Origin: Patescibacteria group bacterium | Lineage (GTDB): Bacteria > Patescibacteriota > WWE3 > UBA101185 > UBA10185 | NCBI GenBank assembly: GCA_016926555.1 | Contig: JAFGOI010000004.1 | Span: 776-64,775 of the forward strand | Reading direction: 5' to 3' | Length of the DNA: 64,000 bases | In this document: positions 1 through 64,000 of the stretch, one piece after another | How the letters are laid out: each line of letters opens with the position of its first letter | Numbering within the stretch: the stretch's first letter is position 1 | Made by a program: the position numbers and the translations under genes | The notes under the pieces: generated by a model | The model's database searches: none | What the model saw: only the letters and a program-made list of their open reading frames with translations | What the model was told of the DNA's origin: nothing

Positions 1-724
1 GTTAGTGGTACGCCTTTTGGAATAAACCTCCTTATATCCTTAATCATCCTCTCGACACTACCTTTCTCCCAGCTAGAGTACGCATGACAAAAGTATGTTT
101 TTACATCCAAGTCATTTGCTATTTCCTCATGACAATAGTTCTCTTTACCATTGTCCATTGTTATTGTACGTAGAATGCCTCCCGGTAAGGTTCCCAACCT
201 AGTTACCACTGCCTTTGCCTTAGCATTTTTGGTCTGATTTTTCATCTCAGTTAGTACTGTGTAACGGTAAGACCTTTCCACACTCACAGACAGGGCAGGT
301 TTGGAGCTTTTCCATTGTTCCTAACTTTTCTACCCTTTTTAATCATTCTTTTTTTCCTGCCCGAGGGTAGATATTGCCATAGTTTGTATCTTTTAGCTTT
401 CTTGGAATAAATGTATTGGTATATACATTCCGGTGTGATTGTTAGTTTACTCTTACTTTCACGTTTCAATCTTCCAGAGATCACTTCCGGTGACCAGTAA
501 TAAGGATGTCTCAGGTGCTCTCTAACATACAGAAATATCTCTGGGGACTTCAGGGGGGCCTTATATCGCTGTTTACGTGTTATACGCTCATATCTAGCAT
601 GTGCATGGCAGGGAATATAGTTCTTGCCATATTTAGTGTTACGCGCTGTCTCTCTTGAGATTGTGCTTTGGTTTCTATTTAGTTTTCTAGCTATGTCTTG
701 ATGAGATATGCCTTTTTCCAGCAT
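1..724 (-). pseudogene. IS30-family transposase, apparently frameshifted. The N-terminal HTH ORF is 284..724. The DDE-domain segment (TITMDNGKENY...YFCHAYSSWEKGSVERMIKDIRRFIPKGVPL) continues in a different frame from ~283 to the window edge.
   Basis: The ORF 284..724 encodes an HTH-type N-terminus (HQDIARKLNRNQSTISRE). Reverse-complement translation of 1..283 in another frame gives IS30 catalytic-core motifs (DNGKE, YFCHAYSSWEKGSVE, RFIPKG). The gene runs off the left edge of the window. Confidence 0.55.
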
Positions 725-830
725 TCCATAAATTAATTCTCGTTCTTCAACGACATTTTTATCACCCCCTTAAGGTCAAAATTCTACCTTAAAGTGATGC
801 ATTTCGTTTTAGAACCTAGGAACCCTCAAT
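1..830. mobile_element. Partial IS30-family insertion sequence. The right end lies somewhere in 725..840 and the left end is outside the window.
   Basis: The transposase gene occupies 1..724 on the minus strand. Terminal inverted repeats cannot be defined because the partner end is off-window. Confidence 0.5.
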
Positions 831-839
831 TATTTTACT

Positions 840-2339
840 TTACAAGCGCTTATAGATATAAAAATTTACATACTTATATGGTGAATAAATTCCATCAAGC
901 TTAGAACTTTCTAGAATAATTTTATTATCTTCTTGTTCATTAGTCTTTATAACCAGATCATAATAACTATTAATATCTAAAACTTCTTTATCAAGTACAA
1001 ATCCATTATAAAATAAACGTAAGCTCTGATAGTCACCGATGTAGATAACTTTGTTGAAACCATAGGTAGTTTCTAAAAAGTTTGAAAGTTTATAAAACCC
1101 AACACCCCAGGATATGTAGTTGGTTGAGTAGTTTCTATCTAGTGTAAGAAAATTTCTATATATAAGAAAGTCAGGAAATAAGAAAATAAATTGAACGATC
1201 CGAATCGTAATGATCGTCACTATTATTATGGTAAACAATTTATAACGGGAAGCCACCCAGACAATACCCGACGATGCATAGAGAATAATAAAAGGGAATA
1301 AATATAGCATAAAACGTTCAACTTTTTTCGTTGAAAGCTGAAATAATAGGAGAAATATAAGTGGCACTACAACTAGAAAGATATATTTAGAAAGCTTATC
1401 GTAATTTTTGTTTAGCGAATTTCGTACAAGAAAGATGAACCCAGAAAACAACCCCACTAGTGTAAATTCACTTAATTGATTATATAAAAACCTAAAATAA
1501 AAATACCACTGTCGTACGTGTGCGGTTGTAGCATAGGTAAAAGTCTCTGCATCCTGTCCCTTAACGCCTTGAATAAAGGACCCGATAAATAACCTCCAAA
1601 ATGTGAAAGATAAATTACCCCAAAAAGCAGGAAATAATAAAATCATTGTAAGTAAAAATACTGATACTAAAGTTATCATTTTGAGTAATTTTACTTTTAT
1701 ACTTTCTCTTCTAACCATAATAAATCCCAAGAATATGGGCAACACGACTACTGTGGACGCTTTCTCGATATTAGATAAACCCAGCAGTGTCCCAACTAGT
1801 GCGTAATAGTAGTAATTACCTTTTTCTTTTATTCGGTAAAAAATTAGAGTTGATATAAATACAAGATAAGCTGGTAAGATATCTGTTTGGATAACACGTG
1901 TGTTACCCAAGACAAAAGGTTCGAGTCCCATTAATAAGAAAAATAGTAATCCGATACGAAAACCAAATACTCTCTTTACGAGGAGTGAAGCGGCTATAAG
2001 GCAAAGTAAAACTAATACACTTTTAGGTATTTTCGAAAAAATATGTATAAAAAGATCTGTCTGAGTTTCAGTAATATCTTGGAAAAACCCAAGTTTATCT
2101 CTCAAGAAATAGAACGATTTAAATCCAAGAATGTTTGTATATATGGTTAGTACACCCGGTTGTACTGAAACATACAATCTATCGTATTTTTTTTGCTCAT
2201 ACTCCTTCATAAAAACATAGGACCAGTTTTTAAAATGAGTGTCGTCAGTAGTTACAGAATCCAAACCTAATCTATAGAAGCTAAAAAAAATTACTACAGT
2301 AAGTGATAGAAAAGATAATATTTTTCGGCTTTTATTCAC
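840..2339 (-). CDS. Polytopic membrane glycosyltransferase, GT39/PMT-ArnT-like (GT-C fold)
   Basis: The 499-aa protein has more than 10 predicted TM helices. A DD...HFxxxSY segment (TTDDTHFKNWSYVF) in the first loop resembles the PMT-family DE-HFGKFASYY motif. Confidence 0.45.
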   Translation of the reverse strand: MNKSRKILSFLSLTVVIFFSFYRLGLDSVTTDDTHFKNWSYVFMKEYEQKKYDRLYVSVQPGVLTIYTNILGFKSFYFLRDKLGFFQDITETQTDLFIHIFSKIPKSVLVLLCLIAASLLVKRVFGFRIGLLFFLLMGLEPFVLGNTRVIQTDILPAYLVFISTLIFYRIKEKGNYYYYALVGTLLGLSNIEKASTVVVLPIFLGFIMVRRESIKVKLLKMITLVSVFLLTMILLFPAFWGNLSFTFWRLFIGSFIQGVKGQDAETFTYATTAHVRQWYFYFRFLYNQLSEFTLVGLFSGFIFLVRNSLNKNYDKLSKYIFLVVVPLIFLLLFQLSTKKVERFMLYLFPFIILYASSGIVWVASRYKLFTIIIVTIITIRIVQFIFLFPDFLIYRNFLTLDRNYSTNYISWGVGFYKLSNFLETTYGFNKVIYIGDYQSLRLFYNGFVLDKEVLDINSYYDLVIKTNEQEDNKIILESSKLDGIYSPYKYVNFYIYKRL

Positions 2340-2546
2340 ATTCTAATTCTATAGTTTCTTAACAACAAAATCACACGAAATTTTATGACTAATAAAAGTT
2401 CTAACTAAATCCCAACATGCCCAGCCAATGCACCACCTATGCTAAACTAAATATGTGACCGAAAACAATAAACCTAGCAATCTTCAAAACAAATTAACAA
2501 CTCCACCAAAATCATCTGATGCGGTCAGTCTTCCAACACACAAAAA

Positions 2547-2930
2547 ATGTGTGGTTGTGAGGGAAACGAGCTTAACAAACATACTCTGGAAAAAGCCAAA
2601 GAGCAAGAGGATCCAAATATTTGTTATGACATGATTTCTTGGCAATGTGAAGATATAGACACCTTGGGAGTTGATAGGGACTATGCCATAGAATCCTGTC
2701 TGAAATCTCTTGCCGTACAAACCAAAAACCCAGCTCTATGTTCTTCCCTAATAAGTAAGACACCCTTTTTAGATACAAAAGCGGAATGCTTAACCAAGGT
2801 GGCTAATGCTTCTGGAAACTTTGATATCTGCTACAAAATTGATAATGCAAAAATGGAAGTAATACAAATAATAACTAAGGTCAGCAACACCCACACGCTT
2901 CCTCAATTTCTCGTAGTGTATCCCCGCTAA
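2547..2930 (+). CDS. Hypothetical Cys-rich small protein (10 Cys in 127 aa)
   Basis: An ORF only. It has no SD I can see and no recognisable family. It overlaps the 3' end of ahcY by 50 nt. Confidence 0.2.
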   Translation: MCGCEGNELNKHTLEKAKEQEDPNICYDMISWQCEDIDTLGVDRDYAIESCLKSLAVQTKNPALCSSLISKTPFLDTKAECLTKVANASGNFDICYKIDNAKMEVIQIITKVSNTHTLPQFLVVYPR

Positions 2931-4200
2931 GATAGTTTTTTTGGTTATTACTTAATTCTGTAAGTTTGTCTTTTAGCTCAGGAAAATTCATTAAAGCGAT
3001 TTCATCATCCACTTCTGGAGGCAAGGAATAAATATTACCGGCTTCTAGTTTCCAACCTTTGGAAAGTTTAATATGAGCCAAGATATGGAGTGCAAATGTA
3101 ATACCTAAAACACGTGGCGGATTTCCCCCTATACGCATATTTAAGAGGTACCCATCACACAAAGAATCTATAAACCAATCGCCTTTTTTATATCGCACAA
3201 GGTTTTCGTTTATTACAACCTTTTCAACACCATCTATAGTTACAAGTTGCTGCGCATCATACTCTAAGTTCTCACCCATATTACATAGTGTAGCGCCCGA
3301 TTTCATTTTAAGAATCTGATCTAAGTTAAAGACATGAGGGGTTGTTGCTGCAGTGATAAAGATATCCATATCACTCAAACAGTCATTAACATTAACAACG
3401 GTTGTACCTTCCATTAATGCATGTGCAGCGCGAACCGGGGAAACTTCACTAACATATACATCAGCACCGCAAATCTTTAGCATATCCACAACGCCTTTAC
3501 CCACACGTCCATACCCGGAAACTAAAACCTTTTTGCCCCCAAACATTATGTCTTTGGTTCGTTTAAATGCGTATAAAAACGACTCCTTAGAACCATAATA
3601 ATTATCAAACGCAGCTTTAAAACCGGTATTTATATCAATTATAGGAACTTTAAGTTTGCCTTGCTTCTTTAAGGTTTTTGCAAATTCCACACCACATGTC
3701 GTTTGTTCAGACACTCCCTTTAATTCCTTTGCCCATTTATATTTATTTCGATGAATTAATTGAGTCATATCACTACCATCATCAATAATCTGTGTTGGGG
3801 GAACTATATTACCCTCAGCATCTTTAAATTCCAGAGCCCATTGAATACACTTAAAAAATTCGTCTAATGTTTGGTCTCTTTTCCCAAAAACTGAGACACC
3901 CCAGCTATCAACAGCAGCAGCAACACGATCATCTACTGAAATAATGTTGTCACTACAGAGACGCACTTCGGCACCTAAGTTTATTAGCGCCCAAATCAAA
4001 TTACCCGTCTCAGGCGTGGGAATAACACAAACTGAGATTCTAGAACCTTTTAATGGTTTAGTTTCTTTGTATTTTTTAACAAGCGAAACTAATGCAGGCA
4101 TATCATCTCTCGCTATCTCAATTAGTTGCTGGCCTTCCTCCGCTAATGAAGGATCTGCTATCCAGCTCTCTGTTTTGTTATTTTGTTTATTTTTATTCAT
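2881..4200 (-). CDS. ahcY: Adenosylhomocysteinase (S-adenosyl-L-homocysteine hydrolase)
   Basis: It has the DNYYGSKES and GKKVLVSGYGRVGKG (NAD-binding) motifs. The N-terminus MNKNK...DMPALVSLVKKYKETKPLKGSRISVCVIPTPETGNL aligns with the AHCY N-terminal region. I placed the start at the ATG at 4198..4200. The longer GTG-initiated extension to 4368 has no AHCY homology. Confidence 0.85.
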   Translation of the reverse strand: MNKNKQNNKTESWIADPSLAEEGQQLIEIARDDMPALVSLVKKYKETKPLKGSRISVCVIPTPETGNLIWALINLGAEVRLCSDNIISVDDRVAAAVDSWGVSVFGKRDQTLDEFFKCIQWALEFKDAEGNIVPPTQIIDDGSDMTQLIHRNKYKWAKELKGVSEQTTCGVEFAKTLKKQGKLKVPIIDINTGFKAAFDNYYGSKESFLYAFKRTKDIMFGGKKVLVSGYGRVGKGVVDMLKICGADVYVSEVSPVRAAHALMEGTTVVNVNDCLSDMDIFITAATTPHVFNLDQILKMKSGATLCNMGENLEYDAQQLVTIDGVEKVVINENLVRYKKGDWFIDSLCDGYLLNMRIGGNPPRVLGITFALHILAHIKLSKGWKLEAGNIYSLPPEVDDEIALMNFPELKDKLTELSNNQKNYLSGDTLREIEEACGCC

Positions 4201-4510
4201 AATACTTGCAAAAAGAAAAACTTGGAGTTCATTATACCCACTCAATTTAGAATATTCTATAGGGCCTGTATATATTTCGACATTAATAATTTTTGTAAGC
4301 GGAATACCGCTTTTAGAAAAAGCAGCAGATAAAAGGTAGACGCCCCCGGGCCTGAAAGGCCCGAGCACCCCGGTTGTTTAGTGGAGGAGTTGTTTTGTCT
4401 TCTGAATATAATCCCATTGTTTTTTACTATAGCATTAAATACATACCATATTAATTACATTTGGTCTGTTTCATTGTTGCCTCAAACCTTTTAAGTTAAA
4501 ATTAATACAT

Positions 4511-5065
4511 ATGAATATAGCTCAGCACAAAGAACAGCGCGTCGGTGTATTTGTCGACGTGCAGAATATGTATTATTCAGCAAAGAATTTATATCAAGCA
4601 AAGGTGGATTTTGGCCGTGTCTTGAACTCAGCTGTTGCGGGAAGGAGGTTAATTAGAGCCTTTGCATATGTAATAAAGGCTGATGTCGGTGCCGAGAAAG
4701 AATTTTTTGAGGCTTTAAATAAACTTGGTTACGAGGTTAGACAGAAAGAGCTTCAGGTATTTTACGGTGGCGCGAAAAAAGGTGATTGGGATGTTGGTTT
4801 ATGCATGGATGTTGTTCGTCTCATTCCTAAAATTGATGCTGTGGTTCTGGTGTCGGGGGACGGGGATTATGTGGATCTTTTAGAGTACGCGCAGAGCCAG
4901 GGGGTAAGAACTGAGATAATTGGGTTTGGAAAAACCGTATCAAGTCGTTTATTAGATGAGACAGACTATTTTTTGGATATGTCCAGATCTTCCTCAAAGT
5001 TTTTAATAGGAAAGCCGAAGTTTTCGCTTTCAAAGGGGGATGACACAAAGGAAGATAATCACTAA
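4511..5065 (+). CDS. NYN-domain (LabA-like) protein, putative RNase
   Basis: A 184-aa protein with the VGVFVDVQN...GDGDY pattern typical of PF01936 NYN/LabA. Confidence 0.65.
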   Translation: MNIAQHKEQRVGVFVDVQNMYYSAKNLYQAKVDFGRVLNSAVAGRRLIRAFAYVIKADVGAEKEFFEALNKLGYEVRQKELQVFYGGAKKGDWDVGLCMDVVRLIPKIDAVVLVSGDGDYVDLLEYAQSQGVRTEIIGFGKTVSSRLLDETDYFLDMSRSSSKFLIGKPKFSLSKGDDTKEDNH

Positions 5066-6814
5066 GTGATGCTGAAATCTTTGTCGGGAAAACTGCATCT
5101 GAATAACGCCTTAAAAAAGGTAATTGTTTTTATGTACGTCACCCTTGGTTTTGTGATTTTGTACCATGTATTCTATGCGAGAAAAATCATTTCGGGTGTA
5201 AAAGTGGGCAGTGTCTATGTGGGAGGGATGAATTTCTCTCAAGCAAAAAAAGCATTGGAAGATTTTGAATTGGGCAAAGTTAAGGAATTTAACGTTTTAT
5301 ACAAAGATAAAGAATACAGGATTGCTGCAAGTTCAATCGATCTTACATACGATTGGGAAGGTGTGGTGACACGAGCCTTCGAAGTTGGTAGAACGGGGGA
5401 TATTTTAGTCGATACAAAAGATAAAATAGCTGGTCTATTCAAGACTTTGTATATTGGGTCTTATTATGATTATTCAGATGATTTGTTAAACGTTGCTTTT
5501 TCTACCATTAGAGGTGAAGTGAATGAAGCGGCAGTTGATGCTGGGTTGAAAGTTGAAGGCGATGGTTTAATAATAACTCCGTCAAAAGAAGGTAAAAAGG
5601 TTGATACGGAAGCTCTCTTTAAAGTATTTACCTATTCGTTTGATAGGATGGACTTTTCCGATAAGAATCTTCCTGTGAGTGTTGTAAATCCGGGGATAAA
5701 AGAAGCGGATTTAGAACAATTAGTGGCAGAAGTTGAGGGTATAGTCACAAATAACTTAAAAGTTAAATATGAGAAAAAAGAGTGGAAGCCTGATATGGAG
5801 CAGAAGCTTTCATTCCTGGGATTTGTTAAAAAGGGGACAACTTTGGATATGAAACTTAATTCTCTAAATTTCGACCCTTTTGTAGATGAAGTTTCCTCGG
5901 AAATAAACAAACTTCCCCGAGGGAAAGTTACGAAAGTTGATGGCACACGTGTGGTCGATTTTGAAATAATCGAGGAAGGTACTGAAGTTGATGCGAAGAA
6001 ATTCACTGATGTTTTTAAAGATGCGTTCTTTGGAAAAAAATCTGAAGTTGAAGTTCCAATTTTGTCTGTTTCCGGCCCTGAGACTAAAGATAAGTATGGT
6101 ATTTACTCGTTGTTAGGGGAGGGGACATCTAAATTTACTGGATCTTCCCAGGGGAGAATAAACAATTTAACTCTCGCAGCGGAAAGAACAAGTGGTGTTT
6201 TAGTGTCCCCGGGGGAAGTATATTCTATGAATGAGGCAGTTGGGAAAATAAATGCGTCAACAGGGTATGATGTTGCGTATATTATAAGTGAGGGACGGAC
6301 TGTTTTGGGTTCCGGAGGAGGTGTGTGTCAGACTTCTACCACTTTGTTTAGAGCGGTTCTCAATTCTGGACTTCCTGTAGTTTCAAGAACGCCACACGCG
6401 TATAGAGTGTACTATTACGAAATTGAAAGCAAGCCCGGAATAGATGCAACAGTATATCAGCCGTCGGTTGATTTCAAGTTTAGAAATGACACGCCTAATT
6501 ACGTTTTGATACAAACCTCTTGGGATCTCAAAGAAAACATTCTATCGTTTAAAATTTACGGCACACCGGATGGGAGAGAAGTCGAATTATCCGATGTTAC
6601 CTTAACGGGAGAATCACCTCCACCCGCCCCATCGTATCAAGAGGATCCGACTCTGCCTAAGGGTGTTATAAAACAAGTAGATTTTCCGGCTTGGGGAGGA
6701 ACAGCCACGTTTACCCGCACAGTAACAAGAAACGAAGAAATACTTTTTGAGGAATCCTATACAACAAGATATCAACCATGGAGAGCGGTATATCTTGTAG
6801 GTACAAAAGAGTAG
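5066..6814 (+). CDS. VanW-family protein with an N-terminal TM anchor
   Basis: The C-terminal region (GRINNLTLAAERTSGVLVSPGEVYSMNEAVG...GGGVCQTSTTLFRAV) matches the VanW-like domain. The start codon directly abuts the NYN gene stop. Confidence 0.65.
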   Translation: MMLKSLSGKLHLNNALKKVIVFMYVTLGFVILYHVFYARKIISGVKVGSVYVGGMNFSQAKKALEDFELGKVKEFNVLYKDKEYRIAASSIDLTYDWEGVVTRAFEVGRTGDILVDTKDKIAGLFKTLYIGSYYDYSDDLLNVAFSTIRGEVNEAAVDAGLKVEGDGLIITPSKEGKKVDTEALFKVFTYSFDRMDFSDKNLPVSVVNPGIKEADLEQLVAEVEGIVTNNLKVKYEKKEWKPDMEQKLSFLGFVKKGTTLDMKLNSLNFDPFVDEVSSEINKLPRGKVTKVDGTRVVDFEIIEEGTEVDAKKFTDVFKDAFFGKKSEVEVPILSVSGPETKDKYGIYSLLGEGTSKFTGSSQGRINNLTLAAERTSGVLVSPGEVYSMNEAVGKINASTGYDVAYIISEGRTVLGSGGGVCQTSTTLFRAVLNSGLPVVSRTPHAYRVYYYEIESKPGIDATVYQPSVDFKFRNDTPNYVLIQTSWDLKENILSFKIYGTPDGREVELSDVTLTGESPPPAPSYQEDPTLPKGVIKQVDFPAWGGTATFTRTVTRNEEILFEESYTTRYQPWRAVYLVGTKE

Positions 6815-6824
6815 TATTATAGTA

Positions 6825-7247
6825 TTAACGGTTCGAAGTTTTTATAGTCACTATACTCACATTTAAATCAGGTTGTAATGTCGATTTTATGGTGACTAGA
6901 GTGTATTTGCTCTTGAATTCCATGATCATAAACGTATCTTCTACAGTTTCAGTTTCGACCTGCCATCCCTTTTCGTAAAATACACTATTATAGAACTCCC
7001 TTAGTTTTGCGAGATTAAGGTTTGTCTGAAACGTAACTTGCTCGCCTTCGGAGGTTTTACTAAAGCCGATCTTTTGTGATCCTCTTGGGTATGGAAGATG
7101 GAATTGATTATCATCCTTGATACCTTTGACTTCTTCGATCCTTTTTAATATTTTTGGTTTGTAATTTAAAAAGTTTTTGTAACTAAATAGAGTTACAACT
7201 GACAGTAAAGGTATTCCGATAAGTAAGAACACTAGGGATTTAACCAT
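6825..7247 (-). CDS. Hypothetical membrane-anchored protein (140 aa)
   Basis: An N-terminal TM helix followed by a soluble domain. No family recognised. Confidence 0.4.
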   Translation of the reverse strand: MVKSLVFLLIGIPLLSVVTLFSYKNFLNYKPKILKRIEEVKGIKDDNQFHLPYPRGSQKIGFSKTSEGEQVTFQTNLNLAKLREFYNSVFYEKGWQVETETVEDTFMIMEFKSKYTLVTIKSTLQPDLNVSIVTIKTSNR

Positions 7248-7334
7248 TTTAGTACTTAAATTATACGTAAGTTTAATGATTAAATAAAATATAAGGTATA
7301 ATATCTGGCGTATTTAGGTTTAAAGTTGTTTTAT

Positions 7335-7410
7335 GGCCCCATCGTCTAGTGGCCTAGGACGTCAGGTTCTCATCCTGGAAACCGGGGTTCGATTCCCCGT
7401 GGGGTCACCA
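7335..7410 (+). tRNA. tRNA-Glu (anticodon CUC)
   Basis: A 76-nt cloverleaf. The 7-bp acceptor stem is GGCCCCA/UGGGGUC and the D arm is GUCU/GGAC. The anticodon stem UCAGG/CCUGG carries the loop UUCUCAU. The T arm is GGGGU-UCGAUUC-CCCCG, followed by an encoded CCA. Confidence 0.8.
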
Positions 7411-7414
7411 GGCA

Positions 7415-7454
7415 AAAAAGCGGATATCATCTTTTATGGTAGCCGCTTTTTTGT
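7415..7454 (+). terminator. Rho-independent terminator after the tRNA
   Basis: AAAAAAGCGG...CCGCTTTTTTG hairpin with a T-tract. Confidence 0.5.
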
Positions 7455-7579
7455 TTGGGAAAGGGGAATCGAATGATTCGGACTGAGCGAATGAGTGTTA
7501 ACGAAATGAGCGAGGGAGAGGGGGTCGCGTGCTTTTGTATGTTATGAACGAAGTGAGTTACAGACAAAAGACATGTGAC

Positions 7580-7600
7580 CGATTCCCCGTGGGGTCACCA
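7580..7600 (+). repeat. 21-nt direct duplicate of the tRNA-Glu 3' end (CGATTCCCCGTGGGGTCACCA), att-like
   Basis: An exact copy of tRNA positions 56-76 lies 169 bp downstream of the intact tRNA. Confidence 0.7.
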
Positions 7601-7620
7601 ACCTTGAGTGGGTCAGGGTG

Positions 7621-8136
7621 CTATAATTTCTTAATCCATGTTTTTGCGTCCCCATCCCTACCATACTTTTCCTTAATGAAACCAGTGTTTTCATCGAAAA
7701 ACCTATCGTAGAACCCCCAACTTTGTTTATATCTTGGACCACTGCAAACTAATAAATACTCATATCCTTTGCTCTTGGTATCATGAAGAACTGCTTTTAA
7801 TAGCATTTTCCCAACACCTTTCCCTCGGTAGTGATCAACAGAAACAAAAGCATTTAACAATTCCACGGATTTGCTTGAGTTTTCACCAAAATGTTTTCTC
7901 ATATCTTTATCAGGTTCTGCATACGCCATGCAACCTATAACCTTGTCATTAATTTCTGCAACATAGTATGTTCTAACGCGACTCTCTGCATCTTGTGCGC
8001 CCTTCATATAGGAAATTACATCTTCAACTTCATTTTCAACTACCTCACCTGTGTCTCTATCTCTTATATGTTGTTTAAGGACAGGTTTTAAATATTGAAT
8101 ATCGTTCTCCACTAATTTTCTGGTTCGTATATTCAT
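7621..8136 (-). CDS. GNAT-family N-acetyltransferase
   Basis: A 171-aa protein with the motif-A-like HYRGKGVGKMLLKAV segment. Confidence 0.7.
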   Translation of the reverse strand: MNIRTRKLVENDIQYLKPVLKQHIRDRDTGEVVENEVEDVISYMKGAQDAESRVRTYYVAEINDKVIGCMAYAEPDKDMRKHFGENSSKSVELLNAFVSVDHYRGKGVGKMLLKAVLHDTKSKGYEYLLVCSGPRYKQSWGFYDRFFDENTGFIKEKYGRDGDAKTWIKKL

Positions 8137-9122
8137 TATTTTTTATTTACAAAGGTTTTAAGTTCTTCTAGTAAATTATCTTCAACTTCTATTTCACCCG
8201 ATTTTAATATTTCACTTCTAATTTTATCTCCTCGTTCCCCAGGTACGTATATTTCATCAACACCAGGTAACTTCTTAGCTTTTTTCATTGCCTTTGCCAT
8301 TTTTGTTGTTTCTTCAATAAAACGCTTCGTTCCAACAAGAGAATCAGGGTCAATGGCAATTATTACGTTACCGTCATTATCACTTCCGTTTAAAAAGTCG
8401 GCACCCACTAAAGCACCTCCAATAACTTGAACCATTAAAGCAAGTCCAGCACCTTTAAAGCCTTTGTCAAAAGGTTTTGTTGCACCTTCCATTATTTCAG
8501 CAGGGTCAGTAGTCTCGTTACCTTCTTTATCGTAGCCAATACCCTCTTCTACCTGCACACCTTTTGTCTTAGCTTCGACTAAGCCATAGTAAGCGATAGC
8601 AGATGAAGCCATATCAAGAACTATTGGTTCACCCTTTTTTGGCACACCCCATGCAATAGGGTTTGTACAGAATAAAGGTTCATAAGAGCCATGCGGCGGA
8701 ACACTTGGAAATGGGTAACTGGACATTGTAATACCAATCAAACCCTTATCCGCCACTTGTCTAGACCAATAACCAATCGCACCAGAAGAACCTGTGCCAT
8801 TATGCGTACCTACTATAGCTATTCCGTTTTTCTTTGCCTTTTTAACTACCATTTTTACAGCCATGTTCATAACAATAGCTTCCATAGTCAAATTACAGCT
8901 AAATAGAGCTGTAGATGGGGTTTCTTTTTCAATAGTTGGTTCCTTTGCATCTTTGTGTTTTGGAATGCCTCTACCAATCAACTTAACAATTCCTTGATTA
9001 TTGCCTCTTAGTTGGGCATACATTAACATTCCTAAAATAATTTCAGATTCTTCTTTGTTGTACCCGTATTTCGAAAGGGCTTTTTTAGATATACTCTCAA
9101 GTTCTTTTATTTTTATTTTCAT
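8136..9122 (-). CDS. Ldh_2-family malate/L-lactate/sulfolactate dehydrogenase
   Basis: A 328-aa protein. The stretch GIAIVGTHNGTGSSGAIGYWS...NPIAWGVP is typical of PF02615. Confidence 0.55.
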   Translation of the reverse strand: MKIKIKELESISKKALSKYGYNKEESEIILGMLMYAQLRGNNQGIVKLIGRGIPKHKDAKEPTIEKETPSTALFSCNLTMEAIVMNMAVKMVVKKAKKNGIAIVGTHNGTGSSGAIGYWSRQVADKGLIGITMSSYPFPSVPPHGSYEPLFCTNPIAWGVPKKGEPIVLDMASSAIAYYGLVEAKTKGVQVEEGIGYDKEGNETTDPAEIMEGATKPFDKGFKGAGLALMVQVIGGALVGADFLNGSDNDGNVIIAIDPDSLVGTKRFIEETTKMAKAMKKAKKLPGVDEIYVPGERGDKIRSEILKSGEIEVEDNLLEELKTFVNKK

Positions 9123-9290
9123 TTTATTAATCCTTCAATTTAATACCGGACAGATATTGTACTTACATTTTATCAGAGCTGGTAATAAGTGGGATATACA
9201 TCAGGGAATAAATTCATCAAATTTTTCACATAACCAACAAATTCTTCAAAAGAAAAGTTTAAATTAAGGTAATCTTGGCTCCACATTTAC

Positions 9291-9650
9291 CTAGCTACCG
9301 TATTTTTCTAGACGGTTGTATAAATCTTGACTGAAGGCGCAGTTGGCAGTTTCCCCGAAATGTTTTAATGCACTTTTTAATATATCAAATTCCGATGAAG
9401 TATCTCCTTCTACTTCTATCAGCGGATATATATCAACAAAAAATAATCTATTTTCTTCATCAGTTTCACCGTCTAGGTGTCCTAGCATAATATTGCCTAA
9501 TCTTATATCAGTATGTTCATCGCTGAATCCACTACTGTCAATTATATCTGGTAAATAGGGAGTCCCTCAACTATATCTTCTTTAGGTTGGAGTTTATCTT
9601 TGAAAGGGTATGCCCCCTCTAGTTCTTGTGTTGTTTTGCTCATATGTCAA
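9291..9650 (-). pseudogene. Possible frameshifted small gene. The upstream part is MSKTTQELEGAYPFKDKLQPKEDIVEGLP and the downstream part is the ORF 9291..9488.
   Basis: Two adjacent short ORFs in different frames read like one protein if joined (...EGLPYLPDIIDSSGFSDEHTDIRLGNIMLGHLDGE...). Confidence 0.2.
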
Positions 9651-9669
9651 AAATTACTATAAGTGTATA

Positions 9670-11058
9670 CTATACTGGCTCTGATACAACCTTTTTTTGA
9701 GTAGCCTCGTAGAAGCCAACTTTTCCGCTATTTCTCCCGATTCCAGATAGTTTGTATCCCCCAAAAGGAGAGTTCTCTGAGAAATAGGAAGTATTGTTTA
9801 TACTTACTTGTCCGGCATCAATTTTTGATGCGACTCTTTTAAGCTGGTCAATATTTTCTCCGTAAACATAAGCACTTAGGCCATAAATGGTTTTATTTGA
9901 TAATTCAACCGCCTCATCTTCAGTTTTGAAGCTTAATATAGGTAGAACAGGCCCAAAAGTTTCCTCAGTCAATACTCGCATATCTTCTGTAAGATTGGTT
10001 AATATTGTAGGCTTGTAATACGCGCCTTTAAGTTTCTTGTATACTTCACCTCCGATTACAACTTTCGCACCTTTCTTTTTCGCATCCTCAACTTGGTCGA
10101 TTAAAAGATCCAGTTGTCTTTTAGCTACTAGTGGCCCGATGTTGGTGGTTTCGTCTAGGGGATCTCCAATTTTCATGCCTTCCAATAATATTTTCATTCT
10201 CTCAACAACTTCGTCAAAAATGTCTTCATGAACTATTAATCTCTTTAGCGCGCAGCAAACTTGTCCGCAGTTCGTAAACCGTTCTGTACAGGCGTGCCCA
10301 CAAACTAAATCTAGGTTTGCTTCTTTAAATATTATTCCGGGCGATGACCCGCCCATTTCTAATACAGCGTGAATAAATTTCTTACCGGCTTTTTCATATA
10401 AGTAACGTCCTACTTTTGTGCTGCCGGTGAAGTGTATGGAATCAATTTCCTGGTCGGTCAGCATATCTCCCACTCTTCCATTTCCGTATACTTCATTAAA
10501 GACTCCTTTGGGGAATCCAGCTTTTTTCACAATGTCTTCCAGCAGTTTTCCCGTGAGGGGACATTCCTCTGAATGTTTGAAAACAACTGTGTTTCCCGCG
10601 AGTATCAACTGAACACAAGAAATGAAAAAGTTGGAGGATGGGTAATTCCATGGCACGATAACAGCTACAACCCCGTGCGGTTCAGGATATAGGACATTTC
10701 TTTGAGTATCTGTTTCGTCTAGTACTTTAGGCTGTAATATCTCTTTTGCGAGTTTAATGTTGCTTGCTATTATTGCCAGATCGAATTCGGTGTCCATCTT
10801 ACTCTCTCTTATAGGTTTGCCCATTTCCTTTGACTGTAGTTCTGCAACTTCATCTTTGTGCTTTTCGTATATTTTTAAAAGTGTCTCAAAGTACTCAATC
10901 CGTTTTTCTACGGGTGTTTCTTTCCAGGAAAGTTTGGCTTTTTGCGCTTTTCTTACTATGTCTTTTATTTCTTCTTCTGTTGATATTGATACCTCACCGA
11001 TCACTTCGTAGTTTTTCGCAGGATTTGTAGATATGAGTTTTTGCGGATTTGTTTTCAT
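9670..11058 (-). CDS. NAD(P)-dependent aldehyde dehydrogenase
   Basis: A 462-aa protein with a catalytic Cys region (FTNCGQVCCALKRL) and the ELGG motif (LEMGGSSP). Confidence 0.8.
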   Translation of the reverse strand: MKTNPQKLISTNPAKNYEVIGEVSISTEEEIKDIVRKAQKAKLSWKETPVEKRIEYFETLLKIYEKHKDEVAELQSKEMGKPIRESKMDTEFDLAIIASNIKLAKEILQPKVLDETDTQRNVLYPEPHGVVAVIVPWNYPSSNFFISCVQLILAGNTVVFKHSEECPLTGKLLEDIVKKAGFPKGVFNEVYGNGRVGDMLTDQEIDSIHFTGSTKVGRYLYEKAGKKFIHAVLEMGGSSPGIIFKEANLDLVCGHACTERFTNCGQVCCALKRLIVHEDIFDEVVERMKILLEGMKIGDPLDETTNIGPLVAKRQLDLLIDQVEDAKKKGAKVVIGGEVYKKLKGAYYKPTILTNLTEDMRVLTEETFGPVLPILSFKTEDEAVELSNKTIYGLSAYVYGENIDQLKRVASKIDAGQVSINNTSYFSENSPFGGYKLSGIGRNSGKVGFYEATQKKVVSEPV

Positions 11059-11102
11059 GGTCTAATTATAATATATTATGGGCTTCAAAGTTTTTTCTGG
11101 TT

Positions 11103-12302
11103 TTACATGTCTAAAAAGTATTTCGAGAATAAAGTATCTACTATTGCCTTTTTATCCATTTTTTTTGACCATTCAAGTGCGGATTTGCTCATTTCGGAAT
11201 ATCTTTTTTTGTCTTCAAAAAGCTCTTCTATAACTTTATTTGCTTTAGTGGCGTTTGAGATAAGTATACCGGCTTTTTCCTTTCTCATTTCATGTGATGT
11301 GTAAGTTGCATCGTTTGCAATTATTGGGAGTCCCAGTGCTGCGTATTCTCTTATTTTTAGTGAGTCTGCGAATTCAACATGTGATATCTCTTTATTATGA
11401 AACGCAAGTCCCAGCATACATTTACTTATGATTTCAAGATTTTTGGTTTTAGGTACCAGACCGTGAAATTTAATATTTTTATCGAGTTTGTTTTTACTTA
11501 TATATTCTGCCATCTCTTTGAACTGCTTATCTTCCGGGTCATGTGGGCCGATGATATCCAGGGAGATATCAGGGACAGTCTTTTTTAGTTTGTTTACCAA
11601 CCTAATAAAATCGAAGATCATAAACAATTTGTTTGTTACTCCGGCGCAAGTTGCGACCAGCGAGTGCTTTTTCCTTTTTTTAGTAGGAACTCTATATTTT
11701 TCGAATTCGTTATAGTCCACGCTGTTTGGTAATAGGAATGTCTGTTTTGCGCCCATTTTTTCCAGTTCTTTCTTCATTGGAGGGGAGACGGCACCTACCA
11801 GGTCTGCTGATCGAACCGCAAATACTAGCATTTTGGAATATACGGTATTAATTAATTTGCTTGAAAACCTATTTGTTGAGTAATCTACCGAGTGATAGTA
11901 GTGGAACTTGAAGAAATTGAGTTTTCTTAGAACAACCGCCGGAAAAGATGTAAGTGGATCCGCTGAAATCACAACTTTTCCAAGAGCTTTATATTTGAAT
12001 GTGTAATACAAGCTAATAAAAAACTCCAGTGGCCAACAGACAATTTCGACGGGGGAAGCTGTTGCTATATCGCGAAGAACTTTTTCTTCCTTTTTATCGA
12101 TATAACGGATAATGACTCTGTTATACGATTTATAGTAGAGTGGAAATTCAATAAGAAGGATCTTTTTACCCTTTGATATTAGATAATCAAAAACGATATC
12201 AAGACCCCCTTTTTTCACTCTTTTATCGCTGTATATTCGATGTATATATACTATGTAATCCGGTTTTTTTCTGTCCATACTTCTAATAGAAAAAGTCTCC
12301 AC
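11103..12302 (-). CDS. GT4 (family 1/4) glycosyltransferase
   Basis: A 399-aa protein. Its C-terminal half carries the GT-B EX7E region (EFADSLKIREYAALGLPII). Confidence 0.6.
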   Translation of the reverse strand: METFSIRSMDRKKPDYIVYIHRIYSDKRVKKGGLDIVFDYLISKGKKILLIEFPLYYKSYNRVIIRYIDKKEEKVLRDIATASPVEIVCWPLEFFISLYYTFKYKALGKVVISADPLTSFPAVVLRKLNFFKFHYYHSVDYSTNRFSSKLINTVYSKMLVFAVRSADLVGAVSPPMKKELEKMGAKQTFLLPNSVDYNEFEKYRVPTKKRKKHSLVATCAGVTNKLFMIFDFIRLVNKLKKTVPDISLDIIGPHDPEDKQFKEMAEYISKNKLDKNIKFHGLVPKTKNLEIISKCMLGLAFHNKEISHVEFADSLKIREYAALGLPIIANDATYTSHEMRKEKAGILISNATKANKVIEELFEDKKRYSEMSKSALEWSKKMDKKAIVDTLFSKYFLDM

Positions 12303-14023
12303 GTAAAGTATTCTTTCTGCATATCAAGATATTTATTGTCTGATTTTTCAAACAACGACTTTCTAAATTCAATATCCAAAATATCCAACGAAGCAGAATT
12401 ATTTTTTAAAATATAATCTTTTACTTTATTTATATCACTAGCCAGTACATCCCTCATCGGAAGCAAAAACCCTTTTTTCTTTCTATTTACTATATATTCG
12501 GGCAAGTATCTTTTGGATATTTGTCTGAGTATATACTTTTCCCTGGAATTTCTCATGTCGGGAAATATGCCGGAAAGTTTGAAATCGCTGGGGAGGGAAT
12601 AAATAAATTCCACTAGTTTGTGATCAAGATAAGGAACACGTGCCTCAATAGATGCCGCCATAGAGGCTTTATCTACTTTCATCAGAAGATGGTTTGGGAG
12701 TTGTGTTGTCATTTCGGTAAAACAAATCTCATTAAATACATCACCGCAACTAGGAACAGTTGAATTCAAGTATTTCGCGTAGAAACCAAACCCCTTAGTT
12801 ATATTTCTGGATATCGCGTAGTAATATATTGAACTTCTTAGATACTTAGGAAGTAGATTTAGTGGAAACTTAGAAATTCCGAACCAAGAGTATCCCCCAA
12901 GAATTTCATCGGCACCTTCACCGAGTAATAGGACTTTTATTCCCCTTTTATTTATTTCCTCACTGAGTATTCTTGTGGTAATTAAACCCCCATCAAAAGT
13001 AGTAAGATCATCGAAAGTGTCAATGTATTTTTCAATATCTCTATTTATTTTTGATACATCAATAGGAATTTCATGATGACTGGTTCCCAGTTCTTCAGCG
13101 AATCGTTTAGCTCCTTCACTTTCGTTAAATGGGTGATCGAATCGAGCGGTATATGTTTTTACTTCATTAAGAAGCTTATTTTTTGCTATTATGGCTGCAA
13201 GTAAGCTGGAGTCAATCCCTCCTGACAACATTACTCCCACGGGAACATCTGAAATCAGGTGCTGTCCCACCGTTTTTAACAGCAGCTCCTCTAATTTTTC
13301 ACACGCTTCATCAAACCCGATTTTTCTATTTTCTTCTGTATCAGATAAATTCCAATATTTGTGCGGGGAAATCTTATTTTTAGTGATTTCTAAATAAGTT
13401 CCAGGAGGAACTTTCTTTATACCTTTTATAATGGTATTTTCGGAGTCAGGTAAAAACATAAATCCCAATAAAGTCTTTACCTTATCGTAATCCAGCTGAA
13501 ATTTTTTGTTATCTTTCCTAAGATTGAGCAGCGCTTTCACTTCAGAAGAAAAATAGAATTCTTTATCTTTTTCCGTGTAATAAAGCGGCTTGATACCTAT
13601 TCTATCTCTCGCCAATACAAGTTTTTTGTTTGTTTTATCCCAAATAGCGATTGCGTACATTCCTTGTAGCTTCTTAAAAACTTCGGCTCCCCATTTTTCA
13701 TAACCGAATATTATTACTTCGCCATCACAGTCTGTTTTAAATTTGTAGCCCAGAGATTTTAGTTGCCCGCGAAGTTTTCTATAGTTATATATTTCTCCGT
13801 TGTAGATAAGAAGTTTAGTTCCGGCTTCATTATAAAGGGGATATATGCCTAGTGTAAGATCAATTATTGAGAGTCTTCTCATTCCCAGGCCGCAATGCGG
13901 ATCGTTATAATATACGGAGTCGTCGGGCCCTCTGTGCTTGAGAATATCCGTGCACTCTCGTAGCAGTTTCTGGTTGTCCGACGAGTTTGCGTTTTCTTTT
14001 AGAAATCCGAAAATTCCGCACAT
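12251..14023 (-). CDS. asnB: Asparagine synthetase (glutamine-hydrolysing), AsnB family
   Basis: The N-terminus MCGIFG (Ntn amidotransferase) and a central PP-loop (SGGIDSS) are present. 590 aa. Confidence 0.85.
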   Translation of the reverse strand: MCGIFGFLKENANSSDNQKLLRECTDILKHRGPDDSVYYNDPHCGLGMRRLSIIDLTLGIYPLYNEAGTKLLIYNGEIYNYRKLRGQLKSLGYKFKTDCDGEVIIFGYEKWGAEVFKKLQGMYAIAIWDKTNKKLVLARDRIGIKPLYYTEKDKEFYFSSEVKALLNLRKDNKKFQLDYDKVKTLLGFMFLPDSENTIIKGIKKVPPGTYLEITKNKISPHKYWNLSDTEENRKIGFDEACEKLEELLLKTVGQHLISDVPVGVMLSGGIDSSLLAAIIAKNKLLNEVKTYTARFDHPFNESEGAKRFAEELGTSHHEIPIDVSKINRDIEKYIDTFDDLTTFDGGLITTRILSEEINKRGIKVLLLGEGADEILGGYSWFGISKFPLNLLPKYLRSSIYYYAISRNITKGFGFYAKYLNSTVPSCGDVFNEICFTEMTTQLPNHLLMKVDKASMAASIEARVPYLDHKLVEFIYSLPSDFKLSGIFPDMRNSREKYILRQISKRYLPEYIVNRKKKGFLLPMRDVLASDINKVKDYILKNNSASLDILDIEFRKSLFEKSDNKYLDMQKEYFTWRLFLLEVWTEKNRIT

Positions 14024-14038
14024 ATTTAATAGTTTTAA

Positions 14039-14899
14039 TCAACCAAATATCTCAAATAAAATATCGCCGTCTCGAAATAGCGAATCGGAAACATTACTGA
14101 AGTTGCGTATAAACTTAAGGTTGTAATTAACACCGCATGCTGATATTGTCCTGCATAGATCCGAGAACAAATAATCTTTTGTATTTGCCTCTATATGTAA
14201 ATATTTAACTTTTTTTAACGTGTTTTTAGCTCCCGTTAGTACTTCAAGTTCGTATCCCTCCACATCTATTTTTAATATATCTATTTTCTCTATTTTCTGC
14301 TCTTGGCAGAACATATCTAATGTCTTAATCTGTATCTTTTCCGTATCAAATTCGTTGCTTAATATGTGTTTTACTGAAGAAAAAGCGGATTCTTTTTTAT
14401 CCACATACAAATCAACTTTATTATTTGAATTTCCCAGTCCCAAACAAAAAGGTTTAATATTCTTGAAGCCGCTGACGTTTTTTTTCAATACTTTATAAAT
14501 CCGTTGTGCAGGTTCCAAAGCATATACACTAGAGTTGTCAAAATTGTTTGAGAAAGCCATAGAAACATAGCCGACGTTGGCGCCCGCATCCACTAAGACG
14601 GGGTGATCGGAAAGCTCAAGTTGTTCAAACCAATACATATGTTCTACAAGAACAGCTTGGTAACCAGCATATGACGCTAGCCCGTTGTTATAGTAGACAC
14701 TTTGTCCCATCAAACTAGCGTAATCTTTGCCAAGCTCGAACTTAACAAAAGTGTGTTTTACCATTAAAAAATATTTTTTTAGAAATACCGCGATTTTATT
14801 TGCGCAACTAATTCTTGTACATCTAGAGAATAACTTCAGATCAAGAAGTATAGATCTATTAATCAACCATAAAATTTTTTGTAATCTTTTATTCTTCAC
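14039..14899 (-). CDS. FkbM-family SAM-dependent methyltransferase
   Basis: A 286-aa protein with LVDAGANVGYVSMAF, the typical FkbM motif. Confidence 0.6.
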   Translation of the reverse strand: MKNKRLQKILWLINRSILLDLKLFSRCTRISCANKIAVFLKKYFLMVKHTFVKFELGKDYASLMGQSVYYNNGLASYAGYQAVLVEHMYWFEQLELSDHPVLVDAGANVGYVSMAFSNNFDNSSVYALEPAQRIYKVLKKNVSGFKNIKPFCLGLGNSNNKVDLYVDKKESAFSSVKHILSNEFDTEKIQIKTLDMFCQEQKIEKIDILKIDVEGYELEVLTGAKNTLKKVKYLHIEANTKDYLFSDLCRTISACGVNYNLKFIRNFSNVSDSLFRDGDILFEIFG

Positions 14900-14949
14900 C
14901 TGTTGATTATACCAACGTGTATTATTCAGTGCCGTGATATACTACAAAA

Positions 14950-15561
14950 ATGAAGAAAAAGGGTAAGATAGTGCTTAATTTAGGTTGCGGAGACAAGAAA
15001 TTAAAGGGTGCGGTAAACGTTGATAAATCCAATCTACACAATGTTGATATAGTGCATGATCTTAATATAATTCCGTACCCTTTCCCGGATGCCCACGCAG
15101 ATGAGATTCATATGTACCATGTACTAGAACACCTTGATGATCCTATTGCAGTGATGGAAGAAGTCCACAGAATACTCAAGCCGGGGGGAATCTTATATTT
15201 AAGAGTTCCTCATTTCAGCAGTTTATACGCGTGGGGAGATATCACACACAAAAGAGCATATTCTTTAAACGCGTTTGACATATTTGACGAGTCAACTAGG
15301 CTAAGGGATTTGGGATACACAAAAGCTAAGTTTAAAATAAAACAAAGAAAGCTTAGATATTTTTATACTTGGCCTAATGAACCCTGGTACGAAGAACAAA
15401 TTGTTCGACCCATATGGCCGAAAGGAGCGGAATTTATACTCAAACCATGGATCCTCTTTGTGAATTTTTTGATCGGATTGTCGCCTCAGGTTTTCGAAAG
15501 ATTTTGGTGCTATTACGTTGGTGGCGCTGCAGAAATTTATATGATATTTGGGAAGGTATAA
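14950..15561 (+). CDS. Small class I SAM-dependent methyltransferase (paralog A)
   Basis: LNLGCGDKK (motif I), DEIHMYHVLEHL and ILKPGGILYLRVPH are present. Confidence 0.6.
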   Translation: MKKKGKIVLNLGCGDKKLKGAVNVDKSNLHNVDIVHDLNIIPYPFPDAHADEIHMYHVLEHLDDPIAVMEEVHRILKPGGILYLRVPHFSSLYAWGDITHKRAYSLNAFDIFDESTRLRDLGYTKAKFKIKQRKLRYFYTWPNEPWYEEQIVRPIWPKGAEFILKPWILFVNFLIGLSPQVFERFWCYYVGGAAEIYMIFGKV

Positions 15562-15588
15562 TGAGTTTGGTGATAAAATAAGTCTGTT

Positions 15589-16194
15589 ATGGCGAAGAAA
15601 AAAGTGATCTTGCATCTGGGATGTGGCACGACTCGCATGAAGGATGCTATAAACATAGATTCATTTGAAGCACCAACAGTAGATAAAGTAATGGATTTGG
15701 AAAAGTTTCCATATCCTTTTTGTGAGAACTCAGTGGATGAGATTCACATGTACTTTGTTTTGGAGCATCTGCGGGATCACGTTGGGGTAATGAAAGAACT
15801 TCATAGAATACTTAAACCGGGCGGAATTCTTTATATTAGAGTTCCCCATGGATCCAGCGTTTACGGACAATGGGGGGCTTTTACACATCTTAAAGGTTAT
15901 GGTTATAGGGCGTTTGACGAATTTACTGATGAATTAGCTTCAGGTCTTAGAATTCTTCCGAGATTTAATATAATAAAAAGAAAAGTTAAATATTTTCTCA
16001 CATATCCATATGATTTTTATAAGTTTAATACATGGTATCCAGAATGGGAGAATAAATGGTTTTCTCCGATAGTTAAACTTTATGTGAATTTTATTCAGTT
16101 CCTGATAGATTTAAACCCTGACATTTTTGAAAGGTTTTGGTGTTTTTGGGTAGGGGGTGCTGCGGAAGTGTATATTGAATTAGAAAAGGTATAG
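15589..16194 (+). CDS. Small class I SAM-dependent methyltransferase (paralog B, tandem duplicate of 14950..15561)
   Basis: Same length and collinear motifs (LHLGCGTTR, DEIHMYFVLEHL, ILKPGGILYIRVPH, ERFWCFWVGGAAEVY). Confidence 0.6.
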   Translation: MAKKKVILHLGCGTTRMKDAINIDSFEAPTVDKVMDLEKFPYPFCENSVDEIHMYFVLEHLRDHVGVMKELHRILKPGGILYIRVPHGSSVYGQWGAFTHLKGYGYRAFDEFTDELASGLRILPRFNIIKRKVKYFLTYPYDFYKFNTWYPEWENKWFSPIVKLYVNFIQFLIDLNPDIFERFWCFWVGGAAEVYIELEKV

Positions 16195-16202
16195 CTAGTA
16201 GG

Positions 16203-17123
16203 ATGGATCGTTTGTCTACAAAATTAAATACAGTGTGCAATTATTGTGGAAGTGGTGTCTATACTCCTGTAATAACGTCGAAGGATCCGTCTTTTCACGC
16301 CGAAGGAAATTGGACTTATGTCAAGTGTTCTAAATGCGGCTTGATTTACTTGAATCCCCAGCCTGATCAGGACAGTATAACTAGGCACTATGGGAATATA
16401 AGAAGAGAATATCTAAATAAGTTTGGGCTTAATTTGATCTTTTTTCTTAAACGTGTTCAGGTAAGGTTTTCTAAACGTATTCCATTAATGCGAGGTGGGA
16501 ATTTATTGGATGTAGGTTGCGGAGAAGACCCATTTTTGGAGGTACAAAAGAAGAGAGGTTACAACGTTTATGGAACCGATGTAGATAAAACTGCTCGTGA
16601 GCATTTTAAAAAACTAGGTATCGAAGTGAGAATCGGAAATTTGCAGAATGTTAAATGGTCGAAAAATTTCTTTGATGTTATTACTTTATGGCACACCCTT
16701 GAACATGATGTAAAGCCTCAAGAAACTCTTAAAGAATGTTATAAAATTCTTAAAGATAGCGGCACTTTAATTATTAGTGTGCCCAATTTTAATAGTCTAG
16801 AGCGAAAAATATTTAATGAACATTGGATCTATTTATCTCCTCCCAGGCATATTTTTCAGTTTACACCTGAATCTTTATCCAAGGTTTTGGCAGACGTCGG
16901 CTTTAGAGTATACAAAGTTAAGTATCCCGGTTTTAGTCCTCAGTTGTGGGCCAGAAGTTTTCTCGTGTTTTTGGAGGAGAGAAAATTGATAAAGCTGAAT
17001 TCTATAAGCAGAATATTTCTAACGTTAGTGTTGTTTCCGTTTGTTATACCGCTAAATCTAGTATCTACGCTGTTGAAAACGGGAAGTGTGCTAGATGTGT
17101 ACGCTGAAAAAAAGACCCCATAA
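16203..17123 (+). CDS. Class I SAM-dependent methyltransferase with an N-terminal zinc ribbon
   Basis: The N-terminus carries CNYCGS...CSKCG. The methyltransferase domain carries LLDVGCGEDP and LKDSGTLIISVPN. Confidence 0.6.
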   Translation: MDRLSTKLNTVCNYCGSGVYTPVITSKDPSFHAEGNWTYVKCSKCGLIYLNPQPDQDSITRHYGNIRREYLNKFGLNLIFFLKRVQVRFSKRIPLMRGGNLLDVGCGEDPFLEVQKKRGYNVYGTDVDKTAREHFKKLGIEVRIGNLQNVKWSKNFFDVITLWHTLEHDVKPQETLKECYKILKDSGTLIISVPNFNSLERKIFNEHWIYLSPPRHIFQFTPESLSKVLADVGFRVYKVKYPGFSPQLWARSFLVFLEERKLIKLNSISRIFLTLVLFPFVIPLNLVSTLLKTGSVLDVYAEKKTP

Positions 17124-17138
17124 GTTTTTAGTTTGAAA

Positions 17139-17384
17139 CTACTTACGTAAACTGCTGGTATTTTTTTTATTGATGAAATCAATAAGCTCGGATATAAGCA
17201 GAAAGACGAAAGATAGCAGGAATAAAAGAAAAATACTTCGTCCTTGTGAAAAAGCGGGGCTGGGACCCCCCCTATAAGCTGAGGTTTGGTTTTGTGGCCT
17301 TAAAGTAAATACTACGAGTATGAATGTGAGAAAATATCCTGAGATTCCGAACATTAATGACAATGTATTAAACAAAATTTTCAT
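17139..17384 (-). CDS. Hypothetical small 2-TM membrane protein (81 aa)
   Basis: An ORF with two hydrophobic segments in an otherwise empty 310-bp intergenic region. Weak call. Confidence 0.2.
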   Translation of the reverse strand: MKILFNTLSLMFGISGYFLTFILVVFTLRPQNQTSAYRGGPSPAFSQGRSIFLLFLLSFVFLLISELIDFINKKNTSSLRK

Positions 17385-17436
17385 ATGTTACGATAAAAAG
17401 TGGTAACTAAATAGTACTATATAATGTTTTTGTTTT

Positions 17437-19878
17437 ATGAGCAAAAGAAGTATTAAGAATTATATTCTGATGTACCTTGTTATTTTTACGTTTTCCTGTG
17501 TGGGCCTGACATGGATAAAATCAGGGGAGGTTTTGGGTTCGGGTGATTATTATGAGGCGATATCCACGCCGGAACGTCTGAGAGATAAAAATTCCGTTTG
17601 GGCTAGTGATCTTAATACAGGTAATACCGAAAACTTCTTTATGAGGTACAGTCCCTTTTCACTGCTCACCTTCGTTTTTGAATGGATTGGTTTGAGTGAA
17701 AGTGTCACTCAGAGAATATGGGTTGTTTTAGCGGCTTTTCTTCCTAGTGTGTTTATGTTTGAGTTCCTAAATGTTTTCTTGACAAAAGGAAAGAGGACTT
17801 GGGTGAATGTTTCTGTGGCTTTGTTTTATATCTTTAATCCGATTACAATGATTTACCCGATTTTTTTGAATGTTCCCAAAATTACCATGCATATATTATT
17901 GCCCTTGGTAGCGTTATTAGTGGTAAAGATGGCGGAAGAAATGGATAGTGTAAAAAAAATATATTATGCGATTGTACTTATACTTTTATCCCTCTTTGCG
18001 GCTCCCGGTTTTGTTAATATCGCTGAGGTAGTACCCCTTATGTTAATTGTGACTTTTCTTATTTTATACAAGATGATTTTTGAGAAAGCGGAACTAAATA
18101 TTTTATTATATTTGATATCGGTTGTTGTTGGGTCGTTTATTCTTAATTTTTGGTGGATAAATACTTCGTTTTACTCAACGTTTACCTCAAGATCAGTCTT
18201 AACCGGAGGTTTGGGAGAATGGAAAATGAGCAGTGTAGAACCCTTTAATGCTTTAAGACTGATGGGTTTTTGGGCATTAACCTCATCCGATAAAGGCGTA
18301 CTATACTATCCATTTGGTCCGGAATACTTAACTCGTAAATATGTTTTTTTAACCTTTGTTGTACCACTTTTGGTTTTCTTGCCGATTATTTTCTATCAGA
18401 CGACAAAGGGAAGATTTGACGGCAAACTAAAAAAGCGTGTTTTATTTGCCATATTCCTATTTCTTGTTGGTGTTTTTTTGGTTAAAGGGGGCTCGCCTCC
18501 TTTAGGGAAGTGGTTTACGTTTCTTTATGAGTCAAGCACTTTGATGAGGATATTTCGGGAAACATATTCTAAATTTAGTCTAATTAGTCTTTTTGGTGCT
18601 ACTCTTGGTATTTCCGCGAGTTTACTGTACCTATCCAGAAAACTTAAAAAGTATCTTCCGAAGGAAGCGGATCTTATTTTATTTGTAGTATGTATTTTTT
18701 ATATTCAGTTTCTTGTTTTTCCAATTTTTGACGGACAAATAATTCCGAGAGGAACTTATAAAGCTAGAAAACAGTTATCAGTTAAAATACCGGAATATTG
18801 GTGGGAAGCTTCTTCTTATATCAATGGTCAAGATAATGTAAATCGGATATTAGTACTTCCAAAAGTGAGCTATTTTGCTAAGAGTCATTTATGGGAATCA
18901 GGATATGTAGGGCATCCCGAAGATTTTTTTATTAGAAAGCCTGTGACTCAATATAGTTATAGACCCTTGAGAGAGGGAGAAATTTACGTCAACAAGCTTT
19001 ATGAAAATATGGAGAAATATATTGATAATCCCGCGCAAGAAACAAGGAATGAAATAATCAATATGGTAAAGCTTTTGGGTATTACTCATATACTTCAGAT
19101 GAACGATATTGATTGGATTTCAATGGCCGGATATGAAAGGTGGAGTGTTAATAATGTAAATAAATTGATTAATGATTTATTTCAAAACGATATTGAGTCA
19201 ACAAAAAGTTATGGTTATTTTTCTGAAGAATATTTGATGTCGATACCTCATGTGAAGGGAGGTGAGGGAATAATCAGACTTTCAGATAGTCCTACAACAC
19301 AAGACTACATTAGTGAATTTTCGGGAAAGAGTGCGCTAATTTTTTACAAACTCAAGCCCGATTACTCCCAGCCCAGAATATATTCACCTACTCAAATTTA
19401 TGGCACGGGAGCGGCCTTACTTGATAGTGACGTTCTGAAGGAGGGTTCTCGTGAAGATAATAGGGTAATGTACGTTGACAGTGAAATTGATCAGGGAGAC
19501 ACACAACCTATAGAGTTATCTTATAAACAGATTACGGAAGCAAAGTATCTGGTAGAGTTGAAGGGTGAAACTGATAAAGATTTCCGCTTAGTTTTTAACG
19601 AATCTTTTGATGAGGGTTGGACTCTTGCGGAAAATTGCACATCATTTTGGTGTTTTAACAAAGTAAAATCAACTCATTACACAGTAAACGATTACGCAAA
19701 TGGGTGGACAGTTGATCCAGGGGGTAGAATTCAGGAATTTTATGTTTATCACACACTCTATAATAGACTTAGATTTGGTTTGGCTGTTTCCACTTTAGGT
19801 TTTGTTGGTGCCGCGTTGTTTACCGTCTTTATCTTCAAGCGAAAAAAAGTCATTAGTTTACTAAGGCAAGTCCCATGA
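17437..19878 (+). CDS. Large polytopic membrane protein. A ~430-aa multi-TM N-terminal domain, a large extracytoplasmic domain and a C-terminal TM anchor. Putative GT-C-type glycosyltransferase.
   Basis: An 813-aa protein. The topology resembles YfhO/arabinosyltransferase-like GT-C enzymes. It is adjacent to the methyltransferase and glycosyltransferase genes. Confidence 0.4.
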   Translation: MSKRSIKNYILMYLVIFTFSCVGLTWIKSGEVLGSGDYYEAISTPERLRDKNSVWASDLNTGNTENFFMRYSPFSLLTFVFEWIGLSESVTQRIWVVLAAFLPSVFMFEFLNVFLTKGKRTWVNVSVALFYIFNPITMIYPIFLNVPKITMHILLPLVALLVVKMAEEMDSVKKIYYAIVLILLSLFAAPGFVNIAEVVPLMLIVTFLILYKMIFEKAELNILLYLISVVVGSFILNFWWINTSFYSTFTSRSVLTGGLGEWKMSSVEPFNALRLMGFWALTSSDKGVLYYPFGPEYLTRKYVFLTFVVPLLVFLPIIFYQTTKGRFDGKLKKRVLFAIFLFLVGVFLVKGGSPPLGKWFTFLYESSTLMRIFRETYSKFSLISLFGATLGISASLLYLSRKLKKYLPKEADLILFVVCIFYIQFLVFPIFDGQIIPRGTYKARKQLSVKIPEYWWEASSYINGQDNVNRILVLPKVSYFAKSHLWESGYVGHPEDFFIRKPVTQYSYRPLREGEIYVNKLYENMEKYIDNPAQETRNEIINMVKLLGITHILQMNDIDWISMAGYERWSVNNVNKLINDLFQNDIESTKSYGYFSEEYLMSIPHVKGGEGIIRLSDSPTTQDYISEFSGKSALIFYKLKPDYSQPRIYSPTQIYGTGAALLDSDVLKEGSREDNRVMYVDSEIDQGDTQPIELSYKQITEAKYLVELKGETDKDFRLVFNESFDEGWTLAENCTSFWCFNKVKSTHYTVNDYANGWTVDPGGRIQEFYVYHTLYNRLRFGLAVSTLGFVGAALFTVFIFKRKKVISLLRQVP

Positions 19879-19938
19879 CTGGAACTACATATAATGAGAG
19901 CTAGAGGCAGTCTAATACTTTTACTATTTAAGGTGTCC

Positions 19939-20127
19939 TTACTCTGCGTTTTCGAGCATTGCGGTTGCCGCGTTCAGTTTCACTTGTAAGTCATCAACCC
20001 GTGACTGTAAGTGGCGCGTTTTACTGGCTGCTGCGAAGAGGAGTGTTCCGAGCATAAGTATAAGTACGATAAGGACTGCAAAAAAAGTTTCACTTATAGT
20101 TACTTTCCTTTTTCTTCTCCAAAACAT
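19939..20127 (-). CDS. Hypothetical small single-TM protein (62 aa)
   Basis: An ORF with a TM segment (FFAVLIVLILMLGTLLFAAA) and a coiled-coil-like C-terminus. Confidence 0.3.
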   Translation of the reverse strand: MFWRRKRKVTISETFFAVLIVLILMLGTLLFAAASKTRHLQSRVDDLQVKLNAATAMLENAE

Positions 20128-20170
20128 ATATGCGTAAATTCTATAGCAAATAAACCACTATGAGAAGATA

Positions 20171-21412
20171 TTATTTGGGGTTCTTGAATTCGAGAGTGTC
20201 AAACATTAAATTTACTGTTTTTTCAAATTCTTCCCCGGAAATATTTTTAATTGCGAAAATCAATATACCGTTATATTGACCGTCTTTTAGAGCAGGCATT
20301 TCGATATAGATATATATGTTTCCCTCCCAGGAGTAGCCATTTAAAATATAAGCATTGCTGTCGTCTATTGTTATCTTTTCCTCTTCCGTTTCTGGTTTGT
20401 ATCCTCTAACCACCACAAAATCGTCTATAAGTGTATTTTTTTGAGTTTCAATATATTTTTCAAACGTTGTCTCTTGGGGATTTATCGATTCCTGATAAAT
20501 ACTTACACCGTCAAATTTTAGTTTATCTACATATGTGTTTTTGTCGTATAAATTAACAACGTGTTTCAGGTTTTTGGATTTAGGTACTGTTATTTGGCAA
20601 CATTCCTGACTTAGCTTTGGGTGTACAAATTGGAAATACTTTTCAGGTGAAACATATGTTGTATATGGGCTTATTGGTCCGCTGTCACTGTCAGGATAAA
20701 ACCTTATTGAATGAAGCATTTGTTCGGTTGCCATTTTGTATTGCTGTCTGAAACCCAGATCCCCTTTGTATACTTGTGCGAACTCGTAATATGTATCAAA
20801 TTTATAGACGTAGTTTATTTTGTAGTCTTCGTCGCAGTTCGTAACCTCAAAAGTTTTTGCTGGCGTATCATGAATTACTGTGTCTGTAATTTTAGAATAG
20901 ATCGTACTATCGGGGCATCTCTTTTGATAACTTCCAAGTTTGATTTTGGCCACTTCTTCAAGGTTTCTTATGTTTGTTGAAAATGCGGAGACTCTAAAAA
21001 CGTAGCCCTCCAAACCCTGCTCACCCACATCATATATTATATCAACCCTTTTTGTAATATTTTCCTCGTCTATTTCCTCGATTTCTGCTGTTTTTGGATA
21101 CTCAAATGAGACCTTAAGGTCGTCGTTTTTATAGACACGCCACTCCATCTCTTTTTTGGGTTCTTCTTTACCTCCATTTTCCTCTTCCGATGGTGTTATG
21201 TCGACTATGATTGGCGGCTCCCGTTGTCGTGTAAGTTCTTTTACTACATAAAATGCTATTACTAATGCAATCCCTAAGCCTACAAGTAGTAGAAATAACT
21301 TCACAATTTTGAAGAATCTCTTTTTCTGCTGCTGAACTTCTTGTTCCTTCTCAATTAGCTCTTTGTCATCTAAGTTTGTAACTTCGGCTTTGTACAACTC
21401 TGATACGTGCAT
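20171..21412 (-). CDS. Hypothetical membrane-anchored extracytoplasmic protein (413 aa)
   Basis: A single N-proximal TM helix followed by a large soluble domain. No family recognised. Confidence 0.45.
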   Translation of the reverse strand: MHVSELYKAEVTNLDDKELIEKEQEVQQQKKRFFKIVKLFLLLVGLGIALVIAFYVVKELTRQREPPIIVDITPSEEENGGKEEPKKEMEWRVYKNDDLKVSFEYPKTAEIEEIDEENITKRVDIIYDVGEQGLEGYVFRVSAFSTNIRNLEEVAKIKLGSYQKRCPDSTIYSKITDTVIHDTPAKTFEVTNCDEDYKINYVYKFDTYYEFAQVYKGDLGFRQQYKMATEQMLHSIRFYPDSDSGPISPYTTYVSPEKYFQFVHPKLSQECCQITVPKSKNLKHVVNLYDKNTYVDKLKFDGVSIYQESINPQETTFEKYIETQKNTLIDDFVVVRGYKPETEEEKITIDDSNAYILNGYSWEGNIYIYIEMPALKDGQYNGILIFAIKNISGEEFEKTVNLMFDTLEFKNPK

Positions 21413-21450
21413 ATCTAAATGTTATAGAAAACTTTAGGTGGAAGCAAATG

Positions 21451-23574
21451 CTAGGATAATTCCGGCATTTTTTCTAGTGAAGACATTACGAACATGACAT
21501 GTTCGCCGAAATCTACGCCGAGTTTATCTATCCCGTAAGATATTTCGTTTCTATCAACCTTTGCGGCGAAAGCCTTATCTTTGAACTTCTTTTTTATGGA
21601 TTTCGCGTTCATGCCTGAAAAACCTTCAGGTCTCATTAAGTAATAGGCGTATAATAGCCCGGCCAGTTCGTCTATTGCGATCAAAGCGGCCGCCAATTTA
21701 GTTTTTGGTTCTATTCTAGGTTCTTTTATTGAATGGGCTCCAACGGCGTTTATAAGATTTTTATCGTAACCCAATTTCTTAAACCATTTTATGCTCTCAT
21801 CGGGATGTTCATCAGGGTACTCGAAGTAGTCCAGATCATGAAGCAGGCCGGTTACATACCACAGATCCGCATTTTCGTTCAACTTTTCCGCATAATCGGC
21901 CATTACTTTTGCCACCATCTTTGCGTGTAATAATTGGTATTCATCTTTGACATGTTTCTCTAGTAAATCCAAGGCCTCTTCCCGTGACGGGATGATAGTA
22001 CCTTCCTCACTGTTGCTGCTCGAGGTGCTATCTGGCTTGGGTTTAGTTTCGGTTATTTCCGTTTCATTGTTGCCCAGACCGTATATTTTCTTTGTAGTTT
22101 CATCGTATTTATATTTCATTTGCGGGAATAAAGTGCCTTCTCTACTTGTTACATCTTCAAGAAACCAAAAGACTCTTTCGCTAACGCCCATACCTGTTAC
22201 TGGCGGCATTCCGTATTCAAGCATTTCTACAAAGTCTATGTCCAGCATCTGTGCTTCCTTGTCCCCCGCGTCCCGTGCTCGTTGCTGCTCTAAAAATCGT
22301 TCTAATTGATCCTGTGGATCGTTGAGTTCTGTGTACCCGTTTCCGAGTTCACTGCCAGCGATTATTGGCTGGAATCTTTCAGTTAGTGCTTCGTTATCAG
22401 TTTTTGACTTAGCAAGAGGAGATATGAATTTTGGTATATTTATAAGATATACAGGCCCTGCTATTTCCTTTCTTATAAGTTTCCATAAGTTATCTACTAT
22501 GCGTGTTTTACCTGCTCCCTTTGGAAGGCTGATGTCGTTTTTTTCTAAGATGGAAAGCATTTTGCTTTCTGGATCTTTGAAGATGTCAACGTCAAATTTA
22601 TCGGCTATCGCAGTTGCGTAGTCTAGCTCTTCCCATTTATCAGCTAGATCGAACTCCATTCCCCTTCTTGAAAATTTCGTTGTGCCGTATACTTCCTTTG
22701 CTAGGAATCTATACAACTCCGTTACCAGTTTCATGTTGTCTCGGTAGTTTGCATAAGCCCAGTACCATTCAAGTTGATAAAACTCCTGGAGGTGTTCGTC
22801 GTCGATTCCCTCATTTCTGAAATTAGGACCTAATGTGTATACTTTCTCAAACCCTCCGCCCACTAATCTTTTTAGATAAAGTTCTGTGGAGATTCTTAAG
22901 TAAAAATTCTGATCTAAAGCGTTGTGATAAGTCACAAATGGCGCAGCGTCTGCTCCGCCTGTAACAAGTTCCAGCACAGGGGTTTCTACTTCCATGAAGC
23001 CGTTACTCCCCATGAATTCTCTGCATTTTTTCCAAAAGATCGCTTTTCTTCCAAATAGCTCTTTTATTTCAGGATTTATTATCAAGTCAAGATAGCGCCT
23101 TCTAAATCTTGTTTCCTTGTCCTTTAAACCTTCATGTTGGTCTGGAAGCGGCCTTAGGGATTTAGTTAGAATTTTGACTTCTACCACTTCTAAAGATATC
23201 TCACCGCTTTTGGTTTTTGTTACAGTACCTTTTGCTTGGATAAAGTCTCCAGCATCAAGGAGTTGAAGGTCAGAAAAACCAATTGTCTGACTGTTTTTAT
23301 CTGTGTCCTGGTTTATATTCTCCTTTTTGAGATATAGCTGAATTTTTCCACTGGCATCACGTATATCGAGGAACAAAATAGGCCCATGTTCTCTTAGAGA
23401 TATTATTCTTCCGCAGATGTGTAGTTCTTCGTTCTCATATTTAGCAAAATCTTGAGAAATATCACTGTTGTTTACATCCTTGATGCTCTCAGATGGAAAT
23501 GGATTGATTCCCAGCTCTACTAGTTTATTAAGTTTTTCTATTCTAATATCTCTAAGATCTTTTAGAGTTGACAT
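21451..23574 (-). CDS. lysS: Lysine--tRNA ligase (class II) fused to a C-terminal HD-domain phosphohydrolase (YqeK-like)
   Basis: The N-terminal ~500 aa have the class II LysRS motifs (FRNEGID, GGADA, GMGVSERVFWFL). After a TKPKPDSTSSSNSEE linker comes a ~200-aa domain with H...HD (LLHAKMVA...GLLHDLDY). Confidence 0.85.
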   Translation of the reverse strand: MSTLKDLRDIRIEKLNKLVELGINPFPSESIKDVNNSDISQDFAKYENEELHICGRIISLREHGPILFLDIRDASGKIQLYLKKENINQDTDKNSQTIGFSDLQLLDAGDFIQAKGTVTKTKSGEISLEVVEVKILTKSLRPLPDQHEGLKDKETRFRRRYLDLIINPEIKELFGRKAIFWKKCREFMGSNGFMEVETPVLELVTGGADAAPFVTYHNALDQNFYLRISTELYLKRLVGGGFEKVYTLGPNFRNEGIDDEHLQEFYQLEWYWAYANYRDNMKLVTELYRFLAKEVYGTTKFSRRGMEFDLADKWEELDYATAIADKFDVDIFKDPESKMLSILEKNDISLPKGAGKTRIVDNLWKLIRKEIAGPVYLINIPKFISPLAKSKTDNEALTERFQPIIAGSELGNGYTELNDPQDQLERFLEQQRARDAGDKEAQMLDIDFVEMLEYGMPPVTGMGVSERVFWFLEDVTSREGTLFPQMKYKYDETTKKIYGLGNNETEITETKPKPDSTSSSNSEEGTIIPSREEALDLLEKHVKDEYQLLHAKMVAKVMADYAEKLNENADLWYVTGLLHDLDYFEYPDEHPDESIKWFKKLGYDKNLINAVGAHSIKEPRIEPKTKLAAALIAIDELAGLLYAYYLMRPEGFSGMNAKSIKKKFKDKAFAAKVDRNEISYGIDKLGVDFGEHVMFVMSSLEKMPELS

Positions 23575-23640
23575 AACAACTACATTACAATGGGCACCCT
23601 GATTTTACAATACTTTGGTACAGAGTCTTTTAGTTGAGAT

Positions 23641-24117
23641 TTAGTACTTGATGGTAAGAATAGTGTAGGTCAGTATTCCAACAGGAGCTTCCACTTCTAT
23701 TTTATCGCCCACTTTTTTACCATATAACGCCTCTCCAAGGGGTGACTGATGTGATATTTTCCTGTTCATTGGGTCGGCCTCCAGAGGACCTACTATATGG
23801 AATTCCTCTTCGTCGCCATCAATATGTACGGTTACCCTGCAACCCACATCGACGCTGTCTTTCGTTGCTCCTTCTGATACTTTTGAATGTTTGATTATAT
23901 CTTCCAATTCGGCAATTCTCCCTTCGATGAGAGCCTGTTCTTGACGCGCAGAGTCATATAGAGAGTTTTCAGAAATATCTCCCATATCCCTAGCTTCTTT
24001 TATTTTTTGGGCTGATTCAGGTCTTTTAGCTTCCTTAAGTTCCTTTAATTCAGCTTTTAATTTCTCCAAACCCGCTCTAGTTATGTATACATAGTCTGGT
24101 TGATTCATATAATACAT
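23641..24117 (-). CDS. greA: Transcription elongation factor GreA
   Basis: A 158-aa protein with an N-terminal coiled coil and a C-terminal FKBP-like domain (VTVHIDGDEEEFHIVGP). Confidence 0.85.
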   Translation of the reverse strand: MYYMNQPDYVYITRAGLEKLKAELKELKEAKRPESAQKIKEARDMGDISENSLYDSARQEQALIEGRIAELEDIIKHSKVSEGATKDSVDVGCRVTVHIDGDEEEFHIVGPLEADPMNRKISHQSPLGEALYGKKVGDKIEVEAPVGILTYTILTIKY

Positions 24118-24367
24118 TGCCTTTCTGTATGCGACTAATTGTTACACCATAACCGAAAAATCCGTTTATTTTTCGGGTAAGTATCTATCTTTCCACAAAG
24201 AAAAATTCCTCCCCAATTGGGGTATCTATAAAAAGACGTCATAATATTTATCATAAGGAGTGACTTGTGTCAACTTGTACAAATTGCTACAAACAGCATT
24301 GTTGTAACAAATTATGCAGTTTTTTAGGGGCACAACAATGTAAATCTTTGGTATAATATTTCTCGCC

Positions 24368-26290
24368 ATGAGAAGAGATGTATTACAGAGCATAACAAAG
24401 GTATATTTTCCGAGTGTTCCTCGGAATAATCTCAAGAAGGCTTTACTGGAGATAATTCAGGACTTGATTAACGATTTAGAAGCTGATTGGGATTACAATG
24501 CGATTAGGTACGAGACAGTAATGACAAAAAAAGAGTGGAATGATTATTCTCAACATCCTGAGCGAAAAAAATACAAATCCAAGCGGTTGGCAAATATGAG
24601 TTTGTCCGACAGATATAAATACGTTTTTGAGTTTCTTTCGTACATATTTCCATACTATAACTCTCTTAGAAAATCTGAATATAAAAACAAGCTTAAGCTT
24701 GGTATATCGGCGTTGATTACTTGTACGTTGAATGGTCGTTATGAAATAGAGAATATTAGAATGGCTGATACCTATGTTGGAAGATCAGCTGAGGATCGTG
24801 ATGCAGGTATCGTAAATCCTACGGCACCCACAAAATACAGAATAGAGTATGCATTGAGTGAATATTGTAAGTTGTCCGGTAAAAATATTAAGAGGTTGTC
24901 GGATAGAATATCCAAGGTTTCACAAGATAGGCCAGATATATTGGTTGAGTATTACGTCACTTGCGATATCGATCCTGAGTTTCGGGAGGACATAAGACAG
25001 ATAATGAAAGTTTTGGGGAGAGACTTAACCTTATCTTTTTATAATATTAAGCTTGGTTGGGAAATATGGAAGGATATGCGGAAAATTGGGATGGACGTTG
25101 AAAAGTTTCTGGAGTTTAATGAATTTCCTTCCTATTCAAAGGTTAAGGAAAAACTGTTAAATTTTCTTGTAAGAGGAGATTACGTAGAGGAGCTTGAAAA
25201 GCACATGAAAGATGATCTACCTGAGTGTTACAAGGACTATCAGAAATCAGGCTACGTCTTTATTAAAGATATATTTGCAGAGGAGGCGAAAAGAAAAAAG
25301 TATCCTAAGAAGCTAAGATCGATTGAAGAAGTTAAGGCGATGATTAAGGAGGCTGAAAAGGAGGTTTTGTCGTATTTTCCTCTGACAAAGAGAAAATCCC
25401 CAAGAAATACAATTTTTAATCCTCTTCATCCCGCGTCAACAATGAGGGCTTTTCAGTCAAGTACAAGAAATTCGAAAGGGAAAAGAGTTAACAGCATTGT
25501 TATGACGCCAAGAACAGAATTGCTTGACGAATACCTGCCTATTTTGGCGCATGAGACTGCACATGCCGTGCATAAAATGGTATTAGAGCTCGGTGAGGAA
25601 GCAGGTATACTTGAAAAGGGGGCGTCAGAATTGGTCCCAACAGCTGTTCTGGAGGACTTTTCTCAATTAGTTGAAGGTCAGTTTCATTCCGACAAAAAAC
25701 TTCCATATAAGAAGAAGTTCCACGGAAAAGAGTTCCCCAACTTTCACTCGGGTTTAACCCAAAGGAGTCAGGTGCCGTATGCGCTTGTGCAACTTGGGAT
25801 AAGAAAATACTTTGATAAGATTTGGGATGAGGGATATCGCACCTTTTTGACAGATCAGATGGTTTGGGAGATAAAAGAGATGTTTGATCCCTTGATTAAA
25901 GAGTGTGCCGAAATGGGGCTTCATATACGTCGTGATGTATATGATTCGCTTGGATATTTTTCTGCGGAAAATCCAGGAGATGGGTTAGTTTATATGAAGA
26001 AGTATGTGGTGGATTCCCCGAAAAGTGTTGCCAAGACAATGGACGAGGAAGAACAGTCTGTAGGAAATGCAGATACTGTTTCAGATATATCTATGTCCTC
26101 GGCGTTTGAAAAGAAATATGGTAAAAACTGGATTTCTAACAAAGAAGCTCGTATTACCCTACTGTGGCTATTATTGGAGTCAGGGAGAAATTCGGCTACC
26201 GAGACCTTCCATAAATATATTTTGACCGGTAATATTGGTAATTTCTTGGGGGAGTTAAAAGCAATCCGCGTTGAAGAGTTCCAGATATAG
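24368..26290 (+). CDS. Hypothetical 640-aa cytoplasmic protein with an HExxH motif (LAHETAHAVH), possible zincin-like metallopeptidase
   Basis: No signal peptide. An HExxH motif with downstream Glu residues. No family recognised with confidence. Confidence 0.45.
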   Translation: MRRDVLQSITKVYFPSVPRNNLKKALLEIIQDLINDLEADWDYNAIRYETVMTKKEWNDYSQHPERKKYKSKRLANMSLSDRYKYVFEFLSYIFPYYNSLRKSEYKNKLKLGISALITCTLNGRYEIENIRMADTYVGRSAEDRDAGIVNPTAPTKYRIEYALSEYCKLSGKNIKRLSDRISKVSQDRPDILVEYYVTCDIDPEFREDIRQIMKVLGRDLTLSFYNIKLGWEIWKDMRKIGMDVEKFLEFNEFPSYSKVKEKLLNFLVRGDYVEELEKHMKDDLPECYKDYQKSGYVFIKDIFAEEAKRKKYPKKLRSIEEVKAMIKEAEKEVLSYFPLTKRKSPRNTIFNPLHPASTMRAFQSSTRNSKGKRVNSIVMTPRTELLDEYLPILAHETAHAVHKMVLELGEEAGILEKGASELVPTAVLEDFSQLVEGQFHSDKKLPYKKKFHGKEFPNFHSGLTQRSQVPYALVQLGIRKYFDKIWDEGYRTFLTDQMVWEIKEMFDPLIKECAEMGLHIRRDVYDSLGYFSAENPGDGLVYMKKYVVDSPKSVAKTMDEEEQSVGNADTVSDISMSSAFEKKYGKNWISNKEARITLLWLLLESGRNSATETFHKYILTGNIGNFLGELKAIRVEEFQI

Positions 26291-26337
26291 AAAAAAAATT
26301 ATAGACAAATTATTTACTCGATCTATATAATAAAGCT

Positions 26338-27558
26338 ATGGAAATGCCAAATGATACTACCCATTTAGACTCTAATTTAGGTGAAAGTACTGATAATACT
26401 TCTCATGACTTGGATTCTCCCAAGTTTCAAGGGTTCTATTCCGAAAAAAAGAAAAATTGGTTAATGATAGCACTTGGTATTTTTATTGCTATTTTGATGG
26501 CAGGTTCTTTCGTATATGTGATGGCAAAAAAGAAAAGTTTGGAAGTGCTGTCGCCATTTTCTGACGCTGTACCGGATAATAAGAAGATATCGGAAAAAAA
26601 GGTTGTAAATCCGATAACAGGAATTGAATTCTCAGAAAGTGATGCACCGTGGACAAAGTACCGACCCTTGGGAGTTATGGTTAATAATTATATAGATGCC
26701 CGTCCTCAATCGGGTTTGGCTGATGCGGATTTAGTGTATGAGATTGTGGCTGAAGGCGGTATAACGAGATTTCTTGCTTTCTATCTTACGAATACTCCCG
26801 AAAAGTTGGGTCCGATCAGAAGTACTAGGGAATACTACCTTGTGTTAGTCAAAGAACTCGGCGATGCAATGCTTATGCATCACGGATATTCCCCTCAAGC
26901 TTTGGAAGCGATTCAGTCTTGGCCAATACGAAGTCTTCAGCGTGGAGATGCGCCTTATTGGAGAGATACTTCTCGTGACGTCGCTGTGGAGCATACGCTA
27001 TATGCGAACGGGGTTGACTTGAGAAAAAGAGGGGACGAGTTGGGCTGGGAAGGAACTAGAGACTTCGTTTCATACAAATTTAAGGATGATAAGCCTATTT
27101 TAGAGTTGTTGGAGACAGACGATCCGAAAGCCGTGGGACAAGATCCGTTTATAGAAATCCACTTTTGGTATGAAGGAGATTACTCAGGTATTTTTGAATA
27201 TAAACCTGACAGTAATTCTTATTTGAGATATACAGGTTATGATGCTAATGGAGATCCGATTGCACATAAAGATGCAGAGACCGATATTCAGGTAGAAGTT
27301 AAAAACCTAATTGTTCAATTTGTAACTGAAAAGGCGATTGTTGGTGATGATTCTAATCGTTTAGAGTATGAACTTATTGGGAGCGGTGAGGGTAACGTGT
27401 TTATGGATGGGAAAGTAGTGGGTATAACCTGGACGAAAGCGGACCGGGATTCACGGACAATGTTTTATGATCAAGATGGGAATGAAATAGAATTTAATCG
27501 GGGAAAATTTTGGATAGCTATAGCCCCCGACCGAAATGTTGATCAAGTCACATACTGA
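26338..27558 (+). CDS. DUF3048 (YerB-like) membrane-anchored protein
   Basis: An N-terminal TM helix. The stretch KYRPLGVMVNNYIDARPQSGLADADLVYEIVAEGGITRFLAFY matches the DUF3048 core. Confidence 0.6.
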   Translation: MEMPNDTTHLDSNLGESTDNTSHDLDSPKFQGFYSEKKKNWLMIALGIFIAILMAGSFVYVMAKKKSLEVLSPFSDAVPDNKKISEKKVVNPITGIEFSESDAPWTKYRPLGVMVNNYIDARPQSGLADADLVYEIVAEGGITRFLAFYLTNTPEKLGPIRSTREYYLVLVKELGDAMLMHHGYSPQALEAIQSWPIRSLQRGDAPYWRDTSRDVAVEHTLYANGVDLRKRGDELGWEGTRDFVSYKFKDDKPILELLETDDPKAVGQDPFIEIHFWYEGDYSGIFEYKPDSNSYLRYTGYDANGDPIAHKDAETDIQVEVKNLIVQFVTEKAIVGDDSNRLEYELIGSGEGNVFMDGKVVGITWTKADRDSRTMFYDQDGNEIEFNRGKFWIAIAPDRNVDQVTY

Positions 27559-27620
27559 CAGTATAAAGTTAATACTAATTTACTGCCCCAAACCGAGTAT
27601 AGATAGGAGTACTCACTAGT

Positions 27621-28208
27621 ATGAATATGTTGAAGAACTTCTTTATATCTGAGGTTAGGGTGAAGATTCTTAAATTGTTGTTGCTTAACCCGGATGAAAA
27701 TTATCATGTAAGAGCAGTTGTAAGAGCTGTAGATGCTGAAATTAATGCTGTCAGGAGAGAGTTGGAAAATCTAATTAGTATAGGTTTTCTAACAAGAAGG
27801 CAAAGCTCCAATAGGCTCTACTACGCTGTAAATACAGAGCACCCGTTATATCCTGAGATGCTGTCTCTTGTTGCGAAAGAGGAAGGTATAGGAAAGGCGA
27901 TAATAGAGAACGCAGATTCCATTGGGCACGTAGAATTCGCTATGGTGTCAAAGGGATTTGTAAAGGGAAGAGAAGCAACTCTTCTTGATGTTGATTTGTT
28001 TGTTGTAGGTAATATCTCGCTTGATGCCCTCACGAGAATTGTTAAAGAGCAGGAACTTAAATATGGTACAGAAATCAACTTTTCTACCATGACATTTGAC
28101 GAATTTCAATATAGAAAAAGAACACTTGATAGTTTTATTATGAAGATTTTAGCCCAGAGCAGAATTATGCTTGTCGGAGACGAAGAACGATTCTGTTCCC
28201 TTAGTTGA
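27621..28208 (+). CDS. Putative winged-helix DNA-binding protein with a C-terminal nucleotidyltransferase-like segment
   Basis: An N-terminal wHTH-like region (VRVKILKLLLLNPDENYHVRAVVRAVD...ISIGFL). The C-terminus has G..x..DVDLFVV. Weak. Confidence 0.35.
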   Translation: MNMLKNFFISEVRVKILKLLLLNPDENYHVRAVVRAVDAEINAVRRELENLISIGFLTRRQSSNRLYYAVNTEHPLYPEMLSLVAKEEGIGKAIIENADSIGHVEFAMVSKGFVKGREATLLDVDLFVVGNISLDALTRIVKEQELKYGTEINFSTMTFDEFQYRKRTLDSFIMKILAQSRIMLVGDEERFCSLS

Positions 28209-29611
28209 ACAGTGTATACTTGAGCAGTTGTTTTATGATAAAGATCCAATTGAGGTTAAGTATAATATCGGTGGTGGTAACATTAGCAGCTCTTGTTATT
28301 ATTCCCAGGATTCCAGTAAGTGTTGATACGCGATTTCTTAAACTGGATTCATCTATTGGGGGGTATCAGCTCAACCTATTCGGTGGTCGAGTTAGCCGTG
28401 ACTTAAGTGTTTTTAGCAAAGGGTTCGATTTCAAAGGGTCCACGAAGATATTACTCAGTGTTGATGCGGATGACGGTGATCAACAGAAGGGCAGCTCAAA
28501 GATAGATGAGTGTATAGATGTGATGACACATAGGCTTAATTTGTTGGGCGTAAGTGAGTATATTTTGTCAAAAGAAACTATAGGAGATCGTGATTTTATT
28601 TCTCTTGTGGTTCCTACGACCGATTCTCCGGAAAATGTTGTTAGCACTTTGACTGATTCTGCAAAGGTTATTTTCAGGCAGTTGAACCCGGAGCTGGAAT
28701 GGTCCAAAGAGAAGTTTACTGATTATTTTTATAATATCGATGTTTGGGAAGACTCTGATGTTAACCAGAGAGATTTGTACGGTATAGATCTAATTGATCC
28801 CCATACAAAAACGTATGAAGAAGGCAATCCACCAAGGTTAAGAATCAGGTTTACGGATGAAGGCAGAAATAAATTTATACAGCTTGCAAAAGAGAATGTT
28901 AATAGACCGCTAGCGTTATTTGTTGGGAATATTCCTTTTCCTATTTCTATGCCGGAGGTTAGTCAGGAATTTGCGAATGGATTAACGGGTGACCCTGTCA
29001 TAAGCGGTAATATAAATATTCCTACGGCAAAAGTGCTTAGTATGCAGTTGGAATCAGGGGAATTGCCTCTTGCAACTTCAATATATAAAACTGAGGACAT
29101 CGAGCCTAAAATGCCTCCGTTGCTAATAAAGTCAAACTTATTTGTAGGTTTGTTCGCTTTTGGTGCCTTGACGTTTTATTTCTTGGTCAAATATGGAAGA
29201 CCTGGACTGGTGGGTTTAATTTGCTTTACGTCATTTATAATTACTTACCTGGCGTTATTTAAACTGGTTCCTATTAGGCTTTCGATAGCTTCGATAAGCG
29301 GAATGTCGCTCGCTTCTATTTACTGTATATATTTGTTATTTATGGTCTTGGGGAGTTTGAGCCAGGAGCTGATGCAAGATAAGCCGAGGAATCTGGCCGA
29401 GAGAAATGCGTTTAAACGAGTCTGGAGTTCGGTTATTAGCAGCGGCACTTTCATATTATTGTTTTCAGCTCTGATGTATTCGCCAGGTGACTTACCGTCA
29501 CGAGAAATGATTCTGGCATTGGTTGTTGGATCTGTTACAAGTATATTTATAGTGTTCTATATGTTTAGGGTGCTTTTAGACACCTTAGGTTGGTATAGGA
29601 GTACGAAATGA
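28205..29611 (+). CDS. secD: Protein-export membrane protein SecD-like
   Basis: An N-terminal TM helix, a GFDFKGSTKILLSVDADD segment (compare GLDLRGGARVLLEAD) and a C-terminal TM bundle collinear with the SecD TM4-6 region. Confidence 0.55.
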   Translation: MNSVYLSSCFMIKIQLRLSIISVVVTLAALVIIPRIPVSVDTRFLKLDSSIGGYQLNLFGGRVSRDLSVFSKGFDFKGSTKILLSVDADDGDQQKGSSKIDECIDVMTHRLNLLGVSEYILSKETIGDRDFISLVVPTTDSPENVVSTLTDSAKVIFRQLNPELEWSKEKFTDYFYNIDVWEDSDVNQRDLYGIDLIDPHTKTYEEGNPPRLRIRFTDEGRNKFIQLAKENVNRPLALFVGNIPFPISMPEVSQEFANGLTGDPVISGNINIPTAKVLSMQLESGELPLATSIYKTEDIEPKMPPLLIKSNLFVGLFAFGALTFYFLVKYGRPGLVGLICFTSFIITYLALFKLVPIRLSIASISGMSLASIYCIYLLFMVLGSLSQELMQDKPRNLAERNAFKRVWSSVISSGTFILLFSALMYSPGDLPSREMILALVVGSVTSIFIVFYMFRVLLDTLGWYRSTK

Positions 29612-30129
29612 ACCTTTTATATTTAGGATTATTACTAGCAGGGATGTTTGTATATTTTGGGTTTAGTTATAGAAGTGTTTCCGGCAAGATTTTTAGTGTT
29701 TGGCACGGGTTTGTGTTTTTATCTGGATTGGTAATTAGCGCGCTGTTTTCGGCGGGTTTGACAGGATTTATTAAAAATATGCCGGGGGATTCACGGGTCC
29801 ATCTTATACTTTCCGCGTTAGGCGGAGTTATTTTTTATCTACAGACTCTATCTTTTATCTTTGAGAGTATGGCGGGGGTACGTGCGAAAAATCCAAAGGG
29901 AGATAGTATACAAAAAATACCATACTATATATTTTTAAGAAATTCTCCTATTTATTTTGGTATTTTTCTAGTTCTTGCCATTTCTCTTATTATTGCGACA
30001 TTTTTTGATATGGGTATTTTGGGAAAGTATATCCAAGTGGCTATGTTAGGCTGTTTATCCGGGTTTTCTTTGGCACTATTATTTGGATGTCCTTTGGTTT
30101 CTTTGCTTATGGTTCGGGGTAAAAAATAG
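29608..30129 (+). CDS. Hypothetical 5-TM membrane protein, translationally coupled to the secD-like gene
   Basis: A 173-aa protein with a 4-nt overlap with the upstream gene. It is too short and lacks the motifs expected for SecF. Confidence 0.4.
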   Translation: MNLLYLGLLLAGMFVYFGFSYRSVSGKIFSVWHGFVFLSGLVISALFSAGLTGFIKNMPGDSRVHLILSALGGVIFYLQTLSFIFESMAGVRAKNPKGDSIQKIPYYIFLRNSPIYFGIFLVLAISLIIATFFDMGILGKYIQVAMLGCLSGFSLALLFGCPLVSLLMVRGKK

Positions 30130-30208
30130 GTTTTAGAAACTAGATAACAACGGCCAAAACCAAAAACATTTTACACACATAAACATCACATGGTATAAGC
30201 TAACATGC

Positions 30209-31873
30209 ATGCCTAACAAAAAATGGAATATTCAAGCGGAATACAAAAAGGGAGATTTAGTTAAGCAACTTCTAAAAAACAGAGATATAAAAAATACGGG
30301 AGAGTTCATAAACATTCCCTCGATAGGATACTACATAAATAATCTTAAACCCGTTTTGAAAACATCTTTAGGAAAAGCTAAAAAAGTAATTCAGGATTCC
30401 ATCGAAAAAAAAGACACGATTATTGTTTACGGAGACTATGACGCGGATGGAATTTCCGCGACTGCTATTTTTATATCGTATCTGAGAAATGAGCTCAGAT
30501 ACAAAAACACCCACTATTTTATACCGAACAGGTTTGAACATGGCTATGGTTTGTCAAAGGCTGGAATAGAAAAATGTCTTAATCTTTATGATATCGAAAA
30601 AACTCAGGATGTTTTATGGGTTACAGTTGACACAGGAATAACTGCGAATGAGGAGATCGAATACTTAAAATCCCTTAGTCACAGAGTTGTACTTACCGAC
30701 CACCACCAGAAACCGAAAATACTTCCCCCGAGTGATGTTGTAGTTTGGTCGGATGAAGTGGTAGGTGCAACCCTATCGTGGTTAGTAGTCAAATTCCTGG
30801 GATCGAAAAACAATCAGAATTTATCTTTAGCGGCGCTTGCGACAGTAACTGATTTGCAGCCTCTTATGGGTTTTAATAGGTCTATTGTGAAATCGGGCTT
30901 AGAAATACTCAACAAGAAACCTCCTATTGGCATACAAAAGTTGCTTCAGGTGTCTGGCAGAAACAACGGAGAAGTAGCTACGTATGATCTTGGATGGGTT
31001 ATAGGCCCAAGAATTAATGCGTTAGGAAGATTGGGAGACGCGGAAGAAGCTGTGGAACTTCTTCTTGCGACAGATACTAAGAAAGCGGAAGAACTCGCCG
31101 TAAAGCTAAATAGCATAAATATAGAAAGGCAAGACAAAACAATGGAAATGTATGAGCTTACTACTGAGTTAGATGAGAAAGAACTGCCCCATATAATTTT
31201 TTCGACGCATGATAATTATCATGAAGGTATTATCGGGCTTGTTGCGGCCAGGTTGGTTCAGAAGTATTACCGGCCATCAATTGTTATAAGTCTTGACGGA
31301 GATTTTGGCAAGGGTTCTGTCAGATCGATTCCCGGAATTAATATTATCGAAACTTTAAGGGAGTTTGAGCACTTGTTTGAAAACGTGGGAGGTCATCCAA
31401 TGGCTGCCGGGTTTACAATACATAGAGATAATATTGATGAACTGGAAGATGAAATGGTTAAGTATGCGCAAGTAAATTTCCCGTCTGATTTGTTTGTGCC
31501 TGTTTTGGATATAGATATGAAGATTCCGGCGAAGGTTATTAATTTAGAATTATTAGATGAGATAGATAAGTTGAAACCATACGGTATTGGTAATGCGCAG
31601 CCCGTTTTTCTGACCGCTGACTTTGGTGTAGCTGGTGTAGACTGGGTAGGGCGTGAAAATAATCATTTATTGTTAAAGTTGTTTGATGGGAAGGATTTTT
31701 TAAAGGCAATTTACTTTAATTTTAATTCAGATAAAAATGATTACATTCCGCAGATTGGCGATAAAATTGATGTTGTGTACTCTTTGAAGCGTAACGAGTA
31801 TAACGGTAAAACTAACATAGATTTAGTAGTAAAAGATATCCGGATGTCGGAACCGTCTATTGACAGCGAGTAA
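30209..31873 (+). CDS. recJ: Single-stranded-DNA-specific exonuclease RecJ
   Basis: DHH motifs (IVYGDYDADGIS, DHH) and a DHHA1 motif (GGHPMAAGF). Confidence 0.85.
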   Translation: MPNKKWNIQAEYKKGDLVKQLLKNRDIKNTGEFINIPSIGYYINNLKPVLKTSLGKAKKVIQDSIEKKDTIIVYGDYDADGISATAIFISYLRNELRYKNTHYFIPNRFEHGYGLSKAGIEKCLNLYDIEKTQDVLWVTVDTGITANEEIEYLKSLSHRVVLTDHHQKPKILPPSDVVVWSDEVVGATLSWLVVKFLGSKNNQNLSLAALATVTDLQPLMGFNRSIVKSGLEILNKKPPIGIQKLLQVSGRNNGEVATYDLGWVIGPRINALGRLGDAEEAVELLLATDTKKAEELAVKLNSINIERQDKTMEMYELTTELDEKELPHIIFSTHDNYHEGIIGLVAARLVQKYYRPSIVISLDGDFGKGSVRSIPGINIIETLREFEHLFENVGGHPMAAGFTIHRDNIDELEDEMVKYAQVNFPSDLFVPVLDIDMKIPAKVINLELLDEIDKLKPYGIGNAQPVFLTADFGVAGVDWVGRENNHLLLKLFDGKDFLKAIYFNFNSDKNDYIPQIGDKIDVVYSLKRNEYNGKTNIDLVVKDIRMSEPSIDSE

Positions 31874-31899
31874 TACTGTATATATATTTCATTCATAGT

Positions 31900-32080
31900 T
31901 AAAAAGGCTATAAGCGGATTTGTGACGGCCGCTTTTTCCGGTACGGGAAAGCTTCTGAGAGGAAATGCTCAGACGGGAATGCCCGTTACAGCTGTAAATT
32001 AAGTGAAAAGTTTCAGGTGGCACCGTCGCTCGAAAACTCGGGAAGACCCTGGCAAATAAGCCGGGGATTTTTTATTTTAA
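31900..32080 (+). promoter_or_regulatory. Candidate T-box riboswitch leader upstream of aspS
   Basis: A T-box-like core AGGUGGCACCG lies at 32015..32025 (consensus AGGGUGGNACCGCG). A downstream terminator hairpin CCCTGGC-aaataa-GCCGGGG plus TTTTTTATTTT lies at 32047..32076. The whole element sits immediately 5' of an aminoacyl-tRNA synthetase gene. Confidence 0.45.
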
Positions 32081-32092
32081 GGGGGTTTTATT

Positions 32093-33385
32093 ATGGTCAG
32101 AACTTATATTAAAGACTTGAAGGAGAAAATAGGAAAAGATGTAACAGTTAAAGGTTTTGTGCAGAGTATACGAAATCAAGGGGGAATAAAGTTTCTAATA
32201 TTAAGAGATGTAACTGGTATTATCCAGTGTGTGGTAATGAAATCCGATAAAGAGGCTTTTGGATTTGTAGAAGATTTAAGTTTGGAATCAGTTGTATCAA
32301 TTGAAGGCTTGGTTAAGGAGGAGAAACAAGCTCCTGACGGTTTTGAAGTTCAGGTCAAAAGTATTGAAATATTGTCTAAAGCGTACCCCGAACTTCCGAT
32401 TCCTGTTGTATATGAAAAAAGCGGAGATGAAACAGATGTGACTAAAAGATTAGATTATAGGTGGCTGGATTTAAGAAGACCCGAGCACTTACAAATATTC
32501 AAAGTTTGGACTGAACTAGAAAAAGGTTTTAGGAAATTTTGTGATGAAAACAATTTCGTTCAGATATATACGCCGTCATTTATGATTGCACCAAGTGAAA
32601 GTGGCTCTGAGGTGTTTGAGGTTGAATATTTTGACAGAAAGGCATATCTGGCTCAATCTCCCCAGTTCTATAAGCAAATGGCGTTAGCATCCGGTTTTGA
32701 CCGCGTATTCATGGCAGGTCCTGTTTTCAGGGCTGAACCTTCTTTTACGACCAGGCATATGACCGAGTTTACCGGTTGGGATTTTGAAATGGCTTATGTT
32801 GATAGTCATCACGATGTTATGGATCTGTTGGAAGGTGCTATAGTGGCGGGATTTTCCCAAATAAGAGATAGTTTAGATATAGATATTGTGGTACCTTCTC
32901 GACCCTTTCCGAGATTAACGATGGCGGAAGCAAAAGAAAAACTTAGCTCCAGAAATGTTCCAAGTAAAGCGGTATTTGATGTAAGCCCGGAAGAAGAACG
33001 CATTTTGTGTGAAATAGTAAAAGAGGAGACCAACCATGATTTTGTCTTCCTGACAGATTGGCCCGTTGAGGGAAGGCCTTTTTATCACATGAGATATGAA
33101 GGTGATCAGAAGACAACAAAAAGTTATGATCTTTTATACAGGGGATTGGAAATTGTAACTGGCGCGCAGAGAGAACACAGACACGATGTTTTGGTTAGGC
33201 AGGCGGAAGAGAAGAAAATGAATTTAAACCAGCTGAAGGACTATCTGGAATTTTTTAGATATGGGTGCCCTCCGCATGGTGGTGCAGGTATAGGTCCCGG
33301 AAGAATTATTATGATGCTCTTAGATCTATCTAGTGTTAAGGAGGCAACATTCCTGCCGAGAGATGTAAAAAGATTGAGACCTTAG
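32093..33385 (+). CDS. aspS: Aspartate--tRNA ligase, archaeal/type-2 short form
   Basis: A 430-aa protein with an N-terminal OB fold, LAQSPQFYKQ, motif 2 FRAEPSFTTRHMTEF and motif 3 GGAGIGPGRIIMML. Confidence 0.8.
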   Translation: MVRTYIKDLKEKIGKDVTVKGFVQSIRNQGGIKFLILRDVTGIIQCVVMKSDKEAFGFVEDLSLESVVSIEGLVKEEKQAPDGFEVQVKSIEILSKAYPELPIPVVYEKSGDETDVTKRLDYRWLDLRRPEHLQIFKVWTELEKGFRKFCDENNFVQIYTPSFMIAPSESGSEVFEVEYFDRKAYLAQSPQFYKQMALASGFDRVFMAGPVFRAEPSFTTRHMTEFTGWDFEMAYVDSHHDVMDLLEGAIVAGFSQIRDSLDIDIVVPSRPFPRLTMAEAKEKLSSRNVPSKAVFDVSPEEERILCEIVKEETNHDFVFLTDWPVEGRPFYHMRYEGDQKTTKSYDLLYRGLEIVTGAQREHRHDVLVRQAEEKKMNLNQLKDYLEFFRYGCPPHGGAGIGPGRIIMMLLDLSSVKEATFLPRDVKRLRP

Positions 33386-33448
33386 TATTTTTAGGGAGAA
33401 TTACTTTGCAATATTTAAAGAAATGTCCAAAACCGGATATAAGAAAGT

Positions 33449-33922
33449 ATGGATGTAGTGAAAAAGATAATTGAAGAATTAGAGAGAAATGAGATTGAGT
33501 ACGAAAAGCACAAGCACGCGCCTGTTATTACGTCTTCTGAAGCTGCGAAAATTCGCAAGACAAAACTAAATATGGGTGCGAAAGCATTACTATTTATAGC
33601 CGATGGAATCCCGATTATTCTCGTAGTTCCGGGAGATAGAAAAGCGGATACAAAGAAGTTCAAAGAGGTATTTAGTATAAAAGACTTAAGAATGGCAACA
33701 GGAGAGGAACTAAAAGAGTGTACTGGTTTGGAAAAGGGGGCGCTTCCTCCCATAGGTTCAGTATTTAGCATTCAATCTTATTTTGATAATGAGCTTAAGA
33801 AAAATGATAAGGTGGCGTTCAATGCCGGTTCAAGGAGCATTTCGATAGTTATGAGTTCTAAAGATCTAATAGAAATGGAGAAACCAATACTCGGATCTTT
33901 TTCAAAACCTGCGGGAACTTAA
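33449..33922 (+). CDS. YbaK/ProX-type aminoacyl-tRNA trans-editing deacylase
   Basis: A 157-aa protein with the YbaK-like fold pattern (KALLFIADGIPIILVVPGDRKADTKK...NAGS). Confidence 0.6.
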   Translation: MDVVKKIIEELERNEIEYEKHKHAPVITSSEAAKIRKTKLNMGAKALLFIADGIPIILVVPGDRKADTKKFKEVFSIKDLRMATGEELKECTGLEKGALPPIGSVFSIQSYFDNELKKNDKVAFNAGSRSISIVMSSKDLIEMEKPILGSFSKPAGT

Positions 33923-33943
33923 TTAGGATATAATTTTTAGGTA

Positions 33944-35002
33944 ATGACACTTACACTGAGTCAAAATTTATTACTGTATGTGCTCTACTCCTTTGCTTAT
34001 GTAATAGCTTTTCTCGATCATGTTTTGATCTTTCCGTTAAAACGTGTATATGAAGTTGTAAGCAGATCAACATTACTTCTTATAAATGCTGTTTTTGTTT
34101 TTTTCCTAATTTACTCCATCCGCACTGGTTATGTGCATAGAGTGTTTGAGGGGTTAGTTTATGCTCCCTATCAACTTAGTATGGGATATACAGAAAGTAA
34201 TGTTTTAGGTATGTCAAAAGTGTTGTCTCTGCCCATTCAATTAAATGATTCGGAAGCTCCAAATATTTCCGCTGAGTCTGTTTTAGTGTGGGACGTTGAT
34301 AATCAGAGGGAGTTATACTCAAAAAATAAAGAAGAAAAACATGCCCCGGCTTCAACTACAAAATTGATGACTGCCTTGATAGCCTTGGATTTATATCCTC
34401 TTGATGAAAAATTAGTTGTGCCCGGGGAATGTACATTAGTAGACAGTACTAGGGTAAACTATCCAAGCGGCGAAATATTTACCGTTAAGAGTTTGCTTTA
34501 TAGTCTTCTTGTTGCGTCCGCGGGAGATTCAGCTTGTGTGTTATCCAGCGGGAGCGTTGATTATAATTCCTTTGTTGATTTAATGAATGTCAAAGCCGCG
34601 AATTATGGGATGGAAAATACTCACTTTACGAATCCCGTGGGTTTAGATGGGATTAACGGCGGACACTATTCTACCGCGGAAGACTTACTTAAACTATCTC
34701 TGATAGCTATAAGAAACCCTCTTATATCTGAGATTGTTAAGACTCCAGTATATAAGATTGTTTCTGAAGATTTCAATTTCAGTAAAGATCTTAGAAATAC
34801 TAATGATTTATTGTGGGAGATTCCCCAAACAGTTGGGGTTAAAACTGGAACTACAGAAGAAGCTGGTGAGGTTTTGATATATGAGTATAAGGATGATGAG
34901 AAGAATATCCTTGTATTGATAATGGGGAGTAAGGACAGATTTGGGGATACGAAAGAGTTGTTAGATTGGATATTGAATAAATATTCTTGGAATATACAGT
35001 AG
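33944..35002 (+). CDS. D-alanyl-D-alanine carboxypeptidase (PBP5-like, S11 family)
   Basis: The SxxK motif (PASTTKLMTAL) and a KTG triad (VKTGTTEEAG) are present, plus an N-terminal TM helix. Confidence 0.7.
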   Translation: MTLTLSQNLLLYVLYSFAYVIAFLDHVLIFPLKRVYEVVSRSTLLLINAVFVFFLIYSIRTGYVHRVFEGLVYAPYQLSMGYTESNVLGMSKVLSLPIQLNDSEAPNISAESVLVWDVDNQRELYSKNKEEKHAPASTTKLMTALIALDLYPLDEKLVVPGECTLVDSTRVNYPSGEIFTVKSLLYSLLVASAGDSACVLSSGSVDYNSFVDLMNVKAANYGMENTHFTNPVGLDGINGGHYSTAEDLLKLSLIAIRNPLISEIVKTPVYKIVSEDFNFSKDLRNTNDLLWEIPQTVGVKTGTTEEAGEVLIYEYKDDEKNILVLIMGSKDRFGDTKELLDWILNKYSWNIQ

Positions 35003-35005
35003 TAT

Positions 35006-36139
35006 TTACTCCATCTCCACTTTTTTTATCCACTCACCTCTAATTGCAGGATAGTAAAGTGTTATTTCTCCGCCTTCTGTTCCTTTGGTCTGGAAATTGC
35101 CTTCAAACAGGTAGATTGGCTGCAGATACTGCTGTTTGTCGTTTGTTTCATAGTAAGCGAGATATATGTTGTTTATAAGGATTATATCAACGTTTAACGG
35201 TGTATATTCTTCGAATGGGTTGTAGTCTTTTTCTCTTACATGAGTAATAACAGCCTTGTTTTCTTGTAATGCTTTCCACGCCTCTTGAACTGTTAGAATT
35301 GGATATGTGGCGTTTGATTCTGTATCAATTTCCCAGTAGTGAGCCTCTATAATGGGATAGTTGAGGGGAGTGCTATCTTTTGTGGGGTTTCTTACAATGG
35401 CATGGAGTAGGCCTACTGATGGATCAGGTCCGACGATGGGGTAGTTGTTTATAAGCCTGTAAATATCTGTCATAGCTATCTGTCTGTCTCTGGTTGATTT
35501 TGCTTGTACCAGTCTGCCGTTATATATTGTGCCGAATTTTATTTTTACATAACTGGAAGGGTAAAGGGAGTCGTTGTATCTCCAGATAGCTTTAAAGAGG
35601 TTTACTACGGCCTTTTCAGCAATATTATGATCTAGTATTCCCTTGGGATACGCGTTTTCGTTCCTTGGGATATCAGTAAATAAGCTTAGTTCTTTAGTTC
35701 TTATATCTATTTCAAGTGTGCTTCCGGTCGAAAGTTTCTTCCATTTGTATATATCTTCTTTGAGGTTTGATGCTAAATCAGAGTCATTAAAACCTAAAAA
35801 TGCTGCGTCTTTTTGCGCATCTTTCCCAGATTGAAATGAAAATGGGTGGTCCTTGATTTTATAAACGTACATTCTGTTCGGAAGGCCCGTTGGCAGTTTT
35901 CCGTCTGTAGTATTTAGCGAATATCGAGGTGTCTTTGAGTTTATAGGTTTTGGTTCAAATGTTAAAGGATCCAATAGGCCATACGTTACAGTTGGCGGGT
36001 TTTTCGGGGGGAACAGAACTGCGATCATCTTTTTTCCTGTGGGTATTACAAGAAGGATTACTATGTAATACACAAAAGCAGCAACAAATACCAGTTTTAA
36101 TCCCGATCTGAATTTTCTGGCTGATTCAGTTAAACTCAT
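35006..36139 (-). CDS. Hypothetical membrane-anchored protein (377 aa)
   Basis: An N-terminal TM helix (LKLVFVAAFVYYIVILLVIP) followed by a soluble domain. No family recognised. Confidence 0.45.
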   Translation of the reverse strand: MSLTESARKFRSGLKLVFVAAFVYYIVILLVIPTGKKMIAVLFPPKNPPTVTYGLLDPLTFEPKPINSKTPRYSLNTTDGKLPTGLPNRMYVYKIKDHPFSFQSGKDAQKDAAFLGFNDSDLASNLKEDIYKWKKLSTGSTLEIDIRTKELSLFTDIPRNENAYPKGILDHNIAEKAVVNLFKAIWRYNDSLYPSSYVKIKFGTIYNGRLVQAKSTRDRQIAMTDIYRLINNYPIVGPDPSVGLLHAIVRNPTKDSTPLNYPIIEAHYWEIDTESNATYPILTVQEAWKALQENKAVITHVREKDYNPFEEYTPLNVDIILINNIYLAYYETNDKQQYLQPIYLFEGNFQTKGTEGGEITLYYPAIRGEWIKKVEME

Positions 36140-36205
36140 GTTCCCATTTATTATAACAATATATCAGCCATATCTGTACATTTCTATCTATGCTAGAATT
36201 CACGC

Positions 36206-37666
36206 ATGCAAGTGAAAACAAGGATGGCTCCCAGCCCGACAGGTGAGTATCACATTGGTCATATTCGCACTTTGCTTTATAATTACGCATTCGCTCGCAA
36301 AGAAAGTGGAAAATTTCTTATTAGAATTGAGGATACTGATAGGGAAAGGTATGTAGATGGTGCCGTGGAGAGAATTCTTGATGTTATTGAGGACTATGGA
36401 TTTGATTGGGATGAAGGTCCTCGTGTTGGTGGTTCCTGTGATTCATATATACAGTCCGAAAGGCTTCCGATTTATAAAGAAAAAGCCTTGGAGTTAGTTT
36501 CAAAAGGAAAGGCGTATTATTGTTTTTGTACACAGGAAAGATTGAAGGAAATGAGAGAGATGCAACAAAGGGAAGGAATGCCAAGTACTAAATATGATAG
36601 GAAATGCCTTCAGTTAACCGAGAAAGAAGTAGAAAAGAAATTGGCTGACAATGTGCCTTATGTTATTCGTCTGAAAGTTCCCCAGGGTAGGATAATTACT
36701 TATAATGATCTTGTTTATGGTGATATGGCAGTGAATTCAAATGATTTGGATGATCAAGTGCTGTTAAAATCGGATGGATTTCCCACTTATCATTTGGGAG
36801 TTGTTGTTGATGATCACGAAATGGGTGTGACACACATTATGAGGGGAATGGACTGGCTCCCGTCAACTCCCAAACATGTTCTATTATATGAGGCTTTTGG
36901 ATGGGAGATGCCTTTGCATTGTCACCTGCCGAACCTTAAAGAACTTGATGGGAACAGGAAATTATCCAAAAGATTTGGGTCAGTTTTTGCGTCCGATTTT
37001 TTGCGGGAAGGATATTTGTCCGAAGCTGTTGTCAATTTTCTTATGTTTTTAGGATGGAATCCCGGGACTGAGAGAGAAATCTATTCTCTTGAGGAATTCA
37101 TAAAAGATTTTTCTGTAGATAGGTTGCAAAAAACTGATCTGGTAAGTTTTGACAGAAAAAAGCTAAGTTGGTTTAATGGCCAGTATATAAGAGCTTTGAG
37201 AACGGAGGTTCTGTTGGATAGAATACTTATCTGGGCTGACAAATATCAGGTTGATCTGGTGAGCAGGGATTTGGATAGAGGGGTTATTTTGCGCGTATTG
37301 GACTTGGTTAAGGACAGGCTGCGGGTTTTGTCCGATTTTAATGATTTAGCATTGTATTTTTTTACAGAGCCCGAAATAGATAAGAAACTACTTTGTAAAT
37401 TTGCGAAAGAAAAAAAGGCGTACGAAATATTAGAGGCTTTTCTTGATAGCTTCAATAAGGTTGCAGATGCTGGATGGACTAAAGAAAATCTGGAGAATGT
37501 GTGTTCTTTGGTTCTTGGAATAGGGGAATATAAACCGAAGGAAGCTTACATGACTCTTCGTGTAGCTTTAACTGGGAGGGAGGCATCTCCTCATATATTC
37601 GATGTCCTTGAGCTTTTAGGAAAGGATGTTGTACTAGAAAGAATTACTTCTGCCTTGAAACATTAG
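36206..37666 (+). CDS. gltX: Glutamate--tRNA ligase
   Basis: The HIGH motif (PSPTGEYHIGHIRT) and the KMSKS-like KLSKR motif are present. 486 aa. Confidence 0.9.
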   Translation: MQVKTRMAPSPTGEYHIGHIRTLLYNYAFARKESGKFLIRIEDTDRERYVDGAVERILDVIEDYGFDWDEGPRVGGSCDSYIQSERLPIYKEKALELVSKGKAYYCFCTQERLKEMREMQQREGMPSTKYDRKCLQLTEKEVEKKLADNVPYVIRLKVPQGRIITYNDLVYGDMAVNSNDLDDQVLLKSDGFPTYHLGVVVDDHEMGVTHIMRGMDWLPSTPKHVLLYEAFGWEMPLHCHLPNLKELDGNRKLSKRFGSVFASDFLREGYLSEAVVNFLMFLGWNPGTEREIYSLEEFIKDFSVDRLQKTDLVSFDRKKLSWFNGQYIRALRTEVLLDRILIWADKYQVDLVSRDLDRGVILRVLDLVKDRLRVLSDFNDLALYFFTEPEIDKKLLCKFAKEKKAYEILEAFLDSFNKVADAGWTKENLENVCSLVLGIGEYKPKEAYMTLRVALTGREASPHIFDVLELLGKDVVLERITSALKH

Positions 37667-37786
37667 TCTCGCTTAACAAGAATTCAGTAATTGATATGTT
37701 TTTCACAACTGATAGAATAAAAATACATTAAACTGCCCTCGTGTTTATAATTCCCTGTATATCAGGTAGAAATTTTAGGAGGTTGT

Positions 37787-38869
37787 ATGACTAACAAATC
37801 ACCGGATAAAGACAAAGTACAAAAAAACAAAGAAATTGCATTAAGTACAGCTTTGGCCCAAATTGAGAAGAATTTTGGAAAGGGAGCAATAATGAGACTG
37901 GGAGATAAGGTTGGGAGTGGTAAAATCCCTGTAATTCCCACAGGATCTATTGCGCTTGATATCGCTTTAGGCGTTGGGGGTGTTCCAAGAGGCCGTATAG
38001 TTGAAATTTATGGCCCCGAAGCCTCTGGGAAAACTACGTTGGTCCAGCATATTATTGCGGAAGCTCAAAGAATGGGAGGAGCGGCTGCTTTAATTGACGC
38101 AGAGCATGCTTTTGACCCGGTTTATGCGGGAAAGACTGGTGTAGATATTGAGAATTTATTGGTATCCCAGCCCGATACCGGGGAACAGGCTTTGGAAATA
38201 GCTGAAACATTGATAAGGTCAAATGCAGTAGATATCATTGCTATTGATTCGGTTGCGGCATTGGTTCCTCGGGCGGAAATAGAGGGAGATATAGGAGATA
38301 GCCATGTTGCGGTTCAGGCGAGGTTAATGAGCCAAGCTCTAAGGAGGATAACGGGTGCGGTAAGCCGGTCAAACTGCACTGTAATATTCACTAACCAGCT
38401 CAGATCAAAAATAGGTGTGATGTTCGGAAATCCGGAAACCACGTCCGGCGGAAAAGCCCTCAAGTACTACGCGTCGGTAAGGATAGAGATCAGGAAGATA
38501 CAGTCAATAAAGGAAGGACAGGACTTCTCGGGAATAAGAGTTCGTGCAAAGACAGTAAAAAATAAAGTTGCACCTCCGTTTAGGACTTCTGAGTTTGACA
38601 TAATGTTTAAGGAGGGAATAAGCAAAGAAGGCGGGATACTGGATGTAGCGGTCGAATTCGATATTGTTAAAAAAAGCGGGGCTTGGTATGAGTATGAAGG
38701 CGAGAAACTGGGACAGGGGAAAGAAGCAGTAAAACAGATTCTGAAGGAGGATACTAAAAAAAGAGACGAAATCGAGAAGAAGATTCGTGAAACGTTAAAA
38801 AAAGGCAGGGAAGTGCCTATAGAGATAGGTGGAGAAGATGGAAAACAGGAGGGGAAAGAAGCAGAATGA
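37787..38869 (+). CDS. recA: Recombinase RecA
   Basis: Walker [11 protein letters not shown], the ALKFYASVRIE-type region and an acidic C-terminal tail. Confidence 0.95.
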
Positions 38870-38879
38870 AACGTTTGTA

Positions 38880-39365
38880 ATGGATACCGAACTGTTTGAG
38901 CAGATATTAGAGAAAGTATTGGCTTATTTGGATTATAAGCCTCGGAGTGTTAGTGAGATCAATAGGCATATAGATAGGATTCTTAAAAAGTTCGGTGTGA
39001 GTGCGGATACCAGAGATAATATTGAAACGGAGTTATTGAAAAAGCTGGACAAGTTTAGTTATCTAAATGATTCGAAAGTAGCAAATGATTATATTCAAAA
39101 TGCTATCTTTTCCACGAAGCCGAGAAGCCGTGGCGCGGTCTACGTTTATCTACTTAAAAAGGGTATACCGGAGGAGGTTGTAAAGAGGGAAATAGAGATA
39201 TTTACTGACGATGTAGAGTTGAAGAATATGCAGAAAGAAGTGGAAAGAAAGTTCGGAATTGATAAGTTACATATTCAAGAAATAAATAAGCAGGACATTG
39301 TTAATTATTTGATCCAAAAAAGGTATGAAGCCCGTTTAGTATACGAATATACAAGTTCAGCTTGA
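38880..39365 (+). CDS. recX: RecX-like regulatory protein
   Basis: It lies immediately after recA. Helical repeats with YLLKKGIPEEVVKREIE. The start is ambiguous: the ORF opens at 38829 and overlaps recA. Confidence 0.5.
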   Translation: MDTELFEQILEKVLAYLDYKPRSVSEINRHIDRILKKFGVSADTRDNIETELLKKLDKFSYLNDSKVANDYIQNAIFSTKPRSRGAVYVYLLKKGIPEEVVKREIEIFTDDVELKNMQKEVERKFGIDKLHIQEINKQDIVNYLIQKRYEARLVYEYTSSA

Positions 39366-39645
39366 AAATTCCTGATATATTAAATAAAATCATAACAGCG
39401 AGTTAATGAAAGATGATATATAGATTAACTGTATTACTAAGATGGTAGCCAAAAATGGAAAGAACTAAATATTCAATAAAATACTGGTTAAAAATTGTGC
39501 AGTTGTTGTTATTGAGAAAAGTATTATTAATTGATTATTATTCCTCATGTCCATATCTTATGTTAAGTATTTAGGCATGCTTGAATGTAATACTCTTTAT
39601 TAGTTAATTCGCTAAAAGTAAATTTATATTTGTTGGAGGTTATAT

Positions 39646-41133
39646 ATGAAGTTTTTGGATGTATTACAGAAATTTCTTCGACAAGAGGAAGTTGCTAAAG
39701 AAACCAGAGATAATATGCGGATCTCTGCGGAGGCTTTAGAACTTGAAGCTAAAGCTAAAGCTAAGGAGATAATTGTGGAAGCAAAGGATACAGCTTTAAA
39801 GATAAGAGAAAAAGCTCAAACTGAAGCGAGAAAAATAAAAGAGGACGCAACCGACCTGGAACGTAAATTAGAAGTAAAAAAGGCGCAAATAGACGCGAAA
39901 GAGCAGGAATTAATCGAAAAAGTGAGAGATTTGAAGAACGCTAAAGTGAGCTTTGATACGGAGAAAGAGAGAATCGAGCAGATGAGCAGTCAGAAAAAGA
40001 AGGAGTTAGAGAGGATAGCAGGAATGACTCGCGAGGAAGCGAAAAATGAATTACTAAAGGAGTTTGAGTGTGAACTTATAAATGAGAAGGGAAGAAGGAT
40101 AAAGGAATTGGAAGAAGAAATAAGAAGGGACTCTGATAACTTAGCTAAGGAAGTAATAGTAAATGCGATGAAATACGGGGCTACTGATTATGTGGTTGAG
40201 TACTCGACTTCAAAAGTGAGACTAGAGGATGATGAAATGAAAGGTAGAATAATTGGGAAAGAGGGTAGGAATATTCGTACCTTTGAAGAACTTACCGGTG
40301 TGGATTTAGATCTGGATTCGTCCCCTGGGGAGATTATAATATCCTGTTTTGACTCAGTAAGAAGGGAAGTGGCTCGGGTGGCGCTCGAAAGATTGATAGC
40401 AGATGGAAGAATACAGCCCGCAAGAATTGAAGAGGTGGTAAACAAAGCCCATGAAGATATTGAGAAGATAATGTTTAAGGAAGGGGATACTCTATGTCAC
40501 AAGGTTGGAGCGTATGGTGTGCCAAAAGAACTTGTACAGGAACTTGGGAAATTTAAATATAGGTTTTCGTATGGCCAGAATATGATAGAGCATACACTCG
40601 AAGTCACAAGGATAGGTATAGCACTAGCCAGAGAATTGGGCGTGGATATAGAAGTTGTAAGGATGGGGTGTCTATACCATGATATAGGTAAAGTTGTTGT
40701 TGATAGCAATGGTTCTCATGTCGATTTAGGGCTCGACATACTGGGAAAGTATGGAGTGTCAGATAAGGTAATAGCGTGTGTCAGGGAACATCACGAAGAC
40801 AACCAAAGCACTATTGAATCAGCTATTGTTGCCTTGGCCGACCATATCAGCGGTTCCAGGCCAGGGTCACGAGGTGAAGATTACGAATCCTATATCAAGA
40901 GACTTAAAGATATGGAAGAAATAGCTACATCTTTTGACGGTGTTGACAAGGCTTTCGCAGTATCAGCGGGGAGGGAAGTGAGAGTATTTGTTAATCCCGA
41001 AAGAGTGGATGATTATGCCACGCAACTTTTAGCTCGAGAGATAGCTAAGAAAATAGAATTGGAGCAATCATATCCTGGAACTGTGAAAGTAATAGTCATA
41101 AGAGAAACTAGGGTAACTGAAACAGCTAAGTAA
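39646..41133 (+). CDS. rny: Ribonuclease Y (KH + HD domains), lacking the usual N-terminal TM helix
   Basis: Coiled coil, a KH domain (IIGKEGRNIRTFEELTGV) and an HD domain (HTLEV...YHDIGK). Confidence 0.9.
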   Translation: MKFLDVLQKFLRQEEVAKETRDNMRISAEALELEAKAKAKEIIVEAKDTALKIREKAQTEARKIKEDATDLERKLEVKKAQIDAKEQELIEKVRDLKNAKVSFDTEKERIEQMSSQKKKELERIAGMTREEAKNELLKEFECELINEKGRRIKELEEEIRRDSDNLAKEVIVNAMKYGATDYVVEYSTSKVRLEDDEMKGRIIGKEGRNIRTFEELTGVDLDLDSSPGEIIISCFDSVRREVARVALERLIADGRIQPARIEEVVNKAHEDIEKIMFKEGDTLCHKVGAYGVPKELVQELGKFKYRFSYGQNMIEHTLEVTRIGIALARELGVDIEVVRMGCLYHDIGKVVVDSNGSHVDLGLDILGKYGVSDKVIACVREHHEDNQSTIESAIVALADHISGSRPGSRGEDYESYIKRLKDMEEIATSFDGVDKAFAVSAGREVRVFVNPERVDDYATQLLAREIAKKIELEQSYPGTVKVIVIRETRVTETAK

Positions 41134-41158
41134 TTATTTATTTAAATGAGGAGAAAAT

Positions 41159-41368
41159 ATGTACTACGTGCTTTTGTTGTTGCTGTTCGGCCTTTTGTAT
41201 TATGTGTTTGCGAAGATACTTAGTTCAATGATTAAAGGATGTTTGGTGTCTGCCTTCATTTTAATTGTTGTTTTAGCAGGAATAATATTGTATAAGTCTA
41301 CTAAAGAACCCGTAAATATTCTTGGTCTTTACGTGGTCGATAATTTTGAGATAACCAGGAAATTTTAA
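41159..41368 (+). CDS. Hypothetical small 2-TM membrane protein (69 aa)
   Basis: An ORF between rny and ymdB with an SD (gaggag) upstream. Confidence 0.3.
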   Translation: MYYVLLLLLFGLLYYVFAKILSSMIKGCLVSAFILIVVLAGIILYKSTKEPVNILGLYVVDNFEITRKF

Positions 41369-42147
41369 TGAAAATACTCTACGTCGGAGAAATTGTTGCC
41401 GGTTCGGGTAGAAAAGCTGTTAATGCATTCCTACCTGATTTACTAAGAGAATATGATATAGATTTTGTGTTCTCAAACGCAGAAAACCTTTCAGGAGGAA
41501 GAGGTTTTATTCAAGAGAATATTGAAGAAATGACTCTAGCTGGAATAAATTATTATACAAGCGGTGAGCATGTATTTTGGCAGAAAGATACAGAGGATTA
41601 CATTGAAACCACCCCTATTTTAAGACCTGCAAATTATCCCGAGGGCACACCGGGGAAAGGACACACGGTCATAGACCTAGGTAGTAAGGGAAAGATTTTA
41701 CTGATTAACTTGATGGGGAGAACATCTTTTGGTGGACCCAAAATATACTTAGACGATCCGTTTAGAAAAGCCGACGAGATATTAAATATATATAAAGATG
41801 AAGAGTTCCATGCAACAATTGTCGATTTTCATGCAGAAGCTACAAGCGAAAAATATGCAATGTCCTTCTATCTTGATGGACGAGTTACAGCTGTGTTGGG
41901 ATCCCATACACATGTTCCTACATGTGATCAAAGGGTACTTCCGAAAGGAACGCTATATGTTACAGATGTTGGTATGACGGGGAATATTGACTCTGTATTG
42001 GGTGTCGAGAAAGATATAATTATAAACCTTTTTCTGACAGCGAGAAATCAGAGATTCAAATGGGAAAGTACTGGTACTAAAGCATTTAGAAGTGTATTAT
42101 TAGATACGGTAGAACATACCATTTTTAGAATTGATAAGTTAGTTTGA
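41368..42147 (+). CDS. ymdB: YmdB-like metallophosphoesterase (2',3'-cNMP phosphodiesterase family, TIGR00282)
   Basis: MKILYVGEIV...SNAENLSGGRG...GEHV. The rny-ymdB adjacency is conserved. Confidence 0.8.
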   Translation: MKILYVGEIVAGSGRKAVNAFLPDLLREYDIDFVFSNAENLSGGRGFIQENIEEMTLAGINYYTSGEHVFWQKDTEDYIETTPILRPANYPEGTPGKGHTVIDLGSKGKILLINLMGRTSFGGPKIYLDDPFRKADEILNIYKDEEFHATIVDFHAEATSEKYAMSFYLDGRVTAVLGSHTHVPTCDQRVLPKGTLYVTDVGMTGNIDSVLGVEKDIIINLFLTARNQRFKWESTGTKAFRSVLLDTVEHTIFRIDKLV

Positions 42148-42191
42148 AAATTTAGCCACCAGGCGCAACCACGAAGGGGGGTGTCTTTAAG

Positions 42192-42464
42192 ATGACAAAG
42201 TCAGATCTAATCGCAAAAGTTGCTGATGTAGCAGGAATGACAAAAGTTGACGCTGGAAAAGCAGTCGATGCTGTTTCCACAGTAGTCACAGATTCTCTGA
42301 GAAGAGGTGAAAAAGTTACCTGGACAGGTTTTGGAACATTCGAAGTTAGACGAAGAGCCGCGAGAATGGGAAGAAATCCTCAGACAGGTGCTCCTCTCCA
42401 TATTCCTGCAAGCAAGACTCCTGCCTTTAAAGCTGGAAAAGGTCTAAAGGATGCAGTAAAGTAA
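42192..42464 (+). CDS. hup: DNA-binding protein HU
   Basis: A 90-aa protein with [11 protein letters not shown]...[20 protein letters not shown]. Confidence 0.9.
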
Positions 42465-42492
42465 TCTTTTAGATTTTAATATGACTTTAAGT

Positions 42493-42519
42493 AGGGCGCC
42501 CGCTTTCAGCGGGCGCCCT
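42493..42519 (+). terminator. GC-rich hairpin terminator after hup
   Basis: AGGGCGCCCGC-tttca-GCGGGCGCCCT, a perfect 11-bp stem. Confidence 0.55.
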
Positions 42520-42600
42520 ATCTGTATTTAAATAGTGTATAAATTCTGAATGGTGCCCATTATATAGCAAACAACAATTACAAGTGCTAAAATCTAAGTC

Positions 42601-43524
42601 ATGGCAAGAGATTATTACGATATATTGGGAATTTCAAAGAACGCTTCGCCTGAAGATATAAAAAAAGCTTATAGAAAGCTTGCAAGGGAGCACCATCCTG
42701 ATATGGTTAATGAATCCGATAAAGCTGACGCCGAAAGAAGATTCAAAGAAATAAATGAAGCATACCAGGTTCTAAGTGATAAAGATAAAAAAAGTATGTA
42801 TGATCAGTATGGTCACTCTGGACCAGGTTTTTCAAATGGCGCAGGTTTTCAAGGTACAAAGGGGGGGCAGTGGGGTCCTTTTACGTATACTTATACTTCA
42901 GGAGGTGGCAGCCCGTTTGGGCAGCAGGATTTTGACCCTTTTGATATTTTCGAGCAGTTTTTCGGGTTTAGAGGTTATGGGGACAGGAGAGCACCGAAGA
43001 AAGGCAAAAATCTTACATATGAAATGGTTATAGATTTTAGAGATGCTATTTTTGGCTTGGAAAAGGAAGTAAATGTTGAAAGTGGTAGAGTAAGGATTAA
43101 GATCCCAAAGGGTGTTAGAGATGGCACAGAATTAAAGTTTTCCGGGAAGGGAATGCCGGGTTCCAAAGGAGTGCCTCCGGGTGACTTGTTTCTTGTTGTA
43201 AGGTACAAATCCCCCAGCGATTTTAAGTTATTGGGGAGTGACGTTTATGTTAGGACTGAAATTGATTTTATTACCGCGATATTAGGAGGTAGTGTTGAAA
43301 TTCCTGTAATAGATACTTCCAAGAGTAGCGGTGTTGGAAAAACCAAACTAAAGATACCTTCAGGAACCCAGCATAGTACCAGATTTGTTTTACATAACAA
43401 AGGTATGCCGAAGTTGCACTCTTCCGGGTACGGCGATGTTTTAGTACAGGTAGCTATAAGTATCCCCAAGAGATTGAATAGAAAGCAAAAGAAGGCCCTG
43501 GAGGAGTATCAGGATAACGGTTGA
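42601..43524 (+). CDS. DnaJ-family co-chaperone lacking the zinc-finger domain (CbpA-like)
   Basis: A J-domain with HPD (REHHPDM), a G/F-rich region and C-terminal substrate-binding domains. There are no CxxCxGxG repeats. Confidence 0.75.
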   Translation: MARDYYDILGISKNASPEDIKKAYRKLAREHHPDMVNESDKADAERRFKEINEAYQVLSDKDKKSMYDQYGHSGPGFSNGAGFQGTKGGQWGPFTYTYTSGGGSPFGQQDFDPFDIFEQFFGFRGYGDRRAPKKGKNLTYEMVIDFRDAIFGLEKEVNVESGRVRIKIPKGVRDGTELKFSGKGMPGSKGVPPGDLFLVVRYKSPSDFKLLGSDVYVRTEIDFITAILGGSVEIPVIDTSKSSGVGKTKLKIPSGTQHSTRFVLHNKGMPKLHSSGYGDVLVQVAISIPKRLNRKQKKALEEYQDNG

Positions 43525-43588
43525 TGTTTTGATTTTCCTTATATATTATGTAATAATTGCGTCAACAATTTATATATTTAATTAAATT

Positions 43589-43613
43589 GGGTGGGTTTTA
43601 TCCCGCCTTTTTT
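43589..43613 (+). terminator. Rho-independent terminator
   Basis: GGTGGG-tttta-CCCGCC followed by TTTTTT. Confidence 0.6.
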
Positions 43614-43664
43614 GATTAGGTATCTTGCCTTTAAAGCAAAATAATTGATGATATAATTTGAAAT

Positions 43665-44891
43665 ATGGCAATGACTGAATTTAACGCAGCATTAAACCAG
43701 GTTGCCACCGAAAGGGGCATATCTGTAGATAGTGTTTTAGAGTCTGTTAGACAGGCTCTGGCTACTGCATACAGAAAAGACAGGAAGGAACATGGTGTTG
43801 ATGTTGATTTGGATGAAATAGTTGTTGAGTTAGACTCGGATACTGGTGAAGTTAGAATACTTAAGGATGGAAAGGATGTAACACCTGCCGGCTTCGGGAG
43901 AATAGCGGCTCAAACCGCTAAACAGGTAATTTTGCAGAAAATAAGAGAAACGGAAAAGGAAACTATCGCTTCAGAATATAGAGCAAAAATAGGTGAAATT
44001 GTAAATGGTATTGTTTTTAGAGTGGAAAATAGCATTGTTACGCTGGATCTTGGAAAGACGCATGCCCACGGTATTATGCTTCAAAGTGACCAAGTACCTA
44101 CCGAGTCCTACAGGATGAATCAGAGGTTGAAGGTATTGATTAGAGATGTCAGAGATAGTACTAGGGGTACGGAAATATTGGTGAGCCGTTCGTCGCCTGA
44201 TTTTGTAAAGAAGCTTTTTGAGCAGGAAGTTCCAGAAATAGCTACAGGTGTGGTGAAAATAGAGGCTATTGCAAGAGAGGCTGGTTCACGAACAAAGATG
44301 GCTGTTTCGTCTTCAGATGAGAAGGTTGATCCTGTGGGGAGTTGTGTGGGTCAAAAGGGTGTTCGAGTTCAGTCCATAATTTCAGAGTTATTTGGCGAGA
44401 AGATTGATATAGTCCCCTATTCTCCAATTACTGAGAAGTTTATAGCTGCAAGTTTATCTCCAGCCAGAGTAGCTGAGGTAGAGCTGGAAAAGGAGGAGAA
44501 AAGAGCTATAGTAACGGTTCCGGAAGATCAACAGAGTTTAGCAATTGGTAAAGAGGGACAAAATGCTCGTTTGGCAAACAAACTAACGAAGTGGAAAATA
44601 GATATTAAGGGTTCAACAGGCGTGTTTGTTACAGGGGAAGAAACTAGTGAAGTATCATCTGAAGGGCAGCAAGTTGTGGGGGTATGGGACGCAGAAATCC
44701 AAAGAAGCAGGGAAAGAACTAAAGATCAAGATTCTGAACAAAGTGACTCCTCTGGAGAGAATCCGGAAGAAGAAGATGAAGGAAAAGCTGTGGATGATAT
44801 GGAGACTGTTGCAGTGTCCGGGGATGGGGATGTTTCTGAAGATACATCTTCAGAATCTGCTCAGGAAGATATACCTGAAAAAGAAAAATGA
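43665..44891 (+). CDS. nusA: Transcription termination/antitermination factor NusA with an acidic C-terminal tail
   Basis: An N-terminal domain, an S1 domain and two KH domains (GSCVGQKGVRVQSI, LAIGKEGQNARLANKLT). Confidence 0.9.
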   Translation: MAMTEFNAALNQVATERGISVDSVLESVRQALATAYRKDRKEHGVDVDLDEIVVELDSDTGEVRILKDGKDVTPAGFGRIAAQTAKQVILQKIRETEKETIASEYRAKIGEIVNGIVFRVENSIVTLDLGKTHAHGIMLQSDQVPTESYRMNQRLKVLIRDVRDSTRGTEILVSRSSPDFVKKLFEQEVPEIATGVVKIEAIAREAGSRTKMAVSSSDEKVDPVGSCVGQKGVRVQSIISELFGEKIDIVPYSPITEKFIAASLSPARVAEVELEKEEKRAIVTVPEDQQSLAIGKEGQNARLANKLTKWKIDIKGSTGVFVTGEETSEVSSEGQQVVGVWDAEIQRSRERTKDQDSEQSDSSGENPEEEDEGKAVDDMETVAVSGDGDVSEDTSSESAQEDIPEKEK

Positions 44892-44919
44892 CATCAAGGT
44901 TGTTCTATACAATTAAAGT

Positions 44920-46416
44920 ATGGCTAAAAAAGCTGAGAATACAAGTAAAGACATTACAAGACCGCCCATTGTTACAGTTATGGGACATGTTGATCATGGG
45001 AAAACCAGCATTCTTGATGCAATCAGAAAAACAAATATTCAAGGCGGTGAATATGGGGGAATAACCCAGCATATTGGTGCTTATCAAATAATTCACGCTA
45101 ATAAAAAAATAACTTTTATAGATACGCCTGGGCACGCTGCGTTTACTCAAATGAGATCTCGAGGGGGGAAAGCGGCAGATATAGTTGTATTGGTTGTTGC
45201 GGCGGATGAAGGTGTAAAACCACAGACAAAGGAAGCAATATCTCACGCGAAAGTAGCGGGCGCTCCGATAATTGTAGCAATAAACAAAATGGATAAAGCG
45301 GGAGCGGATCCTCAGAAAGTTAAACAGGGTTTAGCTCGGGAGAGTGTATTGACTGAAGACTGGGGGGGCGATGTTATTAGTGTCAATGTTTCAGCTAAGA
45401 CAGGAGAAGGATTGGGCGATTTATTGGATGCTATTCTGGTTTTAGCTGAAGTGATCAATATAGCCGGAGATAAGAATGGAGAGCTGGAGGCAGTGATAAT
45501 AGAATCAAAAGTCGACAGGAAAAGGGGAGTTGTAGTTTCTGGCATTATACGCAACGGAACTTTGTCTCTTGGAGATGAGGTTGTAGCAAGTGGCCTGGAC
45601 GCCAAGATTAAGTCTATTGGTGACGATAAGGGTGAGAGGCTTAAGTCAGCGACATTATCCACGCCGGTGGAAATCCTAGGTTTTAAAGACACACCACATG
45701 TTGGCGATCTGATAGTGAAAAAAGGGAGTGATCTTGAAGAACTTTCTATAGATGAAGGAAGAGAAGAGATTATTGGTAAAGATGCTAAAAAAACCATATC
45801 ATTGGTTTTGAAGACTGATACACAGGGTACTCTGGAGGCTGTAAAAGGTAGTTTGGCCGATTTAATAACTTCCTCAATTGAGGCTACTTATGCACTGAAA
45901 TTTGTTCATACTGCAACAGGCGATATATCGGAATCTGATGTTATGTTAGCAAGTAGTACAGACGGTGTTGTTATTGGATTTAATGTGAGACTGCCTAGTA
46001 GTGTTAGTGATTATGCCGATTCGCAAAGGGTTGTGATAAGAGTCTACAAAACGATATATGAACTTATAGATGACGCGAAAGATCTGCTTGAAGGTACAGC
46101 GAGTAAAGAGGAGGCTAAAATCAAGGGTAGAGCGCAGATTCAGAAGACATTTAAACTGCCATCCGGGGATGTGATAGCGGGATGTAAGGTGTTAGCGGGA
46201 GCGGTAAAAGAAGGTTCGAGGATTAGTCTGTATGATAAAGATCCGGCGGATTTAACCGAGGAAGATGTCCCCATATATACCGGTGTAATTAAGAAAATTA
46301 AGCACAAAAAAGATGATGTGTCTATGGCAGGAAAAGATACGGAATGTGGGATATTGTTAAAACCGAAATTTGAAGGATTGCTAAAGGGATTGTGGGTAGA
46401 AGTGGATCGCCTTTGA
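44920..46416 (+). CDS. infB: Translation initiation factor IF-2, short form starting at the G domain
   Basis: GHVDHGKTS, DTPGH, NKMD. 498 aa with no N-terminal extension. Confidence 0.9.
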   Translation: MAKKAENTSKDITRPPIVTVMGHVDHGKTSILDAIRKTNIQGGEYGGITQHIGAYQIIHANKKITFIDTPGHAAFTQMRSRGGKAADIVVLVVAADEGVKPQTKEAISHAKVAGAPIIVAINKMDKAGADPQKVKQGLARESVLTEDWGGDVISVNVSAKTGEGLGDLLDAILVLAEVINIAGDKNGELEAVIIESKVDRKRGVVVSGIIRNGTLSLGDEVVASGLDAKIKSIGDDKGERLKSATLSTPVEILGFKDTPHVGDLIVKKGSDLEELSIDEGREEIIGKDAKKTISLVLKTDTQGTLEAVKGSLADLITSSIEATYALKFVHTATGDISESDVMLASSTDGVVIGFNVRLPSSVSDYADSQRVVIRVYKTIYELIDDAKDLLEGTASKEEAKIKGRAQIQKTFKLPSGDVIAGCKVLAGAVKEGSRISLYDKDPADLTEEDVPIYTGVIKKIKHKKDDVSMAGKDTECGILLKPKFEGLLKGLWVEVDRL

Positions 46417-46474
46417 CACTATAGGCCAGTGATGATATAATTCGGTAACTCTAATTTGGAAAACGTATATTTTT

Positions 46475-47146
46475 TTGCCCTTAAATATGACAAATAAAGT
46501 AGTTGAGAGTACAGACAATTTAATAACAGAATTGATCCAAAATGCGGTAAATGTTGCAGTTATACCATCAAAAGTTGCCGGTGCGGATGCTTTTACTGCA
46601 GGTATTGGTCTTTACTATTCTTTAAAGCTGAACGGTAAAAAGGTCTCTTTTGTATACCCAGGCAAGATACCGGAAGGTTTTGAAAATTTGATTGATGTTG
46701 AGGAAGTTATGTCTGATATTAAGAGAAGATCTTTAATTGTGTCTATAGATTATTCTAATATTCCTGCGACAAAAGTTCACTACACAACCAAAGATGATGT
46801 GTTAAAGCTTGTCCTCAGTCCTGTAAGTAAAGATTTTGATCTCGGCAGAATATCTACTGAGTTAAAAGGATTTGATTTTGATTTGATTTTCACTGTCGGA
46901 GCGCAAGATCTAAATGATTTTGGACAGACTTACAGGGAGTTGCAAAGAGAATTTGGTGCCGCCAAAATTGTAAATTTGGATAATCATAATATAAATCAGA
47001 GATTTGGGACTGTGGATATAGTTGATACTAGTGAACAAGGATTGTGTCTTTTAGTGCTAAATAAGCTTGCTAGATGGGGATTAAAGGTGGACTACGTTTC
47101 AGCAGAGGCGTTGTTGAGGGGAATTTCTAGTACGAAACTCAAGTAA
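46475..47146 (+). CDS. DHH-family (NrnA-like) N-terminal domain protein. Catalytically degenerate and lacking DHHA1.
   Basis: An NrnA-like N-terminus (IPSKVAGADAFTAGIGLYYSLKLNGKKV), but DGD becomes GAD and DHH becomes DNH (NLDNHNIN). Only 223 aa. Confidence 0.4.
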   Translation: MPLNMTNKVVESTDNLITELIQNAVNVAVIPSKVAGADAFTAGIGLYYSLKLNGKKVSFVYPGKIPEGFENLIDVEEVMSDIKRRSLIVSIDYSNIPATKVHYTTKDDVLKLVLSPVSKDFDLGRISTELKGFDFDLIFTVGAQDLNDFGQTYRELQREFGAAKIVNLDNHNINQRFGTVDIVDTSEQGLCLLVLNKLARWGLKVDYVSAEALLRGISSTKLK

Positions 47147-47190
47147 TAGTTGCAATTTAAGTAATGTTTTGTTAACATTCATTAGCAGTT

Positions 47191-47460
47191 ATGGCTTTGA
47201 ATAAAGGAAAAAAGACAAAAATAATAAAGGATAACAGGTTACACGATGATGATACTGGCTCTCCCGAAGTCCAGGTTGCACTATTGTGTGAAAAGATAGA
47301 TAAGTTGTCTGATCATTTGAAAAGCCATAAGAAGGATCATCACTCGCGAAGAGGACTCCTACAAATGGTTAATAAAAGAAGGAGATTGCTCGCGTATTTG
47401 AAAAGAAAAGATTCCGAGAGATACAACTCTTTAGTTGAGAAACTCGAACTGTCAAAGTAA
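47191..47460 (+). CDS. rpsO: 30S ribosomal protein S15
   Basis: An 89-aa protein with [24 protein letters not shown]. Confidence 0.9.
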
Positions 47461-47569
47461 TAATTTGGATTAGGTGGTATCGGGTTAGGGTATAGGCTAT
47501 TGTGCATTAAATCAATGATTTTTTGCATAGTATTTTATTCCTTAACTCAGATAAATCTCCTACTAAAAA

Positions 47570-49792
47570 ATGGAAATAATTAAAAAAGAAATAATGTTTA
47601 ATGGAAAAAGTTTAAGCTTAGAAACTGGGGAATTAGCGGCGCAGACTAATTTAGCAGTGAAGGCATCCTATGGAGATACAGTAATACTGGCAACAGTTGT
47701 GTCAGGCGATCCAAATCCTGAGGTTGACTTTTTTCCCCTTACGGTAAATTACCAAGAAAAGTTATATGCTGGGGGAATAATAAAATCCTCTAGGTTTGTT
47801 AAAAGAGATGGTCGCCCCACAGATGCCGCGATAATAACAAAAAGAATGGTGGATCATGCGATCCGACCTTTGTTTCCCTCCGATTACATGGACGAAGTGC
47901 AGTTAGTTCTAACTGTATTGTCTCTTGACGAGAATTCCGATCCGGAATTTCTTGCGATGGTCGCATCTTCTGCAGTTTTATATGCTTCAGATGTCCCTTG
48001 GGACGGACCGATGGTAAGCGTGCGAGTGGGTTATATTGATAACAAATACGTAATCAATCCTACAAGAGATGAATTGGAAGAGAACAGCGATTTGGATATG
48101 ATGGTCTCTTTTGTTGGAGACGATAAAAAGTTTCTAGCTGTTGAAGCCGAGTCAAATATACTACCTGAAGATACTATTTTCGGTGCAATAAATTATGCTA
48201 GAGATAGTGTTGATGATGTGTATAAATTAATCAAAGAGTTTGCCTCTGAAGTTAACCCAGATGATAAAAAATATGAGTATGAATCTCAAAAAATCGGAGA
48301 AGATGTACTTGTTGCCGTTCAGGAAATTGCCAAAGATGAGGTTAGGAAAATAATCAGAATGGAATATGACAAAACCGAATTAAGTGACAAAAGAGATGAT
48401 CTGAAAGAAAAAGTATTAACCGAGTTGGAAGGTAAATATAAGAAATCCCTAATGATAAGAGCGCTTGAGGAATTAGAGAAGCATGAAATACAGCATTTAG
48501 TACTAGATGAGGAACATAGGCCAGATGGAAGAGGTATAGAAGAGATTAGAAATATAGAATGCAAGGTTAATTTATTGCCCAGAACCCACGGGTCCGGTTT
48601 GTTTACGAGGGGACTTACACAGGTGTTGACAGTTGTAACTTTAGGGTCTCCCTCAATGGAATTACTTATTCAGGATATGTACGGGGAAACTAATAAAAGA
48701 TTTCTTCACTACTATACATTTCCGCCATTCTCGACAGGGGAAACAGGCCGAGTGGGAGGTTTTCCAAGGAGTAGAGAAATAGGTCACGGGATGCTGGCTG
48801 AGCGTGCGTTGAGACCTGTAATACCCGATCAGAAGGAATTTCCCTATACTATATTACTAGTTTCTGAAACGTTATCCTCTAGCGGTTCTTCTTCGATGGC
48901 GTCTGCGTGCGGATCTACATTGGCCTTAATGGATGCTGGTGTGCCGATTAAGGATAAAATCGCAGGGGTTGGAGTTGGTCTGATAACAAATGATGACTTT
49001 TCGAAATACAAAATTATGACAGACCTTGCGTATATGGAAGACGCTTTTGGATTCCTAGACTTTAAGATGACAGGTACAAGAGAAGGTGTAACGGCAATTC
49101 AGTGTGATATGAAAGTAAAAGGTATACCTATGGATATATTGTCTCAGGTTATAGATCAATCTAAGAGGGGCCGGTTAGTCGTTCTTGGTAAAATGGAGAA
49201 AGCTATAAATGCGCCCAGGGACACTGTTTCGCAGTATGCTCCTAAGATGCTTACTACAAAGGTAGCCGAGGATCAAATAGGAAAGGTTATTGGCTCAGGT
49301 GGGAAGACAATAAAAGAAATTCAGGAACGGACAAATACGGAAGTGTTTATCGAAGATGACGGTAGCGTAGTTATAGCTTCACCGGATATTGCGAATGCCC
49401 AGAAAGCTTTAGACATAATAAATGGAATGACGCGAGAACTGGAGATAGGTGAAGTGTTTGAAGGTCGTGTAAAGGAAATACTTGATTTTGGGGCGTTAGT
49501 GGAGATATTTCCGGGCAGAGTGGGGTTGCTTCATGTGAGTGAGATCTCCCATTCTTATGTCGAAAAAGTTGAGGATCATGTAAAAGAGGGAGATATAGTT
49601 AAAGTAAAGATAGTTGGATTCGGTGAGAATGGAAAGATAAGTCTGTCAATGAAAGCTTTGGAATCAAATCCTAATACAGGTGACCAAAGACACGGGGATC
49701 AAAGAAGGGATTCGCATGGAAGTGGAAGTAGAAACATTCGAAGTGACCGAGGAAGAAGAGATCCCAAACGCAGAGACCGCAGGCGTGATTAA
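47570..49792 (+). CDS. pnp: Polyribonucleotide nucleotidyltransferase (PNPase) with an Arg/Asp-rich C-terminal tail
   Basis: Two RNase PH domains, a KH domain (VIGSGGKTIKEIQE) and an S1 domain. The tail reads GDQRHGDQRRDSHGSGSRNIRSDRGRRDPKRRDRRRD. Confidence 0.9.
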   Translation: MEIIKKEIMFNGKSLSLETGELAAQTNLAVKASYGDTVILATVVSGDPNPEVDFFPLTVNYQEKLYAGGIIKSSRFVKRDGRPTDAAIITKRMVDHAIRPLFPSDYMDEVQLVLTVLSLDENSDPEFLAMVASSAVLYASDVPWDGPMVSVRVGYIDNKYVINPTRDELEENSDLDMMVSFVGDDKKFLAVEAESNILPEDTIFGAINYARDSVDDVYKLIKEFASEVNPDDKKYEYESQKIGEDVLVAVQEIAKDEVRKIIRMEYDKTELSDKRDDLKEKVLTELEGKYKKSLMIRALEELEKHEIQHLVLDEEHRPDGRGIEEIRNIECKVNLLPRTHGSGLFTRGLTQVLTVVTLGSPSMELLIQDMYGETNKRFLHYYTFPPFSTGETGRVGGFPRSREIGHGMLAERALRPVIPDQKEFPYTILLVSETLSSSGSSSMASACGSTLALMDAGVPIKDKIAGVGVGLITNDDFSKYKIMTDLAYMEDAFGFLDFKMTGTREGVTAIQCDMKVKGIPMDILSQVIDQSKRGRLVVLGKMEKAINAPRDTVSQYAPKMLTTKVAEDQIGKVIGSGGKTIKEIQERTNTEVFIEDDGSVVIASPDIANAQKALDIINGMTRELEIGEVFEGRVKEILDFGALVEIFPGRVGLLHVSEISHSYVEKVEDHVKEGDIVKVKIVGFGENGKISLSMKALESNPNTGDQRHGDQRRDSHGSGSRNIRSDRGRRDPKRRDRRRD

Positions 49793-49840
49793 TATTAGTA
49801 TATTGAGGGGCTTTACATGGTACTATATAAGTAATCTAGT

Positions 49841-50743
49841 ATGAATAGAGTCTGCCCAAAATGCGAATCGGAACTAGGGTCGTATGACCATCATTTTTGT
49901 ACATCCTGTGGTACTGAATTGCCGGAAGAATTGATATCGAAAGATGAGTCGTTTCGGCAGGTAAATCATCTTAGTTTGTCCACTCAAAGTAACCCCGACG
50001 AACAAAAAAATGTACATGGGTACTTTAATAGACTTAGAAGCTCTTTAGGAGATCGAGTGATTGTTGGTGTAGCAGTTCTGTTGCTAATGCTTGTTGCGTT
50101 TACAATATATCTGGTAGTTACGCAAGCGACTCTGTCCGCGAAAAGAAGTGTAGCGCCTGTTGAAAACAAGTCTGCAAAAGTGGACACAGGTCTTATGGGA
50201 GATGAGATGATCGCTAAATATGTACCTTATGAAGCCGATGTATATATTGAAACGGCAGATAGCCAGTTACTTGGCAGGTTATTTTTGGAGTTTGATCCTG
50301 GTTATTATACGTTGGTTCAGGATATTGAGAAAAACACGAAATCGCATACTGGACTATATATACTTGGTCTGTCTTCAGAACCTTCTATGACGATTATTAT
50401 TTTTCCTGAAAAAGAAGATTTTGGTGTAGATGGACTCAAGTTGGATGGATATGACTGGCTTGTTGCGCGTGAAGTAGAGAAATCAATAGTTATATCTACT
50501 AGAGAAGATAATATTTCTAATACGCTGTACGCAAAGTCCGGGTTAGCTAAAAATTTGATACAACACCCAAAATTTGTTACATATACCAAACAAAATATCC
50601 CGGAGGGCAAAATCATAATTTATACATCTTCTTCGGAGGTTAAGGATATGCTTATTATGTTATTATCAAAATCTGATTCGGATACGATTAGATCTATTTT
50701 GGAGGACTATAAACAAACTGAGTCGAATTTTGTTATATTGTGA
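49841..50743 (+). CDS. Hypothetical protein: N-terminal zinc ribbon (CPKCES...CTSCG), one TM helix and an extracytoplasmic domain
   Basis: A 300-aa protein. Its stop overlaps the start of the Lon-like ATPase gene by 14 nt. Confidence 0.45.
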   Translation: MNRVCPKCESELGSYDHHFCTSCGTELPEELISKDESFRQVNHLSLSTQSNPDEQKNVHGYFNRLRSSLGDRVIVGVAVLLLMLVAFTIYLVVTQATLSAKRSVAPVENKSAKVDTGLMGDEMIAKYVPYEADVYIETADSQLLGRLFLEFDPGYYTLVQDIEKNTKSHTGLYILGLSSEPSMTIIIFPEKEDFGVDGLKLDGYDWLVAREVEKSIVISTREDNISNTLYAKSGLAKNLIQHPKFVTYTKQNIPEGKIIIYTSSSEVKDMLIMLLSKSDSDTIRSILEDYKQTESNFVIL

Positions 50744-51809
50744 GAATATGGCTACAAAGGATTTTGTATTTGAAGAACTAAAAACACTATCAGACAAAGT
50801 ATCTGGTGCTCCCGGTATGCCCGAAGATTTGCAGGAGAAGTTAAATCAGATGATCCAGCGATTGGAGAGAATGGCTAACATGGGGCACTATGCGGCTGAG
50901 TTTGACACTTTGTCTAGGTATATTGAGATTGTTGCGTCTATTCCCTGGGAGGAAAGAACAGAGGATCTGCTTGATATTAATAGGGCCAGAGAACTTCTTG
51001 AGAAACATCATTACGGAATGCAGTCCGTGAAAGAGAGGATTATCGAGTATCTCGCATCTTTGATATTACTAAAAAAAAGGGGGAAAGAGGCCATTTCGCG
51101 GACTCCCATATTACTGCTAGTGGGGCTTCAGGGGGTCGGGAAAACAACTCTTGCTATTTCCGTTGCTGAAACTTTGGGGAGGAAATTTGTGCGAATTGCC
51201 ATGGGAGGTATTGGTTCAACATTGGAGCTTCGAGGTAAAAGTAAGGCGCTTCCCAATGCGGAACCGGGACAGTTAGTAAAAGCGTTAATAAAAGCCGGTA
51301 CAAGAAATCCGGTTATTCTTCTTGACGAAATAGAAAAGGCCAGCGGTGAAAAGGGTTTATTATCGGATATTATGGCTATAATGCTTGAAATACTAGATCC
51401 CAGTCAAAATAAAACCTTTAGAGATCATTATCTGGATTATCCTTTGGATCTCTCCGAGGTCCTATTTGTTTGTTCAGCGAACAACACCGGAACTATATCA
51501 GCAGCTCTTATGGACAGGATGGAGCTGATTAAGATGCCTTCTTATACTGATAATGAAAAGATTGTAATAGCTAGAGATTATCTTATGCCTCAGATACTTG
51601 AGAGATCTGGCCTTGAACCCGGAGAACTTGAGATACAGCCTGATTTATGGCCAGGTGTTGTAAGACCCTTTGGATATGATTCTGGTATTAGAAGCTTAGG
51701 TAGAACTCTAGAGTCTATTTGTAGAAAGGTTGCTAAAGAAATTGTCGAAGGGAAAACGCAGAGAGTGTATTTAACTGAAGAGAATTTAAAGCACTATTTA
51801 CCGCAATGA
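50730..51809 (+). CDS. Lon-like AAA+ ATPase module without an S16 protease domain
   Basis: Collinear with the LonA helical linker and AAA region. It has HYGMQSVKERIIEYLA, Walker A GLQGVGKTTL, Walker B ILLDEIEKA, and the arginine-finger/sensor region LMDRMELIKMPSYT. It ends after the alpha-helical subdomain. Confidence 0.6.
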   Translation: MLYCENMATKDFVFEELKTLSDKVSGAPGMPEDLQEKLNQMIQRLERMANMGHYAAEFDTLSRYIEIVASIPWEERTEDLLDINRARELLEKHHYGMQSVKERIIEYLASLILLKKRGKEAISRTPILLLVGLQGVGKTTLAISVAETLGRKFVRIAMGGIGSTLELRGKSKALPNAEPGQLVKALIKAGTRNPVILLDEIEKASGEKGLLSDIMAIMLEILDPSQNKTFRDHYLDYPLDLSEVLFVCSANNTGTISAALMDRMELIKMPSYTDNEKIVIARDYLMPQILERSGLEPGELEIQPDLWPGVVRPFGYDSGIRSLGRTLESICRKVAKEIVEGKTQRVYLTEENLKHYLPQ

Positions 51810-52330
51810 GAGAAATATCATTAGAAGAGTTAGATAAAGTCAGAAAGTCCGGTTATAGACCAGGTGTAGTATGCTGTTTTGTTCATGGAAGGAAATTGCT
51901 ACTCTTCTATAAGCGAGATTATGGTATTTGGCTTTTGCCACAAGGGGGTATAGAAAACGATGAGTCTGTTAAAGAAGCTTATAAACGTGAAATTACTGAG
52001 GATGTGGGGAGTGATTTGTTATCAAAGTGCGAGAATGTCCTGACTTATATTGGGGAAGGTGATATTGAGTTTAATCCAAATAGCAAGGGAATAAGAGATC
52101 TTAAAACAGATGCTGGTGAGCATGTGAGTATGAAAGGCAAAAAATACTTCTTTTTTGTTATAAATGTAAATGATCCTGTGTTTGATATTAAGAATTCTGA
52201 GTTTAACGAATACGTCTGGGCAAATTACGAACAGGCTCTTTTTTTGTTTGGTAAGAATTATCAGGTAAATAAGAAAAAATTAACTTTGAATGCTTTAGAA
52301 CAGCTAAAAAGTAAAGGTTTGGTAGAGTAG
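51806..52330 (+). CDS. NUDIX hydrolase
   Basis: The Nudix box GGIENDESVKEAYKREITEDVG. Confidence 0.7.
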   Translation: MREISLEELDKVRKSGYRPGVVCCFVHGRKLLLFYKRDYGIWLLPQGGIENDESVKEAYKREITEDVGSDLLSKCENVLTYIGEGDIEFNPNSKGIRDLKTDAGEHVSMKGKKYFFFVINVNDPVFDIKNSEFNEYVWANYEQALFLFGKNYQVNKKKLTLNALEQLKSKGLVE

Positions 52331-52335
52331 ACATT

Positions 52336-52968
52336 ATGAATAATGTGGACATGTTGAAAGAAATTGAAAAAAATGTGAAAGGATGTCAAAAATGCCGCTT
52401 GTATAAGACAGCACTAAATCCTGTCCCAGGTGAGGGAAGCAAGTTTCCTAAGATTGTGTTTGTTGGGGAAGCACCCGGAAAATATGAAGATGAAAGCGGG
52501 CGCCCGTTTGTTGGAAGGGCAGGGAAGTTTCTAGATACTTTATTAGGAAAAATTGGATATAAAAGAGAGGAAGTTTGGATCGGCAATGTCATAAAACATA
52601 GGCCTCCAGAAAATCGCGATCCTCTGCCCGATGAAATTGCGGCTTGTAAAGAGTATTTAACTTTACAATTACAAATCCTCTCCCCCACTCTTATTGTCAC
52701 TTTAGGAAGATTTGCAATGAATTACTTTTACCCTGAAGGGAAAATATCCAGGGACAGGGGAAGATTAATCAGAGCAGGAGGATATAATATATTTCCCATA
52801 TACCACCCTGCGGCGGGTCTTAGGAATCCGAGAATGCTGGAAGCTTTGGAAGAGGATTTTATGAGAATTCCAGCAGTACTTAAAAAGATCAATCAGGGTG
52901 ATTTTGAGAGGGATTCCGAAGTAAAAGAAGACGATAAGAGTGCGGATGGGCAGCTGCACCTTTTATAA
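52336..52968 (+). CDS. Uracil-DNA glycosylase, family 4
   Basis: GEAPG..E...G.PFVGRAGK and an HP...R C-terminal motif. Confidence 0.8.
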   Translation: MNNVDMLKEIEKNVKGCQKCRLYKTALNPVPGEGSKFPKIVFVGEAPGKYEDESGRPFVGRAGKFLDTLLGKIGYKREEVWIGNVIKHRPPENRDPLPDEIAACKEYLTLQLQILSPTLIVTLGRFAMNYFYPEGKISRDRGRLIRAGGYNIFPIYHPAAGLRNPRMLEALEEDFMRIPAVLKKINQGDFERDSEVKEDDKSADGQLHLL

Positions 52969-52980
52969 GGCAACAAGTGT

Positions 52981-54681
52981 ATGAAATTTAGTATTGCAAA
53001 AGATAATATGAATGATAAAAAAGTACTAAGAATAATTAATTTAGGTGGAACTGAAACGGTTACTAAAAACCTTACTGTGTATGAATATGATGATGAGATA
53101 ATAGCTGTGGACTGTGGCGTGTATTTTCCGGATAGTGAAATGCACGGGGTTGATGTAGTAATTCCAGATTTTACTTACCTTGAAGAGAATTCCCACAAGT
53201 TTAAGGCGCTGTTTATAACTCACGGGCATGAAGACCATTTTGGCGCGGTGCCTTATTTTTTGGATAGGTTTGATGTGCCTATTTATGCGGATAAACTTGT
53301 TCAGGGATTTTTACGGGAAAGATTTAAGGATAAAGATTCTAAGAAGTACGCGGAAAAGGTACGGTTTGTTGATTTTGAAAGCAGTACGCCAGAGGTCCAC
53401 CTGAAGCATTTTAAGGTCTCCGCTTTTGGAGTAAATCACTCGGTTCCGGATAGCAAGGGTTTAGCCATTAGAACTCCGGAAGGTCTGGTTTTGCATATTG
53501 CGGATTTTAAAGTTGATTGGACTCCTGTTATAGATCCTCCTATTGAAATTGACAAAATAGCCAATTTTGGAAATGAAGGTGTTCTTTGTCTATTGTCGGA
53601 CTGTCTTGGAGTAACTAAAGAAGGTATGTCTGCATCAGAAGTGACTATAGAGCCGACTTTTCTTGATCTATTTGAAAAAGCTAAGGGAAGACAGCTTATG
53701 ATAACTACTATATCCTCAAATCTTTCAAGGATGTATCAGATAATTAAAACCGCAGAGCATTACGGTAGAAAAGTTGTTCTGGGGGGAAGATCCATTCAGC
53801 AGAGTGTTAGTGTGGCTCAGAACTTGGGATATCTTCCCTTTCCTGATGATCTTTTTGTAAGTGAAAAGAGTGCACAAAGCCAAAATCAGGGAAATATAGT
53901 ATATATAATAGCCGGATGTTATGGACAGGTCGGTTCAGCTTTGGAGAGAGTAAGTAGAGATGAAAATGAAAGGATATATTTGGAAGATAACGCGATGATC
54001 GTGTTTTCAGCGGATCCTAACCCTCCGGGGACTGATGTTATGGTGGAAAAAGTCATGGATCGGTTGACACTAAAAGGTGCGGAAGTTGTTTATTCAGATA
54101 TCCAAGATAATTTACACATTTCGGGGCATGGCACAAAGGGTGATTTGACTTTAATTGCCCAATTGGCAAAACCAAAATACTTCATTCCGATTGGCGGAAC
54201 TATAACAAAAATGAGAGCCTATAGAAATATGCTTGTGGAGTTGGGGATTGAAAAAGAGAGAGTGTTTGAAAATCTTGAGGGTGAATCAGTGGAGTTTTCA
54301 AACGGCGAGGCAACTGTTGGATCTACTATTAAAACAGAATTGGTTATGATAGGCTCTGATACTGGAGAAATAAGCCCAATTGTGATGAAAGATAGAGAAC
54401 AATTATCTTCAGAAGGAGTATTTGTTGTAGTTGTTCCAAGAGATAAAAATGGCAATCTGGTACCGGAAAAATCTGAAATTATCACACGCGGGTTCATTTA
54501 TGTTAAAGAATCCCCAGAATTAATGCAGCAATACAGAGATTTCGCCGCTAAATCAATAAATAAATGGCTTGATAAAGATAAAGATTGGAATGAGTTGAAA
54601 AGAAAGGTCGAACTTGATTTTGAGAAGTACTTGTATAAGAAATCAAGAAGAAGGCCTATGGTTTTGGTACATAGTATCTAA
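52981..54681 (+). CDS. rnj: Ribonuclease J (metallo-beta-lactamase/beta-CASP)
   Basis: HGHEDH, the beta-CASP region and a C-terminal domain. 566 aa. Confidence 0.85.
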   Translation: MKFSIAKDNMNDKKVLRIINLGGTETVTKNLTVYEYDDEIIAVDCGVYFPDSEMHGVDVVIPDFTYLEENSHKFKALFITHGHEDHFGAVPYFLDRFDVPIYADKLVQGFLRERFKDKDSKKYAEKVRFVDFESSTPEVHLKHFKVSAFGVNHSVPDSKGLAIRTPEGLVLHIADFKVDWTPVIDPPIEIDKIANFGNEGVLCLLSDCLGVTKEGMSASEVTIEPTFLDLFEKAKGRQLMITTISSNLSRMYQIIKTAEHYGRKVVLGGRSIQQSVSVAQNLGYLPFPDDLFVSEKSAQSQNQGNIVYIIAGCYGQVGSALERVSRDENERIYLEDNAMIVFSADPNPPGTDVMVEKVMDRLTLKGAEVVYSDIQDNLHISGHGTKGDLTLIAQLAKPKYFIPIGGTITKMRAYRNMLVELGIEKERVFENLEGESVEFSNGEATVGSTIKTELVMIGSDTGEISPIVMKDREQLSSEGVFVVVVPRDKNGNLVPEKSEIITRGFIYVKESPELMQQYRDFAAKSINKWLDKDKDWNELKRKVELDFEKYLYKKSRRRPMVLVHSI

Positions 54682-55134
54682 TCTATTTAGCTAGGTTCTG
54701 AACAGGCTACAGACGCTAAAGGCTTGGGTCCAGGTACTAATCGGAATTTACAGCGCGACCTATAGTATTGACTTCTCGGATAATTTATACTATAATTAAC
54801 GTTGCAATGTTAGTATAAGGAACATTCTAGAGTTCAAGTTTGAAATGACACACCCAGTGAAATATTATGGTGGTAATGAAAAACCATGCACATTTAACAA
54901 TATATTATGACAGAGAGATACATAATCAAGGTACCGGGAAATAAGTAATAAAAAACAAACTTTGTTATTTATTTTCCGGCATCTTAGAGATATAGACCTT
55001 ATTTTTCCATGGAGGTGGAAATAATAAGAGCGGGTTAGTTACACCGCGCTTCTCTAGGAGAAACCTTGTTGTGTGTAGTTTAGCCGGAAATACACGATAT
55101 TACATTACGTTACGATCAGAAAAAAAGGAGTACA

Positions 55135-55875
55135 ATGAGAGCGAAAATCGTTGTTGTGTTGGTTTTGTTGTCCCTGGTCACCATTCCCGTCCTTGCGGAT
55201 CCTCCCGCGTCTAGCGGAATCCTGCCGAGGCAGGAGGATGTCCCGGGCTTTTGCGAGCACGGGGCAGTGGTTGGGAGGGAGGGGACCCTCGTGTACCGAG
55301 GACCGGGTACCTATTATGGTACCTGGGGCACTTTGCCCGCAGGGGCGGTGGGGATTGTCGACACCGACGGGGATTGGTACCGCATCTCGTACGACTATGA
55401 GATGTGGGTTCCGGGATACGCTGTCGTATCCCACAGCGGGTGTAACATTCCCCCGGAGTATGGGTTTGGTTACCCCCACCCGGTTTCGCTTCCAGCTCCT
55501 CTGCAAGGAGCAGAATGGAAAAGGATCTGGGAGCTTCTCCCCGAGAACTACTGGCAAGAAGGAATGCCGATAAGTTTTCGGGTGAGCGTTGCCGGGGAGG
55601 ATGGGGAGACCATTATGGAGTATAGCGGAGGATTTTCTCCTAACTCACTGGTGCCCGTCCCCAGCAGTGTTCGCGGTTATGTGGTGCGGATAACCGCCGC
55701 AGTTAACTTTCCTCCCCCAGGGGAGGCTCGGGTTTACTGGACCAACCAGGTCGAATGGGCGGTCTTAGACCCCGAAGCCGGTTGGATCAACCTCCCGCTA
55801 GAAAGCCAAGATAGGCTCTCTTTGGCGGGGGAGGATCAGGATTGGACGGACGGGGTCTACTGGTGGAGGTGGTAA
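55135..55875 (+). CDS. Secreted SH3b-domain protein encoded by a GC-rich, compositionally foreign ORF
   Basis: An SD aaaggag precedes the ATG. A signal peptide MRAKIVVVLVLLSLVTIPVLA and an SH3b-like segment GTLVYRGPGTYYGTWGTLPAGAVGIVDTDGDWYRISY follow. Third codon positions are mostly G/C, unlike every other gene in the window. Confidence 0.55.
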   Translation: MRAKIVVVLVLLSLVTIPVLADPPASSGILPRQEDVPGFCEHGAVVGREGTLVYRGPGTYYGTWGTLPAGAVGIVDTDGDWYRISYDYEMWVPGYAVVSHSGCNIPPEYGFGYPHPVSLPAPLQGAEWKRIWELLPENYWQEGMPISFRVSVAGEDGETIMEYSGGFSPNSLVPVPSSVRGYVVRITAAVNFPPPGEARVYWTNQVEWAVLDPEAGWINLPLESQDRLSLAGEDQDWTDGVYWWRW

Positions 55876-55900
55876 GCCACAAAGCTAGATAGACCCCCAT

Positions 55901-55970
55901 GAGCTACGGTTCCCTGTTCTTAAGTGTAAACACAATTGGTGACTCACACACTGAACAGGAACCGTAGCTC
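55901..55970 (+). terminator. Long inverted repeat (18-bp stem, 34-nt loop) immediately downstream of the GC-rich gene. Possibly a terminator.
   Basis: GAGCTACGGTTCC(C)TGTTC ... GAACAGGAACCGTAGCTC followed by TTTACGTTTTTC. Confidence 0.4.
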
Positions 55971-56036
55971 TTTACGTTTTTCAATACCTTTTTATTCAAA
56001 TGGATATCACATAAATCACGTGTTAATATATTATCG

Positions 56037-58319
56037 ATGGCTAAAAGAGGGCGCAAAAAGAAATTTAAGCTTAAATTAAACATTCGTCCGGAAACAGTAA
56101 GATCAATACTTGCTCTTGTTTTTCTTATGTCAGCGGTATTATCTCTCATTTCATTTTTTGCTCCCAATTACACCATAAATTCTAAAATTCAAGCGGCACT
56201 AAAGGGGGTTTTTGGTATGGGGGCTTATTTGATGCCCATTTTGCTTGGAGTAATCGGTTTGTTCTTTGTGCAAAGAATACAGACGAAGATTAAGGAGTTC
56301 CGTATTGTCTTGGGGTTAGCTTTACTTGTTGTGAGCGTTTCCGGTTTTTTTGGTGTTATTGGCTCTAAAAAAAATCTTGGTGGAGTATTGGGGGGACAAT
56401 TGGCCGGTATTTTATCCAGTATGATTAGCAAATATGGGGCTGGTTTTGTCTTCATTTTTGGCGTAATGATATCTTTTATTATTGTGTTTGATGTGTCCAT
56501 TGATCAGCTTATAGATTTTGTTAGCAGGTTTATGAATGTTACTTGGCTCAGGAAGCTTAGAAAAAAAGATGTCGAGAATTTGGATGGTGCAGGTGATGTA
56601 GATGTAGAGATTACCGCTGGAGCCGTTCTTGATGAGGACGGCGACGGTTCTGAGTTAAAACAAAAGAAGCTCGAATTACAAGAGGAGGAAAATGAGGAGC
56701 CTTCTTTCGAGGTTATTCCTTCCATGTCGGAGCCGCAGTCTCTCAAAATGGTTGAGGACGCCGATGCCTCGACCGCAACTATTTCTCCGAGGTTGCCTTA
56801 TACCGATAGAATCTGGCAGAATCCCCCTTTGAGCTTATTGAATTCTCCTACAGGTGCTCAAGCCGATGTTGGCGACGTGCAGGAAAGGGCGCGAATAATC
56901 CAGGAAACTCTAAAATCATTTGATATACATGCTCAAGTTGTCGATGTGAAAGCGGGACCCACAGTTACCCAGTATCAGTTAAAACCGAAATCCGGGACCA
57001 AGGTATCAAAAATAGCCAATTTACATAACGATTTGGCGATGGCGCTCGCATCAAAAACCGGTACAGTCAGAATCGAGGCTCCAATACCTGGAAAATCTCT
57101 AATCGGTATTGAAGTACCTAATAACACAAGAGAAATAGTCTACTTTAAGTCCCTGTTTTTATCGGATCCCATGAAATCACAGAAGTCAAAGCTTGCGGTG
57201 ACGCTGGGGATCGATGTAGGCGGACAGGTGCATGTATACGATATAGCAAAAATGCCCCATCTGCTTATCGCGGGATCAACCGGTTCAGGTAAATCAATAT
57301 TTATCCATAACATACTTTTTTCTATTTTGTTTAGAGCAAGCCCGCAGGAAGTTAAATTTATTATAGTGGATCCAAAAAGGGTCGAAATGTCCCACTATCA
57401 GAACATACCTCATCTGCTAACGCCTGTGGTAACAGATATGGACAAGGCGCCTTCTGTTTTTAGATGGGCTGTTGCGGAGATGGAGAAGAGGTATAAACTT
57501 TTGGAGCAGGCCAAAGCGAGAAATATCGATGCGTACAATGAAAAATCAGGTTTTCAGGCTATGCCTTATATTGTGGTTGTTGTAGACGAGTTGGGTGAAA
57601 TTATGGCGAGGGATCCGGCTAATGTTGAAAAGAGTATTATTCGTTTGGCACAGTTGGCGCGAGCTACGGGTATACATTTGGTAATGGCTGTCCAAAGACC
57701 TTCCGCTGATATAATAACAGGTTTGATTAAGGCAAATATTCCGGCGAGGGTGGCATTTAGTGTGTCGAGCCAGGTTAACTCCCGCGTAATAATTGATCAA
57801 CCCGGGGCAGAAAAACTTCTTGCGAAGGGAGATATGCTTTTTGTTCCTCCCGATGCGCCAAAACCGGTAAGACTTCAGGCTCCTTGGATTGACGATAAAG
57901 AAATTGAAGCTCTGGTTGATTATTTGAAGAGTCAAGGAGTTGAAGCGGACTTCAAGGACGAAATTTTGGAAATGCCTTCAGATAAACAAACCAATGGCAG
58001 ATCTACGGGTTCGTCGGCATGGGGAGGTGATGTAGATGAACTTTTTGATGATGCAGTAGAGTTGGTAATCTCAGCGGGAAAAGCTTCCGCGTCCCTTCTT
58101 CAAAGAAAACTTTCAATCGGATATGCGAGAGCCGCGAGAATAATAGATGAAATGGAGGAAAGAGGGGTTATAAGCGAGTCTTTGGGAGGGAGTCGCGCAA
58201 GGGATATACTTGTTTCAGGCGCATCTCCAGGCAGGTCTATGGATTTTGATGATGATTATGAGGATGATACTGATATTATCGCTCCTGACGATCCTGTGCG
58301 TACGCTTACAGGTAATTAG
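56037..58319 (+). CDS. ftsK: DNA translocase FtsK/SpoIIIE
   Basis: An N-terminal 4-TM domain, a linker, the motor domain (Walker A GSTGSGKS, VVVDELGEIM) and a C-terminal gamma wHTH. Confidence 0.9.
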   Translation: MAKRGRKKKFKLKLNIRPETVRSILALVFLMSAVLSLISFFAPNYTINSKIQAALKGVFGMGAYLMPILLGVIGLFFVQRIQTKIKEFRIVLGLALLVVSVSGFFGVIGSKKNLGGVLGGQLAGILSSMISKYGAGFVFIFGVMISFIIVFDVSIDQLIDFVSRFMNVTWLRKLRKKDVENLDGAGDVDVEITAGAVLDEDGDGSELKQKKLELQEEENEEPSFEVIPSMSEPQSLKMVEDADASTATISPRLPYTDRIWQNPPLSLLNSPTGAQADVGDVQERARIIQETLKSFDIHAQVVDVKAGPTVTQYQLKPKSGTKVSKIANLHNDLAMALASKTGTVRIEAPIPGKSLIGIEVPNNTREIVYFKSLFLSDPMKSQKSKLAVTLGIDVGGQVHVYDIAKMPHLLIAGSTGSGKSIFIHNILFSILFRASPQEVKFIIVDPKRVEMSHYQNIPHLLTPVVTDMDKAPSVFRWAVAEMEKRYKLLEQAKARNIDAYNEKSGFQAMPYIVVVVDELGEIMARDPANVEKSIIRLAQLARATGIHLVMAVQRPSADIITGLIKANIPARVAFSVSSQVNSRVIIDQPGAEKLLAKGDMLFVPPDAPKPVRLQAPWIDDKEIEALVDYLKSQGVEADFKDEILEMPSDKQTNGRSTGSSAWGGDVDELFDDAVELVISAGKASASLLQRKLSIGYARAARIIDEMEERGVISESLGGSRARDILVSGASPGRSMDFDDDYEDDTDIIAPDDPVRTLTGN

Positions 58320-58327
58320 ATATAAAA

Positions 58328-58582
58328 ATGGCAACAAAAAAAAGTAGGACAAAAAGGTCTAGAAAAACTAAAGGAAGCTTGTCTCAATCTAAAAAATCCA
58401 AACCAGGAGAAAAAAAGAAACCAGAGAAAGAGACAGTTGTTGATAATATAATGGATACACTCGCGAGGAATCGTATAAAGAAGGAATTGATTATTGACCT
58501 AATTTATTTAGCTGTTGTGACTGCAGCATTATTGGCGACTAAGGGTTTTGGGCTGTGGGACATTCTTTTATCTAGGTTTTAG
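58328..58582 (+). CDS. Hypothetical small Lys-rich protein with a C-terminal TM helix (84 aa)
   Basis: An ORF 8 nt after ftsK. Its 3' end overlaps prfB convergently by 11 nt. Confidence 0.35.
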
Positions 58583-59612
58583 ATTTGGAGTCGTCAAGTG
58601 AACCTGATAAATTTAGTTTTATTTCGGCATCTATAAACTCATCAATATCTCCATCGAGGACTTTGTTGGGGTTACTGCTTTCAATATTTGTTCTTAAGTC
58701 CTTCACTAATTTGTAGGGGTGCAAAACATAATTCCTTATTTGGTTGCCCCATCCCGGAGTCTTGTAAGATCCTTTCAGTTCTTTTTTCTCTTTGCCCAGT
58801 TTAGCCTCTTCCTGTAATAGCAGTTTTGATTTTAGGAGTTGTAGTGCTTTGTCCCGGTTTCTTCCTTGGTATCTTTCCTCCTGGCATTCGATAACAATCC
58901 CGCTTGGTTTGTGTTTGACTCTTACGGCGGTTGAGACTTTGTTTACGTTTTGTCCGCCATGTCCGCCAGCCCTAAAAAAATCCCACTCCAGATCCTCTTC
59001 TTTTATTTCCACATCGATGTCTTTCTCGATAATAGGGGTTACCTCCACGAGAGCGAATGAAGTTTGCCGTAGATTGTCGGCATTGAAGGGAGATTGGCGA
59101 ACTAATCTGTGCACACCGCTTTCATTTTTTAAAAATCCGGCTGCATATTTTCCCTCAATTTCGAATGTTACAGACTTAATACCGACCTCTTCACCTGTAA
59201 TTTTATGAATCTCAGAGGCGTTCCAAACCTTTTTTTCGGCGTATCTTATGTACATGCGATATAACATTTCAGTCCAGTCCATTGCTTCTGTTCCGCCTTG
59301 GCCCGCGTGAATAGAGACTAAGGCATTACACGAATCATATTTTCCAGATAAGTATGTTTTTAGTTCGAGTTTAGGAAAATCCTGTTCAAATTGTTCCGTC
59401 TCATTTTCTTCAAGAAGTAACTCAAGCATTTCGTACTCTTCAATATCTTTCTCCAATGAGGCTAAATCTCGGGCAATTTTTTGGCCCTCTTCCCAATTTT
59501 GCCAAAGGGTTTCGTCTTCCATTTGTTTTTTCAGGTTATTGATTTTTTTCCTTTTCTCGTCTATGAAAAGAGCCTTCTTTAAATTCTCTAATCGTTCCTG
59601 TTGTTCTCGCAT
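58572..59612 (-). CDS. prfB: Peptide chain release factor 2, encoded without a programmed frameshift
   Basis: The SPF tripeptide ([16 protein letters not shown]) and the GGQ motif ([11 protein letters not shown]). A single uninterrupted 346-aa ORF. Confidence 0.9.
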
Positions 59613-59627
59613 GGGGTAGATTATATA

Positions 59628-62207
59628 TTAGTCTTTGTCATCCTCAAAAACTTCAGTTCCAAGATCTAATATATCTCCTTTTTTTATCTCTTCCGTTAAA
59701 AATTTCGTAGCCAGATAGGATTCGACTGAATCTTCGATTACTCTAGCCAGTGGGCGTGCCCCCCATTCTGGGTTGTAGCCCCGTTTCATGAGTTCCTCAA
59801 TTAGAACCTCTTGAAATGTGACTTTTACGCCTTTTTCTTCGGCGATTTCCTTAACCTTTGATAGAAGTAATAAGGCTATATCCCGAACGTTTTCTTTTGT
59901 TAGAGGATGAAATACGATTATCCCGGAGAATCTGTTTAGGAATTCGGGCGCGAAGTGATTTCTAACTTCAGTCATCGCTGTGTCCTTCATTTTTTCGTAA
60001 TCGCCATTGTCGCGAAAAACCTCCTGGATGGCTCTGGTTCCCACATTGCTTGTAGCTATAATTATTGTATTCGAGAAATCAATGACTGTGCCCATAGAGT
60101 CGGTGACATGTCCCTCGTCGAGTATTTGTAGGAAAGTGAGAAGGATATTTGGATGCGCTTTTTCTATCTCGTCTAGCAAAATGAGTGCAAAAGGCCGGGA
60201 CCTGACTTTATCTGTTAAAATACCTCTTATGCTTCCATCCGGCGCTCCTATTAATCTATTGAGACTGTCCAGTTGCTGATATTCACTCATATCGAGTCTT
60301 ATCATTGTTTTTTCGTCCCCAAAATACGTTTTAGCGAGTGCTTTCGCGGTTTGTGTTTTTCCGACACCGGTTGTGCCTATAAATAAAAAGCTTGCGATTG
60401 GTTTATCCTCATTTCGTATTCCTACTCTGGCTCTTTTTAGCGCGGATGAGATTTGTTTTAGCGCATGATCTTGTCCAATTACCATATTTTTCATTTCTTT
60501 ATTGATCGTGAGAAGTTTTTTGGCTTCATCTTTGGTTACAGATTCAACCGGTATTTTTGTCATATCGGCAACTTCTTTTGAGATCTCATCTTTATTGAGA
60601 TATTTATTATCATTGGCAACTCTTGTGGCGGCACGGCTAATAATATCTATAGCCTTGTCAGGTAGTACTCTTTCGTGGATTAATTTTTCCGAAAGTTTTA
60701 CGGTTTCTGTAAGAGCGGGATAAGTAATAAAGACGCCATGTCGCGATTCCAGTTCCCTAGCCTTTTCTTTTAATATTTCTATTGTGTCGTCAAAAGAAGA
60801 TTCGGAAATTTCTATAACCTGGAATAATCTTGTAAAAGCTCCGTTTGGTTCAATAAATTTTCGATAGTTTCTTATTGTTGTGGCGCCAATAACTTGGACC
60901 TGTTCACTTGCGATTAGAGGTTCCAATATAGTGAAGATTGCGGAGGTTTCAGCTTGTTGATCGCCTGTTCCCGCGACAACATTATGGATTTCATCAAGAA
61001 AAAGAATTATATCCCGCGATCTCTTTATTTCGTTGATTACATTATTAAGTTTTTCAGCGATTTGCCCCGCTGTAGCTGTGCCAGCTATAATTCCACCTAT
61101 TTCCAAGCTTACAAGCCTTCTGTTTTTTAGAGATTTATATTTGGTTCCTCGAATGATTCTGTGAGCAATTCCCTGTATTATAGATGTTTTTCCGCTGCCT
61201 GCTTCACCTATAATAAGTATGTTGTCTTTAGAACCAGTAAGCATTTCAGCAATTTGTCTGATTTCTTCTTCTCTTCCTACGATGTTTTTTAAGCGTCCTT
61301 TCTGCACTTCCTTTGTGTAATCAGTGGAAACTGAGTCCAGAAAGGGGGTAACCACACCGGTCATTCCTTTGCCTATACCGCCCGTGTAAAGCACTTCGTA
61401 ATCGTCTTGCCAAATGTAAATTTTGGCTAGTTTTTCTCTTTCTTTAACATTCCATTCGGATGATTTTTCTAATATTTCTATTTTGCTGTCATGAGAAGCT
61501 AACAGATTCTCAATATTCGGTGAGGTAGATAAAATAGCCGTGAATAAATGTTCAAATTCAATATACCGCGCTTCATGAGCTTTGGCATACTCAAACATTT
61601 TTTTTTCAACATCTTCTGAATTTAGTTCAGAGAGTTTTGCTAAATCAGTGAGAAAGCCCATGGTGTTAAGTTCGCATCTTTGAAGTAAAAGAACGACGGG
61701 GCTTTTTTTGGTGAGTTTATTTAGACCAAACTTGAAGTTACTCTTAATAAGAGTGTATGCAGTTCCGGTATCGGGCCTTACGCATTTTTTCCAGTCCTTG
61801 TAGTTTTCGACTTGATGTAATTTCTTATCCGGAATATTCAGAGTTTGATATGTCCAAATAAAGTATGCTATCGCAATAATAGGTATCAGGAAAACGTGGA
61901 TTTCATAGAGTGCATAAAAAGGCAAGGTCCACCACGATATAGGAAGTATGAGAGTTAAAGCAGTAAGCATAACCATAATTACTAAACCTGAGATAATCTC
62001 CATTATTCTTATGAAAAGGCCGATAATACGTCCTATAACCGTGTAATCGCCGAAAAGGGGAGTAAATAGGAGCCGCGCATTTAAAGTGAATGAGAGCTCA
62101 TTGTTAACCAAAATCATTATTCTTTTAAAAACAGTGAATATGCGTTTCGGTGTATCTACAGCCCACCATATTAGGAATTTATGAGGGCTTTTCGGCAGCT
62201 GAACCAT
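59628..62207 (-). CDS. ClpA/ClpC-like double-AAA+ ATPase with an N-terminal 4-TM membrane domain
   Basis: The D1 domain (GREEEIRQIAEML...IIGEAGSGKTSI) and D2 domain (VIGQDHALKQI...FIGTTGVGKTQTAKALA...LLDEIEKAHP) are present. The first ~150 aa are hydrophobic helices. No IGF/IGL tripeptide is found at the ClpP-loop position. Confidence 0.8.
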   Translation of the reverse strand: MVQLPKSPHKFLIWWAVDTPKRIFTVFKRIMILVNNELSFTLNARLLFTPLFGDYTVIGRIIGLFIRIMEIISGLVIMVMLTALTLILPISWWTLPFYALYEIHVFLIPIIAIAYFIWTYQTLNIPDKKLHQVENYKDWKKCVRPDTGTAYTLIKSNFKFGLNKLTKKSPVVLLLQRCELNTMGFLTDLAKLSELNSEDVEKKMFEYAKAHEARYIEFEHLFTAILSTSPNIENLLASHDSKIEILEKSSEWNVKEREKLAKIYIWQDDYEVLYTGGIGKGMTGVVTPFLDSVSTDYTKEVQKGRLKNIVGREEEIRQIAEMLTGSKDNILIIGEAGSGKTSIIQGIAHRIIRGTKYKSLKNRRLVSLEIGGIIAGTATAGQIAEKLNNVINEIKRSRDIILFLDEIHNVVAGTGDQQAETSAIFTILEPLIASEQVQVIGATTIRNYRKFIEPNGAFTRLFQVIEISESSFDDTIEILKEKARELESRHGVFITYPALTETVKLSEKLIHERVLPDKAIDIISRAATRVANDNKYLNKDEISKEVADMTKIPVESVTKDEAKKLLTINKEMKNMVIGQDHALKQISSALKRARVGIRNEDKPIASFLFIGTTGVGKTQTAKALAKTYFGDEKTMIRLDMSEYQQLDSLNRLIGAPDGSIRGILTDKVRSRPFALILLDEIEKAHPNILLTFLQILDEGHVTDSMGTVIDFSNTIIIATSNVGTRAIQEVFRDNGDYEKMKDTAMTEVRNHFAPEFLNRFSGIIVFHPLTKENVRDIALLLLSKVKEIAEEKGVKVTFQEVLIEELMKRGYNPEWGARPLARVIEDSVESYLATKFLTEEIKKGDILDLGTEVFEDDKD

Positions 62208-62333
62208 ATATGTATAGAATATCAGAATATTAGAGTTAGAGGAATTTGGTTGTCTTACTTGTATAGATGAGAAAGTTAATTGAGGGGCGAATTGGGAATA
62301 TTACGAGGATATTTATACGAATTATACTATAAG

Positions 62334-62362
62334 TTGATTATGGGACCAATATAGTCTATAAT
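62334..62362 (+). promoter_or_regulatory. Sigma70-type promoter TTGATT-17-TATAAT
   Basis: The -35 element TTGATT lies at 62334..62339. A 17-nt spacer follows, then the -10 element TATAAT at 62357..62362, 48 nt upstream of the ATG at 62410. Confidence 0.5.
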
Positions 62363-62409
62363 GTTATGAGTTCAAGTTTGAATATCGCTTAAAAAAAGGA
62401 GGCATTACA

Positions 62410-62565
62410 ATGCGTAGAATGCGTAGAATGCTGAGGTTCTGTTTAGGACTTGCAGGTCCAGTTTTAATCATGGTCGGGGGACTTTGGTGTTTTTTCCTGT
62501 GTCCCTATCCAGCGTTTGTGGTTGTGGGGGGAGTAGCTCTCGTGCTACTCTACCGCAAGCTCTAA
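62410..62565 (+). CDS. Unannotated 51-aa two-TM membrane protein (MRRMRRMLRFCLGLAGPVLIMVGGLWCFFLCPYPAFVVVGGVALVLLYRKL)
   Basis: A strong SD AAAGGAGG lies 7 nt upstream of the ATG, with a consensus promoter further upstream. It is below the 60-aa cutoff of the ORF track. It is followed by a hairpin at 62571..62631. Confidence 0.45.
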   Translation: MRRMRRMLRFCLGLAGPVLIMVGGLWCFFLCPYPAFVVVGGVALVLLYRKL

Positions 62566-62570
62566 CCCAC

Positions 62571-62631
62571 CTGAAGCCGAGGGGAAATGTTTATCACACA
62601 TATACTATGAACATTCCTCTCGGCTTCCGGC
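62571..62631. terminator. Hairpin between convergent genes (GAAGCCGAGGGG ... CCTCTCGGCTTC), candidate bidirectional terminator
   Basis: An 11/12-bp stem with a ~37-nt loop. It is located between the 3' ends of the small ORF (+) and the TasA-like gene (-). Confidence 0.35.
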
Positions 62632-62641
62632 TTCTTGTGTA

Positions 62642-63229
62642 CTACTCCGCACCTATGGAACCAAACTCAAAGTCAAAAACCGCACTTGTGCCTTGTTTTG
62701 AATCTGGAACGATATCAGTTGAAAACTTAAGAATTATTGATTTTATTTCTCCTGAATTGATAGAACCCAAGTTAAATCCTTCGGTTTTCCATTTGACTAT
62801 GGTTTTTCTTCCGAAACTTGATCCCGTTTCTCCTTCTTCCAGTAGGCCATTTCCATTAGTATCATTCCATTCCAGAGGTTCGACATATATTAGTTGGCGC
62901 AGTTCATCCGGATCATTGGCAGTTTCGTAGTTTGAATTACTCGTGAGGTGTACTTGACCCGGTGAGTTGTTAAACACTTTTATTAGGTATTCCGTTTTCC
63001 AATTGGAGCTGATATTACCAAATACTGGGCCATCAATTTCGTCTTTAAGGTTTTCTGGTATAGTACCGAGCGTAATATCTTCCAGCAGTTTTATGTCCGC
63101 GCTCCCCACGCTAAATGAAGACCCGAGTATTTTGCCTTTGTCCGAAAATGCTGAATATGTTGCTCCTACGCATATAGTTAAAAGAAGAAAAAGTACACCT
63201 GCAAGAATTGTTTTCTTTTTATTTCTCAT
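62642..63229 (-). CDS. TasA/camelysin-like secreted protein with a SipW-cognate-type signal peptide
   Basis: The N-terminus MRNKKKTILAGVLFLLLTICVGATYSAFSD carries the (A/G)xxYAYFSD-like motif of SipW-dependent proteins (TIGR04088 class). 195 aa. Confidence 0.5.
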   Translation of the reverse strand: MRNKKKTILAGVLFLLLTICVGATYSAFSDKGKILGSSFSVGSADIKLLEDITLGTIPENLKDEIDGPVFGNISSNWKTEYLIKVFNNSPGQVHLTSNSNYETANDPDELRQLIYVEPLEWNDTNGNGLLEEGETGSSFGRKTIVKWKTEGFNLGSINSGEIKSIILKFSTDIVPDSKQGTSAVFDFEFGSIGAE

Positions 63230-63926
63230 TTATATCACCTCCTTTCGTGTTTCTATCACCTATTAACTTCACCGCTTTCATACTTGTATAATCTTTCGCA
63301 CTTACAATTAGGTGATCCAATAGTGGGATTCCTATAATTTGTCCCGTTTTATAAATTCTCTGCGTGACGTAAATATCCTCTTTACTTGGTGTGGTGTCGT
63401 TAGAAGGATGGTTGTGAGCTAGAATTATTGATACCGCGTTATTTCTTATTGCTTTGTTGTATATTTCTCGTGGGTGGATTACTGCTTCATTTATTGTTCC
63501 GATTGAGACTATGTCTTTTGATATTAGATTATTTTTTGTGTCTAAAGAAATTAGAAATAGGTATTCTTTCTTTTTTCCAAAAATGTCTTTTCTAACCAGA
63601 TCGTACACATCCTTTGGTTTGTTTACTTGTATTGAGCTTTCAGTATCGGGGTTGTTTAACCTTAAGGCTATTTCTGTTAATGCCTTTATACTTGTCGCTT
63701 TGGCCTTTCCAATATATTTGTAAGATGTGAGCTCATTTAAGTCCGCATCAACGAGGTTTTTAAAACCGCCGAAGTTTTTGATTATTTTTCGTGATAGATC
63801 TAGAACGGATGTTCTTTTACCGCCATGCCTGAGTATTATTGCTAATAGTTCTATGTCAGTTAAATTAGAGCTTCCATATTTGTATAGTTTTTCTCGGGGA
63901 TGCTCTTTTAGTAAAAGGTTTTTCAT
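63219..63926 (-). CDS. radC: RadC-like JAB/MPN-domain protein (UPF0758)
   Basis: An N-terminal HhH-like region and a JAMM motif (ILAHNHPSNDTTPSKEDI). 235 aa. Confidence 0.8.
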   Translation of the reverse strand: MKNLLLKEHPREKLYKYGSSNLTDIELLAIILRHGGKRTSVLDLSRKIIKNFGGFKNLVDADLNELTSYKYIGKAKATSIKALTEIALRLNNPDTESSIQVNKPKDVYDLVRKDIFGKKKEYLFLISLDTKNNLISKDIVSIGTINEAVIHPREIYNKAIRNNAVSIILAHNHPSNDTTPSKEDIYVTQRIYKTGQIIGIPLLDHLIVSAKDYTSMKAVKLIGDRNTKGGDINEK

Positions 63927-64000
63927 AACAAAATTAGAGACACCCGCAATATAGGTTATTGCAATATATATTGCAATATGGTAGCTTCTAAGTTATTAAG

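Follow-up and report, generated by a model that had tools for sequence, protein, structure and literature searches.

A lysyl-tRNA synthetase fused to an HD-type domain in Patescibacteria

The locus and the layout of the fused protein

The analysed window, a 64,000-nucleotide stretch of contig JAFGOI010000004.1 from a Patescibacteria group bacterium of the WWE3 lineage, carries on its minus strand a complete lysS–HD fusion gene (21451..23574, with the stop codon at 21451–21453). In the open reading frame list this gene is uninterrupted, starts with ATG and encodes 707 amino acids. The exact same protein is present in NCBI as MBN1162200.1 and also on a Logan contig from run SRR13394437, and has therefore been recovered in two assemblies. 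It comprises a lysyl-tRNA synthetase (LysRS) part (residues 1 to about 487), a short conserved helix, a linker (about 501–528) and an HD domain (about 529–707).

By its profile matches and motifs, the first part is a full-length class II lysyl-tRNA synthetase. It matches the NCBIfam model TIGR00499 (lysS_bact; 467.6 bits against a cutoff of 427.6, residues 7–487) as well as NF001756 (PRK00484; 508.2 bits against 468, residues 7–488). The anticodon-binding OB fold (residues 53–136; 23167..23418, minus strand; PF01336 tRNA_anti-codon, 50.3 bits) is beta-rich, with pLDDT above 90 in the full-length model, and is followed by the class II catalytic core (residues 152–486; 22117..23121, minus strand; PF00152 tRNA-synt_2, 221.5 bits). 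Motif 2 reads F252-R253-N254-E255 and motif 3 reads G461..G463..E466-R467; all 65 fused homologues compared carry F252, R253, N254, E255, E466 and R467, and at least 90% of them carry G461 and G463.

Beyond the core, the conservation profile reveals a short helix with the consensus K.D..TKEIY.L (residues 488–500; 22075..22113, minus strand), which lies at residues 492–498 in the full-length model and is also found in the split LysRS of WWE3 relatives, in which the alignment extends through residue 495. The low-complexity linker that follows (residues ~501–528; 21991..22074, minus strand) is rich in Ser, Thr, Glu and Lys and forms a flexible tether of about 30 residues, as both conservation and the model show: the frequency of the top residue averages 0.15 across the fused homologues, and residues 505–524 have pLDDT below 50. 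Helix and linker together (the equivalent of residues 488–528) range from 25 to 78 amino acids in the fused homologues, with a median of 37. The full-length model (pTM 0.69, linker disordered) suggests that the HD domain is tethered to LysRS rather than rigidly docked. The LysRS and HD domains are similarly conserved among the fused homologues and the linker is not, which indicates that selection acts on both domains.

A preliminary description of this DNA had reported an ORF about 200 amino acids longer than canonical LysRS with an HD domain at its C terminus, and profile matches of the added part to PF01966 and TIGR00277 agree. The motifs that it quoted are all in the protein: GMGVSERVFWFL...TLFPQMK (residues 461–487), LLHAKMVAKVMADYAEKL (548–565), GLLHDLDY (576–583), AVGAHS (610–615) and AIDELAG (633–639). 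The interval that it gave, 21451–22050, corresponds to residues 509–707 and so takes in the HD domain and half of the linker.

Immediately upstream on the same strand, 66 nt away, lies greA (23641..24117, minus strand; GreA Pfam domains), which precedes lysS in 12 related loci and whose synteny with lysS(-HD) is thus conserved. A gene for a 413-amino-acid protein with an N-terminal membrane anchor (20171..21412, minus strand; hydrophobic segment at residues 39–57) begins 38 nt downstream; the protein has no Pfam hit on record, and a counterpart with about 30% identity is kept directly downstream of lysS–HD in three related loci. Further on, a 62-amino-acid ORF (19939..20127, minus strand) encodes one hydrophobic helix (residues 15–33) and has no homologue in any of the related loci. 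Co-transcription of both hypothetical genes with lysS–HD had been suggested; it is possible for the 413-amino-acid gene, and it is doubtful that the 62-amino-acid ORF belongs to the unit. Scanning the operon and its surroundings for promoters and terminators revealed no terminator-like site on the minus strand and fewer sites than in shuffled controls, and so backs co-transcription only weakly.

Distribution of the fusion and other arrangements

The preliminary description had raised the possibility that a frameshift created the fusion; the DNA is in frame across the whole junction region (21380–22140). All of the 120 best full-length homologues (52–63% identity; 685–749 amino acids, except one of 653) carry a homologous C-terminal domain, and the same three-domain architecture of about 700 amino acids occurs in at least 119 other protein clusters of CPR bacteria (Patescibacteria), with fused clusters in Roizman-, Woese-, Dojka- and Yanofskybacteria and in WWE3. 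One might imagine that a frameshift or misassembly merged lysS with an HD gene lying downstream, as WWE3 relatives have the two parts as separate genes 1 nt apart and a few metagenome-assembled genomes have lysS–HD genes that are broken elsewhere. Against such an artefact stand the continuous reading frame of the linker, the identical protein in two assemblies and the in-frame fusions with varying linker lengths in the other clusters, which come from many samples and assemblers; we give it practically no weight. Because the C-terminal domain is present in all 120 best homologues and the identical protein was reassembled, chance and assembly error are excluded, and the gene encodes a genuine LysRS–HD bifunctional protein.

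The HD family also occurs in other arrangements. In the split form, read on 24 WWE3 contigs that carry the separate HD gene, the 180-amino-acid HD gene begins 1 nt past the lysS stop, in a different frame, and an HD gene adjoins or overlaps lysS in five of the loci inspected. In Bacteroidota, 13 clusters have the reverse order, HD–LysRS, with all signature residues kept, and this form is present in the cultured Arcicella sp. DC2W. Given that the HD domain is N-terminal in Bacteroidota and C-terminal in CPR bacteria, there were at least two separate fusion events, at opposite ends of LysRS. Fusion at both ends, together with a split form whose genes look translationally coupled, is strong genomic evidence of joint function.

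Rare partners of the HD family include a NUDIX domain placed between the two enzymes (LysRS–NUDIX–HD; P0369) and MazG (MazG–HD; P0322). Matches of the NUDIX domain to NudC, YtkD and RppH were weak and mixed, and it was assigned to no subfamily. Further inserted partners (tRNA_bind, B3_4 and DUF2000) are tRNA-handling or editing-like. Family members of 230–340 amino acids are mostly truncated LysRS–HD fragments or have N-terminal extensions without a Pfam match. Opitutaceae, Saprospiraceae, Solirubrobacterales and many Paceibacteria have a stand-alone HD gene with no lysS within 4 kb. A search for conserved neighbours across 80 loci of stand-alone members returned only shadow ORFs and lineage-local synteny, and the recurrent neighbours, identified with Pfam as SerRS, an SDR, ApbE, a DDAH/ADI-like protein, an M20 peptidase and BacA, were uninformative.

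The HD domain and its family

The C-terminal domain (residues ~529–707; 21454..21990, minus strand) is an all-helical HD/HDIG-type phosphohydrolase domain. PF01966 matches at residues 550–638 with 37–40 bits (cutoff 22), and the HDIG model TIGR00277 matches with 31.5–34.7 bits (cutoff 27.6) and recognizes all 46 family members searched; the literal HDIGK motif reads HDLDY in the window protein. A model of the domain (pLDDT 96, pTM 0.92) matches HD-superfamily structures only, at a generic level.

Its signature comprises, all on the minus strand, the first conserved histidine, His550 (codon 21925..21927), the H579-D580 doublet with the invariant Asp582, Tyr583 and the invariant pair H590-P591 (21805..21840), His614 of the AHS motif (21733..21735) and D635-E636 of the IDELAG motif, the last acidic element (21667..21672). 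Apart from Tyr583, these residues do not vary in the homologues compared (46 stand-alone, 65 fused) or in the N-terminal versions of Bacteroidota. This invariance (H550, H579-D580, D582, H590, H614 and D635-E636) leads us to infer that the HD domain is a catalytically competent, metal-dependent phosphohydrolase. Further along, the conservation profile shows a basic patch, K662-K663-x-K665-D666-x-x-F669-A670-x-x-x-x-R675 (21550..21591, minus strand). All fused homologues share K662, K663, K665, F669, A670 and R675, and nearly all share D666; Bacteroidota show conservative K/R and D/N exchanges. The patch is a candidate site for phosphate or backbone binding.

YqeK (COG1713, TIGR00488) is the symmetrical Ap4A hydrolase of Firmicutes, which converts Ap4A to two ADP, and its structures include PDB 2O08, 2OGI, 3CCG and 8WMY. 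The preliminary description had likened the new domain to this type, a placement that fails on several counts. TIGR00488 (cutoff 70.15) gave no match to the window protein at E ≤ 1 and none at E ≤ 10 among 46 family members, whereas a Bacillus subtilis-type YqeK used as a positive control scores 284.6 bits. Profile alignment with hhalign against YqeK reached 30.7% probability, confined to the first 52 columns, and the nearest fold neighbours of the HD model are not YqeK. Six invariant candidates for the two-metal site of YqeK (H550, H579, D580, H590, H614 and D635) follow the order of its ligands, but with different spacing: the third histidine stands at +10 after the HD doublet, compared with +32 in YqeK. 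Lys62 of Streptococcus pyogenes YqeK, in the motif HDxxK, is required for Ap4A cleavage (PMC11857287). The equivalent of this YqeK/HDIG lysine is Tyr583 in the window protein and Trp or Tyr in the Bacteroidota members. Relative to YqeK, the invariant D582, EHP, DE..G and KKK.KD..FA....R are specific to the LysRS-linked family, and YqeK is typically linked to nadD rather than to lysS. On profile, alignment, fold and the replaced lysine, we reject membership of YqeK.

Instead, the domain belongs to a distinct, uncharacterised HDIG-type subfamily without a solved relative. This subfamily contains 229 clusters at E ≤ 1e-30; neither the domain nor the family profile, used as query in PDB sequence searches, gave a match below E 0.6. 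Stand-alone members, at about 180 amino acids, are of the size of small-molecule HD hydrolases.

Possible substrates and comparison with known systems

The leading hypothesis, to which we give a probability of roughly 0.4, is that the HD domain hydrolyses dinucleoside polyphosphates made by LysRS. The synthetase would form phosphoanhydride by-products from lysyl-AMP and a nucleotide (Ap4A, Ap3A, Ap4N and related caps), and the tethered HD domain could destroy them at source and thereby keep them low in the small-genome CPR bacteria, acting like YqeK or ApaH yet outside both families. LysRS is a leading producer of Ap4A and Ap4N and caps RNA in vitro (reviewed in PMC10148737), which would account for the choice of LysRS in particular as partner. 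It is the repeated coupling to LysRS together with the rare NUDIX and MazG partners that puts this hypothesis in the lead; those partners and the size of the stand-alone members favour a nucleotide substrate. Against Ap4A, the domain is not YqeK and has Tyr583 where YqeK needs lysine, the tRNA_bind, B3_4 and DUF2000 partners point to tRNA, and many stand-alone members have no lysS within 4 kb. The NUDIX domain of LysRS–NUDIX–HD could itself hydrolyse Ap4A, leaving the HD domain another job.

A smaller but real chance belongs to other nucleotides, among which (p)ppGpp/(p)ppApp-type alarmones, cyclic dinucleotides, non-canonical NTPs or dNTPs and NMPs are candidates, with the LysRS link being regulatory or serving co-expression. 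Two independent fusions to the same synthetase and tight adjacency are difficult to reconcile with this unless the two proteins have a substrate, a product or a complex in common. Moreover, no match to alarmone-hydrolase (RelA/SpoT-type or small) or cyclic-dinucleotide-phosphodiesterase families was among the Pfam and NCBIfam matches listed, and the structural matches are all to the generic HD superfamily. Slightly less probable, in our judgement, is action on the ends of tRNA(Lys) or other RNA rather than on free nucleotides: as a 2′,3′-cyclic phosphodiesterase or phosphatase, for instance, the HD domain could heal damaged 3′ or anticodon-loop ends, so that the synthetase would repair and recharge its own tRNA. 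In a more specific version, which we regard as a long shot, the domain would remove 2′,3′-cyclic or 3′-phosphates left by nucleases on tRNA(Lys), with repair and recharging on one polypeptide, and the variants with tRNA_bind, B3_4 or DUF2000 would be an elaborated tRNA quality-control platform on the synthetase. The tRNA_bind domain is, however, a common synthetase appendage that may serve LysRS and not the HD domain, stand-alone members of 180 amino acids have no module for binding RNA, the NUDIX and MazG partners favour nucleotides, and general end repair offers no reason for a LysRS-specific partner.

The top structural neighbour of the HD domain is the HD domain of the GlyRS beta subunit (PDB 7EIV, 7YSE, 8IE2 and 7XJY), a match that at 13% identity is barely ahead of nucleotide hydrolases (12.3 compared with 11.3–10.9), a small lead on which to build a role at tRNA ends. 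It also gives a precedent for an HD fold that serves a class II synthetase: the GlyRS-beta domain has a role in binding the tRNA acceptor arm or in allostery, and has no catalytic His-Asp doublet (Ser393-Lys394 in Escherichia coli; PMC8464048). A non-catalytic tRNA-binding or allosteric module of this kind is nevertheless very improbable here, as the LysRS-linked domain retains every putative metal ligand: CPR, Bacteroidota and stand-alone members all keep H550, H579-D580, H590, H614 and D635, whereas GlyRS beta has lost the doublet.

Whichever substrate applies, the LysRS pairing, common in CPR bacteria and independent in Bacteroidota, provides a concrete clue to the function of an HD subfamily so far uncharacterised, and the reverse-order fusion in cultured Arcicella makes the question accessible to experiment. 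If dinucleoside polyphosphates are the substrate, the family would be a further bacterial hydrolase family for these molecules beside ApaH, YqeK and Nudix, and the first case in which the main Ap4A producer and a degrader share one polypeptide; it would also bear directly on the debate over Ap4A as a signal or as a by-product of damage.

As the preliminary description had supposed, the architecture seems to be previously undescribed: a literature search found no paper on a LysRS–HD fusion. Synthetases with appended catalytic domains are already known, and several systems invite comparison. In the E. coli CCA-adding enzyme, the HD domain is a 2′,3′-cyclic phosphodiesterase and phosphatase that heals RNA ends. 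That enzyme likewise has a catalytic HD domain appended to an enzyme acting at the tRNA 3′ end, and is the model for tRNA repair by LysRS–HD; its HD domain is absent from the profile and fold matches listed. PDB 2PQ7, which comes from an uncultured Thermotogales bacterium and is predicted to be an HD-superfamily hydrolase, shares 16% identity with the domain and has neither a known function nor a LysRS link. It is undetectable by sequence, as the family profile has no PDB match below E 0.7. Mycobacterial LysX (MprF–LysRS; NF002821), which the window protein matches through its LysRS part only (403.5 bits, cutoff 742), likewise links a complete LysRS covalently to another enzyme, one that acts on something LysRS makes, as is proposed for LysRS–HD. 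There the partner sits at the N terminus and is a membrane lysyl-phosphatidylglycerol synthase, which consumes Lys-tRNA, whereas here it is a soluble, putative HD phosphohydrolase.

The fused lysS gene and its surroundings

An uninterrupted minus-strand open reading frame (21451..23574, 2,124 nt) encodes the 707-amino-acid LysRS–HD protein. Pfam recognises three domains along the protein: OB anticodon-binding (residues 53–136), class II D/K/N catalytic core (152–486) and HD (550–638; 37–40 bits against a gathering score of 22). By NCBIfam, residues 7–488 form a lysine--tRNA ligase that exceeds the two curated cutoffs (TIGR00499, 467.6 bits versus 427.6; NF001756, 508.2 bits versus 468), and the C terminus is HDIG-type (31.5–34.7 bits versus 27.6). 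The fusion of lysS to a C-terminal HD domain, as proposed in the preliminary description, is thus confirmed, and every sequence motif cited there is found in the protein. The full-length AlphaFold model (pLDDT 88.8, pTM 0.69) shows two domains of high confidence, an additional short helix (492–498) and a disordered segment (505–524), in keeping with a flexible tether between LysRS and the HD domain.

A frameshift-made fusion, a doubt raised earlier, is ruled out: the DNA is open in frame throughout the proposed junction, an identical protein occurs in NCBI (MBN1162200.1, ‘lysine--tRNA ligase [Patescibacteria group bacterium]’, 288-kb contig) and in an independent Logan assembly (run SRR13394437), and a full-length search recovered at least 119 further fused clusters (685–749 amino acids, one truncated at 653; 52–63% identity). 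The same findings make an artefactual reading frame extremely improbable. Most of the 119 clusters have precomputed PF01336, PF00152 and PF01966 matches; where a source is named, it is for example a member of the Roizman-, Woese- or Dojkabacteria. The window’s C-terminal domain is aligned by all 120 of 120 fused homologues (36–65% identity), across which the LysRS core and HD domain are conserved to about the same degree. The stretch matching residues 488–528, a short conserved helix plus linker, spans 25–78 residues, with no conservation in the linker portion (top-residue frequency 0.15).

The greA gene sits 66 nt upstream on the same strand, a pairing conserved across 12 related loci. A 413-amino-acid membrane-anchored ORF, 38 nt downstream, is kept at about 30% identity in L012, L016 and L030, the three fused loci most closely related, and has no counterpart in the remaining fused loci compared; none of these loci has a homologue of a 62-amino-acid ORF. 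No terminator-like sites were found on the minus strand between greA, lysS-HD and the downstream ORFs, and co-transcription with neighbouring genes is possible. Divergent from greA, a 640-amino-acid ORF (24368-26290, plus strand) has no Pfam match on record and no homologue found in any related locus; with its HExxH-type motif (LAHETAHAVH), the product is possibly a zinc metallopeptidase yet to be classified. Strand bias and skew switch in this region, at about 24.2 kb: ORFs of at least 180 amino acids between 24.4 and 58.3 kb are nearly all on the plus strand with strongly positive GC skew (0.15–0.33), and upstream their orientation is mixed with skew near zero or negative. An envelope-glycan-type cluster (about 9670-19878) encodes three or four SAM methyltransferases, an asparagine synthase-like protein (590 amino acids), a GT4 glycosyltransferase and an 813-amino-acid multi-pass membrane protein that weakly matches GT-C/AftD (Pfam assignments from the matching Logan contig). 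By Rfam gathering thresholds and ARAGORN, a tRNA-Glu (CTC; 7335-7410, plus strand) is the sole RNA gene in the 64 kb, with neither rRNA in the window nor tRNA-Lys near lysS.

Distribution and architectures of the LysRS–HD pairing

Searched on its own, the C-terminal domain finds its nearest relatives among stand-alone proteins, about 180 amino acids long, from WWE3 and Dojkabacteria (51–67% identity). On WWE3 contigs the HD gene begins 1 nt past the stop of a 501-amino-acid lysS, in a different frame, within a conserved greA–lysS–HD–...–serS order (24 contigs carrying the HD gene read). Relatives occur in at least 592 genomes in a scan of species representatives, and 229 clusters reached E ≤ 1e-30 when 1.84 billion representatives were searched with a profile. 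The LysRS–HD architecture is abundant, not rare. Of the 80 best loci, 10 carry a C-terminal fusion, 5 an HD gene adjoining lysS or at most about 700 nt downstream, and one (L030) a fused gene broken inside the LysRS core; in the rest, from Opitutaceae, Saprospiraceae, Solirubrobacterales and Paceibacteria-type CPR, the HD gene lies elsewhere. That break (L030:2412-4543, about 448 + 299 amino acids) and a similar one mid-core (L005:3907-6014, 347 + 337), both on MAG contigs, probably reflect a frameshift, a pseudogene or an assembly error and not a natural split.

Odd-length family members revealed further architectures: HD–LysRS in reverse order (P0320), LysRS–tRNA_bind–HD (L007:1910-4576), LysRS–tRNA_bind–B3_4–HD (P0366), LysRS–NUDIX–HD (P0369), LysRS–DUF2000–HD (P0247) and LysRS–DUF2000 followed by a separate HD gene (L013:1969-3990; L028:1196-3256). 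Two partners other than LysRS were each seen in one 50%-identity cluster: MazG, a nucleotide pyrophosphohydrolase domain on the N-terminal side (P0322, 310 amino acids), and the RNase inhibitor domain Barstar (P0349, 279 amino acids). The reverse-order form is a real gene, present on two contigs, with 12 further full-coverage Bacteroidota clusters (703–729 amino acids); carriers include cultured Arcicella sp. DC2W and a Mucilaginibacter MAG. All family signature residues are kept in these N-terminal HD domains and in the other variants.

Repeatedly and specifically, then, a conserved HD domain either shares a chain with a complete LysRS or is encoded by an abutting gene. With the HD domain C-terminal in CPR and N-terminal in Bacteroidota, the fusion has at least two independent origins. 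Fusion at opposite ends of LysRS, together with the abutting split form, is strong evidence that the two are functional or physical partners.

In CPR, LysRS has a C-terminal hot spot at which further domains are added (tRNA_bind, B3_4, NUDIX, DUF2000 and HD). The DUF2000 part matches PDB 2gax (Atu0240) weakly over its full length (E 0.14); the fold of 2gax is PTH2-like, and the DUF2000 module may accordingly be of the aminoacyl- or peptidyl-tRNA hydrolase type. Many Bacteroidota LysRS (P0406-P0512; about 575–590 amino acids) carry a precomputed PF14229 match besides the LysRS domains, another lineage-specific extension unrelated to the HD domain.

Nature and possible role of the HD domain

In a 46-sequence alignment, H550, H579-D580, D582, H590-P591, H614, D635-E636 and G639 are invariant, accompanied by a basic patch (K662/K663/K665...F669-A670...R675). 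The domain model is all-helical (pLDDT 96, pTM 0.92). Sequence searches detected no solved structure (best profile match PgpH, E 0.72) and Foldseek against the PDB returned nothing below E 1e-3; the domain therefore represents a distinct, structurally uncharacterised HDIG-type subfamily. We infer that it is an active metal-dependent phosphohydrolase. LysRS–HD joins the known synthetases that carry an extra catalytic domain, here an apparently active one, and is annotated in databases as lysine--tRNA ligase only. The preliminary description did not recognise the architecture as a described one, and a full-text literature search likewise found no account of a LysRS–HD protein or of its HD subfamily. 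The genomic signal for the pairing is strong and the family is uncharacterised.

The earlier assignment of the domain to the symmetrical Ap4A hydrolase YqeK was not borne out. TIGR00488 had no match in the window protein at E ≤ 1 or in any of 46 family members at E ≤ 10, and scored 284.6 bits on a YqeK control sequence, itself validated by this score alone. Against the same control, hhalign gave the family profile only 30.7% probability, over the first 52 columns. In Streptococcus pyogenes YqeK, H29, H58, D59 and D135 bind metal A, D59, H91 and H117 bind metal B, and activity requires K62 (PMC11857287). The order H, HD, H, H, D is common to both families, but the spacing differs and aromatic Tyr583 stands at the K62 position. 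We reject membership of YqeK, and not YqeK-like chemistry.

Our leading hypothesis, to which we assign a probability of about 0.4, is that the HD domain hydrolyses phosphoanhydride by-products of LysRS. The synthetase would make Ap4A, Ap3A, Ap4N and Np4 caps from lysyl-AMP and nucleotides, and the HD domain would hydrolyse them. This would explain why the pairing recurs with LysRS, a principal Ap4A producer (PMC10148737); the NUDIX and MazG partners fit the hypothesis as well, and it is directly testable in cultured Arcicella. Action on other nucleotides or alarmones is a less probable alternative. Somewhat less probable again is a role at tRNA or RNA ends, for which the tRNA_bind, B3_4 and DUF2000 inserts speak, as does a resemblance to the β-subunit of bacterial glycyl-tRNA synthetase.

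In that subunit the HD domain has lost its His-Asp doublet and serves in tRNA acceptor-arm binding or allostery (PMC8464048). The LysRS-linked domain, by contrast, retains every candidate ligand, which makes a purely structural role unlikely on sequence grounds and a non-catalytic domain the least credible of these readings, with very little probability.

What the first reader, a model, noticed from the sequence alone, without database searches (positions are those of the whole stretch)
49841..51809. Zn-ribbon membrane protein translationally coupled to a protease-less Lon ATPase module
The gene at 50730..51809 is collinear with the LonA helical linker plus AAA+ region. It has Walker A GLQGVGKTTL, Walker B ILLDEIEKA and sensor-2-like LMDRMELIKMPSYTDNEKIVIARDY. 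It stops where the S16 peptidase domain would begin and also lacks the LonA N-domain. Its start overlaps the stop of a 300-aa protein with an N-terminal C4 zinc ribbon (CPKCES...CTSCG), a TM helix and a ~200-aa extracytoplasmic domain. A membrane-tethered zinc-ribbon protein paired with a stand-alone Lon-type unfoldase looks like a two-component remodelling or signalling module, for example an anti-sigma-like or substrate-delivery pair. A NUDIX gene follows with a 4-nt overlap.
Basis: partly seen in the sequence, partly recalled or inferred. Interest (0 to 1): 0.55.

Follow-up and report, generated by a model that had tools for sequence, protein, structure and literature searches.

The report
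Protease-less Lon ATPase with membrane partner
A tiny-genome (Patescibacteria/WWE3) bacterium carries a very strongly conserved copy of the Lon motor that has lost both its substrate-binding head and its protease. In this lineage the gene sits directly behind a fast-evolving zinc-ribbon membrane protein gene, which suggests a non-degradative job for a motor known only as part of a protease.

Summary
49841..50743 encodes a 300-aa protein with a C4 zinc ribbon, one TM helix and an orphan C-terminal domain. The next gene is collinear with LonA model positions 256-571 of 795 and has no N-domain and no S16 protease.

Two corrections apply. The homology-supported start is ATG 50748 (353 aa), 4 nt after the upstream stop.

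This is not a frameshift. Thousands of homologues share the ~353-aa form, and no S16 domain occurs in the window or within ±10 kb in 39 related loci. The ATPase belongs to a Patescibacteria-wide paralogue clade separate from canonical LonA. One genome carries both on one contig.

It keeps every ATPase motif but has a remodelled pore loop 1 (RRTY[VI]G to SKALPN). In 16 WWE3 genomes it is 69% identical on average, more than PNPase or RNase J.

The zinc-ribbon partner is only 21% identical across the same genomes. It lies immediately upstream in 21 of 25 WWE3-type loci, with junctions of -8 to +15 nt, but is absent from every other lineage that has the ATPase.

The likeliest reading is a stand-alone, non-proteolytic Lon-type remodelling ATPase with a lineage-specific, possibly membrane-tethering neighbour. 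The anti-sigma idea has no support.

The parts
49841..50743 (+). Gene for a 300-aa bitopic membrane protein: N-terminal C4 zinc ribbon, linker, one TM helix, orphan C-terminal domain
   Evidence: ORF. An identical protein in NCBI is named 'TFIIB-type zinc ribbon-containing protein'. Orthologues occupy the same position in 21 of 25 WWE3-type loci.
49853..49912 (+). C4 zinc ribbon (C5-P6-x-C8 ... F19-C20-x-x-C23-G24), inferred to be cytoplasmic
   Evidence: C5, P6, C8, F19, C20, C23 and G24 are invariant in 16 orthologues. Sub-threshold Pfam DZR/Zn_Ribbon_TF hits occur in 8-14 of 16 members. This is the most conserved part of the protein, at 44% mean identity.
50057..50113 (+). Single transmembrane helix (residues 73-91)
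   Evidence: Hydropathy scan: mean Kyte-Doolittle 2.89, and no second TM in any of 16 orthologues. AF2 models a long helix at residues 54-98.
50216..50740 (+). C-terminal alpha/beta domain of about 175 aa, unknown fold family, inferred to be extracytoplasmic
   Evidence: AF2 pLDDT is about 70-85 over most of residues 127-300. There is no Pfam hit, no PDB sequence hit, and the best Foldseek hit is TP0453 at E=0.056, which is not significant.
50748..51809 (+). Gene for the 353-aa protease-less, N-domain-less LonA-type AAA+ ATPase. The ORF opens mechanically at TTG 50730.
   Evidence: Residues 9-351 align to BsLon 3M6A chain residues 8-338 (E=1.8e-80) and to the engineered EcLon 235-584 fragment 6N2I.
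50748..51092 (+). N-terminal helical region, equivalent to the C-terminal part of the LonA HI(CC) domain (the NTD-3H bundle)
   Evidence: Aligned to LonA model positions from 256 onwards. AF2 helices at 9-19, 26-45, 49-64, 77-87 and 92-110. Nomenclature from PMC6722904 and PMC7239648.
51123..51146 (+). Walker A, GLQGVGKT (K132)
   Evidence: The motif is GLQG[VI]GKT in 119 of 120 close homologues, against GPPGVGKT in canonical LonA.
51234..51269 (+). Remodelled pore loop 1, GKSKALPNAEPG. L168-P169 sit where LonA has Y398-I399.
   Evidence: Alignments. Across 120 WWE3 homologues the position is F, L or Y followed by P. In the wider family it is E/Q/H/S/N/R. The roles of Y398, I399, R395 and R396 come from PMC7239648.
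51315..51338 (+). Walker B, ILLDEIEK (D193, E194)
51480..51518 (+). Sensor-1 N245 to Arg finger R257 (SANNTGTISAALMDR)
   Evidence: N245, D256 and R257 invariant. EcLon N473 and R484 from PMC6722904.
51600..51761 (+). Lon-type AAA+ lid domain, including sensor-2 R315 (GIRSL, nt 51690-51692)
   Evidence: Pfam Lon_lid, E=2.3e-11. R315 is invariant. EcLon R542 from PMC6722904.
51806..52330 (+). NUDIX hydrolase gene overlapping the ATPase stop by 4 nt (ATGA). It is present in only some related loci.
   Evidence: Pfam NUDIX, E=1.3e-10, and weak RppH-like NCBIfam hits. Present in L003 but absent in L001.

Best explanation
The gene at 50748..51809 encodes a member of a Patescibacteria-wide paralogue family derived from LonA. 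The family keeps only the helical NTD-3H bundle and the AAA+ module (large subdomain plus Lon lid). It has lost the substrate-binding N domain and the S16 peptidase.

Shown here:
- The short form is the conserved form.
- It forms its own clade apart from canonical LonA.
- All ATP-binding and hydrolysis residues and the inter-subunit Arg finger are intact.
- Pore loops 1 and 2 are remodelled.
- The protein is under very strong purifying selection, comparable to a ribosomal protein.

Inferred:
- It assembles into a Lon-like ring and works as an ATP-driven, non-proteolytic remodelling (chaperone-like) factor rather than as a protease.
- In the WWE3 lineage it is co-transcribed, and probably translationally coupled, with a fast-evolving single-pass membrane protein.
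- That protein's cytoplasmic zinc ribbon is the only part that could touch the ATPase. It may tether or regulate the ATPase at the membrane, partly standing in for the lost N domain. It is an optional, lineage-specific accessory, not an obligatory second component.
For: - Domain content: TIGR00763 positions 256-571 only, plus Pfam AAA and Lon_lid, with no LON N-domain and no Lon_C.
- Not an artefact: 4254 homologues. The best 120 are 353-416 aa at 70-82% identity. All 39 Patescibacteria loci carry ORFs of about 352-389 aa, apart from one cut by a contig end, while the three non-CPR hits are full LonA of 772-803 aa.
- No S16 or LonA N-domain by tblastn in the window or in those loci. No S16 by Pfam in any window ORF of 120 aa or more. 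None in 8.5 kb beyond the window.
- Separate clade in a neighbour-joining tree. Locus L036 carries a canonical LonA (N-domain plus RGHRRTYVGAMPG) 8.5 kb from its short paralogue; the two are only 38% identical.
- Motifs: Walker A and B, sensor-1 N245, R257 and R315 are invariant. Pore loop 1 changes from RRTY[VI]G to SK[AS][FLY]P, and the 'RGDP' of pore loop 2 is lost.
- Conservation in the same 16 genomes: Lon-AAA 69%, PNPase 60%, UDG 59%, RNase J 53%, FtsK 53%, S15 74%.
- Partner: upstream in 21 of 25 WWE3-type loci, with junctions of -8 to +15 nt in 17 of 18 loci. The zinc ribbon is its most conserved part (44%).
- The engineered EcLon 235-584 fragment, almost exactly collinear with this protein, crystallises as an open helical hexamer (PMC6722904).
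Against: - No biochemical or interaction evidence exists. Oligomeric state and substrate are inferred from homology only.
- Pore loop 1 lacks the Tyr-hydrophobic pincer in the window protein (L-P), and the position is not conserved across the family. Canonical polypeptide threading is therefore uncertain.
- Whether WWE3 genomes also hold a full LonA or a separate S16 peptidase could not be checked. About 72 kb of this 288-kb contig was seen.
- The partner is missing in four close loci and in all other lineages, and tight gene spacing is general in these genomes.
- The AF2 models are of only moderate quality (pLDDT 61 and 65).
Confidence: 0.5

Rival explanations
1. Dedicated two-component membrane module. 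The zinc-ribbon protein senses something outside the cell or delivers substrates, and the Lon-type ATPase is its obligate cytoplasmic effector.
For: The pair is adjacent in 21 of 25 WWE3-type loci. Junctions are -8 to +15 nt, including six ATGAxTGA overlaps. The N-in topology places the conserved zinc ribbon in the cytoplasm.
Against: The ATPase family persists without the partner in L015, L017, L039, L042 and all 13 Paceibacteria-type loci. There is a three-fold rate asymmetry. No sigma factor or other signalling gene is nearby. The Cys pattern is not that of ZAS anti-sigma factors. Neighbouring genes are all equally tightly packed.
Confidence: 0.25
2. Split Lon protease. The ATPase works in trans with a separately encoded S16 (or other) peptidase elsewhere in the genome.
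For: No direct evidence. Most of the genome lies outside the roughly 72 kb examined. JGI annotates homologues as 'ATP-dependent Lon protease'.
Against: No S16 in the window, in L043, or within ±10 kb in 39 loci. The short family is an old separate clade with altered pore loops rather than half of a recently split gene. L036 has a canonical LonA as well as the short form.
Confidence: 0.1
3. An ATPase linked to nucleic-acid or RNA-decay functions. The order pnp-[x]-lonAAA-(nudix)-udg-rnj-ftsK would then reflect a role with PNPase and RNase J or on DNA, as for RuvB in the same AAA+ clade.
For: The gene order is kept from WWE3 to Paceibacteria-type genomes at about 50% ATPase identity. The window has RNase Y, YmdB, NusA, IF2, S15, PNPase, NUDIX and RNase J in one co-directional array. 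The family's pore loop is not constrained to be aromatic.
Against: Inherited synteny in streamlined genomes needs no functional link. No nucleic-acid-binding domain or motif was detected. Some loci have a PfkB kinase instead of PNPase upstream.
Confidence: 0.1
4. A modulatory subunit that co-assembles with full-length LonA into mixed rings and tunes its activity.
For: It co-occurs with a canonical LonA on one contig (L036). The short protein comprises exactly the ring-forming NTD-3H plus AAA+ part and keeps the Arg finger.
Against: The two L036 proteins are only 38% identical. Nothing is known about LonA in WWE3 genomes. There is no precedent in the papers searched.
Confidence: 0.08
5. Assembly or sequencing artefact, or a decaying pseudogene of lon.
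For: None beyond the truncated architecture itself.
Against: The same length is seen in hundreds of independent assemblies at 70-82% identity. All catalytic residues are invariant. The protein is more conserved than PNPase. A NUDIX gene follows directly in frame-overlap.
Confidence: 0.01

Closest known systems
LonA protease (endopeptidase La, TIGR00763; e.g. B. subtilis LonA 3M6A, E. coli Lon, Y. pestis Lon 6ON2)
   Same: Collinear with the NTD-3H/HI(CC) C-terminal part, the AAA+ large subdomain and the Lon lid. Identity is 40-45%. Walker A and B, sensor-1, Arg finger, sensor-2 and the PS1-beta-hairpin 'DHY' motif are kept. All top-50 Foldseek hits are Lon.
   Different: No N-terminal LON substrate-binding domain and no S16 Ser-Lys peptidase domain. 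The score falls below the family cut-off (337.6 against 608). Pore loop 1 RRTY[VI]G becomes SKALPN. Walker A changes from GPPG to GLQG. The pore loop 2 'RGDP' is lost. It forms a separate clade.
Engineered E. coli Lon fragment 235-584 (PDB 6N2I; PMC6722904)
   Same: Almost exactly the same boundaries (query 9-351 against chain 9-339). The fragment binds ADP and packs as an open helical hexamer in crystals.
   Different: That fragment is a laboratory truncation of a protease. This is a natural, strongly conserved stand-alone gene product with altered pore loops.
Other Lon subfamilies (LonB, LonC, LonBA) and Lon-domain proteins (RadA/Sms, ComM, YlbL-type S16)
   Same: All are variations on the Lon module set. 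Archaeal LonB is membrane-anchored, which is a loose analogy to a membrane-tethered partner (author's knowledge; PMC9569914 abstract).
   Different: All of those retain the S16-type domain, and LonC instead degenerates the ATPase. Here the ATPase is retained and the protease is lost, which is the opposite trajectory.
Stand-alone HCLR-clade AAA+ remodellers (ClpB, ClpX acting without ClpP)
   Same: A ring ATPase acting without an attached protease is the working model. A ClpB-type gene is also present in the window at 59628..62207.
   Different: Sequence similarity is only generic AAA+ (ClpA/ClpB NCBIfam hits of 16-31 bits). The protein has a single AAA+ module and no M-domain, zinc-binding domain or IGF loop.
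Zinc-binding anti-sigma factors (ZAS) and other zinc-ribbon-TM sensors
   Same: The architecture is the same: an N-terminal cytoplasmic zinc-binding module, one TM helix, and an extracytoplasmic domain.
   Different: The Cys pattern is a CPxC...CxxC rubredoxin-type ribbon, not HxxxCxxC. No ECF sigma gene is in the window. There is no Pfam anti-sigma hit.

Membership tests
LonA protease (TIGR00763 / MEROPS S16) | N-terminal LON substrate-binding domain (PF02190) | tested here: not met
   The match to TIGR00763 starts at model position 256. There is no Pfam hit. tblastn with LonA N-domains finds nothing in the window.
LonA protease (TIGR00763 / MEROPS S16) | C-terminal S16 peptidase domain with Ser-Lys dyad (PF05362) | tested here: not met
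   The match ends at model position 571 of 795, and the stop codon is followed directly by a NUDIX gene. tblastn with two S16 domains finds nothing in any frame of the window or the 39 loci. Pfam on all window ORFs of 120 aa or more finds none.
LonA protease (TIGR00763 / MEROPS S16) | Whole-protein score above the curated cut-off | tested here: not met
   337.6 bits against a cut-off of 608.05 for TIGR00763, and 261.2 against 891 for NF008053.
LonA protease (TIGR00763 / MEROPS S16) | Pore loop 1 aromatic-hydrophobic pair (Y398-I399) flanked by tandem Arg (R395, R396) | tested here: not met
   The window has S-K-A-L168-P169. Relatives have F/L/Y followed by P. The wider family is not conserved at this position. 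Residue roles come from PMC7239648.
LonA-type AAA+ module (NTD-3H + AAA + Lon_lid) | Walker A, Walker B, sensor-1 Asn, Arg finger, sensor-2 Arg and the Lon-specific lid | tested here: met
   Pfam AAA, E=4.8e-18, and Lon_lid, E=2.3e-11, both above cut-off. K132, D193, E194, N245, R257 and R315 are invariant in 30 homologues. PDB phmmer E=1.8e-80 to BsLon. All top-50 Foldseek hits are Lon at E about 1e-19, though TM-scores are only 0.33-0.36 from a pLDDT-65 model.
LonA-type AAA+ module (NTD-3H + AAA + Lon_lid) | Hexameric ring assembly and ATP hydrolysis | not testable with these tools
   Only inferred, from the conserved Arg finger and from the EcLon 235-584 crystal packing.
Zinc ribbon (Pfam DZR / Zn_Ribbon_TF / Zn_Ribbon_1) | Two CxxC knuckles about 11-15 residues apart, plus a profile match above cut-off | tested here: inconclusive
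   CPxC-x11-CxxC is invariant in 16 orthologues. Pfam scores are 16.7-20.7 bits, below cut-offs of 25-29, but recur in 8-14 of 16 members. Metal binding was not tested.
ZAS-type anti-sigma factor | HxxxCxxC motif and an adjacent ECF sigma factor gene | tested here: not met
   The motif is absent. There is no anti-sigma Pfam hit. No sigma-70 family domain occurs in any window ORF scanned.
Known anti-phage defence systems (PADLOC) | A specific profile match of either protein | tested here: not met
   The zinc-ribbon protein has no hits. The ATPase has only generic AAA hits of 28.6 bits or less.

The most novel reading that the evidence does not exclude
The Lon motor has been repurposed in Patescibacteria into an essential-grade, protease-free AAA+ machine with a new pore chemistry (the conserved ...AEPGQ... 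loop). In WWE3 a zinc-ribbon single-pass membrane protein would replace the lost N domain in trans. That would make a membrane-tethered, non-degradative remodelling or signalling device with no described counterpart. Alternatively, the ATPase would act on RNA-decay or DNA machinery, as its CPR-wide synteny with pnp, rnj, udg and ftsK hints.
Probability: 0.2. Interest if true: 0.65.

Novelty: new variant of a known kind. Interest (0 to 1): 0.45.

Why it matters
Lon is known as a fused ATPase-protease. Claims that its ATPase has protease-independent, chaperone-like roles have rested on active-site mutants.

A natural Lon motor that lacks the protease and the N domain would be a clean system for asking what a Lon AAA+ ring does on its own. 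This one is conserved at near-ribosomal-protein level across a huge, poorly understood bacterial radiation.

It would also correct a common mis-annotation. JGI labels these proteins 'ATP-dependent Lon protease', which inflates the inferred proteolytic capacity of tiny-genome bacteria.

The WWE3-specific zinc-ribbon neighbour offers a concrete hypothesis: membrane recruitment in trans.

Tried and rejected
- **Frameshift or split gene next door:** rejected. There is no S16 in any frame, and NUDIX follows directly.
- **Defence system:** rejected (PADLOC).
- **Anti-sigma module:** no sigma gene and the wrong Cys motif.
- **Fold of the zinc-ribbon protein's C-domain:** not assigned. Pfam on 16 members gave only zinc-ribbon hits. 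A PDB profile search gave nothing significant. The best Foldseek PDB hit was TP0453 at E=0.056 and TM 0.27-0.31.
- **Distant relative of the partner:** the 203-aa membrane protein upstream in L025 was tested and showed no similarity (hhalign probability 0.1).
- **Co-variation with partner presence:** not informative. W297 to I/T/V occurs in all WWE3-type sequences with or without the partner.
- **Literature:** seven searches found nothing on protease-less Lon in CPR, WWE3 or Saccharibacteria. The RAAC2 WWE3 genome paper does not mention Lon or proteases, and its supplements are not held.
- **Extending the contig:** added only about 8.5 kb of new sequence, at one end, with no Lon or S16.
- **Promoter/terminator scan:** no convincing signal between PNPase and RNase J. 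Strong promoter-like sites occur only at 46413 and 54768, consistent with one long transcription unit but not proof of it.
Full report
**1. Observation**

The window is a ~38% GC, co-directionally packed stretch of a Patescibacteria genome of the WWE3 (Katanobacteria) type. The two proteins are 100% identical to NCBI entries from a 288-kb 'Patescibacteria group bacterium' contig.

ORF 49841..50743 encodes a 300-aa protein. It has the following parts:
- A CPKC...CTSC zinc ribbon at residues 5-23.
- A single hydrophobic helix at residues 73-91.
- A tail of about 200 aa.

Pfam gives only sub-threshold zinc-ribbon matches.

The next ORF opens mechanically at TTG 50730. The ATG at 50748 lies 4 nt after the upstream TGA. 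It gives the 353-aa length that 55 of the 120 best homologues share, and a matching N-terminus.

Pfam finds AAA (E=4.8e-18) and Lon_lid (E=2.3e-11). NCBIfam TIGR00763 'endopeptidase La' matches only model positions 256-571 of 795, at 337.6 bits against a cut-off of 608.

Against solved structures, residues 9-351 align with B. subtilis LonA (3M6A, E=1.8e-80). They also align, almost end to end, with the engineered E. coli Lon 235-584 fragment 6N2I.

The NUDIX gene starts inside an ATGA overlap at 51806.

- The start codon, and hence the claimed overlap with the upstream stop.
- The 'sensor-2' label. LMDRME holds the Arg finger (R257 = EcLon R484). Sensor-2 is R315 in GIRSL (= EcLon R542). The numbering is from PMC6722904, mapped through.

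**2. Not a frameshift or a split gene next door**

tblastn with the S16 domains and the N-domains of two full-length LonA proteins was run against the window and all fetched loci. It found S16 only in the three non-Patescibacteria LonA genes themselves.

Pfam scans of every window ORF of 120 aa or more found no Lon_C and no other AAA+ protease. The 8.5 kb beyond the window's right end has none either.

The short form is also the conserved form:
- There are 4254 homologues. The best 120 are 353-416 aa at 70-82% identity.
- In a scan of one genome per species, all 39 Patescibacteria loci carry ORFs of about 352-389 aa, apart from one cut by a contig end.
- The only long hits (772-803 aa, each with clpX upstream) are from Bacteriovoracaceae and Lachnospiraceae.

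**3. What the ATPase is**

An exhaustive search of 50%-identity cluster representatives shows a handful of short clusters (351-507 aa). Some have low-complexity N-terminal extensions. They sit among thousands of canonical ~800-aa LonA proteins at 40-45% identity.

In a neighbour-joining tree of the shared region, all but one of the short proteins group together, apart from the canonical LonA clade. The exception is the borderline P0176. The canonical clade includes a canonical LonA from a Patescibacteria contig.

That contig (L036) carries a canonical LonA N-domain plus an AAA module with RGHRRTYVGAMPG. It lies 8.5 kb from the contig's own short paralogue, and the two are only 38% identical. 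In at least one genome, therefore, the short protein is an additional paralogue and not half of a split lon.

The motif comparison gives the following:

| Feature | Canonical LonA | Short family / this protein |
|---|---|---|
| Walker A | GPPGVGKT | GLQGVGKT |
| Walker B | present | ILLDEIEK, kept |
| Sensor-1 | Asn | N245, kept and invariant |
| Arg finger | Arg | R257, kept and invariant |
| Sensor-2 | Arg | R315, kept and invariant |
| Pore loop 1 | RGHRRTY[VI]GAMPG (near-invariant) | RG[KR]SK[AS][F/L/Y]P.[AS]EPG in WWE3; L168-P169 in the window; E, Q, H, S, N or R elsewhere |
| Pore loop 2 | contains 'RGDP' | 'RGDP' lost |

In canonical Lon, Y398 and I399 grip the substrate, and R395 and R396 brace the loop (PMC7239648).

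In the same 16 WWE3 genomes the mean pairwise identities are as follows:

| Protein | Mean pairwise identity |
|---|---|
| S15 | 74% |
| Lon-type ATPase | 69% |
| PNPase | 60% |
| UDG | 59% |
| RNase J | 53% |
| FtsK | 53% |

The ATPase is therefore under housekeeping-grade constraint.

An AF2 model (pLDDT 65) hits only Lon structures (top 50, E about 1e-19). TM-scores are low (0.33-0.36), so the model adds little beyond the sequence evidence.

**4. The zinc-ribbon partner**

Sequence searches find almost no relatives. The same position in related contigs nevertheless holds a 300-325-aa protein with the same layout.

An alignment of 16 such proteins has C5, P6, C8, F19, C20, C23 and G24 invariant, one TM helix, and a weakly conserved C-terminal domain.

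A profile of that alignment hits the ORF immediately upstream of the ATPase in 21 of 25 WWE3-type loci where the upstream region is present. Two of those hits are fragmented. It hits nothing in L015, L017, L039 and L042, and nothing in the 13 Paceibacteria-type loci. In those loci the upstream genes are PNPase itself, a PfkB kinase, an LPXTG-like protein, or an unrelated 203-aa membrane protein.

Junctions between the two genes range from an 8-nt overlap to a 15-nt gap in 17 of 18 loci.

Mean pairwise identity of the partner is 21.8%. By region it is 44% for the zinc ribbon, 14.5% for the cytoplasmic linker and 21% for the C-domain.

The C-domain has a moderately confident AF2 model (pLDDT about 70-85). 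No significant match was found in Pfam, in PDB sequences or in PDB folds. Topology (N-in, C-out) is inferred from the need of a zinc ribbon for the cytoplasm. The positive-inside bias is weak (46 against 34 K+R).

**5. Context**

The order S15-PNPase-[x]-LonAAA-(NUDIX)-UDG-RNase J-FtsK is kept from WWE3 to Paceibacteria-type genomes. The zinc-ribbon gene is the WWE3 filling of slot [x].

In the window the array begins further upstream, with RNase Y, YmdB, DnaJ, NusA and IF2. Consensus scans show strong promoter-like sites only at 46413 and 54768, and nothing convincing in between.

This is compatible with one long transcription unit. It also means that tight spacing is the rule here and is not a special mark of the pair.

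**6. Mechanism**

Shown:
- An intact ATPase site and Arg finger.
- Loss of both the substrate-recognition domain and the proteolytic domain.
- Remodelled pore loops.
- Very strong conservation.
- Paralogy to LonA.
- A lineage-restricted, tightly juxtaposed membrane neighbour.

Inferred:
- The protein forms a Lon-like ring. The collinear EcLon fragment packs as an open hexamer.
- It acts as a non-proteolytic, ATP-driven remodelling factor.
- In WWE3 the cytoplasmic zinc ribbon may tether or regulate it at the membrane.

I put about 0.5 on this overall picture and about 0.25 on an obligate two-component module. Smaller weights go to a trans-acting peptidase, a nucleic-acid-linked role, or mixed rings with LonA. 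An anti-sigma analogy has no support, and neither protein matches a defence system.

**7. Comparison with known families, and novelty**

The protein works like, and descends from, the LonA AAA+ module. It fails three defining features of the LonA protease family: the N domain, the S16 domain and the curated score. It also fails the pore loop 1 signature. It should not be filed as a Lon protease, although JGI annotations do so.

Other Lon subfamilies (LonB, LonC, LonBA) keep the protease. This family keeps the motor and drops the protease.

No Pfam or NCBIfam model is specific for it. Seven full-text searches found no description of it, within the limits of the held library.

I rate it a new variant of a known kind. 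Interest is moderate, at 0.45. It is a clear, well-supported family-level observation with an open function. The specific 'paired module' reading that drew attention to it is only weakly supported.

**8. Limits**

- No tool for complexes was available.
- Two structure libraries were unavailable.
- Only about 72 kb of the 288-kb contig was seen.
- Whether WWE3 genomes carry a full LonA or a separate S16 peptidase remains untested.

Noticed in passing
window 55050-55950 (ORF 55135..55875, +): A sharp GC island of 54-62% GC against a background of about 38%. It holds a 246-aa ORF with a signal-peptide-like N-terminus, rich in W, Y, P and G, with no Pfam hit. It sits between RNase J and FtsK, which are directly adjacent in related contigs L001 and L003. 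It looks like a recent foreign insertion or an assembly chimera.
   Followed up: partly
window 39646-54681; loci L017, L025, L036, L042: RNA-decay and processing genes form one co-directional array: RNase Y, YmdB, DnaJ, NusA, IF2, a DHH-like protein, S15, PNPase, NUDIX (weakly RppH-like), UDG and RNase J. The core order pnp-[x]-lonAAA-(nudix)-udg-rnj-ftsK is conserved across distant Patescibacteria classes.
   Followed up: partly
L036:1-1545 (-) and L036:9896-11065 (+): A canonical LonA (N-domain plus an AAA module with RGHRRTYVGAMPG, running off the locus) lies 8.5 kb from the short protease-less paralogue on the same contig. The contig is Patescibacteria-like in gene content and synteny but is labelled 'Pseudomonadales' in its record.
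   Followed up: partly
loci L011, L016-L018, L021-L023, L030, L031, L033, L034, L036, L037, L042: Several MAG records that carry the WWE3- or Paceibacteria-type gene and synteny are titled 'Candidatus Saccharibacteria', 'Pseudomonadales' or 'Methylococcaceae'. The record taxonomy looks unreliable for these bins.
   Followed up: no
window 21451-23574 (-): A class II aminoacyl-tRNA synthetase (Asp/Lys/Asn type, with an OB anticodon domain) carries a C-terminal HD-domain extension of about 200 aa. A second synthetase of the same class, without the extension, lies at 32093-33385.
   Followed up: no
window 46475-47146 (+): A 223-aa protein with only a weak DHH match (E=3e-4) sits between infB and rpsO, where rbfA and truB usually lie. 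A no-Pfam protein of 215-245 aa occupies the same slot in the related contigs L001-L004.
   Followed up: no
window 24368-26290 (+), 20171-21412 (-), 35006-36139 (-): Three large ORFs (640, 413 and 377 aa) have no Pfam match at E<=1e-4.
   Followed up: no
proteins P0143, P0146, P0150, P0153, P0176: Some members of the short Lon-AAA family carry N-terminal extensions of 100-330 aa that are rich in Q, P, S and T and of low complexity. P0157 has a C-terminal low-complexity tail of about 200 aa. None has a zinc ribbon or a protease domain.
   Followed up: partly

What the first reader, a model, noticed from the sequence alone, without database searches (positions are those of the whole stretch)
54781..54844. 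~65-nt promoter/leader module shared by the GC-rich SH3b gene and the small membrane ORF at 62410
Two intergenic regions 7.5 kb apart carry the same architecture. Upstream of the GC-rich gene the sequence is AATTTATACTATAATTAACG...TATAAG-(10 nt)-GAGTTCAAGTTTGAA (54783..54844). Upstream of the small ORF it is AATTATACTATAAGTTGATT...TATAAT-(5 nt)-GAGTTCAAGTTTGAA (62321..62382). The 15-mer GAGTTCAAGTTTGAA is an exact repeat placed just downstream of a -10 hexamer in both cases. The AATT[T]ATACTATAA box precedes the -35 region in both. An exact 15-mer in two promoter-proximal positions is unlikely by chance in 64 kb. This suggests co-regulation by a common operator or leader, or a duplicated promoter cassette that came with a mobile or acquired gene. 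In copy A the 15-mer is followed directly by ATG, opening a 21-codon ORF (MTHPVKYYGGNEKPCTFNNIL) with no SD, and ~300 nt of leader before the real gene. That leader could hold a cis-regulatory RNA.
Basis: seen in the sequence. Interest (0 to 1): 0.65.

Follow-up and report, generated by a model that had tools for sequence, protein, structure and literature searches.

The report
Shared promoter-operator module on two inserted genes
Two short palindromic DNA boxes at a fixed spacing sit in the promoters of two small, compositionally foreign genes inserted into a Patescibacteria (WWE3-like) genome, and most likely wire both genes to one regulator; one gene also has a conserved, folded RNA leader matching no known RNA family.

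Summary
The repeat is real. GAGTTCAAGTTTGAA and TTATACTATAA each occur exactly twice, collinear, 45 and 46 nt apart. The 34/35 nt between them is no more alike than shuffled sequence. A 15-mer repeat alone is not rare here; the joint pattern is. Both boxes have palindromic arms.

In copy A the box supplies the -10 of TTGACT-17-TATAAT. In copy B it lies just upstream of the -35 of TTGATT-17-TATAAT.

Six relatives (DNA read for five) have RNase J next to FtsK. Copy A therefore heads a 1.35-kb inserted unit of promoter, 290-nt leader, GC-rich secreted SH3b gene and terminator hairpin. Copy B lies in a variable gap.

The SH3b protein has one homologue in about 15 billion proteins, on contig L004. 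That gene is also GC-rich in AT-rich DNA. It shares the element CCTATAGTATTGAC and a structured leader with copy A. The same promoter element occurs in relative L015 at copy B's position.

Best reading: operator sites for an unknown dimeric regulator, placed on two acquired cassettes. Transcription starts and the regulator are untested.

The parts
54682..56036 (+). Cassette A: a lineage-specific insertion between RNase J and FtsK, made of promoter, leader, GC-rich gene and terminator.
   Evidence: Relatives have RNase J and FtsK 19-272 nt apart and no gene between them. This is the only stretch of the window where a 300-nt window reaches 50% GC.
54757..54772 (+). GACCTATAGTATTGAC, a conserved upstream element plus the -35 TTGAC.
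   Evidence: The identical 16-mer occurs in L015 at 16947-16962, and the 14-mer in L004 at 2063-2076. It is unique in the window.
54768..54796 (+). Promoter P1 of copy A, TTGACT-17-TATAAT (11 of 12 consensus positions).
54776..54844 (+). Module copy A: box block, 34-nt non-conserved spacer, then the 15-mer.
54785..54795 (.). Box copy A, TTATAcTATAA. The arms form a 5+1+5 palindrome, and the box contains the P1 -10 TATAAT (54791-54796).
54830..54844 (.). 15-mer copy A. GAG is followed by TTCAA-gt-TTGAA, a 5+2+5 dyad at 54833-54844.
54926..54988 (+). Leader hairpin P0, a near-perfect stem of about 25 bp. Its 3' strand is the conserved TTCCGGCATCTTAGAGATAT.
   Evidence: z-score -8.5 here and -6.25 in L004. 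All 22 aligned pairs are paired in both sequences and 6 carry compensatory changes. Slid controls pair at 39-57%. Six pair positions show a G-U wobble in one or both sequences, which favours the + strand RNA.
54982..55059 (+). Leader three-way junction. P1 pairs 54982-54990 with 55051-55059. Hairpin P2 (54998-55028) has GGAGG in its apical loop. Hairpin P3 is at 55030-55047.
   Evidence: Independent minimum-energy folds of the window and L004 segments give the same topology. In P1, 9 bp are kept with 1 compensatory and 2 one-sided changes and none broken.
55135..55875 (+). GC-rich gene for a 246-aa protein with a signal peptide and a weak SH3b-like domain.
   Evidence: GC3 is 0.652, against a mean of 0.347 (sd 0.056) over all 52 genes of the window; the next highest is 0.408. 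The SH3_3 match is weak. Only one full-length homologue, P0002, was found.
55901..55970 (+). Long-stem hairpin followed by TTTACGTTTTTC, the probable terminator of cassette A.
   Evidence: z-score -6.3. The simple terminator scan ended at 55200 and did not cover this hairpin.
62304..62382 (+). Module copy B: box block with a 9-nt tandem duplication, 35-nt spacer holding the promoter hexamers, then the 15-mer.
62322..62332 (.). Box copy B, TTATAcTATAA, ending one base before the -35 hexamer.
62334..62362 (+). Promoter of copy B, TTGATT-17-TATAAT (10 of 12). The predicted start falls at the first bases of the 15-mer.
   Evidence: The start position is inferred from the -10 spacing.
62368..62382 (.). 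15-mer copy B.
62410..62565 (+). Small ORF of 51 aa with two hydrophobic segments. It has a strong ribosome-binding site (AAGGAGG) and moderately raised GC.
   Evidence: It was not called as a gene in the Logan assembly. No homologue was found in relatives.
62573..62627 (+). Long-stem hairpin after the small ORF, lying between convergent genes.
   Evidence: z-score -5.7.

Best explanation
The roughly 67-nt module is a regulatory region made of two dyad-symmetric protein-binding boxes, TTATAcTATAA and (GAG)TTCAAgtTTGAA. The boxes are held 34-35 nt apart and laid over sigma-70-type promoters. They head two self-contained accessory transcription units (promoter, gene, terminator hairpin) that were added to a conserved housekeeping gene cluster of a WWE3-like Patescibacteria genome.

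One or two unknown dimeric DNA-binding proteins are proposed to bind the boxes. In copy B the boxes flank the promoter, at about -42 and at +1 to +15. In copy A the box overlaps the -10 of the main promoter and the 15-mer lies in the early transcribed region. In this way a secreted SH3b-like protein and a small two-helix membrane protein would be co-regulated.

In copy A the module sits inside an older, portable cassette promoter (GACCTATAGTATTGAC). That promoter, plus a structured leader of about 130-170 nt (a long hairpin and a three-way junction), is shared with the only homologous gene known. The leader adds a second, RNA-level control of unknown signal.

Shown: the repeats, their symmetry, the randomised spacer, the insertion, the promoter-consensus matches and the conserved folds.

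Inferred: protein binding, the transcription start sites, co-regulation and any switching by the leader.
For: - The exact 11-mer and 15-mer are collinear at offsets of 45 and 46 nt.
- The spacer between them is no more similar than shuffles, yet its length is kept at 34 against 35 nt. That implies selection on the blocks rather than a recent copy.
- Both blocks have palindromic arms. TTCAANNTTGAA has no other perfect copy in the window or in the 8.4 kb beyond it.
- Strong promoter matches overlap or adjoin the boxes.
- Both downstream genes are the compositional outliers of the window.
- Cassette A is absent from six relatives with conserved synteny, and copy B lies in a variable gap.
- The promoter element is conserved in L004 and L015.
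- Hairpin P0 keeps 22 of 22 pairs with 6 compensatory changes. The three-way junction is recovered independently in both sequences.
Against: - There are only two copies, in one genome. No third site was found in 72 kb, and none in relatives, L004, viral contigs or species-representative genomes.
- No cognate regulator is identified. The nearby Xre-type gene is conserved in relatives that lack the module, and it has its own different palindrome at 63957-63978.
- The boxes occupy different positions relative to the best promoter in A and in B.
- The centre-to-centre spacing of about 49 bp is not a whole number of helical turns.
- The conserved GAG to the left of the dyad is asymmetric.
- AT-rich palindromes also resemble -10 elements.
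- No expression or transcription-start data exist.
Confidence: 0.45

Rival explanations
1. This is a portable promoter of common descent with no dedicated regulator. The two blocks are the surviving core parts of one duplicated promoter: an AT-rich -10 or UP-like element and the start or initially transcribed region. They are kept because they are the promoter, not because a regulator binds them.
For: - The box contains TATAAT in A and TATAAG in B.
- The 15-mer begins at the predicted start in B.
- A related cassette promoter, GACCTATAGTATTGAC, recurs in three genomes at the edge of inserted or variable DNA. B's ACTATAAG-TTGATT looks like a degenerate version of it.
Against: - The true promoter hexamers of B (TTGATT, TATAAT) lie in the spacer, which is not conserved in A.
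- The box plays different promoter roles in A and B.
- Dyad symmetry of both blocks is not expected for core promoter elements.
- L004 and L015 have the cassette promoter without either box.
Confidence: 0.25
2. The element acts at the RNA level. GAGUUCAAGUUUGAA is the common 5' end of both mRNAs and serves as a binding site for an sRNA, a protein or a ribonuclease.
For: - The 15-mer lies at or just after the predicted start sites.
- The conserved GAG extends the block asymmetrically, which suits a strand-specific signal.
- Both copies are on the coding strand.
Against: - The dyad cannot form a stable RNA hairpin: 5 bp with a 2-nt loop.
- With the strong promoter P1 of copy A, the 15-mer is internal, at about +27 to +41.
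- This reading does not explain the conserved upstream box at a fixed distance.
Confidence: 0.12
3. The boxes are recombination or attachment sites left by the mechanism that inserted the two cassettes, for example an integron-like or Xer-like site next to a promoter.
For: - Both copies lie at the upstream edge of extra, compositionally foreign DNA, and each gene is followed by a long hairpin.
- An IS30-family transposase fragment shows that mobile DNA is present in the genome.
Against: - The flanks were compared and showed no terminal inverted repeats or target duplications at the cassette borders. No recombinase gene lies in the annotated neighbourhood of either copy, but no systematic search for one was run.
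- By eye, the hairpins and the 15-mer lack the integron core sites (RYYYAAC and GTTRRRY), and the box does not match a dif layout.
- In copy A the module lies inside the cassette, downstream of the conserved cassette promoter, not at its border.
- L004 and L015 cassettes lack the boxes.
Confidence: 0.06
4. The resemblance is a chance match of AT-rich promoter sequences.
For: 15-mer repeats arise by chance in this window and in shuffled intergenic DNA. The boxes are AT-rich and -10-like.
Against: - A second exact 11-mer sits at the same offset to within 1 nt, with further upstream matches.
- Both copies are on the same strand, and both lie before the two most GC-rich ORFs of the window.
- My joint estimate is about 2e-4.
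Confidence: 0.05

Closest known systems
Palindromic repressor operators overlapping promoters (for example LexA/SOS boxes, Cro/CI and Xre-type operators, the CtsR box of clp genes)
   Same: Short dyad-symmetric sites of 11-12 bp lie at or next to the -10, -35 or +1 positions. They are repeated in front of several genes of one genome, with non-conserved DNA between the sites.
   Different: From memory, the sequences match none of the operator consensus sequences I compared (LexA, CtsR, CIRCE, CodY, Fur, Rex, NrdR, CRP/FNR). No regulator is identified. Only two target promoters are seen. Two different dyads are used at a fixed 34-35 nt spacing.
Phage 'morons' (autonomous promoter-gene-terminator units of deviant base composition inserted between conserved genes; described for lambdoid phages, cited from memory)
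   Same: Cassette A has its own strong promoter, one gene, its own terminator hairpin and strongly deviant GC. It lies between two genes that are adjacent in all relatives.
   Different: The host is a bacterial chromosome region of housekeeping genes, not a prophage. There is no match in phage, plasmid or viral collections. The unit also carries a long, conserved, structured leader.
Structured cis-regulatory 5' leaders (riboswitches and protein-binding leaders, as catalogued in Rfam)
   Same: A leader of about 300 nt has a conserved long hairpin, a three-way junction and compensatory base changes. One conserved segment (CAUCUURGAGAU) can pair in two mutually exclusive ways.
   Different: No Rfam family matches, even at permissive thresholds. 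Only two examples are known. No ligand, terminator or SD-sequestering platform could be assigned.
Integron gene cassettes with attC hairpins
   Same: Short single-gene units are associated with long imperfect hairpins and sit next to a promoter-bearing module.
   Different: No integrase was seen. By inspection there are no R''/R' core sites. The hairpins are unlike each other, and each unit has its own promoter.

Membership tests
Sigma-70-type bacterial promoter | -35 and -10 hexamers close to TTGACA and TATAAT, separated by 16-18 nt. | tested here: met
   A has TTGACT-17-TATAAT (11 of 12) and B has TTGATT-17-TATAAT (10 of 12). These are consensus matches only.
Sigma-70-type bacterial promoter | An experimentally mapped transcription start 6-8 nt downstream of the -10. 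| not testable with these tools
   No transcriptome or 5'-end data are available for this organism.
Dimeric-repressor operator (regulon site) | Dyad symmetry of the site. | tested here: met
   The reverse complements of TTATAcTATAA and TTCAAgtTTGAA keep both 5-nt arms.
Dimeric-repressor operator (regulon site) | The same site recurs at promoters of several genes of the genome and not elsewhere. | tested here: inconclusive
   Two perfect copies, both promoter-proximal, and no others in 72 kb. The rest of the 288-kb contig and genome could not be read.
Dimeric-repressor operator (regulon site) | An identified cognate DNA-binding protein. | not testable with these tools
   The only nearby helix-turn-helix gene is the Xre type just past the window end. 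It is conserved in relatives without the module and has its own palindrome.
Any Rfam RNA family (riboswitch, T-box, ribozyme, large ncRNA) | A covariance-model score at or near the family threshold. | tested here: not met
   No relevant hit at gathering thresholds or at E-values up to 5 in the leader. The same holds for L004, L015 and region B.
Conserved structured cis-regulatory leader (generic) | Helices kept through compensatory changes in homologous loci. | tested here: met
   P0 has 22 of 22 pairs and 6 compensatory changes, with slid controls at 39-57%. The junction helix P1 has 9 bp with 1 compensatory and 2 one-sided changes. Only two sequences are available, so support is limited.
Moron-like autonomous insertion cassette | Own promoter and terminator, deviant composition, and insertion between genes that are adjacent in relatives. 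| tested here: met
Moron-like autonomous insertion cassette | Location within a prophage or phage genome. | tested here: not met
   The flanks are RNase J, FtsK, PrfB and ClpB. No phage or viral match was found.
Diversity-generating retroelement target | A template repeat nearly identical to part of the gene. | tested here: not met
   Sensitive blastn of both cassettes against the window finds only the 15-mer.
Integron cassette / attC | R'' (RYYYAAC) and R' (GTTRRRY) cores on an imperfect hairpin, plus an integrase. | tested here: not met
   By inspection of the hairpin sequences no such cores are present. No integrase is evident among the genes annotated around either copy, but no integrase search was run.
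SH3b (PF08239) cell-wall-binding domain protein | A Pfam score above the gathering threshold. | tested here: not met
   14.8 bits against a cut-off of 27. Residues 45-100 do hit many SH3b-containing proteins at E-values of 1e-9 to 1e-4, so the domain is likely a distant SH3b.

The most novel reading that the evidence does not exclude
Patescibacteria may carry a family of portable, self-contained expression cassettes. Each would be marked by the promoter element GACCTATAGTATTGAC, and in some cases by a novel structured leader RNA. Their cargo genes would be kept GC-rich (GC3 about 0.65-0.68) inside AT-rich genomes over long divergence (39% protein identity). That points to selection on, or a targeted process acting on, the coding part only. 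On this reading the two palindromic boxes are how this host plugs such cassettes into one of its own regulons.
Probability: 0.15. Interest if true: 0.7.

Novelty: new member of a known kind. Interest (0 to 1): 0.45.

Why it matters
Gene regulation in Patescibacteria (CPR) is almost uncharted. These bacteria have few transcription factors and no genetics. A two-box operator shared by two envelope genes therefore gives a concrete, testable regulon seed.

The work also shows how accessory genes enter a tightly syntenic housekeeping region: as ready-made units of promoter, leader, gene and terminator. It uncovers a candidate new structured leader RNA.

Finally, it flags an unexplained composition anomaly. 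An orphan secreted-protein family keeps GC3 near 0.65 in two unrelated AT-rich contexts while its leader is AT-rich.

Tried and rejected
- Dispersed repeat: rejected. There are only two copies in 72 kb and none in relatives.
- attL/attR sites of a 7.5-kb island: rejected. FtsK, PrfB and ClpB between the copies are syntenic in all relatives.
- tRNA-like or T-box origin of the 15-mer or leader: no Rfam support.
- DGR target: no template repeat.
- Integron attC or dif site: core motifs are absent by inspection.
- Terminal inverted repeats or target duplications at the cassette borders: none above shuffles.
- The minus-strand 86-aa ORF in the L004 leader as the reason for conservation: rejected. 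There is no relic of it in the window, and the G-U wobble pairs favour the plus-strand RNA.
- The 21-codon uORF: not conserved.
- The two Xre-type proteins (the one just past the window end and the one on L004) as a shared regulator: they are only 28% identical, which is generic similarity.
- Database scans gave only chance hits or nothing. These were the box-to-15-mer pattern in species genomes and viral contigs, the leader 20-mer in metagenomes and viral contigs, and the promoter element in viral contigs.
- Phage, plasmid and viral protein or DNA searches: empty.
- AlphaFold model of the SH3b protein: too poor to use, mean pLDDT 42.
- TGTTAGTAT shared with L015, and the idea that a 20-nt box block was inserted into an ancestral promoter spacer: plausible, but 9-mers match by chance at this scale, so it stays a conjecture.
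- AGGCTACAGACG shared with L015 in permuted order: unexplained and possibly chance.
- Literature search on Patescibacteria promoters: nothing relevant.

Full report
**Observation**

The sequences are exactly as described. GAGTTCAAGTTTGAA occurs at 54830-54844 and 62368-62382, on the same strand, with no other copy at up to 2 mismatches. TTATACTATAA occurs at 54785-54795 and 62322-62332. The start-to-start offset to the 15-mer is 45 nt in A and 46 nt in B.

Similarity also extends a little upstream: CGGATAATTTATAC in A against CGAGGATATTTATAC in B. B carries an extra 9-nt tandem copy.

The 34/35 nt between the two blocks is no more similar than shuffled sequence, with a score of 11 against a shuffled mean of 13.4. 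Both blocks have palindromic arms: TTATA-c-TATAA and TTCAA-gt-TTGAA.

**Chance**

Exact 15-mer repeats are common in this window, which holds more than a dozen pairs. Markov simulations give longest repeats of 15-21 nt. Shuffled intergenic regions share a 15-mer or longer in 24 of 200 trials.

What is improbable is the second exact 11-mer at the same offset, on the same strand, in two intergenic regions. I estimate the joint probability at about 2e-4. The dyad symmetry of both blocks adds to this. Both copies also precede the two most GC-rich ORFs of the window.

**Promoter anatomy**

The two copies are not built alike.
- In A the best sigma-70 match is TTGACT-17-TATAAT at 54768-54796. The box therefore supplies the -10, and the 15-mer lies at about +27 to +41.
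- In B the best match is TTGATT-17-TATAAT at 62334-62362. The box ends one base before the -35, centred at about -42, and the 15-mer starts at the predicted +1.
- B's promoter hexamers lie in the spacer that is not conserved in A.

So the conserved blocks are not simply the promoter core. Conservation of two dyads at a fixed distance, with a free spacer between them, is what binding sites for dimeric proteins look like. That is my preferred reading. No regulator is identified and no start-site data exist.

**Genomic context**

FtsK homologues place the organism among WWE3-like Patescibacteria. NCBI names the SH3 protein's source as a Patescibacteria group bacterium.

In six relatives (FtsK 58-68% identical; gene map only for the closest) the order IF-2 ... 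PNPase ... RNase J-FtsK-PrfB-ClpB ... RadC-Xre-ribosomal proteins is kept, and RNase J and FtsK are 19-272 nt apart. Here they are 1355 nt apart. Region 54682-56036 is therefore a lineage-specific insertion. It consists of a promoter, a 290-nt leader, a 246-aa gene and a 70-nt hairpin followed by a T-rich tail.

The gap between ClpB and the 195-aa gene, which holds copy B, is 434 nt here and 201 nt in the closest relative. In other relatives it holds different extra genes, so it is a variable spot. Copy B, its 51-aa two-helix ORF (strong ribosome-binding site) and its hairpin are extra DNA too.

**Composition**

The 246-aa gene is the only stretch of the 64-kb window where a 300-nt window reaches 50% GC. 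Its GC3 is 0.652, against a window mean of 0.347 and 0.408 for the next highest gene. Ribosomal protein genes range from 0.28 to 0.41.

**The cargo and its single relative**

The protein has a signal peptide and a weak SH3b-like domain. An exhaustive HMMER search of 1.84 billion representatives found one full-length homologue, P0002, at 39% identity. A word-indexed profile search built from the two proteins found no more.

P0002 sits on a 3.3-kb JGI contig, L004, from an independent sample. That gene is also GC-rich (GC3 0.676) among AT-rich neighbours (GC3 0.34-0.36).

Its upstream region shares CCTATAGTATTGAC with copy A, here as the -35 of TTGACA-17-TATTAT. It also shares the 20-mer TTCCGGCATCTT[A/G]GAGATAT.

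**The portable promoter element**

Without being searched for, the 16-mer GACCTATAGTATTGAC also turned up in relative L015. There it lies divergent from ClpB, at the same spot as copy B, and at the edge of a block of four orphan ORFs specific to L015. It is absent from the other relatives and from the rest of the window.

At this phylogenetic distance intergenic DNA should not align. The element is therefore either strongly selected or spread horizontally with cassettes. B's ACTATAAG-TTGATT looks like a degenerate version of it, but that resemblance is weak. Neither palindromic box occurs in L004 or L015, so the boxes are specific to this genome.

**The leader**

A plain MAFFT alignment of the two leaders recovers a long hairpin, P0. 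It has 22 pairs, all paired in both sequences, 6 with changes on both sides, and none broken. Slid controls pair at 39-57%. Single-sequence z-scores are -8.5 and -6.25. Six pair positions show a G-U wobble in one or both sequences, which favours a plus-strand RNA.

Downstream, independent folds of the window and L004 segments give the same three-way junction:
- P1 is a 9-bp closing helix. The single difference in the conserved 5' strand (A to G) is matched by U to C in the partner.
- P2 is a hairpin of quite different sequence in the two loci, with GGAGG in the apical loop in both.
- P3 is a small GC hairpin.

The conserved CAUCUURGAGAU can instead extend P0, which suggests a switch. I could not assign an expression platform. 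A further hairpin, P4, is tentative.

Rfam gives nothing at any threshold. Exact-pattern scans of metagenome and viral contigs found no further copies. The 21-codon ORF after the 15-mer is not conserved.

**Mechanism proposed**

Two acquired, self-contained units encode envelope proteins. An unknown regulator (or two) recognises the two dyads and so brings both units under common control. Cassette A keeps in addition its own inherited promoter element and a structured leader that acts at the RNA level.

Shown: the repeats, the symmetry, the randomised spacer, the insertion, the compositional oddity, the conserved promoter element and the conserved folds.

Inferred: binding, start sites, co-regulation and switching.

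**Rivals**
- A duplicated portable promoter without a dedicated regulator (0.25).
- A shared 5'-UTR RNA signal (0.12).
- Recombination sites (0.06).
- Chance (0.05).

**Comparison and novelty**

The module behaves like classical palindromic operators, but from memory it matches no consensus I compared. Cassette A has the architecture of a phage moron but is not in a phage. The leader resembles riboswitch-type leaders but belongs to no Rfam family. DGR and integron readings fail their defining tests (and inspection of the sequences).

I rate it a new member of known kinds and of moderate interest. One real puzzle remains: an orphan gene family that stays GC-rich behind an AT-rich leader in two AT-rich genomes.

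Noticed in passing
window 55135-55875; L004 2548-3261: The SH3b-like gene and its only known homologue (39% identity, independent sample) both have GC3 of about 0.65-0.68 in genomes with GC3 of about 0.35, while the shared leader is AT-rich. Simple recent transfer does not explain GC-richness that persists at this divergence.
   Followed up: partly
window 7390-7410 and 7580-7600: The last 21 nt of the tRNA gene at 7335-7407 (CGATTCCCCGTGGGGTCACCA) are repeated exactly 190 nt downstream. This looks like a leftover attachment-site duplication from an element integrated in the tRNA gene.
   Followed up: no
window 284-724 (- strand): This ORF matches the N-terminal 110 positions of the IS30-family transposase model, below the cut-off. 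It is a truncated or degraded IS30-like transposase at the left edge of the window.
   Followed up: partly
window 63957-63978: A perfect 22-nt palindrome, TATTGCAATATATATTGCAATA, lies between the divergent RadC gene and an Xre-type HTH gene that starts just past the window end (about 64004). It is a likely auto-operator. Module A contains a related imperfect dyad, AACgTTGCAAtGTT, at 54798-54811, which may be chance.
   Followed up: partly
window 54704-54715; L015 17018-17029: AGGCTACAGACG, followed by TAAAGG, is shared with relative L015. It lies upstream of the conserved promoter element here and downstream of it in L015, a permuted order. This is unexplained and may be chance.
   Followed up: partly
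L015 16899-19280: At the position equivalent to copy B, relative L015 has about 2.3 kb of extra DNA with four orphan small ORFs in alternating orientation. The block begins with the same GACCTATAGTATTGAC promoter element. The ClpB-RadC gap is an insertion hot spot in this lineage.
   Followed up: partly
window 62410-62430 and 62313-62327: There are two small tandem duplications in region B. ATGCGTAGA occurs twice at the start of the small ORF, giving MRRMRRM. TTATAC recurs 9 nt apart just upstream of and within the box (ATTTATAC G AATTATAC).
   Followed up: no
L003 about 3900-4060 (about 4.4 kb beyond the right end of the window): A GC-rich non-coding stretch of about 160 nt lies between the seryl-tRNA synthetase and IF-1 genes. 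It has no Rfam match and could be an unannotated structured RNA.
   Followed up: partly
L004 2039-2090: The L004 promoter carries the direct repeat AAAGAAACCCTAT twice and an inverted ACCCTAT/ATAGGGT pair around the -35. It lies directly downstream of a 71-aa Xre-type gene, which suggests that cassette has its own adjacent regulator.
   Followed up: no
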